From contig OZ249436.1 in assembly GCA_965235115.1 (NCBI GenBank), positions 32,738,001-32,802,000 of the forward strand: 64,000 nt of DNA, read 5' to 3'. Shown here in pieces: positions 1 through 64,000 of the stretch. Origin of the DNA: Laetmonice hystrix (Eukaryota). Positions within the stretch are counted from its first letter, which is position 1; every line of letters begins with the position of its first letter. The position numbers and the translations under genes are program-made. The notes under the pieces were generated by a model. It was given only the letters and a program-made list of their open reading frames with translations, did not search any database and had not been told where the DNA came from.

Positions 1-2540
1 TCACACCCTGTCATTAACTAGTTGATTGCCATGCATAGCTCAAATCATGCAGGTAAGCTACCAGTAAGTTAGCAGGAAATATGATACAAAAACTGTTACC
101 ACGGTATATCTTTTAAAGCAGTAGTACAAACCGCTTATTGAACTTGTTGACTACAAGGGCGACACCCTGATATATGCAAAGGGATGTCGTTGTTTATGGT
201 AACTGGTTCGTACACTCCTTGAAAACCTTGAAAAGTGCTTGAATTTTGACATTTCCCAATCTCTCGGAAGTCCCAAGCAGTGTGACCTTCAGTGAGACCT
301 AGTACCCGACGAGGTGGCTCGCCCAAAATGGACCACCTAATCTGGACCCCGAAATGAAATTGTCAAGGGACCAGCCCAGTTGGGTCTGATAGTCCAGCCC
401 CTGGAGTATGTGGTCCAGCCGTCCACTAGTCCCAATCTCTCGGAAGTCCCGAGCAGGGCAGCCTACAGTGATACCTATTACTGCACAAGGTCTGCGATTG
501 AATCTGCAACCAGTAAGCAGTAGCTAACTTCACACTGCTAACAATATCACTAAAAACCGAGTGAAGGCAAAGAAGATATTGGCAATTAGGCATTGAAAAG
601 AATAAATAAAACGGTAATTTAAACATAAATATAAACAGATTTTGGTGAGTGTGGCTCGTTAATAAACAATGTAAAGTAAAAAGTAGAGAAGAAGTGCCAC
701 TGATTATTGGAAAATGAATGTGTTTTAGAGGAATGTTTTTTGTACAGTTATTAAAGATCATGTACAATTTTTAATTTAACATGCCAACAGGCAATCATGC
801 AATGGTTTTTGTGTAAGTGTGTGGTCGTATGTTCGTGATGCTGAATAGAGAAGTTTCCTTAAACAATTCAACCATCAGCCTACCTTTCTTGATATTTTTG
901 AAAACTTATGTAAAATGTGTCAAAAAATGAAGCTTGTGCTCTGTGCTTTTCAGGCCCCATCGCCAATTGGCCAATCACAGTGGCTTTTCCCATGTCCCAT
1001 TAAGTTTTAAATTAGTGAATTTAAATTAGCGATTTATCATCAATATTTTTGAAAGTTTATTCCAGGGTTGTCAGTGAATTCCCACACGGGTACGATTTAG
1101 TAGATTCAAGAGGGATGACGGGGCACCTTTCCTTCTCTCAGACATTCCCTATCGTATTTCAGATCATGAGGAGTTTCATGTCTGCTATCGGCCTAGGGAC
1201 ATGGAAGTGTCTGCTATCAAGTGTCGGCTATCTGTCTTTTACTCACACACACCTGAGTCAGTGTCTGTGCTAGGACGACCTTATGTAATGATACCAGTAT
1301 TTCCAGGGTCTGTGAAGTGTCTGACGGTGTAAAAGCAGATAAACCTTCACCATAACAGAGTGCGTTGGGGTGACACTAAAAGTAGCAAAAGCGCTGACCA
1401 TTGACAAATCATGAATACGTACGGAGCAGACAAATTAGAAATGACAACTTAAATCGTAATATTGGGACGTTTGCGCTTTGAAACGTGACCAGACTTCATA
1501 GGCCGACTTACTGAGGGCTGATGGATAGTATATAGATCGACTTCAGCCACCGTGAAGAACAAGCTGTCTGTAATAATTAGGCTACGGTTTGCCAGAGCCA
1601 GCTTTTAATGTCCCACAACAGGGCACTGACTCGTTTCTGTCATTTGAACCATGAAACTAAATACATGTGTGGTAGCCCGTGCATGGGGACTTATTACAAA
1701 TATGGACACATGGTTTGGGAGTCGGCACGCTTGAAGGATATACCAAAAGGACCTTCGAACTGTCTTAGTCGCGGCCATTTTAGGTACACAGTACACAATG
1801 TACTTGTTAATATAAAAAGTTATCTTGATTTATTTCATACCAGTGGCATGATCTTTTTACAGAGCACTATTGCAGTGAATTCTGAAACCATCAAAGTGGA
1901 TAATAACACGCTTTGATAATAACATCTTTGGCTTTGTAGCTTTTTACTTATTTATTTTTAATGGAATTTATGTCACATGAACATCGCTAAAAGTTTTTTT
2001 AATGTGTCGTAGACCTATTGTGCCGCACCTACCGGTAATGGGTGTAAAACTGGTTCCCTTTGGCGCTCGTGTTATGCATGGAAGCATTTACGCTCCCAAA
2101 TAGTCTGGCGTAGAGGTCAGCATGAAGGGAGAATACCTTGTCCGACTAAAAATGAATAGAAATGAGTAATCTAGTAACAGTGACGTGGAGAGTTAGTAAG
2201 ATTCTCTGTGGTTCCTTTCTGTTTCAGTTGCTATACAAGCATTCCTACACAGAGATTTCATCTTGTGGACGAACCACAGATTTCGTGGAAACGTTCGCGT
2301 ATATAGCAGGGTAAGCGTCTCCCTGGTTTTCAGTATACGCGAATAGAGACATTTTAAGATGTAATTCATGTAATTACATGTATATGCTAATTCAGGTCCC
2401 CCTTCTACCACTTGAGTAATGGTAATTTATGTTCTACATTTGTGTATACATTCGGGTCTGTTGTATTTCTTTGGTACATTGTGTATTGGATGAAATTCAA
2501 GCCAGGGATGTAAAATAATTTCATTATTGTGACATTACAG

Positions 2541-2607
2541 GGAAACAACATGCACCTTGGCCAAGAACTTCGTCGCATATGTCTTCAAGGCTGGCAGTCA
2601 AGAAGAG
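2541..2607 (+). CDS. TBC1D1: Internal coding exon, C-terminal part of a PTB domain; likely TBC1D1/TBC1D4 (AS160/pollux)-type Rab-GAP
   Basis: Acceptor ttacAG (ends 2540) and donor GTAGGT (2608). One leftover base plus 22 open codons give (R)ETTCTLAKNFVAYVFKAGSQEE. VAYVFKAGSQEE resembles the recalled first PTB domain of TBC1D1 (ICYVFKADDQTK), ending at a phase-0 junction. Assignment rests on one short exon and on recall, not a search. Confidence 0.6.
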
Positions 2608-4299
2608 GTAGGTGACGCAATAAATCTTATTACCATGAATAATTAATCACTTTAAAACAGCAGTCAAGATGAGATTATTGCCTGTTACAAATTACGTATG
2701 GTTGTGGCCAAGAAAAGGTTCTCGCCATGGGCCATCTAGTGTCTCCTCGTGGGGTAGAATCTTCTGTCCAGTGCTCCTGGCTGGGTTAATAAAGACTGCG
2801 TAGGTAGGTTTTCTGAGAAGTCCTCTCAATTTAGAAAAATATTGAACATTTGAATCGCATGCCACATCACAGTCTCACTCCCATCTAATCTTTACCATAG
2901 CCCCAGATGACGTCATCAGGGGAATTGGTCTTCAAAACAGCTTACACACAGTTCATGTTCTTGTACAATAACCGCTCCTTTAAGTTAAACGACAACAAAT
3001 TACATGTATCATCAAGATCTGGCTCCAAATTTCATGTTAATTTTGATGTCTGTTGGACTTTAAGATTATCCTAATCATCATCGTCACAAATGGACTGAAT
3101 AATTTGAAATATAAATGTTCCAGCCCTGATAATGGCTAATAGTTACCGGTTGGGCGGGAAATCATCCCCTGAAATCATCGTTGGTGAGGTTAAAGAGGCA
3201 TTGACTGGATGTCCCCGCCCATAATCTGTTACAACATGTGCCAGGACCATTAGTTGAAAATGATTTCTACCAAATCGTGTAAGGCACTACAATTTGGGGA
3301 TAGCCCTAAAGCTGTCGTGTACGGGCAAATTACTTGGCTCACACAACAATGCCGTTTCTTCGCAGTGTTCATTTGCATTTGATATAACTTAAGTCTGATC
3401 GTGTGAAATTTTAAGAATTTTGATTTTTCTTGAGTAATTCTATCCATGACACATAAACCCAATTAGCCTGCATTGCTTCAGGGCGTCGGCAGTGTTAACG
3501 TGGGGCACATCTGTTTCAAGCTGGACGGAATGAATTACTTATTAGGTAGGGGCACTTTGTTAAGAGTAGATGGCCACTTGTGGCTGAAGTCATTAGTAAG
3601 CGTAATGGGTGTGTCGTTAAGTAAAGAAATTAAGGTCTCATCCAGTAAATACTTACTTACGAGTCTGCGGGGAGAACAGCGACAGGGAAGTGGCGGTTTC
3701 ATCTTTGGAATATCGTCGATTATAAGTCAGAAAACATACAATTTGAAAGATTAAAGAATTACACATGCTGCTCTTTGACGTCAGCTGAGGCCTGCCGGTG
3801 ATAAAGAAAAAGGTCTTGTTTGTTGTATATGGAATGTTATTGAATGGAGTGCAGAGGGAAGGGAAGGAACCATGTTGACAGGAATATCAATCAGAAGCAG
3901 AAACAGAATATTGAAGGGAAATGGGCCACCTGTTTTCTTTCTTTCTTTTCTTTTTTGTATGTACTTCAGACATACTCTGGAACATTTCCCTTGTGGAAGA
4001 CAGAAAATGAAATTCATTACAACTGACAGTTTGTGTATTGAATCATCTTCCATCCCTGAAGGAATGGAAATGCAGTCTTATTCATTAGATGTAGTATCAG
4101 GTTTTGATTGAAAACGTCACATACTCGTTCACTAACAATGTGATGTAGCTCTGGAGCTCGTCCCCAATGTGCTCATCACATGTAAAGCATATGTCTGAAA
4201 CTGTACCTCTGATAGGAACCTTTTTCCATTGTATCAGGAAAAATATTATCCTAATCAAACCTGTAAATTTGACGTGACTGTTTCTGACTGCTGCCAGAA

Positions 4300-5775
4300 C
4301 ACCTTATGGTGCCTGGGCATGAAGGTATCGCCTTATGGTGCCTGGGTATGGAGGTATCACCTGATGGTGCCTGGGCACGGAGGGTATCGCCTTATGGTGC
4401 CTGGGCACAGAGGTTATCGCCTTATGGTGCCTGGGCACGGAGGTATCACCTTATGGTGCCTGGGTATGGAGGTATCACCTTATGGTGCCTGGGTATGGAG
4501 GTATCGCCTTATGGTGCCTGGGTATGGAGGTATCACCTTATGGTGCCTGGGCACAGAGGTTATCGCCTTATGGTGCCTGGGTATGGAGGTATCGCCTTAT
4601 GGTGCCTGGGTATGGAGGTATCGCCTTATGGTGCCTGGGTATGGAGGTATCACCTTATGGTGCCTGGGCACAGAGGTTATCGCCTTATGGTGCCTGGGCA
4701 CGGAGGTATCACCTTATGGTGCCTGGGTATGGAGGTATCACCTCATGGTGCCTGGGCATGAAGGTATCGCCTTATGGTGCCTGGGCATGAAGGTATCGCC
4801 TTATGGTGCCTGGGTATTCAGGTATCACCTCATGGTGCCTGGGCACGGAGGTATCGCCTTATGGTGCCTGGACACGGAGGTATCACCTTATGGTGCCTGG
4901 GTATGGAGGTATCACCTTATGGTGCCTGAGCACGGAGGTATCACCTTATGGTGCCTGGGCACGGAGGTATCACCTTATGGTGCCTGGGCACGGAGGTATC
5001 GCGTTATGGGGCCTGGGCACGGAGGTATCACCTTATGGTGCCTGGGTATGGAGGTGTCACCTTATGGTGCCTGGGCACGGAGGTTATCGCCTTATGCTAT
5101 GGTGCCTGGGCACGGAGGTATCACCTTATGGTGCCTGGGCACGGAGGTATCACCTTATGGTGCCTGGGCACGGAGGTTACCACCTTATGGTGCCTGAGCA
5201 CGGAGGTTATCGCCTTATGGTGCCTGGGCACGGAGGTATCACCTCATGGTGCCTGGGCACGGAGGTATCACCTTATGGTGCCTGGGCACAGAGGTTATCG
5301 CCTTATGGTGCCTGGGCACGGAGGTATCACCTTATGGTACCTGGGCATGAAGGTATCGCCTTATGGTGCCTGGGCACGGAGGTATCGCGTTATGGTGCCT
5401 GGGCACGGAGGTATCACCTTATGGTGCCTGGGTATGGAGGTGTCACCTTATGGTGCCTGGGCACGGAGGTTATCGCCTTATGGTGCCTGGGCACGGAGGT
5501 TATCGCCTTATGGTGCCTGGGCACGGAGGTATCGCCTTATGGTGCCTGGGCACGGAGGTATCGCGTTATGGGGCCTGGGCACGGAGGTATCACCTTATGG
5601 TGCCTGGGTATGGAGGTGTCACCTTATGGTGCCTGGGCACGGAGGTTATCGCCTTATGCTATGGTGCCTGGGCACGGAGGTATCACCTTATGGTGCCTGG
5701 GCACGGAGGTATCACCTTATGGTGCCTGGGCACGGAGGTTACCACCTTATGGTGCCTGGGCACGGGGGTATCGCC
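4300..5775. repeat. Minisatellite, 29-bp unit (30-bp variants), ~50 copies
   Basis: Consensus CACCTTATGGTGCCTGGGCACGGAGGTAT repeated head-to-tail with variants (GTAT/GCAC, TCAC/TCGC, GGTTAT). Confidence 0.98.
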
Positions 5776-8642
5776 CTTTGACCTTTCACTAGTTTCAGGT
5801 TGCTTTCAGTAATGTAATAGGGAGAAAATGAAAGTCCTTGATAAAGAAAAGGCCGTGCGCCGAAAATGATCTTTATGGATGCTGACTCGGCCAACAAAAC
5901 TTGGAATATAGTCTTACACCAAATGTATACCAGAAATACCGTGTTGAAGATGGATATGGTCAGCTATGAAGAGTTTTGGTGTAAAGGGCTTATTCCAAGC
6001 AGACACGTGCATTTTCTTTAAAGAAAATGTTAGTAATATTTGTGTCGTTTAGTCGTAATATCCTGTTATCCTATATCTTTTTGGAAATTTCTCCGAAAAA
6101 GTTGGACGTGTTTTTTATCAAACACTGCCAGAATGTCGCAGTGGCATAAAGGAAATAAACCAGTTTTATCCTTCGTAAAACTCCCCGGATTTCTAAGATG
6201 ATTGACACCCATGTCTCACAACGTCTCACCAACAATTTCTCAGCTTCAGATTGGGTTCCCATCATATCAGACCTAGACGCTGCATGAGAAAGGTTGCTAT
6301 CAGACACGAAACAAGGGCCTTGAGATTTTATCATGCTTATACCGAGCAGAGAATGTGATTGACTGAGTTATCAACTGCCTTCACCGGAAGAAAGAAGCAA
6401 GAAACCTAAAGTTACGATGACAGGTCGGAGCTGTCACTATAACCTCGCAAGAAAAGGGGGCAAAAGGTCGTCTGTTCTCACCAACCTTATCTGTGTTAAA
6501 GGGTTTCTGTCACCCTGGTTGAGCGTTTCGGGAAGCCAGTTCGGCCTGGTTTCACGCTTACCTCATCAAAACCTATGCACCTTCTGTCCCGAGGATACTT
6601 CCTAGGTTTAATATACGTATGTATTGTAAACAGACAGCAGCGAAATGCAGTGTCATCTTCACATTCCACATTTCTTTTCGGGAACACTCAAAAACAACTC
6701 TGCTTTCTGCCATCGGGAATGTCTGACCTGCAGACATAGCGTTGAAACGGGTGAGATAATCACGTGATTGTGGCTATAGTCTCGCATTCTGTGAAAAGGG
6801 TGTAAAGTCGCCCAGCTAAAACTCTATCGCCTAGGTGGGCTACAGGTCTAGAAAAAGATGTGCGTCCCAAATATGCTGTTTTTTAAATATTTTTTTAAAA
6901 AATAGTCACGTAATCCAATCAGGCAAGTAGGCGGTGCTATGGAACATAATTGCCAGATTATAAACAAGCAGTTTTTTCGCCAATTTGTAAAATGTATATG
7001 AAATAATTGAGATAAACCCTTTAAGTCGACTTGTGTGGGAGCAAAAGACTAAAGTCATCTGATGAAACTCTGTCTTGGAATCCCTCGGGCTGTTCTTTCT
7101 CTAACAACTCTACTTAGATCAGATGGCTCCTCGTCGTCAAAGTTCACAAGTTGTCATCTTGAAAACTTTCAAGTTAGTTTAGAGAGTTTGCATCAGCTGT
7201 AAGTTTACAGTTAGTATGAAAACAACGTGCTGGAGGTCATATTTTGACGGACTAGATTTGGATAGACGGAATGTTCCCATAAAGAGAGGAATCCTGTTCG
7301 ATGTACGATACGTTTTTCCATACATACGGATTTCTTTTCTTTAGTGGTTTTTATTTCATTGCTATAATAATATATCTTTTAGTATTACTTTTCCTATTGC
7401 TAGAAGTCGGAGTCATCAGTTAACCAGTAGAAATGGTGTCTCCCCCAGGAGCTGGCCGTTTGTTTCCCGGAAAACGGGTGGAGTTTATCAGTAAACGTAG
7501 ATAGACCCCACAGAAGACACGGTAGGCACGTGTCCCCGAGAACAGCGAGTAGTACTGGTGTAGTAGTGACAGAGATATATTTGGGAAGATAGAGGGAGCA
7601 GAGAGATGGTCGCACACAACCATTTATCATAATAATATACTCGGACGGAAAGGGTCCCGTTGTGCGGCACGATATGACAGAAAGTGTTCTGGAATTGATA
7701 GCAGCATGGAGGTGGCGAACGGGGTGGAGGTCGGATTGGTGGATGGGGAGAGAGGAGAATGGATAATGATGACTTATAAATACTCTCTTCACCTCCCTCC
7801 ACATCTGTAGACAAACTGCACCCCCTCCCCCCGCCCCCGCCCCCCCCCCCCGATCTAGTGCCTGAGACAACTGCTGGAAGGGTGTTTTAACAGCAAGCTG
7901 ACAAGCTGAGTGCTGACAGTGGCCAAAAAGTCGCCAAAGAAACGTCGCGTTGGGATATGTCAGCAGGATTTTTGTTGTTGTTGATAGATATGTCTTCCCT
8001 GATATCCCTGAGCTCCATGAAGCGGATAAGCAGTAAGAGCTTTGCTTTCTGTTAGTCTCGACACCACAGTTAAAAGGTCAGCCTCGTTATTTGGGCATCT
8101 ATGTTTCCTCCTCCCTGTTATAGTGACTTTTCTTTTGATATACTCACTAGGCAATAATTTATTAACAGTAATATGGCACCTCGGGGTCGCCCACGTTATA
8201 AACAGACGGAGGCATGCCTTAGCGTTAATGTCAGCCCGAATTACCCAATTATTTGTCAACATCTGAGATTTTGTTTTACCAAGGTTTGAACACATACAAT
8301 CCCAGAATCCCAGTCCGGTGCCGGTCTCACGTGTTGAGTCGTGTACTTTAGTAAAAGAAACCTACCAATCGAGATTAGACTATACTGACATATAAAGTCA
8401 TTCACCGTGACACTGGCCCTGCGCCGGGGTACTGGTCGGTTATTTTGTTCATGCCTTATCTAAAGTGATGAGAGATGTACACAACTTAGATACCAGAAGG
8501 GTTCTGAAGTGTCACTTGTAGGAAGACAATATATTAAAAACTTTTACAGTTCTTTTGACGAGGCGAATACTAGCCTCAAAGCCGACCAGTGTCATAATGC
8601 GCCCTAGCCGCTAAGAGGATCAGACACCCCAGTTACAGTGGG

Positions 8643-9395
8643 CACCTTAGTAGGGAAACCTCTCTCAACCCACCTCAGTAGGGAAACCTCTCTCAACCCA
8701 CCTCAGTAGGGAAACCTCTATCAACCCACCTCAGTGGGGAAACACCTCTCAACCCACCTCAGTGGGGAAACACCTCTCAACCCACCTCAGTGGGGAAACA
8801 CCTCTCAACCCACCTCAGTAGGGAAACCTCTATCAACCCACCTCAGTGGGGAAACACCTCTCAACCCACCTCAGTAGGGAAACACCTCTCAACCCACCTC
8901 AGTGGGGAAACACCTCTCAACCCACCTCAGTAGGGAAACACCTCTCAACCCACCTCAGTGGGGAACACCTCATAACCCACCTCAGTGGGGAAACACCTCT
9001 CAACCCACCTCAGTAGGGAAACACCTCTCAACCCACCTCAGTGGGGAAACACCTCTCAACCCACCTCAGTAGGGAAACCTCTCTCAACCCAGCTCAGTAG
9101 GGAAACCTCTCTCAACCCACCTCAGTAGGGAAACACCTCTCAACCCACCTCAGTGGGGAAACACCTCTCAACCCACCTCAGTAGGGAAACCTCTCAACCC
9201 ACCTCAGTAGGGAAACACCTCTCAACCCACCTCAGTAGGGAAACCTCTCTCGACCCACCTCAGTAGGGAAACACCTCTTAACCCACCTCAGTGGGGAAAC
9301 ACCTCTCAACCCACCTCAGTAGGGAAACCTTTCTCAACCCACCTCAGTGGGGAAACACCTCTCAACCCGCCTCAGTAGGGAAACCTCTTTCAACC
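8643..9395. repeat. Minisatellite, 28-bp unit, ~27 copies
   Basis: Consensus CACCTCAGT(A/G)GGGAAAC(A/C)(C/T)CTCTCAACC in tandem. Confidence 0.97.
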
Positions 9396-10249
9396 GGTTC
9401 AACTGTGTATCTAATTTGTTGATCGGTCTACATGGTTTGTAGGCCTATTTATTTAACTCCCCCCTCCCCCCAAACAAAACATAAAACAAATACACCCTTG
9501 CTCATGCTATGAACCCATTTCCGGCAGAACTTTGATCTTCAGATGGGCTCCTTGTAGTGGCTGAGGCACGTGCTGTAGCAGGCATGGTCCCACACGACCT
9601 TAAACCAGGGCCTCTATGTCTGTGCGGTTGTTTTCCTTGTTACGACGTGTGGATTCAGATTTACCCGTCAGGCGGTCGTGCTCGTATCTCTCAACTTGAC
9701 CATCCGTCCATTTATCACTGGTAAACGTGTCGATCGAGGCAGACCTGCACTCTTGTGTCTGAGGACAGTGTCTCAGCCGTGAAGGGACCAGTTTGAGCAC
9801 TATTTCACAGTAAGGTCAGGAGGCCTTTAAGGATGGAGTAATGTACTCCATCATAATATTAAAAGGCCTGTATTAGCCGCAAAAGTACTTCAGGCATGTT
9901 TCATATAAACCTGCGCTATGAGCACAGAAGTATAATTTAAACGAGAGATTACCACATTTGTAATCTTAGCTCACATTGCAATTTTTCCAAAAACTTGAGT
10001 TCTTTTCGTCTCGTAACCGGATAGATACGAATTCTTTCTTTATAGCTGAGATCATTTAAGTATTAATAGTTTAGTCGCAGTCGTGCCGTTTACTCCATGT
10101 ATTGCGTTACAAAGAAAGTAAGAAAATATTACCCTTTTTATTAAGGTTTATGCAGGTGAACTTTGCGTGGAGGATAGACACCATGAAGAGTTTCAATATG
10201 ATCAACGTACCCGGCTACATGTGTAAACTTGTTTTTTGTCAGATGGCTG

Positions 10250-11130
10250 TGATTATTTCTTTTTCTTGTTGGTCTCTATTGACGGATGGTTTCTGAAAGA
10301 CGGTATCTTGGATGTTGGACTGTGTTATTGATCTCCGAAAGGTTGTCTTAAGTAAAGTGTGGAGTGCACTTGTGCTGTTTGGGGAATGGATGCTGCTGTG
10401 AATCCGTCAAACATTTAACACCATCTGAGATTTACACAGATGGCACTTCTGCCATCACCCCCTTGTAGCATCTGAGGTCTGTGCGCGCTACCTGAGCACG
10501 TTCTCGGAAGCTTCCTGCCACTGCCCAAATATTTTTCCTGTATTGATCTTAGCAAACAATTGGGAGCACTGTCAACAGTGCATACGTTAAAGGTGCAGTT
10601 CGTCCAGACTAAAAGCAGGGGTGTTTTAAAAATTGATCTGAATGAAACCTTCATGTCCTCAATGCAGCTTGAAACCAGGAAATCTGATACTTTGGGAAGT
10701 CATCCTGCTGTTGATGTTAAGTAGAGCTGTAGAGTCTACGGGAAGTCGCGAAGAAAGACAGTGTTTCTTTGGAGATTGTAATTCCACCGCTTAAGGTATA
10801 CAAGTGTCTCCATCTACCGGTGTATTCGGCGTAGACAGGTATGTCAAAGCATAAATGTTCCCCTGGTTTTACAGTAATAAGATTCCTGAACAAGCATGGC
10901 CCACAAAATGTGAAACGGGCAAGAACAAGCAGTCGAGTAGTCATGGCGTGAAGAAAAGAATTCAGCATCAGGAGCGGTCAATATTGGTCGTGTTGATGCT
11001 GGTCATACTGAGAGATTGCCTTCACGGTAAACAGAAACCTTCGGGTTCTTGTTACACCGGATTCTTCAGATGGTGCCAAATACAGCCGCGTTCACACCAA
11101 ACCCGCTCTCCCTGGCGGTTCACACCATGG
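10250..11130 (-). pseudogene. Possible decayed MULE/SWIM-type transposase C-terminus
   Basis: Minus-strand fragments joined across frameshifts read GCIWHHLKN, TACSCPFH, then LFRNLITVK..EHLCFDIPVYAE..RWRHLY, then LPKVSDFLVSSCIEDMK..W. The order resembles MULE CxxH, SWIM CxC...CxH, the RW motif and the following helix of ZSWIM1/3-like transposases. Multiple stops and frameshifts; boundaries approximate. Confidence 0.35.
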
Positions 11131-12877
11131 TAGCTGTGAAACAGTCGCTTTATATGTTGTTTCATGGAACAGTCCACAAGAGAAGCTCAACATTTTGGCG
11201 TCGACCGTTCCATGAAACAGCTTGCTGGGCAATTGCTTAAGTGGCTATAGCACGGTGCCGTTTTGATATGAATGTGCGGCAAAGCTCTCAGGATTGGGAA
11301 GCTATGCTGGATAGTTTTCGCAGGTTCAATCTTTATGGCTCCCTATTGGAGTAAAGCAATTAACAGTCATGGCTTCAGATGTGTGATTCACGCCGTCAAG
11401 ACTAAAGCAATTAACCTCAGTGGCTGTTGTACTTATTACACAGAACGGAAACCAGTATTGCTCCAGTTTTTGGCTTCCCATCACCCTAACACAATCGTCA
11501 TGATGGCTTAATGGGAATTCAGTAACTAATGGTTACCCTGTACTTATCAAGAAATGAAGCTGATTTTAACCTTCGATGGTCTTGCTACTGAGAGACCTGC
11601 AATATTTTATGAAAACACTGATGAGCAGTCATACCGAATCGCAGGGAAAATCTATCGCGGGGCAGGGAAAACACAGGGAATTTGAAAACCAACTTTGTGG
11701 GGTCACCCTGATTGAATCGGTGAGCTTGGTCATTTGTGGAAGTTTTCTGGCCTCAGTCCAAACTGTTAGAAACCAGCGCGGTGGATTGGCTCGCTCTTGT
11801 TGCTTGCCTCTCACTTATCTGCCATACGTCTAGGATATCTGGACGCATGTTGACTCAGTCTATGTTATTTTACAGACATAACGTAGTCTGCTGACCATTC
11901 TGTAACTGTCCCGAGCTCTCCTGGAGCTCCAATACTATTAGTTAGCGTGAGTAGGCGAGCACTTAACGTCTGGCGCATGTGCTAAAACACTGCTTGATAG
12001 GCAGGCGCATTTCTGTCTTTTACTACACAGGAAAGCTTTAGAAAAAGAGGGTTGACCTTGGTAACCAGAGGAGGACCTAAAGATTTCTCCTGCTTAAAGC
12101 TACCGAAACAGTGTAAATCATACAGAGTAGCGTTGACAGAATACCGGTCAATGAATCTGGTTTGAATTTTCCTATTGTTTTCATTAATGCCCCAGTGTTT
12201 TGTCAGAATTGTTTTATGATGTATTGGCTAGAAGGTTGGCAGTTCATCCAGTACGTCTGCCGTACTAATAATTCCTCTCACGATTGTTCTCGTTTGACTT
12301 CTTAAAGGAACTGATATATCCATCAACGGACTGGTAACGACCAACGTCTCAATACATGTTTATCGGCCTTGTCTAGCAGATGCCGCAAACCTGAAAAAAA
12401 TATGAATGTTAAATTAAAAAGCCAAAAAAACATTTTTTTTTAAATAAGAAGCAAACAATGCGAGCACAGAAAGCATTTTCTATAGCAGCCATTAGAAGAG
12501 GAAAGGTAGAGTTATTCATCCGTTGTGTTTGTGAGTTGATGGATGTAATCTTTTACATTCTTTTAAATATAAGACTTTTAATGCAAAAGTTCTCAATTTC
12601 TCACAAAAAGAGCCGTGTGATTTCTGGTAACCGTGCTTTGTGTATGAGAAAATCTGTTGTCAGAAGTTCGATTGAGGTTGGACGGAGGTTGAATACCATG
12701 GGTTAGAACAAGGGCAGTAATGGAATAGCGATGTAGGCATATGACATGTTTTATTATAAGTACCATACGGTGTCAGAAGGCCCTCACGGCACTTAATTAA
12801 CGGACCCTCTGCCCGCGCAGTCACAAATATTGAAATTGTTCCCGGTTACTCTTATTTATAAATCATCTGCGATTTTA

Positions 12878-13265
12878 TACTGACCAAAAATATAAACACA
12901 AGACTTTCTTATTGTGAGAAATATGGCCACATGTTCATAAACTCACTGTAATTTCATTTAGTCTTGACTTATTGTATGACCATATAATTGCAATAAATTT
13001 TAATCACTGATTGGTACAAACAAGAATTTCAATGCGGCATAGATGATAAAGGGGATGGGGTCTGTTGTCAAAATTTCACAAATTACTATCGAGTATGTCC
13101 GCCGTTTGCCTGCTGGACTGCTGCACATCTCCGCCGTATAGACCGTACCAAATTGTCAATGGTGACATGGGGGACGTTTTACCACTCCTCTTCAACAGCT
13201 GCATGGAGTTGGCGGATATTGGCCGGAGGTGGACCCCGATAACGAGCTCCTCGTCACACGTGGTC
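12878..13265 (-). mobile_element. Tc1/mariner remnant: transposase C-terminus plus one terminal inverted repeat
   Basis: Minus strand ~13235-13086 translates PPPANIRQLHAAVEEEW*NVPHVTIDNLVRSIRRRCAAVQQANGGHTR*, the typical Tc1 transposase end (EEW...IDNL..SM.RRC.AV..A.GG.T.Y). The end at 12876 reads TA|TACTGACCAAAAATATAAACAC, a Tc1-type terminus next to a TA target. Confidence 0.85.
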
Positions 13266-13270
13266 GTCGC

Positions 13271-13363
13271 CCAGGGCCAGTTGCATGACTGTCCGTTCGT
13301 TAATTTCCCCATGTATTTTCAATGGGAATTTTAACGAACGGACAGTCATGCAACTGGCCCTGG
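13271..13363. mobile_element. Palindromic ~90-bp MITE (PIF/Harbinger-like, CWG flanks), copy 1
   Basis: CCAGGGCCAGTTGCATGACTGTCCGTTCGTTAA ... TTAACGAACGGACAGTCATGCAACTGGCCCTGG: perfect ~33-bp inverted arms; abuts the truncated Tc1 remnant. Confidence 0.85.
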
Positions 13364-14448
13364 CCGGTGGGTGATAGGCTGTTGTGCCTAATTCTTCAAA
13401 ACGTTGTCTGAAGCCAATGGTACGCTAGGTTTTGAGTCATCTGTGGCATTTTGAAAAATGGCTGAACTGACCAGAAGACAGGGTGTGCCTGGGTTGACCA
13501 TACCTGATTTCAATAGATCTGGATGAGGTCCCACCTGACTGACGGGCCAGGGGCATGAAATTGACAATGATATGGAGAAGGTGACTGAAATGTACACAGA
13601 CCAGTGGCACACAACCTTCGTAATTAAACCCTACCAAGTCAACCAAAAATATATTTTTACGGAATATTGAAAAAATTAAAGTGTTGCGTTACAGGATCCC
13701 CATCCAACCCCACATTTAACCTTGACCCTTTGGTCCCTGTCATACGGGAAAACTTTACCAGGGAGAGGCATGATTTTTTTTAAAAGCTACATTAGTAACT
13801 GATGATGCAGGGTCAGGGTCCTCGGCCCATGTATCTGGCCCAATAATGATGGGCCGTACAAGTTTGTCGTCCACCTGCGGATACAATATTGAGCCAGTTG
13901 ATACAGTTGATCATCATGTTATAACCACATTTTAATTGGTCTCTTTGCAGTCCAAGACCATACTCTGCAGCATTGGTAAGTAAAGGTTTATCTTGATCTT
14001 TTTCAGCAATGTTTTTGGTACAGTTGGAATACTTTTTAAGAATATAATTTTAGCCAAGCGTAAAATAATAAAAAAAAATTGTGCGAATATTCTGTGTCAG
14101 TCCAGGGCCCGTAATTTTACTTGAGTCTGATTGGTTAAATGGATTTCAAGTTAATTAAAATTGACTTGACTTTGCTTGTGAAGCGGACCCTGGTATTAGG
14201 GATTTTTGACAACGTTACGTCACATGGCCCTTGTGGTAACGTGTTTGCATGGTTGAAGCTCGTCATAGAAGGTCAAATTTCTATCAGTGAATATGGGGAA
14301 GTCAAGTTATGCGTTACTTTTCTATTATTGACTTACTTCATACTACAGTCTTTGTATTGTATTGTATTAAATGTACCGAATTTTTTTCTGATAGTTTGGA
14401 GGGGGAGACTGGGTGTGCGGGTTTAATTAATGCAAGAACTGCACCCAT

Positions 14449-14541
14449 CAGGGGCCAGTTGCATGACTCTCCGTTCGTTAATTTCCCCATGTATTTTCAT
14501 TGAGAAATTTAACGAACGGAGAGTCATGCAACTGGCCCCAG
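14449..14541. mobile_element. Palindromic ~90-bp MITE, copy 2
   Basis: CAG|GGGCCAGTTGCATGACTCTCCGTTCGTTAA...TTAACGAACGGAGAGTCATGCAACTGGCCC|CAG; CAG duplicated at both ends. Confidence 0.85.
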
Positions 14542-14670
14542 GCAGAGTGACGTAAAAACATGTCAGAAGACCCAAGTTTAACATATTGGCTCATCTACCA
14601 GTGAAGAATTGCATGTGTGGTCAGGGCAGGGGTGTAGAAGAGTTGTCTTCGCCTGGTCGCTTTTACGGCC

Positions 14671-14763
14671 CTGGAGCCTGTTGCATGACTCTCCGTTCGT
14701 TAATTTCCCCATGTATTTTCAATGAGAATTTTAACGAACGGACAGTCATGCAACTGGCCCCAG
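14671..14763. mobile_element. Palindromic ~90-bp MITE, copy 3
   Basis: CTGGAGCCTGTTGCATGACTCTCCGTTCGTTAA...TTAACGAACGGACAGTCATGCAACTGGCCCCAG; nearly the same spacer as copies 1 and 2. Confidence 0.85.
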
Positions 14764-16501
14764 GTGGTACTAAACGTCTGAATATGAAGTTAACAAAGAT
14801 AAGTGGTTTTGTGAAAAAACAGTAGAAGTAAAGCAGTTGCTGACATTCATGTGGGGAAGCGTCTTGCTTTTCCTTTCCTTGGAATGGGAGTGTCGTTTGT
14901 GTTTGTGCAATGAGATTAGGGGGAGTGTATGGCAAAGAAATGTCTGGAGCATGTCTCATAATATCATTTCATTGTATTCGGGGGAAAACAAGACCCTGAC
15001 AAAGGGATTTGGGGACATGAGGGGTCCGGTGGACCAAGGCAGCTGATATTTATTACGTCCTTTCACGCAGTTCCGGCAATAAACACTGAATCTACCAGCA
15101 ATAATTGTCTGCGGTAAGTCAGTTGTTTAGCAGGCGCAGGGGAGCGGTTTCAACAGTTCACATCTTATATTCCATGAAGGCCAAAGGTTAGCAATGTGGA
15201 AGGCACTCGTGGTTTCTTAGAAAAGCACTAACACATCGTGGTTTTAAATATCTAGGTGTGCTGCAGAGGCTGAAATGCGGGTCGAAATTGAAATTATTTG
15301 TTACCTTCGCCTTTTTGGCGACGTTCATTTATTTGAGAAACAATTTGGATTGTTGTTAGACGACCATTTCCTGATCAGAGGCAATGGTTTAGTTAATGGT
15401 TTAGTTTTTCTGGCTAAACACCAAGTGGCATTTGGTCTCCGTTCAACCAGGCCAGAGGTATTTGGTGAGCATGGAGTGTTTGATATTCGAATCCAGGACG
15501 GAGCTGGGTATGCGGTGCGGCTGTACTCTGTACGCCAAGGGTTAATGGTGTGGTCTGTCCCGCCTGTCCGTCATCCGGGCCATCAGACGATGGTCTAACA
15601 CCTCGAAACTACTGCACAGATTTTCTTTAGATACAGGCCAACAGCTGCTCCAGAGTGGCTGGATGTGCTCTTGGATTTTAGCCAAAAAAGAAACCTCGTA
15701 TATTTGGAACTTTTTGCAAGTTTCTGTGAAGATTTAAGCATACGTCACCTGATTTAAGTATGTGAAGGCCAGGGTTTTTGGGGTTTCCCCCGAAGGGGCA
15801 GCGAGTACAGTTACTAAACCTTACACACACAAAATATCAGTATTTGTTTTTATTCTGATGTTTTTAGATCCACCATTGGTCCATCATGGTGCTCTTTCAT
15901 AATGTTACTTTTACTTACATGTGTGGAAGACTATAACAAGTACTATCTCCAAGGCGGTAAATTCTCGTTGTAAAGTGAATAGAGGTCGTATAGATCCTGG
16001 AAAGTCATCGGGTTTTGCAGTGACAAACTCCTTACAGGGATAATATTGGGAGAAATTCATCGAGTGATGAACATTTTGTTTCTTCTGTCAGAATCCTGCT
16101 TACTCTTTCAGCTTTAGAGTTCTCCGATGCCAAGACAAATCCTGGAACATCGTAGAGCTAAATGCCTTTAGGAGCTACCAGGCTCACTGTGTCTTTCTAG
16201 GTTATTGTCAAGTAATATTAACGAGAGAGTAGAATGGCCCTAGAAGACAGTAAAATACACAACCTAACTATATACAGTAAGAAAGATAATAGCTTTATTG
16301 TTTGCAGTACTTTCTTTTCCTAGAAATTCTCCTCCCGTTATGTAGCCTACGTAAATTCCTCCATTTTCTTTAAATATAGAAGCTTGGCAATACATTCTAG
16401 AAATTTCTTGTAGTAAATCCCTGGTAGATTACAGTTAGGTGCAGATAGGGCTTTTGGTACAAGTGATTGAGTGATGGGCGCAGGCGTCTGCACGCAGAAT
16501 G

Positions 16502-18290
16502 TTTTTTTTTTTTTTTTTTAAGCATTTATTTATACTGGTCAGGTAAATGATCGGGACTGAAAGTCCCGCTTTTCACATGAATGCCAGTTACATAAGTTTG
16601 TTTGCATTCACATTTAGATGGAGAGGGTAGGCAACTTAGTGCAACTTAAACTATTCTATTTACAGTATCAAATCAAATTATATACAAAGTAATTCACAAA
16701 TAACACGTTTACATTCAAGTACATTATAGAACATATTATCACCAGATAAGTAATCGTCATGTTAAGTATCCGTAGGCATAAAACGTAGGCCGAAATGTAT
16801 ACTTATACCATCTAAGACGTTACACATCATATTACAATTTATCAAACAAAATTCCTAACATGATAAGACAATTATAATTACAATGAAAATTTAGTATATA
16901 TTTTAAACTCTTCATATGACCCAATATTCCTAACCTCCGAAGCTAACATGTTCCAGGCAATTGCACCTCTAAATAGGATACTTCTGCTAAACAAAGAATT
17001 ATTAGGACGTATTACACTCAGAGTAATTGCATCATGCTGCCTCGTGTTCACACTGCGTATAGCATGATATACAAGCTTATCTTTCCTTTTGTACATAAAA
17101 TTAAGTAAGTGAGCATTGCGTCTTATAAAGAAGTTAACAATATTATTACGATCGGAAAGTGCATCCAGGTCATGGAGTACAAAGCTTTGGAGAAGGTGAT
17201 CTTTAAGGCTCTTTTAAACATTCTGTCCAATTTACTAAGTGACAATTTTGAAAGTGAAAAAATTGGCAATTTTGCGTAAGCGCTCCTTATCTTTGACTGT
17301 CTCAATCAGTTCTCTAGTGATCCATGGATCGTCTTTATCAACTATAAATGCAGGTTTTATAGGACAATAGTTATTAATAATATTTAATATATTATTATAA
17401 ATTATGTCCCAGTAGCTATCAACATCATCAATTAGTCCCGCGGTGAGCAGGTGCCAGTCACAATTACGCAAATCTGTTTGAAAAATATCTTTATTATAGT
17501 TGTATTATAGTCTTAAATATGTTTTCCGTTTTTTTAAACTTTCTTTAGCTTTCTTTTTAGAAATATAGACAAGGTTGTGATCACTAATGGTAAGTTCCAG
17601 TTGCCCATGGTTTGAAATATATGTGCAGTTAGTTAGAATTAAGTCGATGCAGGTAGAACTTGAAGGAGTAATACGTGTCGGCTCATTTACTATTTGTTTC
17701 AGAGCAAAGTTATTTTCAAGTTCCTTCAATTTCTTTTTACTAGCTGATGATGTTAAATAATCAATATTAAAGTCGCCTAGCACGAACAAGTCAAATTTGC
17801 TAAGGTCCTTGAGGCCATCTAATATGTGGTTAAGACAATTCTTCAACGTTGCCACTAGGTTGCCTATAAAATGTTACCAATAATTAAAGTCTTAGCTGAA
17901 GCTGGTTTAACCTTGACCCATAAACATTCAATATTGCAATTACTTAGATTATATTCAAATAGCTCAGTTGTATTAAAGTTATGAGTCGCAAGTCCTCCGC
18001 CTCTCTTTGGATTGGTACCACGGTCAGACCACGATCTGTCCTTCCTAAATACAGTAAAGGATGGCGGGAATAGCAGTTGATTAGGCATTTGCTGCGTTAA
18101 CCAGGTTTCAGATAGGGTCCATATGTCAAATTTTAATTCATTTAAATAATACATTATACTATCAGCTTTGTTTATAGCACTTTGGAGATTTAGATGTGCA
18201 ATGTGTAAACCACTCATTTCATGAATAACATTTAGTTCTGTTTATAAAACTTTAGGAGTTTTGGTTTCTGCTAAAAACGTGGAAATGATT
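16502..18290 (-). mobile_element. Non-LTR retrotransposon (CR1/L2-clade LINE), 5'-truncated, frameshifted, RT domain deleted
   Basis: Minus-strand ORF pieces carry APE endonuclease motifs (HLNLQS, LSETWL, RGGG, LGDFNID, PTRIT...CIDLILTN, SDH), then PWIT..L. They jump directly to the ORF2 C-terminus (KLDRMFKRALKI, FMYK, NTRQ, SILFRGAIAWNML). An AT-rich 3' UTR follows with a CGGGACT/AGTCCCG hairpin, AATAAA and poly(A) (T-run 16502-16519 on +). 5' boundary approximate. Confidence 0.92.
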
Positions 18291-21200
18291 AAAAAGACTA
18301 AATCTTTCTTAACGTGGGTGGTTTTCCTTTGACGCGTAAGTTAATGTGTCTTAAGGGATCAGAAAGCTGTGTGGACGATATGCGGCGGGGAGATGAGTAT
18401 TTGTCGTGCCTGACCAGGTTAACTTGATACTTTGATTCTGTTAGGTACAGAATTAATTTAAAGAGACACAGATGAGAGAGAGAGACAGATAGGTATTCCC
18501 TAGAGGGAAACAATCGGACATGGTCGTCTTGTTGTGCAGACAGCAGACCCTTCTACAGGCCGGGGTGATGGATAGATCCGTTACCATGGTAACGGCTTGG
18601 TATTCCGACTTCTCAGAGCCTCGCTCTGTTCTGTCATCAGTCACTGCAGCCAATACTATCATTTAGTCTGACTTCTAGTGGCACCGTTTTTTGTGGCACT
18701 GTTTTTTGTTGGAAGTTGTATTTCTCCATTTCAGTAGCGTTGATAATCGAACAGCCATACTCCAGCCTTTTTAAGTCTGTCTTGGGGATTTCTCAGGTAT
18801 GCTGTCTGGGATGATGAAGGGTGTTGTTAACTGTGTTGATCAAGGTCTTTGTTTTTTTATGTTATTTGTCATCATCCCTCACCACCCCCCAACCAACCCC
18901 CGTCACCGCTCGTGGATCTCAGCAAACTTTAGGCGGCGTCACCATTGCTCAATAAAACGTGCCAAGGCGCTGGATACCAGCAGGGCGTAAAGCCACCACT
19001 GGCTTCCACACAGACTCTATGAACAGTTAGGGCTGCTATTGTCACGGTGCTGCATTGACAATGGTTGCTTTTGTAAAGTTGCTTTTGTAAACCCCGAATC
19101 CATCAGCGCAATCGATCCGCTTAAATGTTCTAGTAGTATTGGGAGACATCTTTGAGTATTGAAATCGACCAAAGAGTGCCGAAAACACCTTGACTTGTGG
19201 TGTTTGGTGTTTGTGACGTGAATGATAACGGTTAATTTGCGTAGTCTCGGGTGGAAACACTGCCGAGGTGGAACCGAATCACTTCGTAGCAGTTATTGGG
19301 TTAGCAGCAATTCAATTTCAATGTTGCTGATGGCAATGTTGCTAAAGCTGAGTAAGGGGATGAGGGAGGGACTTACTAAGATACGTTTGTATTCGGATTG
19401 AGATAATGCCAGCTGAATCACGTTATACGGCGCGATAGTCGTGAAGATAACGCACTGAGATATTTCTTGTCAACAAGACCTCGAATGTAAGCATTTGGAG
19501 AACAAGATTCGTTATTGACTGCACCTTGATTTGATTATTAATACTAAGCTGTCAATGCTTCAGCGAGCTGATTTACACTGAAAGCAGCTAATGAAATCAC
19601 TTGATATAATTTCAAAAGAATCGTTTTTAGTATGGTTTGATGGTTGTAGGACATACTGATTACCGGTCAATGAATCGTTTTCATGACCATGAAGATTGAA
19701 CTATTATTTTAGGGAGAAATCTAATAACATTACAATTACGTATTTATCTAAAAGATCCAAATTTTCGTTTTATAGATATCAGAAAATGTAATAGTTTCAC
19801 TTTGCTTTCTGGTGAATTGACATTTAATTATAAGTTTTCTGCTGGCAGAGTTTCCTGGTAGCAGAGGTTTAACGATTAAGAAGACGAATCCGCTGACGGA
19901 ACCAATCAGACGTAGTAATGGAACTAGGCGATAAAATCAACTGAAAAATTGTTCACCAAGATAAGAAATCTAGAACGTCTCATAAGACTTTTTCATGATT
20001 TGTTGCTCTAGTCGAGTCACGGGAAGATGCATGCGGTGGAAAAGGACGCAAGAATTATGCAACGGACAGAATTCCAGTCCGAAAGGACATTAGTATTGTC
20101 AGGAGTGCCATACCACATCATGCCAGGTTGTAATTATAACTTCTTGCCCACCTTAACACTCGCATTCCACAGGGCGCCACTCCCTGTGGCTCTTGTTTCA
20201 ACCTTACAGGCATTTAAGCGACTTTTGCACACTAAGCAGAATGTTTCGCCACTGTTTTTAAGTCCGGATGATCCCAACGAAGTACAGCTTGTCGTAATTC
20301 ATGTCTGCTATTTTACATCTGAACGACAAAAAATTGACATGGAGAAAGGGTCAGCAAGTGCTGATGTTTAATCAAACGTACATCTGTTGTCCCCAAGGTG
20401 TTAATGGTGCATGGTATCTACTAGTAATTGTAATTTATACAAATGAGGCGTTGATATTGGAGATGACGTAAGCCAATTAAGAATCTGGATGAGTGAGATA
20501 GCTGGATCAGCCACGACGTGGAAACCATTATTTATATAAACCTGAACAGATTTAAGCTAAGAACAGTTATACCTGCTGTAGTCATAGCATCTTCACCTAC
20601 CCACTCTCATCTCGTGCTAAACACACAGATCATGAGAAAATGTGGCCAAACTAATTGGGATAAAATACTTTTAGTCTGATTTTATCGTGATGTTACATCA
20701 GTATTTCAGATTAGCTTCCATTATTCCGTCTAACTTGGTCATGACCACAGCAACAGTAAACAGATGCATAACCACGGTCTTAGGCTCCAAGGTAATTACG
20801 AAGTGGGGGTGACCTTATGTGTCTCCCCTCGTTAGAATATCACTCCCTCACATCCAGTAGACTACTAAAGGTACTGGAAGAGTCATCACTGTCATGGTGA
20901 TGGCAGTTGGTTTGTAATAAGAGAAGAGATTTTAGTGACTGTGAGCCTTAGCACGTACGTCAAGGTACGTCAGCTACTACAGAGGGGACGGGAGGCGTTG
21001 GGAACCAAAGACGTAAACCGGAATGACGGAAAGAAACTATGTTAGCCTCTGACAGTTCCTATCTTGTTCATCCCAGGTGTTGACACAAAATCTCAAATGA
21101 TGCCCATCACATCAAACTTGGAAAAATAACATCCTGAAAATGGTGTTTGTTCGGGTGGGGGATTAAACTGGTGTACACTATAGATGTTTGAACAGGAACA

Positions 21201-24200
21201 CTATTACAGTTGGGACGTTAGCTGAAGTGTGCTTCGAGGTATTAGGCTTTTCATGTAACCACTCCCCCCCCCCCCCACCCCCACCCCCAATGTGTACGTA
21301 GTTCACGTAACATGTGGAACGGCTCAGGTTCGTCTTCCAAAGATTGACCTGCCGCTGGTCGTGCATCCTCCGATATAAATGTATTGTGTTTACAGTAACG
21401 GAAGCAGCAGGTGTAGTTTCTCCAGCCACGTCGGTGTGCTTTCATGAGAAAACCTCCGGGGCAAAACGTGTTTGTGCTCATTGGGAGAGAACAAAAATTG
21501 TGTTGATCGCAATTTGATACACAGTATACTCTAGCTCGGATTGCTGTGAAAAGAAAACTGGTAGGGCTCCTGTAGTTATCGGTTAGATGGGTTTTTTGGT
21601 GATTGTAAACATTAGGTCCTTTTTCCTGCCGGAAATCTATTAATGTTGAATTGGCTATTCTTCAGAATGTACATCAGCTGACAATACGTACGTCAAAAAA
21701 TATTGTATAGCCTTGTGCAACAAGTGTAATGTAATTTATTCTCCAGTTATAAGTACACTTTATTATGTACATGTACAAACACTTTATTATGTACATGTAT
21801 ATTATAGATACGAGTTTTGCCAGGTAGGCAAGTTTGGTATTGCTGATGGACTGGCGTGGCAAATGACCTCATTTATAATGATGTTACTTCAAACTTGGTT
21901 TTTGGAAATTCTTGAACGCCGCCCATCACTGGTATCTGAGGTTGACAATAAACGTTAATAATAACTGCAGCGGAACCCAGGCATCAAAAAACATTAATTA
22001 ATTAGAGAATGTTTTCAAACAGTTTGTGTATCCCGACGTGGGTGCTGCGGCCGGGATTGCTCGGAATACGTCGGGACATTCGGAACTACAACGACCTCCT
22101 CAGGCGCCGCGGTTTACGGACATTCCACGGAGGCTGGATGCCAACCAGCCCGATATTTTTTGTCGTACGGATGTTTTAACTGAGTGGCCGTTTGTCGGAC
22201 TCATTTGTCTTTCTGTCCCGTTGCAGCCCAAGGTTTTGGTCGGACCCATTGGTACGTGTGAGTTGACGAGGACGTTTTAGCTGAGAGAGATATGTGAGCT
22301 GTGAGAGGATATTAGACTCGAGCTACTTGCAGCCCGTCTGAGCTACCGTACCGACTACCATCTGGTTGTCTGGACTCCCGGCAGCGAGGGCCTCACCAGG
22401 GATTCTGTCGGAGGACACAGGTGAAGGGAGTGCTCGTCAAGAACCAGGGAAATAAAGCAATGCGAATCGGCAGTCAGGGAGTTGTGCGACTGAGGAAATA
22501 ACCTCAAGGAGCTGAAATAGGTGTTGGTAAACCCGTCGTTGCAGCTAGAACATCACATTATACTTATCCATTTCTCCCAGTTTTAAGGTACCTCTGGTTA
22601 GCATCCAAATAGTTGCGTTACCACGGTTACCTTAAACAGATGAACCTGGCTATGATATTGTTTGTTGGTAATTTCACTTAAGGAAATGTTCTCGGCATTG
22701 GTTCCTCTCACACGGACGGTGGAGTTTGCTTACACATTGTAGATATCCCAAACTTCTTTAGAAGATCAATGGTCTCGAAAGTTTGGAATGGCACATAAAG
22801 TGTTGTTTATAGGCAGATGTTTGGGGAAGTTTAGTTTTCCCAACGGTTTTCCCCGGCAAGAGGTCAAAGAAATTCTGTTCACATGGTATGTATTAAGTCA
22901 GATGTTCCATATGGTATCAAAAGGGTCACTGGTTGTGTTTTATATTCTTGTCTAGATATAAGAGACGATAAAAACGGCTACTTAAACCTGTTAACCTGTT
23001 GGAGCGACCATTTGGTACTCTGTGGTAAAGGGGGAAAGTGCCTGACAGATCAAAGTCGTAGTAGGGTGTATGTTGTTCTCTTCTTTGAGAGATTTAATTA
23101 ATCAAGGTCCAAATATGTCATTTATACCTGTTGACGTTTTACATTTTCAGTATACATACTTACCTTTCTCCAACCCCCCCGTAACACTAATGTAATACTG
23201 ATTATCATTTTTTACATTTTAAGTGTACTTACCTCCGTACCTTTCCCCAAACCCTATACCAGTCTGTTAAAGAGATTACACTGATCATGTTAAGGTGCAT
23301 ATCGTTATGCCGGCCGTTATCGCGTTATATGTTATTTCGTGTACAGATATCCCGTCGTGGTAGCGTTTTACAAGATACCACTGAACAAAGCAAGAATTTT
23401 GAATCTCCTTCATTCAATTTCCATTCCATACCATTACATTTCATTCCATTCGCGTGTGTAAATAATAAATAACATTGCTATAACGAAGGTTAACCTTGGT
23501 GACGCTTTCCAGTACATCTACAGTACTGGATTCGTAACTGGAATCTACTAATATGGTTAACGAACCAAATTGTTAATGATAACACACTTATAATATTATG
23601 CTTGTGGTAATACCTGTGCAATATTATATTACCAGTACATGTATACCGTGAAAAACATATATACTCTAAATGTTTATTTTATACAATAATTTAACATACT
23701 TTTGTTTATTTATCCTTTGAGTAGTTATATCATTATCGGTTCTTATTTGTTGAGAATAATGGAGAAAAACAAATTTGATCTGCAGGGTGCCCCATTAACT
23801 GTGTAACCTGAAGGCGGTAGGATGAAAAGGGCATGCGGTACACAAACAGACTGTCCGCGCTAACTTGAGCTCAATGCATATTCATGATATGTACGATCAG
23901 CCTTGTTGACTGCTGGCTGCTGGCCAATGGGTGAGCTAGGTGCTGGGTACTACCCACGTGTAGGGGGGCAGCACATGGTTTGACCACAGACAGACAGCTG
24001 CCCGCCACTGTCACTGAACCTGTACACACTATGTGAATGATGGGCCCCTCCCTTTTCCTGGCCTTTTCCTGGCATCTGGGAACATTGAAATAAGTATATG
24101 ATTATACTTCAGTTTGAGTGAGATTAATAACAGATACGCTGAAGTTCCTCACTGCCTATTTAATGACCTTAAACGTTTTTGGCCAGAGTCAGAGAGTAAT

Positions 24201-24721
24201 AAGTATTATGTAAGAACGTTTTGGATGTCCGGAGGTAAGAGGCTATGCTCAGTGATGAACAGGTAATCGTAGCGGGTAATCTACAGGTCGGCGCTTTTAA
24301 TCGTTGTTGGTTGGTTGGTTTACTCCAGGTACTGTTGAAAGAGATTGTCGTTGGTTTAGTCAGGTATACGGACTGTAGAAATAATGTACATATATAAGCC
24401 ACCCAGTACGTGTAGTTTCCAGTTTACAGGGGTCTAGATGCTGTCCTAAATGTTGCAGGCATAACTTGAGGATACAGCAGAACCCGCTCGGACTGCGGAC
24501 ACAACAAGAAGTGACTTAAATGTTTAGATTATATTACTTAATAGCATTCAAATTATTAAACTACCGTTTCTGAACATATGTAGTTTATGATTGTGTTTAT
24601 ATGAAGAAACTTTCACTAATCACATCCTTCATGGCCACACACAATGTACAAGTTAGTGCTATAATTCCCCCGCTGCCCCTTATCCTTTTCTCCTCTTTTT
24701 TTTGGGTCTTTCCCCATTTAA

Positions 24722-25067
24722 AGGGAATAGAAAAGTTCCTCACTAACGTACCTTTGAACACCAGTAACACCATATAAAGTGTCTAAGGTCTCACCGATAA
24801 GTGGAACACTGTCAACGGCGACTTTTTAAAAATACCGCCCGGGTCATTCGCTATTTCCCACGTGAGACGGCGGGAGCTATATCTATTAATAGATTGAGAT
24901 AAGCGCCAAATAGGGTAAACAAACCGACGAACCCAGCGGGAGAATGTGTCTACATTTAGGTTGATTATTCCTTTATTAAAGATCAGATAATCACAGAATT
25001 GTAGGTAAGAACAAGCTTGTTCATGCTGAACACCCTTATATTGATAGTTTGAACTTTTCTATTCCCT
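24722..25067 (+). mobile_element. Non-autonomous DNA transposon, TTAA TSD, 17-bp TIR (Kolobok-like), complete copy
   Basis: TTAA|AGGGAATAGAAAAGTTC ... GAACTTTTCTATTCCCT|TTAA; AG...CT termini; a second copy lies inverted at 44822-45154. Confidence 0.9.
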
Positions 25068-25214
25068 TTAATGCGACTCTATAATTGAAGTGATTAAAGC
25101 GGAGGTAAAATACGTAACAGAATAATAATGCCCCTACCTATAAAATGACCACCTGACTGCTAGCAAACGTGCTGCAGATAAGGTCCTCTGATTATACGAT
25201 TGAATTCGTAGTAT

Positions 25215-25949
25215 TATCGTACCCCTAGTTTCACTATGGGCTACTCTTGCTCAAAATAATGAACAGACAACTTATGTCAGAGACAATTCTTATGTTTAGT
25301 TGTAAATTGTATACGTTTGATTTACACCCAGAAAGATTATATGTTCATTATAAACATTTACCAACCATGTTATGGTGTATTAAGGATTTAACCACCGTTC
25401 TCAGATGTTCAGTTTGTATTCATTGTCTGCTACCAGCATCTTAGGTTTACAAACAATGTAATCTCTTGGGTGACATATGTTCTCCATTGATGGTTTTCCC
25501 CAGCTTTCGTTTGGGAGGTTGATTTATTAATGAAGGCAGGACAGTCATAGGGGCAGAGTCGCTCATCACAGGGAACCCGTAATACAGGTGTTTTCTCACC
25601 TATTGTTTCCCACCTCTGTGAAGCAGCTCACTAGTGCCAGGATGTCGGCCTCAGTAATCACTGCTCATTAGACTGTCTGCCAGTGCCAACTTACTTGTCT
25701 TTAACAACAATATACAATCCCCAAAGTGGCCTGCCCTGTGATGGTTTAGCCAATCGGGAGCTAGCATTTTTATGTTGTATATCATTGGTCAGTTTGACAA
25801 TGGTTTTCTCTATATATACTCATGTTATAACTTTGTACAAAGACTTGGAAAGTGAACTGGAATAAACTTCATATAGTTGACCAGCTCAACCTCGTCCTTC
25901 TGCTGTACACGCAGTCTTCTGGAATGTCGTAGGAACCCTCCGTACGATA
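25215..25949 (+). repeat. 5' LTR (735 bp)
   Basis: Apparently identical to 27322-28056 (offset 2107; the two small ORFs in the track are identical in both). Contains a TATATATA run (~25811) and AATAAA (25861). Confidence 0.95.
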
Positions 25950-25951
25950 AT

Positions 25952-25967
25952 TGGTGGAGAACCCGGG
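25952..25967 (+). promoter_or_regulatory. Primer-binding site, tRNA-Ala-like
   Basis: TGGTGGAGAACCCGGG starts 2 nt after the LTR end. Its reverse complement ends ...TCTCCACCA, as in the 3' ends of eukaryotic tRNA-Ala plus CCA. Confidence 0.8.
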
Positions 25968-26043
25968 TAGTTAGCTCTTTTTAGCTGCTAACAGTCCCTA
26001 TATGTATTAGCTCCCAGAAGACACAGCCTGCCTGAAGACAACC

Positions 26044-27171
26044 ATGGACGGATTTCTCCCACAACCTGTTCTGGCATTTTTACATGATGCCAAGAATCTT
26101 GGAGTGTCGCTAAGCTGGTCCATCTCCAGCTCACAGGATAAGAAGTCCATAGTTCTGGAGTGGAATACCCATCCAGATACAGATAAGTCCATTTGTGTGT
26201 CATCGACCTCTGGTCACAAATCTCCAAGCAGACGTCGCCGTGATGCTCAGAGATATCAGGCCTGGACCAAGAAGAAGCAGGAGACCAGCCAGTCAGCATC
26301 CAGGAGTAGAGAAGAGGAGAGCAAGGGACCAGCCAAGCCAGTCCACCATCCTCAGGGGCAGAGGTCAGCGGCTTTGCAGCAGAAACGCCACAAGAAATGC
26401 AAGTCAACTGCCAGGCTCTCTACCCCACAACAGAATCAACATCCTCCTCCAGTGAGTGCCGTTTCGCTCGACCATGGACCATCCAAGTCAACCGCATCAA
26501 CCCAAACAAACAGGCCAGTGACCATCTCTCGTGAGCTGCAAACTGCTCCTCCCACTGTCCAGTCTAAAGGTGTGCAAGCACTTTGCCCTGTGCCATCCGA
26601 GACCAAGAGTTGTCAGAGTGAGGCAGTGAGCAGATCTGACTCTGCTACTCAGACTTGGACAATCAGGGGTGACCAAAGTACCCAGACTGTGGGAAATGGC
26701 CCCCAGAAGACAAAGCAATTGTTGGATCCCATGTGTCTAGAATCTAGTGAGCTGGAGTTCCCAGATCAACACTTCCTTGATTCCCTGGTCAGAAATAGAA
26801 GTGATCCACGGTCACTTCCCATACTGCATCAAGCTGGACAGAGAAGTATACCCGTGTGTGATAAGAGCCTCACAAGGAAATTGTCTTATAGACAAGAGAT
26901 CTATGAGAGCCATGTGTTACTCTCTGAACCCATTGATTACGATATCACACATATCAAAGACTGTTTTGGATTTCTTGAACGTGACGAGGCATTTTATCTT
27001 CTCACAAAGTATAGAGGGCTGCATTACCTTATACCAGATGAAGGACGTTACTCAGACTTTGAACAGTTGGACCATGCTGGATCACTCTGTGTGACACTTT
27101 TAATTTATGATTATAGAAGACGGAGGTATATCCAACCAGAACCTCGATATAATAACCTTGTTCAAGTTTAA
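26044..27171 (+). CDS. 375-aa ORF of the LTR element, unknown function; basic KSPSRRRRD motif and a central array of TQT-like motifs
   Basis: Longest non-repeat ORF in the window. ATG in a strong ACCATGG context, uninterrupted, and fills most of the 1372-bp internal region. No CCHC knuckle, protease, RT, RNase H or integrase motif seen. Confidence 0.8.
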   Translation: MDGFLPQPVLAFLHDAKNLGVSLSWSISSSQDKKSIVLEWNTHPDTDKSICVSSTSGHKSPSRRRRDAQRYQAWTKKKQETSQSASRSREEESKGPAKPVHHPQGQRSAALQQKRHKKCKSTARLSTPQQNQHPPPVSAVSLDHGPSKSTASTQTNRPVTISRELQTAPPTVQSKGVQALCPVPSETKSCQSEAVSRSDSATQTWTIRGDQSTQTVGNGPQKTKQLLDPMCLESSELEFPDQHFLDSLVRNRSDPRSLPILHQAGQRSIPVCDKSLTRKLSYRQEIYESHVLLSEPIDYDITHIKDCFGFLERDEAFYLLTKYRGLHYLIPDEGRYSDFEQLDHAGSLCVTLLIYDYRRRRYIQPEPRYNNLVQV

Positions 27172-27282
27172 CATGACTGTCAGGAGAGGACAATCACATC
27201 TGTATCCTGACATTTGGTATTTTTCATAGCAGATATCTTCTACATGATATCCAGTCATGAACACTCATTTTTATTTTTCTTC

Positions 27283-27321
27283 GAGATTGGATGCTCCAAT
27301 CTCAGTTGAGCGAGGGGGATA
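27283..27321 (+). promoter_or_regulatory. Stem-loop followed by polypurine tract upstream of the 3' LTR
   Basis: GAGATTGGA-TGC-TCCAATCTC (perfect 9-bp stem, 27283-27303), then GAGCGAGGGGGATA (27308-27321) directly abutting the LTR. Confidence 0.8.
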
Positions 27322-28056
27322 TATCGTACCCCTAGTTTCACTATGGGCTACTCTTGCTCAAAATAATGAACAGACAACTTATGTCAGAGACAATTCTTAT
27401 GTTTAGTTGTAAATTGTATACGTTTGATTTACACCCAGAAAGATTATATGTTCATTATAAACATTTACCAACCATGTTATGGTGTATTAAGGATTTAACC
27501 ACCGTTCTCAGATGTTCAGTTTGTATTCATTGTCTGCTACCAGCATCTTAGGTTTACAAACAATGTAATCTCTTGGGTGACATATGTTCTCCATTGATGG
27601 TTTTCCCCAGCTTTCGTTTGGGAGGTTGATTTATTAATGAAGGCAGGACAGTCATAGGGGCAGAGTCGCTCATCACAGGGAACCCGTAATACAGGTGTTT
27701 TCTCACCTATTGTTTCCCACCTCTGTGAAGCAGCTCACTAGTGCCAGGATGTCGGCCTCAGTAATCACTGCTCATTAGACTGTCTGCCAGTGCCAACTTA
27801 CTTGTCTTTAACAACAATATACAATCCCCAAAGTGGCCTGCCCTGTGATGGTTTAGCCAATCGGGAGCTAGCATTTTTATGTTGTATATCATTGGTCAGT
27901 TTGACAATGGTTTTCTCTATATATACTCATGTTATAACTTTGTACAAAGACTTGGAAAGTGAACTGGAATAAACTTCATATAGTTGACCAGCTCAACCTC
28001 GTCCTTCTGCTGTACACGCAGTCTTCTGGAATGTCGTAGGAACCCTCCGTACGATA
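27322..28056 (+). repeat. 3' LTR (735 bp)
   Basis: Direct repeat of 25215-25949, followed by the GTAT TSD. Confidence 0.95.
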
Positions 28057-30445
28057 GTATTAGCAAACGTGTACACGAAAATTAGATCGAGCTATGTGTT
28101 GGTTCTCGAGCTCCGATCATCTTCCCAGTGCCAAAATGCCAACATTAGGGGGAAAGACGATCGTCTTTTTCAATAGAAGGGGATTTTCAGTATGAAATCG
28201 ACATAAAATGAGGTAACTAGTGGTATCATTGACTAGATGGTCTCACAGGTATATTTTGAGAACTGTGTGTTTTGGAGCGTGTTCAATTTTTACCTCCGCT
28301 TTAACCCTGAATGAAGGCATTTGACTTTTGTATGACTTGCTTCATTGTAAACTTTCTTGGCGCTGATCTATACATGTACATTTGTCTTGGAATAAAATGT
28401 GAATGCTGTCTAGTTAAAAAGAAGCTGCAACTCAATTCAAAACTGTCAGCGATGTCCCAAGTCAAGGCCAAGGTGTCGCCATTACGGCAAAATGGCATGG
28501 GAGATATTTCAGTCATAAACGATGCAATCTATCGATTATGCTCAAACACGAAGTGACAGTAACTCGTACAGTGACATTAGAAAAAGTAGACAGGCTAAAG
28601 TCTCCTGAGCATCAGGCCAAGTCGGCCACCCTGGCTAAAATCTATACCGAGTATAATATATAACGTCATTGCAGATCTACAGATCTAAGTCATTTTATTA
28701 CCCGTCATATCAACATGCAATGTGAATGATACGCAAAAAGACTTTATGAACCTTCATGCCCTGAAATAATTCAAAAATGATTAAGTATAGAGAAGATTGT
28801 TTTTTTACAGTCTGATCGTGACGTCACCCCCCCCCCCCCCCTTCCCCAAGCTAGAATCTAGAATCCTAGGCAGACACTTATCGGCGAATCGTCCTTAGAA
28901 TCACCTCAAACCTTCCTCTACAGACGCGCCGTCATCTGCTTCCTTCACTATACACTACTACGGTCGTTTTTGTGTGTGAATATTTATTGTACTTAGGCAA
29001 GCCTTGCCGACCGCAGCCCGACGTAAACATCGTTACGGGCATAGAAATCGTGTTCTTTGGTTCAACCAACGCATTCGTCTTTGGGACCGATATTGGTGTT
29101 AATTTGGGAAAATAGGTTCTCGATGTGTCAACGTGTCTACTAGTACAACAATCACAATTGTGTATTATAAAGATAAGCAGGTGAAGATGTGTGTGGGCTA
29201 CAATTATAAGTGTGTTGTAAGTGTAAACAAAGTGCACCAGGATAAACGGACTCAGATGATACAAGTTGTTCCTGAAGCCATGCACCCTGCCGTCAAGGGA
29301 AAACCAAAAGTTAACGAATTCAGTTGCTACTTCTTCACTCTGCTTCACTTGTGAACTCAAAGACGTCCTTCATTGGAAGTTCATGTCATGTTGATTCTGT
29401 ATAACATACATGTTTATTATGGGGAATGGTTAATTGTTGTCCATGTAATTTGTGTATGCTGTTGTTATTTTTCTTGGAACCTTTCTCAAAGGAGGGCCTA
29501 GAAATATAAAATAACAAAACGGGATTAGAGTTTGACTACACGATACACATGGTGACGAGAGGTAACTTTGTTAATGTACTATGTCAGTTAACAAATTGAA
29601 AGGTAAAGATAGTTTCCCTAAGTCCGGTCGTAGTTTCCACATAGTTGCTATAATTACATAGTTGTACGTTATGGACAGACGTACGATACACGTTTATGAT
29701 TGTGTAAACTGACAGGTTTGTGCGCTTTTGAAGATCCAAAAATCACTTGGATTGGGACTACTATCAAAGATTGAATAATTGACTTTGGCATCTATAAGGT
29801 TTAGTAGATGCAAACGAACAACTGCAGGCTATTGCCACTCACCCCATCAACACACGAATGCACACCCATGATTCGATTTGGTCATCGAAAAACATGCGCG
29901 TGTATGTCACAGCCTATCTTTGTAATGTTTGAATGAAATAAAATATGGTTCCCAAAAGGAGGTACCACTGGTTCTAGATGATCTCTTATGCCAGGAATTA
30001 TTAATAATTATTAAGTGGTGTATGTTACTTGACAACCTTAACAACGGTATAAATGAGGCTTGTGTGTGGGTGGGTGGGGGTGCGAGGAGGGGGGGGGGCA
30101 CGTCTAGACGGTCGCCCGTAATCATGCGTTGGTCCACACATTCTCCTTGGTGTTGCTGACAGAAGGCGGTGAGGAACATAGTTGACGGGGTGAATTGATC
30201 ATCGCAAGCCCCGCCTGATGAAAGCACACGTAGGCATGTTCCACTACTGACAAAACAGCCGGCGACTGACTTTTTCAGGATCACACTGCGTCTGAGGCAG
30301 AATGGTGCGGAACATAACAGAACAGTCGAGCCTGTTCCCACCGACCCCGCACACGTTCCCTGTTTTACGACCTGAGCATAATCATTCTGCCTGATGCCGA
30401 CGATTTCGGCGCGGCGCAAGCAATCGCAGGTGCGACCTGTGGCCT

Positions 30446-31732
30446 TGTTACAACCTATAATGTAATAACTGACCGATAATGTGATAAAGGTCAAAATTTT
30501 ATAAATTATTACATTATCAACACCCTCTCCAACCGATAATGTAATAATCGACCGATAGTGTAATAAAATTTCTAACCGATAATGTAATACAATTTTGACT
30601 CCGATAATGTAATAATCGACCGATAATGTAATCGAATTTCTAACCGATAATGTAATACAATTTTCACCAAGAGTGTAATAAGATACGCTAACCGATAGTG
30701 AAACTTGGCGTCAATTGAAAGAGCATGCATGACTTCCTATTCGTGCTCAATAGTAACTATGGCCCTATCTGGCCCCGTTTCCGAGTTAGAGCCATAGATA
30801 TGTAAAGTGGCCACTGTTCAAAATTTTCAGGTCACGTGGTTTAACAAAATAGGTCAAATCGATTCTAGCAAAGGGGATTCCACTGACCCTCTCTTTAGAG
30901 ACCATCCCTGTGCAATTTAATAAAATTTTAATGAAAATCGAGGAAGAAGTAGGCATTTAAGCATTTTCTGACCTTTGACCCAGCTCTCAGACACGTCAAA
31001 GGTCAAAGGTCAAAATATTTGCAAAAAATGAATTAGGTCTCTGCTCAATTCCGACAGTTCATCAGTTTCTAAAAAGTTTCCATATTGACCTTGAAAACCG
31101 TCCCAATAGTCAGAACACTAATGACGGCATAACGTCATTGTCAGATCAGAGTTGGTGACTATCAACATGTCCACCAAATTTGACTTTGATATCTTGAAAA
31201 ACGACCGAGATACGACCCCTGTTTACTACTACTACATCTACTACGCATATAATACAGAAACCGAAACCAGACCATTTCTAGATCCCATCCCCCTAGGATG
31301 GGGGATGGGATAATAAAAAGGCGTAATTTTGGAACGTAATTTTTAATAAGTTGGGTGTTATGTAACACTTATTCACACACCCCAACCCCTCCCTCTGTAA
31401 CGCTTTGTAACGGAACCCTACATACCCAACCACCCCCCAAGCGTTACGTAATTTATGGACAGCCCCCAAGGCAGGGTAGAGATTTGCCTCTTCACTTTAT
31501 TACATTATCGGTCAAGATGGTATTACATTATAATAGCGTATTTTATTACATTATCCGTCAAAATTGTATTATAATATCGGTTAGCAATTTTTCCCGAATT
31601 TCATTACATTATCGGTAGATTATTACATTTTTAGTTGGAGAGGTTGTTGATAATGTAATGATAATGTAATAATTTATCAAATTTTGACCTTTATCACATT
31701 ATCGGTCAGTTATTACATTATCGGTTGTAACA
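30446..31732. mobile_element. Non-autonomous DNA transposon with long TIRs, TGT...ACA termini and 5-bp TSD (Ginger-like)
   Basis: GGCCT|TGTTACAACCTATAATGTAATAACTGACCGATAATGTGATAAAGGTCAAAATTT... matches ...AAATTTTGACCTTTATCACATTATCGGTCAGTTATTACATTATCGGTTGTAACA|GGCCT. The inverted similarity extends >100 bp and is built from ACCGATAATGTAAT sub-repeats. No transposase ORF. Confidence 0.88.
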
Positions 31733-32553
31733 GGCCTCCTTTATTACAGGGGCTGGTCTGTATCGCCGGCCGGGTGGGGGGTTCCCCTGTCCCACCACCT
31801 ACAAAAAGCTTGCCCTTTTTTTTGACATTTTAAAATCATCATTACATGTCCCGTGGAGATCCGGCATAACCGAACACGGCGTAAAACCACAATTTCACGC
31901 TCACTTTGCCACCACAGTCCCAGAAGAGAACCTGATCTTTTCCAAGCAGGTGCCATTTTAACTGAATAGAAATAGCCCTGTCAATAAAAAGTATCCCTCT
32001 CGGATCGTCGGGGTTCTAGAAATTTAACTGCCTAGGGCCGTGAATGTTAAGACATGAGGAAGACTACCTTGATGCGTAAGATTAACATCTATCGTCATAC
32101 TGTATTAATTCTCCACAGTTGTTCAAATAAGAAACCGTTCCACGCACTAATCACCAAAAGCAGCCCAAAGCAATATGCTCGACAGAACATAACCTGCTTG
32201 CTTTTCCAATATGTGTAGGATTACTCGCTCATCTCAACTATGGATCTATAGGCCTACCCTTCATGCAGTATTGGGTCTCCACTTATAAATCATGCTATCG
32301 GAAGCTATTTGGAAATTTAAGGAGACATTGAAAATTATTAAAATTAATTTCCTCAGTTTAAGTTTGTTACCACAGGATAGACGCCTATGAGTCCGACGAA
32401 ATTCCCAATCTATTATGTATTAGGCCTATAATGTATGTATTATAATGTTTTGGTTGTAATCAAATTCTCCTCTGAGGGTGAGCAAAGGATCCTTGTCACC
32501 GACCGTAGCCTACATTATAGGGGCGTGTGAGTGTGTTATTGTGGCTTTGGCTG

Positions 32554-32725
32554 CAGTGGCGCAGTGAGCACTATCGGCGTCTGGGGGCAAACTTGATTAT
32601 GGCGCCCACCCCACACCCCCGCCCCATTGTCAACTTGAAAAAAAAGGTCTACACACACACTTGGCGCCCCCTATACCTTTGCGGTCAGGGGCAAATGCCC
32701 CCCCCCCCCCGCCACTACGCCACTG
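32554..32725. mobile_element. Short G/C-rich MITE
   Basis: CAGTGGCGCAGTG ... CACTACGCCACTG inverted termini; flanks TTTGGCTG / GTCGGCTG may be a decayed 8-bp TSD. Confidence 0.6.
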
Positions 32726-32814
32726 GTCGGCTGCCAGTCTGGACATCATCATAACGAAAATTACGGTCTTTGTTACGAATGCACTGCGGGTTTGGCAGAG
32801 CTTGTCGGATAAGA

Positions 32815-33480
32815 GGTTAGGCCTAGTTACCGGTTAGATGATCGGTTAGTTACCTCATTACCGGTCAGATGATCGGTTAGTTAACTCATTAGGTTACTTG
32901 TTTTGCGTCCGCCTCGTCAAATTTTTCCAGGTCGGGGGGAAGGTTTTTTATTTTTTTTATTCTATGAATGGAGTGACGGCGTGGCTGTAGGAAGAAGGCA
33001 CCCATGATATTCATGGTCAGACGGCAAGTTAGGAAGGTATAGAAGACTATAATGAAAACTTCCAAGCTAGAATTTGAAGAAGAAAGCATGAAAATTCTAT
33101 TTAAGTCTGTGTTCAAGGAAAAACTTGTGCACATTTATTTTAAAATGAAATTTTGTCACCAGTCATACAACACAGTTCGAAGTGACACTGCTGGGACTCT
33201 TTTAGAACCGACTTTACTGCACATGGTCATGTACATGCACAGGAGGCAGGAATTAAAAAAACATCTGGCTGAAATAAAAAAAAAAAAAATAAAAATAAAT
33301 CCAGGTCGGAGGCATTTCACAGGTCGGGCGGGGACGCTATAGTCATAAACAAGTAACTTTTTTTTATTTGGCCTTACCGGTCAGATGATCGGTTAGCCTA
33401 GTTAACTCATTACCGGTCAGGTGATCGGTTACTTTACTCATTACCGGTTAGATGATCGCTTAGTTAATTCATTACCGGTC
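32815..33480. repeat. ~30-bp minisatellite (TTACCGGTCAGATGATCGGTTAGTTAACTCA) split by a MITE insertion
   Basis: About 2 units at 32815-32891 and 3-4 units at 33374-33480. Confidence 0.8.
32892..33373. mobile_element. MITE with TTA TSD (PIF/Harbinger-like)
   Basis: TTA|GGTTACTTGTTT ... AAACAAGTAACTTTTTTTATTTGGCC|TTA. The left TIR appears internally shortened. Removing the element plus one TTA restores the minisatellite unit CTCATTACCGG. Confidence 0.75.
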
Positions 33481-33888
33481 TCGTTGTGATATTATGAGCT
33501 GTTGTGGACACCGGGAATTGAACGGCTTGTGGCCGTCAGACCCGATATAGATCTGTCATTTAGCTCCTGAAACGGACGAGGGCCCGGCGTGAGGCGCGGT
33601 GGGGCCCGGCGTGAGGCGCGGTGGGGCCCGGGGGAGGAGGAGAGGGGGAGGGGGCTGGTGATCCACCGGAGATCGCACCACCCGAAGACAGCTTAATTTC
33701 CGTGTGGCCTGTTCTTGCCCGAAGGAGTGCTGTTGGTGGTAGATATCCTGTCGGCAACTGTTGGCCGAGATTTTGTTTTCTTTGTTTAGGCTGTTTGGAT
33801 GATAACAAGGAGCAACACGCACACCGGGACTATGACCCACTCTCTTCGAGAAGTTCCGCTGGTCCTTGATTGTGCAGCACTACATATA

Positions 33889-34074
33889 CAAGGGCCTAGA
33901 CAAGAGGGGGGGGGGGCTTGGGGGGGCTAAAGCCCCCCCCCCCCAGATTTTTAAAGGACAGCAGAAACCTTTGTGCCCCAGGTTGTTTTCTAGCACAGTC
34001 TTCAAGTTAACAACCATCCATAGCCCCACCTCCCCCCCCCCCCCGCCAGATTTTACCACTTGTCTACGCCCCTG
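33889..34074. mobile_element. G/C-rich MITE with near-5-bp TSD
   Basis: CAAGGGCCTAGACAAG ... CTTGTCTACGCCCCTG inverted termini; flanks ATATA / ACATA. Confidence 0.7.
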
Positions 34075-34377
34075 ACATAGTGTTAGACCGGAAAAAGTGA
34101 GAGCACTCATATTCATAAAGAGCTAGCTGCTTGTGGCAGTTTAATTCTGTCGGTGGTTTAAGCCATATAGGCCTACCGGCCACTAGCCCCCCTGTACGAA
34201 GGAAATAACAGCAAAAGAGCCTAAAATGTACATCCACACCTGTCTTGTACAGAGGAGAGGTTCATGAGTAAGGAATCCTGACTGCGCCGTGCTGTTGGAG
34301 GAGGAGGAACGATCGAGCGCATGGAATAATACGCCGTGCTTAAGATCTAAATGTAGGTAGGTCTATGTGACATGTGA

Positions 34378-34550
34378 AAGTTTGCTGTAAAGTCAGTGGT
34401 TGATGGTGCTCCGGTTTCCTCGACAGGTCGTTGGAGGTGACTGATGGTCACATAGTTCAAGGATTCATGACTTTTATTTTTTTGTTATCAAATGCACTGT
34501 CATGAAAGACGGAAAAGTATAGTTGTCGGACGATAACACTTTAACGCCCT
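34378..34550 (+). mobile_element. Decayed SINE fragment (V-domain-like motif)
   Basis: GGTGCTCCGGTTTCCTC at ~34405-34421 resembles the conserved V-SINE core motif; surrounding sequence is degenerate. Confidence 0.35.
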
Positions 34551-35924
34551 AATCGATTTGAATCGCGATTTGACAGTATCGATCACAAAAAGGTATAACT
34601 CGACTAGTGAATTTTGTAATCTATGTCCTTAAAACAGAAGTTTATTCTTAACAAATGTATGATTTCAGACCTTAAAACATACCTCCGTGGAATGGTCTCA
34701 TTTTCTGTGTCACTGTCCTTCCTTCCTTCCCTTACCTTGCCTTAATTTCCTTCCTTCCGCCCTTCCTTTCCTTCCTTCCCCTCCCCTTCCTTTCTTTCTT
34801 TCTCTCTTTCTTTCAGCAGTACGAGTTGATGATTGTTATTATAATCTATGTCTGTGCCTGACCGAACGCTATAGTACTCCGGGTTATCGCAATCTCAGTG
34901 TTTTTGGCTGACGACTGACAAGAACTAAAGGTCATAAGGATACCCCTAAGCAGACCTTTCCATCCAATTAGAAATTTCCATATCTACTTACGTTTTCATC
35001 CAAACCAAATCAATTATTCCTGTCTTGAATACGGCAGGATATAATCTGTGTCAACGTTTCTATTTATAACAGCTAGGCCTACTATTCACAATATCTTACA
35101 GAACCTGTAAGGTGGTAAATTTTATGTTTACGGTTATTTATAACTATAACTGGGATTGCGAATATGAGTCGAGCATCAGTTGAATCGCCGGCGAGATGCT
35201 CAATTAGGCCAAATATGATACTCGTTAATAATGTAAGCTTATACTACCTATACATGAAGTAAAACGGGTCAATTTATGCAGCAATAGCATCAGTATAACA
35301 TCACTTCTTACATAAGAATTTGAATATAGGCTGTAATGGTCAGTTGCCCCTTTAATATTTGATGCCGGTCCTCCGAGAAGGGCCGCATCTGCAGTCCTTA
35401 ACGTACTTGATTAAAATCATTCATAGCTTGACACGTCTGCCATTATATAAATTCTGATCCAAGATTTATTCCTGGTCATAGTATAAGGAGGGTCCACTCG
35501 CATGTAATCCCTACCCTGATGATTCACACCATGGGAGTTGGGAAGGACACCTAAGGTCACAAGATGCGGCTCATTCATGTTTCTAGGCACACTTCTTCCA
35601 TCCACTGGAGTGTAACAAGATTTGGGATTCATCATACTCCCAATTTCTGAGGAAAAAGACTATACGAGTTTCACTATCTCGTAAACGGCTATCAATTCCC
35701 GCACGCGCGGCTAGGCCTGACCCTCAAGGTTAAAGTGGATGTGCCAAGAATTTCAGTAACATGTGGAGTTTAAAAAGAACAAAGTTTGCATTGCGCTTCT
35801 TATAGCTATGATCCAGAACTCCTCTACTGTTCTATATGTGAGTTTGACGACTATTATCTTTTAGAAAAAAGGTTCTACAATGGTCACTAAATCGACTTTC
35901 GTATTACTGAAAATGAGCTTCTTA

Positions 35925-36051
35925 AGCCCCCGTCACACTTTGTTTTTCTCGGATCACTCGCCGGGTCTCCGTGATCAGCGATTTCCGTAGCTACCAGTGG
36001 CGACCCGTACCGATCCGTAGCGGCCTTTCGATCCGTGGATGCGTTTTGGAC
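35925..36051. mobile_element. Truncated relative of the 584-bp Harbinger-like MITE found in the 3-kb array
   Basis: TTA|AGCCCCCGTCACAC terminus and shared internal CCGTAGCGGCCTTTCGATCCGTGGA...GTTTTGGACA. Confidence 0.7.
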
Positions 36052-36780
36052 AGGCAGTGCTGTAATGTGATTGGTGCTTGAGGTACTGCAAGTAGGCCAC
36101 AAGGAGAATAACTAGGTGGAAAGCAGATGGCGCTGCGATATTTTCTCCGGTGAAAAAAGGCTGGCTGTCGTGAGGGGGGGGGGGATCGCTCGAAGCGGTT
36201 TAACCCCGAGCGTGGGAGGATGATATAGGGTAGGCAGGCCATGTGAGGGAGGTTCTATATGTATAGGTTCGATTCATCAGAATTACATTGCACCAATTAA
36301 AAGCTATCTCCGATTCTGAATCTTCTTGGAAGCGAACACTTTGAGCAAATCACGGTCGGATATGCCCGTCCCAAAATTAGACCGAAGCTTTGCCATGAGA
36401 ACTCTGCACGGCGAACGCTTCGTGAACCTAAAGGGCAATCAGCTGACGTCGCAGTCACTTCCGGGTTGACTCTCGACAGGATCTACATCCTACGGCTTCA
36501 GGTTCGATAATGAGTCGGACTATAGGCCTACTCTCTGTCTCGGGACCAAGACGTTGTCCTGTGGTTAGTGGATCATGAATGACTGGTTACAGGACCACCA
36601 GCCCCGTGAGGAGGCGAAAACACATCCGGAAACCTTTGCTAAGTGTCCTTGGCGGTTGAGCTAAAGTATATGTTTCTCCAAACATTAGCCTGATTAGGCA
36701 TACTAGTCCTCCGTGTCGCCCTGCTCCCCCCCCCCTTCCCAATCCCTCCTTCGTCCCCATGATAGATACCTCATACTGAA

Positions 36781-36893
36781 AGGTAATATGTCACGAATTT
36801 CAAATAGGCCTACGTCGTGTTTCAGCAAAAATATGTCTGCATTGCGGTTCTCCGATATGCCCCAAAGGTCCCCTACTTGTTCATGTAGCTTTG
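36781..36893 (+). mobile_element. Partial copy of the 221-bp TTAA element at 44418
   Basis: AGGTAATATGTCACGAATTTCAAATA...TGTAGCTTTG closely matches 44418-44527. Confidence 0.85.
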
Positions 36894-37233
36894 CGACTGC
36901 ATGCGACCCCCCCCCCCCCCCCCCCAAATGCTCCGGCTCTAAGTCTTGATAGATTTTCGGTATGGACCAATCCGCTGCGAGCAAACCGGAAACTGGAACC
37001 TTGTAAACGGGCCGCTTATGGGCTCAACGAAACGAACAACTCAGAGATAGGAACTTGTCCAGACCCTCTGTTCGGGCCGCTGTGGGTCTGGATGATCGAG
37101 ACTGGGTTTAAAGTGACTGGTTATTCTCCTATGCTAATTATCCGCGGGTGGAAGTGACTTAGGGGTTGATGATCAAGGTAAGGGCTGCAGGTATAGTAAA
37201 AAAATACTTCCCAATGCCCCCTGCGACAACGTA

Positions 37234-37598
37234 CACTGGCGTAGGAACCGGGGGGCAGGGGGCATGTGCCCCCCACTTCTCAGGGGGGGGGCAAAGATAT
37301 GTTTGTGCCCCCCCCCCCACGTTCAGACCCAGAATTTTCAATATCGCTTAAATTCTGCTACAGACTTCAACTTTACCTAACTGTTTTGAGAAATTCCACA
37401 ATTTATATCTCCAGATGCCAGGAAATAGCGTTTTGGGGCCTTCTAAATTCAACAATTTTCTGGGGAGGGCCCCCCAGACTCCCCTGCACGTAGTCACCTC
37501 ACGCCTTCGGCGCTCGAGGACGCCCTCTTTCGTGCAGTGCTGGTTCCGCGCCTGAGATGTGCCCCCCCCCAACTTTTTGTCACGTTCCTACGCCATTG
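37234..37598. mobile_element. G/C-rich MITE with 15-bp TIR and perfect 5-bp TSD
   Basis: ACGTA|CACTGGCGTAGGAAC ... GTTCCTACGCCATTG|ACGTA. Confidence 0.85.
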
Positions 37599-37619
37599 AC
37601 GTAGTTCACTGTATCTAAA

Positions 37620-37888
37620 TATGGGGATGGGTGGATAGAGGCTCTGGCTGACAGCCAATGTGAGCTGATGGCTATCCTCAACAGTTCGAATCCCCTCTAG
37701 TGTCCGACTGGTTTATCAAAGGTCAGGTGTTGTACGTTAACCCCTGCCATTTATTGATAAGAGTAGGGCCATGGCCCAGTGTAGGCTTTCTCTTTATCTC
37801 ATCATCACCAGACAGGGCGAAAAGGAGAAAGAAATGTTTCCGTCCTGAAGATGGCCAAAAGTTGCCGACAGGACGTAAAACCAACAAG
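37620..37888 (+). mobile_element. Decayed tRNA-derived SINE related to the one at 38674
   Basis: B-box-like GTTCGAATCCC; CCGACTGGTTTATCAAAGG; GATAAGAGTAGGG; TCTCATCATCACCA; 3' tail ...GACGTAAAACCAAC. Confidence 0.65.
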
Positions 37889-38129
37889 TTACCACCACAT
37901 AGTGTGAGTATGAACTTCGCAGATGTTGTTCAGGTTGAGACATTCTTTGTTACAAGCTGACTATACGTGTTTCAGGCTACAGGCGCTTAATGAGATGATT
38001 CCAGTCCCAAGCCCGTAATTCCCATAAATTGTTAAAAACCATGGGGGAATAATGTCTTACTAATATCACAGTTGTGAGATATTGGCGGAACCCTAACTTT
38101 CGCTTTCTTAAAGCTACCTCGTTAACAGC

Positions 38130-38475
38130 ATTTAATAATTCAACCATTTTCCATCTGAGTTTCCATCTAGAGTTTGTCGCCTTAAAAATTGGGTGTCAGG
38201 TCTCAGATATTCAAAAATGGCTTCATCGCATTCCTTGACCATCAAAATAGTGGGCTAGACACTTTCTAATTGAAGCTAGTACAAATATTTTCAAAGACAT
38301 TGACAAAATTGTATTTTTTATTAATGGCGACCTTAATTAGGTCATAACAAAAATTGCTCACCCATGCCAGCTGGGCACCCGTCAGTTTCATGAAAGAGTC
38401 CACCTAAAGAATACATTGCTGCAAAAAGTCGTAGTAGTACTCAACTCACGGTTCCTGGTCTGTTCTACTAGACTA
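38130..38475. mobile_element. Possible Academ-type DNA transposon end
   Basis: Ends in ...CTACTAGACTA (TAG...CTA-type terminus). The subterminal ATTCCTTGACCATCAAAATAGTGGGCTAGACAC resembles recalled Academ subterminal sequence. The other end was not found. Confidence 0.4.
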
Positions 38476-38673
38476 TACGAGCTTTAATGTTAGGTTTAAG
38501 AGTTAACTGATGTTCTATAGCCTATTTCTACTGATTGTAAACTGGTAGATTCTTCAGCTATGTTCTTCCGAACCGAAATGCGCGTTGATGTTATCATTGA
38601 CAGCCATTTCCCCCTGGGATCTCATCGTAAATAATTTACCCTAACAGTTATAACGTAGCCTTCCCTCCGTGAG

Positions 38674-38987
38674 AGGGACTTGGGGCGCAGTGGTTAGATC
38701 GCGGGACCTTGAGCCAAAGGTTTCGAGTTCGAGCCACGGCCTCGCCGGACTTTCCTGGGCTGCCGACTGCTTTATCAAAAGCCGGACGTGTCACGACACG
38801 TCTATGTGGAGGGGCACGTTAAAGAGATCCCTTGGCATCTATCGATAAGGGTAGGGATTTCCTCTTATCATCTCATCATTATCACCAAATGGATTTCACC
38901 GATTGAGTTAGTTACCTTGATCTCGCCCTGATATAGCTGAAATACTCTGACTGCATGGCGTTGAACACCAACTATACTCACTCACTC
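38674..38987 (+). mobile_element. tRNA-derived SINE (Meta-domain-like body) with (ACTC)n tail
   Basis: Pol III A-box-like TGGGGCGCAGTGG and B-box GAGTTCGAGCC; body GCCGACTGCTTTATCAAAAGCC...TAAAGAGATCCCTTGGCATCTATCGATAAGGGTAGG; 3' GATATAGCTGAAATA...GGCGTTGAACACCAAC followed by ACTCACTCACTC. Confidence 0.82.
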
Positions 38988-39559
38988 TGTCAGAGAGCCC
39001 CACGAAACGGGCTCCCTAACACTGACAAAGTATAGCTGAACACCTCCTATAATGGCCTAATTTGAGAAGGGTTCATCTTACACAGACGGAAGTAGCCTGA
39101 TGCAGATCGACCTAATAATAGATCGACGTCAGGCGAATGGTCCCTTTTCTAAACATGCATTTATGGGCATTGTCTAACGGTAAAAATCACGTGTCTTTTC
39201 TTCGTCGCTAAAACCTGAATAAGCCCTAATATAAGTTAACACCATTAAAGCATAAAGCCCTTCTTTTTTTCTTTCCCTTTTACGCATGACGTTTATCTGG
39301 CGGGACTTTCCTATTTGAGGGTGCTACAGGCGCGCATACGTCACAGACATGGAACGTTCCAGGACCGAATAGGCCTAATTGTATAATATAGGCCTAATAA
39401 CTGTCATCGACCTCATTAGTTCCGTTTACTTGCCTTAGGAACAATTTAAGTCACTTCGGCCAGGCAAGAACAGAACTAGGACTATATGCTGACTATCCTT
39501 GGCAACCAAATCCGTCTCAATTGAATCTCGCTGGTCTAGCAAAGGAAATGGCACGGAAT

Positions 39560-39900
39560 CTGTACCGAAGATGAGGCCGCCCCCGCTGCATGCATGGCCC
39601 CGGACCTCCCGGAGCCTGCCGTCGGTGGGCGGTCGGTCAGTCAGGCTCCAGCGGCCGCAGGATGCAGTCGGCCAGCCGTCCGTGCCGCACGACGTCTGCC
39701 CGCCGCTCCCGCCGCTCCCGCCGCTCCCGCCGCTCCGTGTCGTCTGCCGATCACCAGTCCTTACCCCGCTGCCCTCGCCAATTGACAGCGGACAAACGTC
39801 GAGCCGACTCGGTAAGCCGGTGCTCCCCACTGGCGGCCGGTGCTCCCCACTGGCGGCCCTGTGTGGGATCGCACACCTAAGCGGGTATCTGCACCAGGAG
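39560..39900 (+). promoter_or_regulatory. CpG-rich island, candidate internal promoter/first exon
   Basis: Markedly GC- and CpG-rich relative to its flanks; GC box GGCCGCCCC; (CCCGCCGCT)x3-4 repeat; strong donor TCG|GTAAGC at 39811/39812. Confidence 0.45.
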
Positions 39901-40400
39901 GCTGGATATATAACACCGGAGATTACTTTACGCCGTTCAGGTGCAACTTGAGTACGCAACAGGTTATCGTTTGGCCTTTGGGGCTATACCTCGTGTGAAC
40001 GAGGGAGGTGCAGTAGTAGGCCTGTATTGCATCCCGTGGAGTTTCTCTAGGATCAAACTTTAAGTCTGCACTCCACTGGATTCTTCAGCAAGGTATCTGA
40101 ATCACAGATATAAACATCAGACCGAGTGCTTTCAAGGTAAGTGTGCATGGCAACTTTTATACGAGCTCTCAGGTATCATTTACCCTATACCCCGTGGTGG
40201 TTTGTATCAACAACAAAGTGTGGAATCTGTAGTCATAAAAATGATGGCCCGATCGAAATTGCTTGTCCAGAATGGTCGGAGGCTGCATTTTTATTACAGC
40301 AACATTGGCCTAGCCGAAAGTTATATTGCAGTAAAGATGAAATGAACATTTTCAGTCAACATTATAAAGGACGGGATCACAGTGTGAGGTGCACCTCTCA

Positions 40401-40560
40401 CAGTGGCGGACCCAGGGTCGGGGGGAGCGTTATGGGGGTTACCCCCTTACGAAATTTTTCATTTTTTTTTGCTTGGAAGATTCAAACCAAAAACACAACA
40501 ACCCCATTGGCACCCCCCTCCATTGGCGCCCCCCTTGTCGCCAACCTGGATCTGCCTCTG
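40401..40560. mobile_element. G/C-rich MITE with near-5-bp TSD
   Basis: CAGTGGCGGACCCAGG ... CCTGGATCTGCCTCTG inverted termini; flanks TCTCA / CCTCA. Confidence 0.7.
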
Positions 40561-41330
40561 CCTCACCCCCCCCCCCCCACACACACACACACTTTCATTG
40601 GAGCATAAATTTACGGGTGCTTACATGCGTATCTCACAGGTCTATAATATTCCTTTTGTTCCAATAAATATCGCAGTCTGCGGCTTTAAGGGACACAACG
40701 GAGTATAATAGGGGTCTCTATTTTAAGTCAGAGCGACCTATGTGGGCTATATCTCACGGACGTATCTTCGCACCCAAGTACTTGTAGGAAAACAAACGCC
40801 AGGTCGGGTTTGTGGTAATAGCAGGTCTACAGCTCGAGGGTGGGAACGTTTACCCTCAGCGTCTCTCAAGGGAGCAAACTGGGCCTGACTTGTCTTGGTG
40901 AGGGCCAAAAGTCGGTCAGTAGTGGGGCTCATAATATCAGGGTGAACCGTTACTGTCATAGCATTTAGGTCAGCTCTGGCAACTGTGTGCACGATACTAT
41001 AACAAGTTGATTTTGGATAATAATTACTTTCAATAAAACATCGTTAAGATTACCATTGAAACACAACCGGCAATATGATCGCTTGTGCAATTTCATCTTT
41101 ATTCGATTCTTGATCAAATTTCCTGTCACACCCTTTTTGGGTTATACTGATCAGCCAGATTCCCAGACTTCCTGGATGATGTAAAACCAACATTGGGCGT
41201 ACAGTGTAGGGGTCCATGGAAACATCCTGTACATTGGGTCGATCTGATTATACTGTATGTACACATGTGGCAGGTGCAGCTTTCAGATAGCATCTTCACG
41301 TTTGGCCTCCTTGAACACTACAGGGTCCGG

Positions 41331-41975
41331 CGGGTGGGTGGGTGAGGTGGAGAGGTATGGGGGTGGAGTGGGTGGGTGGGGGTGAATATAGGTATGGGTG
41401 ATGGAGGAGTTACCGGGGTGGATAGGTATGGGAGAGGGAGTAGGTGGGTGGGGGTGGAGTTACCGGGGTGGATAGGTACGGGAGGTTGGGTGGGTGGGTG
41501 GGGGTGGAGTTACCGGGGTGGATAGGTATGGGAGGTTGGGTGGGTGGGTGGGGGTGGAGTTACCGGGGTGGATAGGTATGGGAGGTTGGGTGGGTGGGTG
41601 GGGGTGGAGTTACCGGGGTGGATAGGTATGGGAGGTTGGGTGGGTGGGTGGGGGTGGAGTTACCGGGGTGGATAGGTATGGGAGGTTGGGTGGGTGGGTG
41701 GGGGTGGAGTTACCGGGGTGGATAGGTAAGGGAGGTTGGGTGGGTGGGTGGGTGTGGAGTTACCGGGGTGGATAGGTATGGGAGGTTGGGTGGGTGGGTG
41801 TGGAGTTACCGGGGTGGATAGGTATGGGAGTTGGAGTGGGTGGGTGGGTGGGGGTGGAGTTACCGGGGTGGATAGGTATGGGTAGGGGGTGGAGTGGGGG
41901 TGGAGTTACCGGGGTGGATAGGTATGGGTGGGGGTGAAGTGGGGACGGAGTTACCGGGGTGGACAGGTATACTGG
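41331..41975. repeat. G-rich minisatellite, ~50-bp unit
   Basis: TACCGGGGTGGATAGGTATGGGAGGTTGGGTGGGTGGGTGGGGGTGGAGT, ~12 copies, degenerate at the edges. Confidence 0.95.
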
Positions 41976-41984
41976 GGTGGAGCG

Positions 41985-44143
41985 GATGGGTGGTCGTTTG
42001 GATTGGGTGAGGGGGAGGGGGTGATGGGTGGTCGTTTGGATTGGGTGAGGGGGGGGGGGGTGATGGGTGGTCGTTTGGACTGGGTGAGGGTGAGGGGGTG
42101 ATGGGTGGTCGTTTGGACTGGGTGAGGGGGGGGGTGATGGGTGGTCGTTTAGATTGGGTGAGGGGGAGGGAGTGATGGGTGGTCGTTTGGACTGGGTGAG
42201 GGTGAGGGGGTGATGGGTGGTCGTTTGGATTGGGTGAGGGGGAGGGGGTGATGGGTGGTCGTTTGGACTGGGTGAGGGGGAGGGGGTGGTGGGTGGTCGT
42301 TTGGACTGGGTGAGGGGGAGGGGGTGATGGGTGGTCGTTTAGACTGGGTGAGGGGGAGGGGGTGATGGGTGGTCGTTTAGACTGGGTGAGGGTGAGGGGG
42401 TGATGGGTGGTCGTTTGGACTGGGTGAGGGTGAGGGGGTGATGGGTGGTCGTTTGGATTGGGTGAGGGGGAGGGGGTGATGGTTGGTCGTTTAGACTGGG
42501 TGAGGGGGAGGGGGTGATGGGTGGTCGTTTGGACTGGGTGAGGGTGAGGGGGTGATGGGTGGTCGTTTAGACTGGGTGAGGGTGAGGGGGTGATGGGTGG
42601 TCGTTTAGACTGGGTGAGGGTGACGGGGTGATGGGTGGTCGTTTAGACTGGGTGAGGGTGAGGGGGTGATGGGTGGTCGTTTAGACTGGGTGAGGGGGAG
42701 GGGGTGATGGGTGGTCGTTTAGACTGGGTGAGGGTGAGGGGGTGATGGGTGGTCGTTTAGACTGGGTGAGGGGGAGGGGGTGATGGGTGGTCGTTTAGAC
42801 TGGGTGAGGGGGAGGGGTGATGGGTGGTCGTTTGGACTGGGTGAGGGGGTGATGGGTGGTCGTTTGGACTGGGTGAGGGGGAGGGGGTGATGGGTGGTCG
42901 TTTAGACTGGGTGAGGGTGAGGGGGTGATGGGTGGTCGTTTGGACTGGGTGAGGGTGAAGGGGGTGATGGGTGGTCGTTTGGACTGGGTGAGGGGGAGGG
43001 GTGATGGGTGGTCGTTTGGACTGGGTGATGGGGAGGGGGTGATGGGTGGTCGTTTGGACTGGGTGAGGGGGAGGGGGTGATGGGTGGTCGTTTGGACTGG
43101 GTGAGGGGGAGGGGTGATGGGTGGTCGTTTGGACTGGGGGAGGGGGAGGGGGTGATGGGTGGTCGTTTGGACTGGGTGATAGGGAGGGGGTGATGGTTGG
43201 TCGTTTGGACTGGGTGAGGGGGGGGGGGGGGGAGGTGATGGGTGGTCGTTTAGACTAGTTGAGGGGGAGGGGGTGATGGGTGGTCGTTTGGACTGGGTGA
43301 TGGGGAGGGGGTGATGGGTGGTCGTTTGGACTGGGTGAGGGTGAGTGGGTGGTGGGTGGTCGTTTGGACTGGGTGAGGGTGAGGGGGTGATGGGTGGTCG
43401 TTTAGACTGGGTGAGGGTGAGGGGGTGATGGGTGGTCGTTTGGACTGGGTGAGGGTGAGGGGGTGATGGATGGTCGCTTGGACTGGGTGAGGGTGATGGG
43501 TGGTCGTTTAGACTGGGTGAGGGTGAGGGGGTGGTGGGTGGTCGTTTGGACTGGGTGAGGGTGAGGGGGTGATGGGTGGTCGTTTAGACTGGGTGAGGGG
43601 GAGGGGGTGATGGGTGGTCGTTTGGACTGGGTGAGGGTGAGGGGGTGATGGGTGGTCGTTTAGACTGGGTGAGGGTGAGGGGGTGATGGGTGGTCGTTTG
43701 GACTGGGTGAGGGTGAGGGGGTGATGGGTGGTCGTTTAGACTGGGTGAGGGTGAGGGGGTGATGGTTGGTCGTTTAGACTGGGTGAGGGTGAGGGGGTGA
43801 TGGTTGGTCGTTTAGACTGGGTGAGGGTGAGGGGGTGATGGGTGGTCGTTTGGACTGGGTGAGGGTGAGGGGGTGATGGGTGGTCGTTTAGACTGGGTGA
43901 GGGTGAGGGGGTGATGGTTGGTCGTTTAGACTGGGTGAGGGGGAGGGGGTGATGGGTGGTCGTTTAGACTGGGTGAGGGTGAGGGAGTGATGGGTGGTCG
44001 TTTGGACTGGGTGAGGGTGAGGGGGTGATGGGTGGTCGTTTGGACTGGGTGAGGGTGAGGGTGTGATGGGTGGTCGTTTAGGCTGGGTGAGGGTGAGGGG
44101 GTGATGGGTGGTCGTTTAGACTGGGTGAGGGGGAGGGGTGATG
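41985..44143. repeat. G-rich minisatellite, 38-bp unit, ~57 copies
   Basis: TGATGGGTGGTCGTTT(G/A)GACTGGGTGAGGG(T)GAGGGGG in tandem, directly abutting the 50-bp array. Confidence 0.98.
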
Positions 44144-44417
44144 GATGATGATGATAAGATCTGTGAGAACGCCGGACGTATCTACCAGTAACATATTGCG
44201 AGGATGTCCTCTCACCTGTTCCCCGATATTTGGGGTCACCTTCACGGTCTGCCCCCCCCCCCCCCAGCCATTTGAAAATAACCATATGACGCTCTCTGGG
44301 CCCGTCTTACTAAACAACGACCGTGTGTAATTACAACTTGTGTGCCTTGAACTGGCAGTGGTCACACAAGTAGATTTATCCAGCATCGTGGTATCACCCA
44401 GCTGCTAGTCCCATTAA

Positions 44418-44638
44418 AGGTAATATGTCACGAATTTCAAATAATACGTCGTGTTTCAGCAAAAATATGTCTGCATTGCGGTTCTCCGATATGCCCCGAA
44501 GGTCCCCTACCTGTTTATGTAGCTTTGGCCGGTATTCTGTTAAAAAAATCGCCAATTAGTGCCATAATAGTACGTCAGTGGCGAGCAGGTAAGCAGAAAA
44601 CTGAAGATTTCGGTCGATACCCTCGTGACATATTTCCT
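44418..44638 (+). mobile_element. 221-bp MITE with TTAA TSD (Kolobok-like)
   Basis: TTAA|AGGTAATATGTCACGA ... TCGTGACATATTTCCT|TTAA (15/16 TIR match). Confidence 0.88.
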
Positions 44639-44821
44639 TTAATTATATCCCTAACAATGTCGTCTATCATAACAGTATTTATAATGGGTGCTTACTTCTT
44701 TGTGTATTTTTTTCTATTTTTCTCACATTATAGCCTTATCCCAAGTGTGCTATATGATCTTAAAATGTAAGGAGATGTTCATTAAGACCTCGTTCAGTGT
44801 TGAGTTCTATATATAGATTAA

Positions 44822-45154
44822 AGGGAATAGAAAAGTTCAAACTATCAATATAAGGGTGATCAGCGTGAACAAGTTTGTTCTTACCTACAATCCTGTGATT
44901 ATCTGATCTTTAAAAGGAATAATTAACCGAAATGTAGAGACATTCTCCCGCTGGCTTCGTCGGTTTGTTTACCCTATTTGGCCATTATCTCAATCTATTA
45001 ATAGATATAGCTCCCGCTGTCTCACGTGGGAAATAGCGAATGACCCGGGCGGTATTTTTAAAAAGTCGCCGTTGACAGTGTTCCACTTATCGGTGTGACC
45101 TTAGACACTTTATATGGTGTTACTGGTGTTCAAAGGTACGTTAGTGAGTAACTT
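44822..45154 (-). mobile_element. Inverted second copy of the 24722-25067 TTAA element, one end clipped
   Basis: Reverse complement of 24722-25067 with scattered substitutions. TTAA|AGGGAATAGAAAAGTTC is intact; the other TIR stops after TTAGTGAGTAACTT. Confidence 0.9.
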
Positions 45155-48100
45155 AGCAGGAACGTATTGCGACTGTAGTGAGCTGTCCGGATTTGGTTAA
45201 AGGGCGGGGGCGCGAAAGTATAAAAGCGTTAATTAAATAATGTCATTTGTGCCATTAAATATGCTACATCACACAACTGTAGGAATATTGCATGGAGCCA
45301 TAGGGCGATCGTCCTGATCTCATTGATTTCTTTTAGGCCTAACACAATAATTATATGTTTCACTATGGCCGGAAGATGGGGCGCGACTCAAATAAAATAT
45401 TGTTAAGGAATGGTAATGTATTTTGTGGAGGCAATACATATTTAACACTTTGTTTAAGTGCATCTACAGGCTGAACTCTCGGCAACAAAATGGTTGGTTT
45501 TAAACATTATTCTCTGCACGACATTGCAGCCTACCGGCAGAAGCTTGGGATGCTGTTAATGAGATATAATGAAGAAATAATGCATAGGTTGTTCTTCAAC
45601 ATTATGATGTTCTTCAACGTAACAGGAGTTGGACCTCAATTATTTCTGTATAATTACTTACAGATGATCTATTATACTGAGGGAACGTGGCATTAGGAGA
45701 TCCTCGATTAGGTAAAGGCGCCCCCTTCCAAAATACCTGAAATGTTCCAAAGTGCTGCTGCATGCTCATGTTCATCCTCAGTGTCATTCACCTGTCGGAA
45801 TCATGAGAATTATGTTATGAATGATAACGTCTCCGATCAACTCCAGTAGGTTATCTGTCTCTCTATAGCCGTCAACCGACTCGGTAAAGTTCAGCAAAGA
45901 ACAGACATCCGGATCGAGTACAAAGGTCTGGGTTAAAAGATCTTTAATGAACACATCAGTTTGAAATAATAGCTAAATAATCATCGGCCCTATCGTCACG
46001 CTGTGACCAGCGTACACGTACTGGGGCGTTCAAAAACTCGGAGTCGGATGGTATAGGCTACAGGTTACATTTTATTTACATCCTAAACCGTCGGTCCCCT
46101 ATAAGAGGACTCTATATACAATGAAGTTGAATAATTAATTATATCACATGATAACACACAACCCCTTCAAAATCCGTAGGATAGAAATGACTGATCTATG
46201 GGCACAAAGTAAGCAACCCGGAATGCCCTCCCAATGACCCCCCTCCCCGATCGGGCAGCAAGGCTGGCCCCGGATAACCCTTAACCTTACCCAGCTCATG
46301 CCGCAGCAGATACGGTCAAATAATCTAAGATGAATGTTCTCCACATATTGACGATGACGGAAGAGTTGGAAGGTGTATTTGTACCCTCCGTATCGCCAAG
46401 GTCATCCCCTTTCCTTCACTTCCAAACTATACATGATCTTATGGATAAGAACTGTCGGTTATAGAGAGTATACATAATGTGAACATTGGACTTCCATCCC
46501 ATATTTGGATTCCGTAATGATTATAGATCAATTCGATAATGAGATGTTTACACTTTCCCTACTACCAAAACCATCCACACTGACTTCCATCATCATCTTC
46601 ACCGTCGTGATATGACCCTGTTGCAAGGCGTAAACCCCCAAAATATATACCCACCTTCATAAATGATGACAGCTTATCTCCGAACTCGTAAAATTTGCAC
46701 TGGCCTCACACCGCTCCGCTATGGTATTGAGGTCACCTTAAACAATTTCCTTCCGTTAAAATCTCATAATTATTGAAAAATATAATTCTTCGTTGGCAAT
46801 ATCTCTATCTTGGGTGCGTGCTCGTGTATATGCATACAGAGAGGAGAGCAGCTAGACCCAGTTTATGTCATGACATTCATAAAAGTTAAAATGTTTGGGG
46901 TATTTTTGTTGAAAACGATACAAACTTTCTGACACACATTCACGATAAAAGGAACATAATTCGTGCCGTTTACAGCTGTTATACAGGAGTCACAAATGTC
47001 GGAGTCTTTTCTTTCAAAGTTTACACGGTCGTGCGCACGCAAGATCGTAGAGTCTTTTGTGTTGACCGAATACCTAGACTTTGAATAATTATAGTTGACA
47101 TCTAAATGGGTCCAGCAACAGCGGGCGCCAAGTCCACAAACCGTACCTCAGTGTGAGGAGCTTGTATCACAACATGCATGAGTGACTTTCCTTTCAGATT
47201 CCGTGCACTGGACTTTCACTGTCGCCCATCTATTTGGGGGTTAAAGTTAACACACTTCAATTATATCGTTGGTCAAAAGTCATGAAGGCTATTGAAGTTC
47301 AAATAAATTGTCTGACCTCGTGTAAGCTCAACATACATAATATTTCTATGAATGAAAAATATATCTTGATTTTGTAGACACCCTGAGTTATACAGCGCTA
47401 TCATTATTTATGGGGGGCAAAAGAAGATATTCCCGCCGTCATGCACGAAGTAGGCCTAGTACCGTTTATAAGCAATCGTTATAGCCCAGGGCGTTTTTAT
47501 TTGTGGAAAGGATGGCAGATCACACATTACATCCAGCAACGTTAACCACAACCTGCGATCTAAACCCTGACTTCAAAGTCACGGCCACTCTGAGGGCTAA
47601 AGTCAAGTGGATACCACTTTGAAACCCACGTCTGTGATAGTACAGCTGGGTGATAGGGCTGGCATTTCATACATAATCAACCCCACCCGTTACTTTCGAG
47701 AAGTACTGCCCGGGTCAGTTGTGACAGTGATGGATCGTTCTCGTAGATAGTAGAGACACTCAGGATGCGGTCACAATTAGGATAAATCGGGTAAAAACAC
47801 ACCATGCTTAAACCTGTTTAACGTCGAATTGTTCAGGCATAAAGAAGATTTTTATATAATCTATATGACCGTGTGGACACAGCGTTCGCACACGTAAAAT
47901 GTCAACAAACCTGTTTTGTCCTATTTTTAGTTTTTACAATATCGAATCCTAGTGCATTTGACATTAACTTTTCTGTTCAAATAATACTAACATTATTGTC
48001 TCTATAATTAATAAACAAATACATTATTTGGAATTATTAATACTGTTATCAACGCTAAACTGTGACTATAGCGATTGTGTGCCTATTTTACAATTATGAC

Positions 48101-48756
48101 GATTTAAATTTAAGAAAAAAAAAGAGAAATAAATCTGAACCTTGAATGACACGACTTGGGGAATTATGGAGATCGCCATCATTACTCTTGAACTGTAGCG
48201 TCGCCTTGCCACTATATCTTCGGTAGAACGGAGACGTTTACAGACACCGCATAATGATAACAAATACGCAGTTTGGAAGGAGATATGACCTAGGGCAGGT
48301 TCACACTGAGGATTTCCCCCGGGTAATACCCGGGTCAGTGGTGGTGAGCGGTATGTGAACGCGCTTAGCCCAAATGAAGTCAGCCAATGAGAGCCCATAA
48401 CACAAGTCAGTCTTAAAATTCCAGTCTTAAGATTGGTAAAATGACGAACTAAAAACCGGGCCCAGGTGGGCAGCCGAGTTGCCTCGGCAAGAAGGATGCC
48501 TCAGGTCAATATGACCCGAGCAGTGTGAACTTGGTCTTAGTACGCCACATCTCAAACAATTCTGACGTAAACTTAAAGGGCGCGATGCACTCAGCGCGCA
48601 GGTGTCTGACATGAGACATGGCACCCAGCACGGTGGTCGGCATGCGGCGTCACCCGGTACGGGTGAGGATGGGGGGCATCAGCCCTCGTGATGCGGATGG
48701 CTTGGAATGACATAATCTAAGCCGACTCTTCAGTTCTGGGCGTCGTATAACCTAGA

Positions 48757-50167
48757 TTTAATGATGGTAACAGTTCCGAGAGGGATATCCAGAGTCGTGT
48801 ATGTTGTAGTTTCGGCACTGAGTTAATGGGGGTAACAGTTCCGAGAGGGATATCCAGAGTCGTGCATGTTGTAGTTTGGGTACTGAGTTAATGAGGGTAA
48901 CAGTTCCGAGAGGGATAGCCAGAGTCGTGCATGTTGTAGTTTGGGTATACAGAGTTAATGAGGGTAACAGTTCCGAGAGGGATATCCAGAGTCGTGCATG
49001 TTGTAGTTTGGGTATACTGAGTTAATGAGGGTAACAGTTCCGAGAGGGATATCCAGAGTCGTGCATGTTGTAGTTTGGGTATACTGAGTTAATGAGGGTA
49101 ACAGTTCCGAGAGGGATATCCAGAGTCGTGCATGTTGTAGTTTCGGTACTGAGTTAACGAGGGTAACAGTTCCGAGAGGGATATCCAGAGTCGTGCATGT
49201 TGTAGTTTGGGTACTGAGTTAAGGGGGGTAACAGTTCCGAGAGGGATATCCAGAGTCGTGCATGTTGTAGTTTGGGTACTGAGTTAAGGGGGGTAACAGT
49301 TCCGAGAGGGATATCCAGAGTCGTGCATGTTGTAGTTTCGGTACTGAGTTAAGGGGGGTAACAGTTCCGAGAGGGATATCCAGAGTCGTGCATGTTGTAG
49401 TTTGGGTACTGAGTTAAGGGGGGTAACAGTTCCGAGAGGGATATCCAGAGTCGTGCATGTTGTAGTTTCGGTACTGAGTCCGAGAGGGATATCCAGAGTC
49501 GTGCATGCAGTAGTTTCGGTACTGAGTTAATGAGGGTAACAGTTCCGAGAGGGATATCCAGAGTCGTGCATGTTGTAGTTTCGGTACTAAGTTAATGAGG
49601 GTAACAGTTCCGAGAGGGATATCCAGAGTCGTGCATGTTGTAGTTTCGGTACTAAGTTAATGAGGGTAACAGTTCCGAGAGGGATATCCAGAGTCGTGCA
49701 TGTTGTAGTTTCGGTACTAAGTTAATGAGGGTAACAGTCCCGAGAGGGATATCCAGAGTCGTGCATGTTGTAGTTTGGGTATACAGAGTTTATGATGGTA
49801 ACAGTCCCGAGAGGGATATCCAGAGTCGTGCATGTTGTAGTTTGGGTATACTGAGTTAATGAGGGTAACAGTTCCGAGAGGGATATCCAGAGTCGTGCAT
49901 GTTGTAGTTTCGGTACTGAGAGGGATATCCAGAGTCGTGCATGTTGTAGTTTCGGTACTAAGTTAATGAGGGTAACAGTCCCGAGAGGGATATCCAGAGT
50001 CGTGCATGTTGTAGTTTCGGTATACAGAGTTAATGAGGGTAACAGTTCCGAGAGGGATATCCAGAGTCGTGCATGTTGTAGTTTCGGTACTGAGTTAATG
50101 ATGGTAACAGTTCCGGGAGGGATATCCAGAGTCGTGCATGTTGTAGTTTCGGAGGCTACTGAGTTAA
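48757..50167. repeat. Minisatellite, 65-bp unit (67-bp variant), ~21-22 copies
   Basis: GAGTTAATGAGGGTAACAGTTCCGAGAGGGATATCCAGAGTCGTGCATGTTGTAGTTT(C/G)GGTACT; two shortened units near 49475 and 49920. Confidence 0.98.
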
Positions 50168-51776
50168 GCGGCGTTTCCGTAGTAGCTCGGGCACATTATA
50201 TGGTATTAAATGTTTTTTCTAGTATAAAACGAAGACCCTCTCCAAATCAGGTGAAATGTCACCAACAATCTCAAAAACTGTTTAAAATTGCAGCTCATTT
50301 TTGAAGAAGTTTGACCTGATTTGAAGAGGGGGTAAACTATAAAACGAAGACCCTGATTAGTTTCCCATTAACCTTATCAGCAGTATAATGTGGGTTGACA
50401 AGGTTTGGTGAAATTACAAGATTACCCCAAAAATTGGGCTTCGTTTTGGGGTCTTAGGTTTTCGTTTTATAGGCTCTTCAGTGCTGATGATCGTAGCGTG
50501 AAAGAACCCTTTTGATAGGGCAGGAGTTAGTGACGTCATAATAATCTGAGCTCGGCATTTTATTGTCAGGAGGTCCCGCCAGAGACCTGAGCGGTCATTA
50601 ACGCCAGAAATTGACAACACTCTGAAATTCACCTTGTCAGTTATCAAGGCTATCCGTCCGAAATTGAACCGAAGTAGACCTAGGTGTCTGACCGTTTCTC
50701 TATCCATTTCTCCATTGGATGTAAACAGGCATGAATACGTCATAACATAAATTAATTTGTGCATTAAACGAAATGGTTCCGTCTCTCTGGAGCCAACAGA
50801 ATGTAGCCGGTTAGAAGCAGTGGAACGTTACTGTAATACCAATCGGACATATAATGATATATGATCGCTATATAGGCCCATGGGGCCCACTCTTCCTCTG
50901 AAGATATATCTTCGGTTGTATCTCGAAGATCGTCATAACCAGTGTGGAGGAGCTCCACCGAGGGCTTGGCGATACCGTAATCTCCAGCCAGTAGCTGCCT
51001 ACACGAGTATATTAAACGAGCACCTCGCTGAGTATCCCGTTTGGCCGGCGTGTTGACGCTCACAGGCCGGGCAAACCCTGTAATGGATCCCCCAGTCGGT
51101 CCCAGGCCAGCCGCCCGCCAAGCCCGCCCTAGTCGTCAGGGCTGTACCAGCAGGACTTCAACACTCTCCGGCCCCAGGACTCCCCCATATCGGCTGTAAA
51201 TCACCAACGGAGCCCGAAGCTCACCGTGCGGCCTGCTGTGTGGTCGTGTCAGACGGCGAAGGAAAACACGCCTCTAACGGGTGCACACCATGTTACATTG
51301 GTGTTCGGTGTCAAAGGTGCCTCATTCCTTTAATTGCTTAAATTTTTCGAGACACTGAACCCATATAATAGGGCTCCATAGCGGCGACTCAAAAGTGAAA
51401 AGTAGAAAAAGGTTAGACCGACGGGAGTAAGTTGTGAGTTTTATTACCAGTAAGTCGCTTCCTTTCTTGACTTCTGAAGCTAGCTTCAAATTACCCCCTC
51501 CCCCCATGCAGTTTTAAGTTACATAATATAAATTTCGGATAAAAAATGTTTAGCGCGTTAATTCAAAATAGACCTATAACCCTAAACTTACCTTAACCCT
51601 AACCGAGGGGCTTTTTGAAACCAACTTCAGATTACCGGGTGTACTTTGAAGCTAGCTTCAGGTTACCCCCCGGTAATCTGATAGGGGGTCATCTGAAATT
51701 GGGACACCTGTACTGTAGAGCGTCGAGCGGGGTTCAGATCTGGCACCAATGTTGTGATTTATAAGGCATTAATTAA

Positions 51777-52119
51777 AGGTGCTATTCGTCTCGCACAGAA
51801 TGGCATTTCTCCTATCATACATTGTGCACATAGTACTAGAAAAATTTCCTACCGATACCATTGGCCTGATAAACCTTCTATTAGTTTGTGTGCAGCATTT
51901 GAAACCTATCTCGGTGCGCACCGAGATAGAGCCATTTCCTATGGTGGGGCGTGTCAGGGTCTCAACAGGCCTTCTGAGAGAGCCCCATTTGTGCCGTTAT
52001 CCATGAAAAATTTTGATTTCCTTTGTTGTGAATCTTTTTCCATAATAGGTGGGACCACATAAACGTCAACAAAATTAAAAATAATTAAAAATTGAACTTT
52101 TTTTTCACGAATAGCACCT
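51777..52119. mobile_element. 343-bp MITE with TTAA TSD (Kolobok-like)
   Basis: TTAA|AGGTGCTATTCGT ... ACGAATAGCACCT|TTAA, perfect 13-bp TIR. Confidence 0.88.
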
Positions 52120-52465
52120 TTAAGTCATCGTTGCGCCAAAAGATCTGTTCGAAATAAACCATCTTTCAACGTGCAGGTTTAAACCAAGGTGTGACGAAAA
52201 ACCGGGGAAACTATTATGTTACGGTGCAGCGTGGACAACGTTGGTTGCAGGTTTTGGAAACCATCGATTATTCACGTATAACATCACATCATCCTTGTTT
52301 GAATCTGGCGTCAAGATGCGGTAAATAAATTGATATAGATTGGAGCGTATTGCACTTGGAAACTATACAGACGAAACACACTTGTGAACAGGATTAAATG
52401 TAAATCTGCCTGATAAACTGATGAAGAATCAGTCTCCCGCATCGAGCACGAGAACCCAGGTTTTT

Positions 52466-55400
52466 GCTAAATGTAACCACCACATCCTTGTACCGGATAG
52501 CATATACAATACACACATGGTAACAGATTATGATTAAATTATTACCATTGCCGATATATAGTGAGTGCTCCCCCTTTCAATTTATAATGTTTCATTCGAC
52601 GCTTCAGTGATATCTAGAGAAGGTATGCAAGCTGAAGCCATGACGACTTGCCGGCTTGGCTGGATGACAAAATTAATGTCGCCCTATCGATATGTTAGGA
52701 TCGAGGGGCGAGGCGGGAGGGGGCGGGGACCACAGGGTTATTTTGATTAAGACAAACCGACGACACCTGCTGCCAGAAATAAGGCTGGGGTCGGTGAGAA
52801 GCGTTCGCACCAGTCTCATTACGCAGGCATCACTGTTGAGGACTATCACTATACCACTCACTCAGGCCAAGATTTTCAAGGGGGTGGGGGCTAGGAGGGG
52901 GGGGGGGGGTTGTGGAGTGGACAATTCTAACACTTTGGCCCATAATATCAAAGCCCTCTCCCGACCGGCTTTGTAGTTAGTATACTTGTGGAATCTTCTA
53001 CACCCCCTGTTGCTGTTTTTAGTATAAACCGGCAAATTAACATGTGACTAAATCAAAACTATAGCAAAATGGCAGGAATGTATGCCTAACGCTGACAACA
53101 TGAAATTCAGAAGATGTAAACATATACATTAAATTGGCGCACTCCAGTTTTTCTCCCATGATGGAGGGACATCTTGTGCAGCGACCCTGCCTGCTTCCTG
53201 TCAGATAGAAGAGCATCTCATCCGTGGTTCGACAGAGTTGACAAGGCATAGAGGTCTACGAAACTTCTTCTTATGACCCCGTCACATCGGGGCTACGGGC
53301 GCATCCGGCATGATCCATGGTCCGATCCGGCGTGATCCGGGATGTTTCGTAGCTACCCGTGGTCCGTAGCGGCCTTTCGATCCGTGGAAAAGTTTTGGAC
53401 ATGTTTAAATAAAAAATCGATTTCGACCACGGATACAAACCCCGTAGCGGACCCGTAGCAACCCGTATAGATGACCCGTAGAAACCTGTAGACGATATGT
53501 ATAGCAACCCTTAGTGGGCACTTAGCGCTTGCCTAGTAAGCCGTGATCACGTGATCGCTGACGGATTCACTACGGGTTGCTAGGTATAGGAACGGATCAC
53601 ACCAAGTGTTGGTACGTAGACCTATCTACTACGACTTGAGGGCGTACTACGGGTGGTAGCCTACGTACTGTGGCGGGTTGGTATGGCTTAATTGCTATGG
53701 GTTGCTACGAATCAAGCTGGCCAACGCGTGGGTCACGTGGTGACGCTTGCCTATTGGCGAGCATCCCAACCTGTTCAATCCGTAATAACACGTCGGAGAT
53801 ACGGAGATACGGATCATTCCAAACCGTCATGTGATCCGGGAAAGTGTGACGGGGACTTTACAAACTCATCCTGTTGGCTTGTCACCTCATGTTCGACTAT
53901 CAAGGTCACTGGCAGACATTGTCGAATCCTGACACGAGTTTGACCGCTGGACCGACACATTGACTGACATAGTTAATTTCCGTATCCCTCTATAATGTTT
54001 ATCCTTGTCTTATTAGCATGCATTGTTTGTCGAAAACCTGAGGTTCATTGAGGTTAGCGAGGTTAATGCTGTTCGAGAAATTCACATCTGTCTGATGCAT
54101 GTGTCCCGCTTATGGTGCATGAGAGAGATAATGCATCATGTGTTATTGGATATTTTCGCTTCGCTGGGACACTCGGGAGCCAGGAAATATTTAGACTTCC
54201 CTTGCATACGAAGATGTAATACGTAAGGGAGCCTTGATGCTTGATGCCTATAGGATAAAAACAGATAGGATAGAAATCATGTCGTAGGTGCGAGGGTGGG
54301 TATAACGTACCACGAGTGGCACCTTCACAGCTCCTCGCCTCCGGCAGGATCTTCTCCAGAATAGTTTAGTTTTTGTACCAGTAGAGCCCGCGAGAACAGA
54401 CTGGCTTTCGTTTGCCCCCATTATACCTCATGTGTATTGTTTATTATGCTGATAAACAATTTCTTATAAAAAAATAATAAGCTGTCCTTGTGGCCATTAT
54501 TTGATTCATGGCTGCGAATACGCTGTGATACCATGTAGTCACTGAGAGACCATACAGATCCGACAGAACCAGGCAATCAGACGTTCCTGAGCGTTCATAT
54601 CGCCAGGCAGTTTTTACGTCTGTGCCACACGACTCGTGTGACGTGTGAACTCTATGCTGATCTCTGTCGCACTCAGCAGGAACGTGGTATAACAATCTCA
54701 GACATAGACAACTGCACGCCAATATGGAAAACGGCAACCTTTTTTTCCTTAGGAAGACAAATTGACAGATTGTACATTTTGAGTGACGTGATTGGGACAG
54801 GGATTATTATTATAAGTGAAGCGACGGGGTTTCTTCACGAGATAAATTATCAGTTCATGTCGCTTCGAGACATCTTTTTGTGACGGACATGTTAAGTCTG
54901 GACTAATCCTTCACGGTGGTTGTGGAGGGGAAGTTCCCATCAGAGAGCAGGCGTGACTGAAGCAATGACAGTTTACCGCCTGCTCATGGTAAATAGTTGG
55001 CATATTTCCATTAGCGAGGCCTGTAGGTCCCTAAAATAGCTTCCGCTTTCTGAAGCAGGTTGAGTTCCTGTATCGCTCCAAATGAACGAGGATATTTCAG
55101 TCTCCATTAAACACGGTTTGTATATAGTTCAACAGGATACTACAGATAGATCTGTCAGTTCTGTTCCATGGAAACTGATATTCGGAATTATCAGGTTAAA
55201 ATAACAATAATCTCACTTGTGTTACTCTTACACTGGCGCTTATCTCGGGGGGTTAGTATCTATGCTGTCATGATAAGGTCAAAAGCAGAAACAAAACTCC
55301 AGCCATGAAGCCCATGAAGTTTTATTATTACTATGTAGTCGTCAAATTAAGTACTGGGCCGACCAAGAGGAACGGTGCGGTGTTTTGTCGTATGTTAAAG

Positions 55401-58400
55401 GAACTATTGAAGAAACCATCAATTGGAGTAGAGAGGGCTAAAGAGATTTGAATAAGTAAAAAGTAAAAGGGGCCTATTTTCTCTCACGTCTCCAGCTAAA
55501 TGTAACCACCACATCCTTGTACCGGATAGCATATACAATACACACATGGTAACAGATTATGATTAAATTATTACCATTGCCGATATATAGTGAGTGCTCC
55601 CCCTTTCAATTTATAATGTTTCATTCGACGCTTCAGTGATATCTAGAGAAGGTATGCAAGCTGAAGCCATGACGACTTGCCGGCTTGGCTGGATGACAAA
55701 ATTAATGTCGCCCTATCGATATGTTAGGATCGAGGGGCGAGGCGGGAGGGGGCGGGGACCACAGGGTTATTTTGATTAAGACAAACCGACGACACCTGCT
55801 GCCAGAAATAAGGCTGGGGTCGGTGAGAAGCGTTCGCACCAGTCTCATTACGCAGGCATCACTGTTGAGGACTATCACTATACCACTCACTCAGGCCAAG
55901 ATTTTCAAGGGGGTGGGGGCTAGGAGGGGGGGGGGTTGTGGAGTGGACAATTCTAACACTTTGGCCCATAATATCAAAGCCCTCTCCCGACCGGCTTTGT
56001 AGTTAGTATACTTGTGGAATCTTCTACACCCCCTGGGGGCTTGTTAGCCCCCCGTAGCTGTTTTTAGTATAAACCGGCAAATTAACATGTGACTAAATCA
56101 AAACTATAGCAAAATGGCAGGAATGTATGCCTAACGCTGACAACATGAAATTCAGAAGATGTAAACATATACATCAAATTGGCGCACTCCAGTTTTTCTC
56201 CCATGATGGAGGGACATCTTGTGCAGCGACCCTGCCTGCTTCCTGTCAGATAGAAGAGCATCTCATCCGTGGTTCGACAGAGTTGACAAGGCATAGAGGT
56301 CTACGAAACTTCTTCTTATGACCCCGTCACATCGGGGCTACGGGCGCATCCGGCATGATCCATGGTCCGATCCGGCGTGATCCGGGATGTTTCGTAGCTA
56401 CCCGTGGTCCGTAGCGGCCTTTCGATCCGTGGAAAAGTTTTGGACATGTTTAAATAAAAAATCGATTTCGACCACGGATACAAACCCCGTAGCGGACCCG
56501 TAGCAACCCGTATAGATGACCCGTAGAAACCTGTAGACGATATGTATAGCAACCCTTAGTGGGCACTTAGCGCTTGCCTAGTAAGCCGTGATCACGTGAT
56601 CGCTGACGGATTCACTACGGGTTGCTAGGTATAGGAACGGATCACACCAAGTGTTGGTACGTAGACCTATCTACTACGACTTGAGGGCGTACTACGGGTG
56701 GTAGCCTACGTACTGTGGCGGGTTGGTATGGCTTAATTGCTATGGGTTGCTACGAATCAAGCTGGCCAACGCGTGGGTCACGTGGTGACGCTTGCCTATT
56801 GGCGAGCATCCCAACCTGTTCAATCCGTAATAACACGTCGGAGATACGGAGATACGGATCATTCCAAACCGTCATGTGATCCGGGAAAGTGTGACGGGGA
56901 CTTTACAAACTCATCCTGTTGGCTTGTCACCTCATGTTCGACTATCAAGGTCACTGGGAGACATTGTCGAATCCTGACACGAGTTTGACCGCTGGACCGA
57001 CACATTGACTGACATAGTTAATTTCCGTATCCCTCTATAATGTTTATCCTTGTCTTATTAGCATGCATTGTTTGTCGAAAACCTGAGGTTCATTGAGGTT
57101 AGCGAGGTTAATGCTGTTCGAGAAATTCACATCTGTCTGATGCATGTGTCCCGCTTATGGTGCATGAGAGAGATAATGCATCATGTGTTATTGGATATTT
57201 TCGCTTCGCTGGGACACTCGGGAGCCAGGAAATATTTAGACTTCCCTTGCATACGAAGATGTAATACGTAAGGGAGCCTTGATGCTTGATGCCTATAGGA
57301 TAAAAACAGATAGGATAGAAATCATGTCGTAGGTGCGAGGGTGGGTATAACGTACCACGAGTGGCACCTTCACAGCTCCTCGCCTCCGGCAGGATCTTCT
57401 CCAGAATAGTTTAGTTTTTGTACCAGTAGAGCCCGCGAGAACAGACTGGCTTTCGTTTGCCCCCATTATACCTCATGTGTATTGTTTATTATGCTGATAA
57501 ACAATTTCTTATAAAAAAATAATAAGCTGTCCTTGTGGCCATTATTTGATTCATGGCTGCGAATACGCTGTGATACCATGTAGTCACTGAGAGACCATAC
57601 AGATCCGACAGAACCAGGCAATCAGACGTTCCTGAGCGTTCATATCGCCAGGCAGTTTTTACGTCTGTGCCACACGACTCGTGTGACGTGTGAACTCTAT
57701 GCTGATCTCTGTCGCACTCAGCAGGAACGTGGTATAACAATCTCAGACATAGACAACTGCACGCCAATATGGAAAACGGCAACCTTTTTTTCCTTAGGAA
57801 GACAAATTGACAGATTGTACATTTTGAGTGACGTGATTGGGACAGGGATTATTATTATAAGTGAAGCGACGGGGTTTCTTCACGAGATAAACTATCAGTT
57901 CATGTCGCTTCGAGACATCTTTTTGTGACGGACATGTTAAGTCTGGACTAATCCTTCACGGTGGTTGTGGAGGGGAAGTTCCCATCAGAGAGCAGGCGTG
58001 ACTGAAGCAATGACAGTTTACCGCCTGCTCATGGTAAATAGTTGGCATATTTCCATTAGCGAGGCCTGTAGGTCCCTAAAATAGCTTCCGCTTTCTGAAG
58101 CAGGTTGAGTTCCTGTATCGCTCCAAATGAACGAGGATATTTCAGTCTCCATTAAACACGGTTTGTATATAGTTCAACAGGATACTACAGATAGATCTGT
58201 CAGTTCTGTTCCATGGAAACTGATATTCGGAATTATCAGGTTAAAATAACAATAATCTCACTTGTGTTACTCTTACACTGGCGCTTATCTCGGGGGGTTA
58301 GTATCTATGCTGTCATGATAAGGTCAAAAGCAGAAACAAAACTCCAGCCATGAAGCCCATGAAGTTTTATTATTACTATGTAGTCGTCAAATTAAGTACT

Positions 58401-61400
58401 GGGCCGACCAAGAGGAACGGTGCGGTGTTTTGTCGTATGTTAAAGGAACTATTGAAGAAACCATCAATTGGAGTAGAGAGGGCTAAAGAGATTTGAATAA
58501 GTAAAAAGTAAAAGGGGCCTATTTTCTCTCACGTCTCCAGCTAAATGTAACCACCACATCCTTGTACCGGATAGCATATACAATACACACATGGTAACAG
58601 ATTATGATTAAATTATTACCATTGCCGATATATAGTGAGTGCTCCCCCTTTCAATTTATAATGTTTCATTCGACGCTTCAGTGATATCTAGAGAAGGTAT
58701 GCAAGCTGAAGCCATGACGACTTGCCGGCTTGGCTGGATGACAAAATTAATGTCGCCCTATCGATATGTTAGGATCGAGGGGCGAGGCGGGAGGGGGCGG
58801 GGACCACAGGGTTATTTTGATTAAGACAAACCGACGACACCTGCTGCCAGAAATAAGGCTGGGGTCGGTGAGAAGCGTTCGCACCAGTCTCATTACGCAG
58901 GCATCACTGTTGAGGACTATCACTATACCACTCACTCAGGCCAAGATTTTCAAGGGGGTGGGGGCTAGGAGGGGGGGGGGGGTTGTGGAGTGGACAATTC
59001 TAACACTTTGGCCCATAATATCAAAGCCCTCTCCCGACCGGCTTTGTAGTTAGTATACTTGTGGAATCTTCTACACCCCCTGGGGGCTTGTTAGCCCCCC
59101 GTAGCTGTTTTTAGTATAAACCGGCAAATTAACATGTGACTAAATCAAAACTATAGCAAAATGGCAGGAATGTATGCCTAACGCTGACAACATGAAATTC
59201 AGAAGATGTAAACATATACATCAAATTGGCGCACTCCAGTTTTTCTCCCATGATGGAGGGACATCTTGTGCAGCGACCCTGCCTGCTTCCTGTCAGATAG
59301 AAGAGCATCTCATCCGTGGTTCGACAGAGTTGACAAGGCATAGAGGTCTACGAAACTTCTTCTTATGACCCCGTCACATCGGGGCTACGGGCGCATCCGG
59401 CATGATCCATGGTCCGATCCGGCGTGATCCGGGATGTTTCGTAGCTACCCGTGGTCCGTAGCGGCCTTTCGATCCGTGGAAAAGTTTTGGACATGTTTAA
59501 ATAAAAAATCGATTTCGACCACGGATACAAACCCCGTAGCGGACCCGTAGCAACCCGTATAGATGACCCGTAGAAACCTGTAGACGATATGTATAGCAAC
59601 CCTTAGTGGGCACTTAGCGCTTGCCTAGTAAGCCGTGATCACGTGATCGCTGACGGATTCACTACGGGTTGCTAGGTATAGGAACGGATCACACCAAGTG
59701 TTGGTACGTAGACCTATCTACTACGACTTGAGGGCGTACTACGGGTGGTAGCCTACGTACTGTGGCGGGTTGGTATGGCTTAATTGCTATGGGTTGCTAC
59801 GAATCAAGCTGGCCAACGCGTGGGTCACGTGGTGACGCTTGCCTATTGGCGAGCATCCCAACCTGTTCAATCCGTAATAACACGTCGGAGATACGGAGAT
59901 ACGGATCATTCCAAACCGTCATGTGATCCGGGAAAGTGTGACGGGGACTTTACAAACTCATCCTGTTGGCTTGTCACCTCATGTTCGACTATCAAGGTCA
60001 CTGGCAGACATTGTCGAATCCTGACACGAGTTTGACCGCTGGACCGACACATTGACTGACATAGTTAATTTCCGTATCCCTCTATAATGTTTATCCTTGT
60101 CTTATTAGCATGCATTGTTTGTCGAAAACCTGAGGTTCATTGAGGTTAGCGAGGTTAATGCTGTTCGAGAAATTCACATCTGTCTGATGCATGTGTCCCG
60201 CTTATGGTGCATGAGAGAGATAATGCATCATGTGTTATTGGATATTTTCGCTTCGCTGGGACACTCGGGAGCCAGGAAATATTTAGACTTCCCTTGCATA
60301 CGAAGATGTAATACGTAAGGGAGCCTTGATGCTTGATGCCTATAGGATAAAAACAGATAGGATAGAAATCATGTCGTAGGTGCGAGGGTGGGTATAACGT
60401 ACCACGAGTGGCACCTTCACAGCTCCTCGCCTCCGGCAGGATCTTCTCCAGAATAGTTTAGTTTTTGTACCAGTAGAGCCCGCGAGAACAGACTGGCTTT
60501 CGTTTGCCCCCATTATACCTCATGTGTATTGTTTATTATGCTGATAAACAATTTCTTATAAAAAAATAATAAGCTGTCCTTGTGGCCATTATTTGATTCA
60601 TGGCTGCGAATACGCTGTGATACCATGTAGTCACTGAGAGACCATACAGATCCGACAGAACCAGGCAATCAGACGTTCCTGAGCGTTCATATCGCCAGGC
60701 AGTTTTTACGTCTGTGCCACACGACTCGTGTGACGTGTGAACTCTATGCTGATCTCTGTCGCACTCAGCAGGAACGTGGTATAACAATCTCAGACATAGA
60801 CAACTGCACGCCAATATGGAAAACGGCAACCTTTTTTTCCTTAGGAAGACAAATTGACAGATTGTACATTTTGAGTGACGTGATTGGGACAGGGATTATT
60901 ATTATAAGTGAAGCGACGGGGTTTCTTCACGAGATAAACTATCAGTTCATGTCGCTTCGAGACATCTTTTTGTGACGGACATGTTAAGTCTGGACTAATC
61001 CTTCACGGTGGTTGTGGAGGGGAAGTTCCCATCAGAGAGCAGGCGTGACTGAAGCAATGACAGTTTACCGCCTGCTCATGGTAAATAGTTGGCATATTTC
61101 CATTAGCGAGGCCTGTAGGTCCCTAAAATAGCTTCCGCTTTCTGAAGCAGGTTGAGTTCCTGTATCGCTCCAAATGAACGAGGATATTTCAGTCTCCATT
61201 AAACACGGTTTGTATATAGTTCAACAGGATACTACAGATAGATCTGTCAGTTCTGTTCCATGGAAACTGATATTCGGAATTATCAGGTTAAAATAACAAT
61301 AATCTCACTTGTGTTACTCTTACACTGGCGCTTATCTCGGGGGGTTAGTATCTATGCTGTCATGATAAGGTCAAAAGCAGAAACAAAACTCCAGCCATGA

Positions 61401-64000
61401 AGCCCATGAAGTTTTATTATTACTATGTAGTCGTCAAATTAAGTACTGGGCCGACCAAGAGGAACGGTGCGGTGTTTTGTCGTATGTTAAAGGAACTATT
61501 GAAGAAACCATCAATTGGAGTAGAGAGGGCTAAAGAGATTTGAATAAGTAAAAAGTAAAAGGGGCCTATTTTCTCTCACGTCTCCAGCTAAATGTAACCA
61601 CCACATCCTTGTACCGGATAGCATATACAATACACACATGGTAACAGATTATGATTAAATTATTACCATTGCCGATATATAGTGAGTGCTCCCCCTTTCA
61701 ATTTATAATGTTTCATTCGACGCTTCAGTGATATCTAGAGAAGGTATGCAAGCTGAAGCCATGACGACTTGCCGGCTTGGCTGGATGACAAAATTAATGT
61801 CGCCCTATCGATATGTTAGGATCGAGGGGCGAGGCGGGAGGGGGCGGGGACCACAGGGTTATTTTGATTAAGACAAACCGACGACACCTGCTGCCAGAAA
61901 TAAGGCTGGGGTCGGTGAGAAGCGTTCGCACCAGTCTCATTACGCAGGCATCACTGTTGAGGACTATCACTATACCACTCACTCAGGCCAAGATTTTCAA
62001 GGGGGTGGGGGCTAGGAGGGGGGGGGGGGGGTTGTGGAGTGGACAATTCTAACACTTTGGCCCATAATATCAAAGCCCTCTCCCGACCGGCTTTGTAGTT
62101 AGTATACTTGTGGAATCTTCTACACCCCCTGGGGGCTTGTTAGCCCCCCGTAGCTGTTTTTAGTATAAACCGGCAAATTAACATGTGACTAAATCAAAAC
62201 TATAGCAAAATGGCAGGAATGTATGCCTAACGCTGACAACATGAAATTCAGAAGATGTAAACATATACATCAAATTGGCGCACTCCAGTTTTTCTCCCAT
62301 GATGGAGGGACATCTTGTGCAGCGACCCTGCCTGCTTCCTGTCAGATAGAAGAGCATCTCATCCGTGGTTCGACAGAGTTGACAAGGCATAGAGGTCTAC
62401 GAAACTTCTTCTTATGACCCCGTCACATCGGGGCTACGGGCGCATCCGGCATGATCCATGGTCCGATCCGGCGTGATCCGGGATGTTTCGTAGCTACCCG
62501 TGGTCCGTAGCGGCCTTTCGATCCGTGGAAAAGTTTTGGACATGTTTAAATAAAAAATCGATTTCGACCACGGATACAAACCCCGTAGCGGACCCGTAGC
62601 AACCCGTATAGATGACCCGTAGAAACCTGTAGACGATATGTATAGCAACCCTTAGTGGGCACTTAGCGCTTGCCTAGTAAGCCGTGATCACGTGATCGCT
62701 GACGGATTCACTACGGGTTGCTAGGTATAGGAACGGATCACACCAAGTGTTGGTACGTAGACCTATCTACTACGACTTGAGGGCGTACTACGGGTGGTAG
62801 CCTACGTACTGTGGCGGGTTGGTATGGCTTAATTGCTATGGGTTGCTACGAATCAAGCTGGCCAACGCGTGGGTCACGTGGTGACGCTTGCCTATTGGCG
62901 AGCATCCCAACCTGTTCAATCCGTAATAACACGTCGGAGATACGGAGATACGGATCATTCCAAACCGTCATGTGATCCGGGAAAGTGTGACGGGGACTTT
63001 ACAAACTCATCCTGTTGGCTTGTCACCTCATGTTCGACTATCAAGGTCACTGGCAGACATTGTCGAATCCTGACACGAGTTTGACCGCTGGACCGACACA
63101 TTGACTGACATAGTTAATTTCCGTATCCCTCTATAATGTTTATCCTTGTCTTATTAGCATGCATTGTTTGTCGAAAACCTGAGGTTCATTGAGGTTAGCG
63201 AGGTTAATGCTGTTCGAGAAATTCACATCTGTCTGATGCATGTGTCCCGCTTATGGTGCATGAGAGAGATAATGCATCATGTGTTATTGGATATTTTCGC
63301 TTCGCTGGGACACTCGGGAGCCAGGAAATATTTAGACTTCCCTTGCATACGAAGATGTAATACGTAAGGGAGCCTTGATGCTTGATGCCTATAGGATAAA
63401 AACAGATAGGATAGAAATCATGTCGTAGGTGCGAGGGTGGGTATAACGTACCACGAGTGGCACCTTCACAGCTCCTCGCCTCCGGCAGGATCTTCTCCAG
63501 AATAGTTTAGTTTTTGTACCAGTAGAGCCCGCGAGAACAGACTGGCTTTCGTTTGCCCCCATTATACCTCATGTGTATTGTTTATTATGCTGATAAACAA
63601 TTTCTTATAAAAAAATAATAAGCTGTCCTTGTGGCCATTATTTGATTCATGGCTGCGAATACGCTGTGATACCATGTAGTCACTGAGAGACCATACAGAT
63701 CCGACAGAACCAGGCAATCAGACGTTCCTGAGCGTTCATATCGCCAGGCAGTTTTTACGTCTGTGCCACACGACTCGTGTGACGTGTGAACTCTATGCTG
63801 ATCTCTGTCGCACTCAGCAGGAACGTGGTATAACAATCTCAGACATAGACAACTGCACGCCAATATGGAAAACGGCAACCTTTTTTTCCTTAGGAAGACA
63901 AATTGACAGATTGTACATTTTGAGTGACGTGATTGGGACAGGGATTATTATTATAAGTGAAGCGACGGGGTTTCTTCACGAGATAAACTATCAGTTCATG
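52466..64000. repeat. Tandem array of a ~3.05-kb unit, at least 3.8 near-identical copies, continuing past the window end
   Basis: Units start at GCTAAATGTAACC at 52466, 55495, 58540 and 61587 (lengths 3029, 3045, 3047; fourth truncated). The ORF track repeats with the same periods. Confidence 0.98.
53274..53857. mobile_element. 584-bp MITE with TTA TSD (PIF/Harbinger-like) inside the 3-kb unit; also at 56319-56902, 59366-59949, 62415-62998
   Basis: TTA|TGACCCCGTCACA ... TGTGACGGGGACT|TTA; interior rich in CCGTAG on the left and CTACGG on the right. Confidence 0.75.

Follow-up and report, generated by a model that had tools for sequence, protein, structure and literature searches.

A young, non-autonomous Gypsy-type LTR retrotransposon of Laetmonice hystrix encodes a single accessory protein carrying six periodic TQT-like motifs, and this array is predicted, with good confidence, to bind the host dynein light chain LC8 (DYNLL). 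We consider it likely that the array is multivalent and that LC8 zips two copies of the protein into a duplex. The motifs had been noticed in a first-pass annotation of the window, the whole 64,000-nucleotide stretch of DNA analysed here; the predicted ubiquitin-like C terminus of the protein, which is variable and has been swapped between lineages, is new in this analysis. Transposon accessory proteins with a known mechanism are few, and an element that is non-autonomous would be expected to shed its ORF.

A short element with one open reading frame

The element is laid out as follows (window coordinates).

25211..25214, unstranded: left target-site duplication GTAT (flank comparison)
25215..25949, + strand: 5′ LTR, 735 bp, TAT...ATA ends, TATA-like box at 25811 and AATAAA at 25861
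25952..25967, + strand: primer-binding site (PBS), adjoining the 5′ LTR
26044..27171, + strand: single ORF, 375 aa, no Pfam match
27283..27303, + strand: inverted-repeat hairpin 5′ of the polypurine tract, common to the autonomous Gypsy elements L085–L087
27308..27321, + strand: polypurine tract (PPT), directly before the 3′ LTR
27322..28056, + strand: 3′ LTR, 735 bp, 0 mismatches against the 5′ LTR (LTR alignment)
28057..28060, unstranded: right target-site duplication GTAT (flank comparison)

With identical LTRs, GTAT duplicated on both flanks and, within its 2,842 bp, only one ORF of at least 150 aa and no gag-pol frame, this is a young, non-autonomous LTR retrotransposon. The LTR-element context given in the first-pass annotation is confirmed; that the element is non-autonomous was missed there. 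Its PBS is presumably tRNA-Ala-like, and tRNA and Rfam scans of the element returned no match, neither a tRNA nor a 5S segment. TRIMs (Helenus, Ajax, Cassandra) are likewise non-autonomous with an LTR-PBS-PPT organization, and animal Helenus likewise makes a 4-bp duplication and is thought to be mobilised by Gypsy elements (PMC10886601, in excerpt). TRIMs are, however, shorter than 1 kb and encode no mobilisation protein, whereas this element has a conserved 375-aa ORF, and the named TRIM groups carry a small-RNA-derived LTR segment (same excerpt); membership of TRIM, Helenus, Ajax or Cassandra is ruled out by the element's length, its coding ORF and the empty tRNA and Rfam scans.

The helper of the element is probably the clade of L085–L087, a canonical Ty3/Gypsy family with gag and PR-RT-RH-INT order. 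These gag-pol elements match ours at 77% over 66 bp from the hairpin through the PPT to the LTR start, and at 86–88% over 34–35 bp from the LTR end to the PBS. As the analysis covered 20 of the 150 integrase matches and 20 of the 142 that fit the PBS pattern, the true helper may belong to another family; a Gmr1-type helper was dropped in view of the candidate's domain order. The ORF has no similarity to the Gag of the candidate helper (L086; best E 1.5), a profile search against the gag and pol frames of L051–L104 gave no match to it, and its structure model contains no capsid-like domain; a remote Gag-derived origin may apply to the N terminus. Among 59 N-terminal matches none placed the family ORF inside an autonomous element, and the ORF profile run against 54 loci matched a decayed copy (L067) and nothing else. 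MaLR and TR-GAG elements likewise have LTRs around a single ORF and no pol; their ORFs are Gag-derived, whereas the ORF described here lacks Gag similarity and is modelled as a motif array with a ubiquitin-like domain. As a separate observation, in L088, a Gypsy relative, a third frame of 700 aa lies behind pol (L088:293-2392 (−)); it begins like a signal peptide, ends in a hydrophobic stretch, looks env-like by eye and has no Pfam match, and L085–L087 have no long frame at that place.

In the genome (G000; 627 Mb, 35 contigs), 64 of 77 candidates were protein matches to the ORF, of which 28 are full-length, stop-free and 82–100% identical, with other lineages near 52–61%, 49% and 38%. The 50 loci examined gave 48 intact coding sequences, 45 of them distinct. 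Among the latter the 4-bp flanks match in 30 by an automatic check and the LTR pairs are mostly 99–100% identical, and all lineages have therefore transposed recently. ORF-bearing copies predominate in the family: 47 of 57 matches to LTR end plus PBS lie at ORF copies, while five of the other ten share family sequence without an intact family ORF and five are dissimilar. The lineages are mosaics between which the ubiquitin-like domain has been swapped. L001 and L017 are 93–100% identical save for one block at 53–60%; L030–L037 have the same LTR and front half, only four motifs and a C-terminal half that is 13–30% identical, and no donor of this ubiquitin-like half was found. Protein database searches recovered the same small set of relatives each time (8, 9, 3 and 9 proteins) from collections that may hold few animal transposon proteins.

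Two arrangements of related sequence were seen in passing. At L005–L007 (G000:C21:17970649-17978932), three tandem element copies with identical match scores share LTRs at a period of 2,081 bp, and L058 and L059 (G000:C11:9397400-9412500) have the same LTR and PBS around a different interior with no frame of at least 200 aa.

The periodic motif array

The six motifs, all in frame within the ORF and numbered from Met1 at 26044, are these.

26488..26511, + strand: LC8-type motif 1, STASTQTN, anchor Q154 (in-frame position and alignment)
26524..26547, + strand: LC8-type motif 2, ISRELQTA, anchor Q166 (in-frame position and alignment)
26560..26583, + strand: LC8-type motif 3, QSKGVQAL, anchor Q178 (the docked motif of the best complex run)
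26599..26622, + strand: LC8-type motif 4, ETKSCQSE, anchor Q191 (non-canonical in the window copy)
26635..26658, + strand: LC8-type motif 5, SDSATQTW, anchor Q203 (in-frame position and alignment)
26668..26691, + strand: LC8-type motif 6, GDQSTQTV, anchor Q214 (in-frame position and alignment)

The anchor codons start at 26503, 26539, 26575, 26614, 26650 and 26683, so that the first-pass reading of six periodic TQT-like motifs holds, with anchors 12, 12, 13, 12 and 11 residues apart. Three of the six are TQT and the others LQT, VQA and CQS; in diverged relatives motif 4 has a TQ or AQ anchor. The periodicity was also correctly placed at the protein level, as the array DNA has no tandem period (best autocorrelation 0.32 at lags 20–79). 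Four tests of 20,000 shuffles apiece (aa 83–234 and aa 145–220, two anchor patterns each, the patterns being written post hoc) yielded no six-anchor chain at 11–13 spacing, and the longest shuffled chain reached five anchors, once. Nor did such a chain occur in 180 other stop-to-stop frames of at least 150 aa (68,954 aa) drawn from loci L051–L104 and the rest of the window; five of these frames held chains of 3–5 and in them the same 8-mer is repeated, as in translated tandem repeats. S, T, Q and P make up 52% of the array segment.

Conservation in homologues, which the first-pass annotation had named as a check, is seen in register. Of the 45 distinct copies, 38 retain every one of the six anchor glutamines, at identities as low as 35–37%, and the other seven, which are recombinants, keep motifs 1–4 only. 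Because six of these seven four-motif copies have LTR pairs that are 99.9–100% identical, the full set of six sites is not required for transposition. Proteins from other assemblies, 40–58% identical to the nearest copy in this genome, have six motifs (P0002, P0010–P0013, P0015) or five, with one whole repeat unit cleanly missing (P0014); P0003 and P0004 are partial and were excluded from this count. The lineage that has diverged furthest comes closer to the canonical form: five of its motifs are TQT and one is AQT. Over six lineage representatives (35–92% identical), mean identity is 1.00 at the anchor (Q0), 0.82 at +1 and 0.67 at −1, against 0.39 at other array positions and 0.32 in the linker. 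Counting against the LC8 reading, 3 of 13 non-anchor glutamines are likewise conserved at 1.0 (mean 0.52). Between lineages the anchor codons have pN of 0.10–0.20 against pS of 0.58–0.80, and comparison of lineages 35–50% identical indicates purifying selection on the ORF. Also on the opposing side, shared array alleles within the young family are 9 synonymous and 31 non-synonymous, a ratio of 1.15 with no depletion of amino-acid changes, in a crude count confounded by recombination.

The strict ELM-type LC8 pattern, which we take to be K/R at −3 with TQT and which the first-pass annotation had put forward as a score, matches none of the six motifs in the window protein. Many proven LC8 binders also lack it (Table S4, PMC6607443), and the published rules ask for a polar −4 with nothing hydrophobic larger than Ala, the Q anchor between mid-sized hydrogen-bonding or hydrophobic residues at −1 and +1, a large or basic −3, no internal Pro and a non-hydrophobic +2 (PMC6607443, section 9). 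Across 57 motifs, Q is present in all, having been selected on, −1 is T in 36 and V in 10, and +1 is T in 45. Position −4, which was not selected on, is S, T, D or N in 54 of 57 motifs against a background of 0.335 and a large hydrophobic in none, giving p ~0.0014 if the six columns are taken as independent, for motifs that are related by descent. This bias matches the published rule and a hand count of Table S4, in which 65 of 79 known binders and 13 of 32 non-binders have S/T/D/N at −4 (PMC6607443); it is the most telling feature of the array. Position −3 is K, R, Q or V in 34 of 57 motifs and S or A in 11; Pro is found at −5, −4, −3 or −1 in none. Two features disfavoured in LC8 binders do occur, Pro at −2 in 6 of 57 motifs and a hydrophobic +2 in 33%. 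Compared individually with Table S4 (PMC6607443), motif 1 is identical to a CAPRIN2 binder at positions −4 to +1, motif 2 resembles an ATMIN site, and motif 6 resembles a listed non-binder save at position −2.

Terminal domains and modelling with host LC8

An AlphaFold 2 (AF2) model of the protein, built on an alignment of 10 sequences only, divides the parts around the array as follows.

26044..26166, + strand: N-terminal helix and beta-hairpin, aa 1–41, conserved (AF2 model, alignment)
26218..26292, + strand: KSPS and Arg-rich helix, aa 59–83 (AF2 model, alignment)
26746..26856, + strand: helical extension, aa 235–271, before the ubiquitin-like domain (AF2 model)
26857..27132, + strand: ubiquitin-like beta-grasp domain, aa 272–363 (AF2 model, fold searches)

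The N-terminal helix-hairpin is of low confidence, a helix is placed at residues 63–83 and the C-terminal domain is confident. Between them, aa 83–234 has pLDDT below 50 and no secondary structure, and the array is thus predicted to lie in a disordered region; a folded segment, which the first-pass annotation held would count against LC8 binding, is not what the model gives. Residues 59–83 form the most conserved long segment (aa 59–74 at 0.91 identity) and aa 59–145 contains 20 K/R against 6 D/E; the KSPS/Arg-rich helix may be a nuclear localization signal or bind nucleic acid. Similar KSPS/Arg-helix N termini presumably occur in uncharacterised invertebrate proteins. Modelled alone (pTM 0.30), the N terminus found no fold match (best Z 2.7), which is not evidence of a new fold, and an ESM Atlas search with aa 1–90 gave no usable match.

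At the other end, aa ~271–363 models as a ubiquitin-like (beta-grasp) fold of unassigned sub-family. Fold searches returned Z of 7–8.8 against SUMO, FAT10, UBL and PI3K domains, among them SUMO2 (Z 7.8, rmsd 2.0, 75 aligned), FAT10 (Z 7.8, rmsd 2.1, 76 aligned) and PI3KC2a (Z 8.8, rmsd 2.6, 95 aligned), and nearly all of the 50 matches listed are ubiquitin-fold domains. An SH2 identity suggested for aa 225–374 by the ESM Atlas (sub-0.9) was rejected, as the confident model gives a beta-grasp in these searches. Pfam holds no family for the whole protein or its C-terminal 105 aa, and the A1 profile has 0 matches among PDB sequences. Neither the window protein nor its aligned relatives have a di-glycine after the last strand, and the predicted domain is therefore an interaction module rather than a conjugatable modifier. 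Constraint differs sharply along the protein: dN/dS is 0.08–0.27 at the N terminus, a strong constraint, against 0.68–0.76 between lineages in the ubiquitin-like domain. One pair has pN 0.09 and pS 0.02, and in lineage B shared alleles at aa 284–312 are 0 synonymous and 9 non-synonymous, a pattern not repeated in other groups; positive selection on this domain is only hinted at.

The host has three intronless, nearly identical LC8 genes on one contig (L081, L082, L083). Modelling of two L081 chains with two copies of aa 144–220, the kind of check that the first-pass annotation had suggested, gave a mixed outcome. In its favour, the complex score was 0.65 against 0.12 for the best of 3 controls, and the best run set motif 3 in both grooves with Q178 near LC8 residues 36 and 62–63, which we take to be the canonical register. 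Less favourably, contact agreement between runs is at least 0%, the partner pLDDT is 42–44 and the pass may be a recall of solved LC8–peptide complexes. In a calibration that excludes peptides and disordered chains, the score mark reached is attained by 51 of 78 solved microbial pairs and 2 of 108 mismatched ones; for eukaryotic pairs the corresponding counts are 39 of 65 and 2 of 126. AlphaFold false positives for LC8 include anchor-dead mutants. We treat the complex model as support by likeness, not proof.

An LC8-driven duplex and its alternatives

The window copy has 3–5 residues between its 8-residue motifs (3–6 across the family, for a period of 11–14), similar to the linkers of known LC8 rods, 3–4 residues in KANK1 and 4–5 in Nup159 (PMC12803091, in excerpt), and we therefore read the array as an LC8-driven zipper; the dimerisation idea of the first-pass annotation thus agrees with the Nup159/KANK1 geometry. 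Each host LC8 dimer would bind the same motif on two protein chains, and up to six dimers would stack along the linkers and zip the chains together. As in Nup159 and KANK1, the resulting duplex would be parallel and fairly rigid, with a length of ~20 nm when scaled from the 15 dimers per ~50 nm of KANK1. Individually weak sites would bind cooperatively, as weak sites in KANK1 do according to the Discussion of PMC12803091; such compatibility with KANK1-style cooperativity also means that sequence alone is less able to refute the claim. Against a uniform rod, LC8 complexes can come out heterogeneous and off register where linkers are very short. The rod would hold the Arg-rich N-terminal module apart from the paired ubiquitin-like heads. 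More speculatively, the N-terminal module might enter the nucleus or hold the element's own RNA or DNA, and the paired heads might bind a partner bivalently, candidates being a host silencing factor, a ubiquitin/SUMO-pathway factor or the helper's particle. Binding of that partner would benefit the element encoding the protein. The survival of the ORF in a helper-dependent element suggests a benefit to the encoding copy, whether protection from silencing, for which VANC offers a precedent, or better capture of helper particles.

Other readings of the repeats dispense with LC8. SQ/TQ clusters are targets of ATM/ATR-type kinases, and S or T stands at −1 in 39 of 57 motifs; yet the other 18 have V, L, C, I or A there and would be unphosphorylatable at that site, +1 is more conserved than −1, and the −4 bias and fixed period are not kinase features, so we regard a phosphorylated cluster as highly improbable. 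We give slimmer odds again to self-folding or assembly of the ~12-residue repeats as a beta-solenoid or amyloid-like ladder: the regular period with T-x-T faces and the deletion of one whole unit in P0014 would suit it, but the low pLDDT and lack of secondary structure in the model, a period varying from 11 to 14 and prolines common in the linkers do not. That the motifs arose by chance in the S/T/Q-rich linker of a decaying element, for which the composition of the segment could be cited, is largely refuted by the shuffles, by retention of the motifs at saturated synonymous divergence, by the −4 signature and by their presence in other assemblies, and we attach almost no weight to it.

Readings that keep LC8 and change its role also fare poorly. 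The first-pass annotation had suggested transport of retroelement RNPs, with LC8 as a cargo adaptor linking them to dynein; LC8 is a dynein subunit and the basic N-terminal half could bind RNA, but LC8 is generally accepted to be a dimerisation hub and not a cargo adaptor (PMC6607443, Introduction), the model fills both grooves with element chains and leaves none for the dynein intermediate chain, and a tether needs no six stacked sites, all of which makes transport improbable. It is likewise unlikely that the array is a sponge titrating LC8 from an LC8-dependent host silencing complex. Such complexes exist, as Panoramix silencing in Drosophila needs LC8-driven dimerisation through two TQT motifs, and six sites would offer high capacity; but no Panoramix orthologue is identified beyond insects (PMC7861614, in excerpt), LC8 is plentiful and has many uses, ORF-less copies could cheat on a sponge acting in trans although ORF-bearing copies predominate, and the fixed spacing and two conserved terminal domains would be left unexplained.

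The duplex zipped by LC8 has its closest parallels in Nup159 and KANK1-L2, which likewise place several 8-residue motifs with 3–5 residue linkers, partly weak and non-canonical, in a disordered region between two functional ends (PMC12803091, PMC10046861, in excerpts). Those are host structural proteins with measured binding, whereas the element protein is encoded by a mobile element, has 4–6 sites depending on lineage and is predicted to bind; by analogy the array would work as theirs do, and it is a homologue of neither. ASCIZ/ATMIN also has many TQT-type motifs (PMC10046861, in excerpt; Table S4 of PMC6607443) but has long linkers mixed with short ones, makes heterogeneous complexes and carries zinc fingers, in contrast to the uniformly short linkers and lack of a zinc finger here (PMC10046861, in excerpt). 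Parasite proteins that use LC8 include rabies/Mokola P, Ebola VP35, HPV E4, ASFV E183L and HHV-7 U19; for each of them a single motif or two are listed, no retroelement protein is among them (PMC6607443), and here a periodic six-site array is seen. VANC of the VANDAL transposons is likewise an accessory, non-enzymatic transposon protein plausibly acting for its element's own benefit, although it belongs to plant DNA transposons and its demethylation effect has been shown (PMC6719617, in excerpt), whereas anti-silencing by the protein described here is inferred. In a literature search of incomplete coverage, neither an LC8 array nor such an architecture was found for any retroelement protein.

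The architecture predicts an LC8 stoichiometry, a rod length and a partner for the variable ubiquitin-like head. If confirmed, it would show that selfish elements, like host scaffolds, make use of the LC8 rod, supply a natural series of 4-, 5- and 6-site proteins for cooperativity studies, and provide bait for identifying, in an animal, a new restriction factor of the host or a target for hijacking the helper. We also entertain, tentatively and with considerable doubt, a broader possibility: a satellite-like class of animal retroelements without gag or pol, each with one LC8-built effector, in which one end of a ~20-nm LC8 rod would carry nucleic acid of the element itself and the other a swappable ubiquitin-like pair, these heads being engaged in an arms race against either a host silencing factor or a helper retrovirus-like element. 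LC8 use might then be a recurring strategy among retroelement accessory proteins, because two unrelated families of the same genome also carry TQT-type motifs.

One of these is a second non-autonomous LTR family (L065:7926-8762 (−), L069 and L072) with identical 358-bp LTRs and the same PBS core, whose ORF of ~260 aa has a zinc knuckle (PF00098), a basic linker and, immediately ahead of a segment resembling a coiled coil, a single textbook LC8-type motif, DQETQTT. The other comprises third ORFs of further Gypsy families (L097:7237-8352, L099:7335-8444 and L103:7042-8352), 36–39% identical, with two C2H2 fingers, a Pro-rich linker and, a short way ahead of a conserved block of ~40 aa, a motif that is TQT-like (TQA in L097), an ASCIZ-like layout.

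The window holds further repeats. Minisatellite arrays at 4200–5800, 8541–9501, 41315–43600 and 48758–50197, with periods of ~29, 28, 50/38 and 65 bp, are the source of most other long open frames. A dispersed repeat at 24733–25072, ending ~140 bp upstream of the element, recurs at 96% identity in opposite orientation at 44817–45154. Inverted-repeat pairs at 30446–31732 and 13268–14767, with 74-nt arms at 97% and palindromic ~92-nt units, are typical of MITE or foldback elements, and 52466–64000 is occupied by four tandem units of ~3.05 kb that are almost identical and contain no frame of at least 150 aa.
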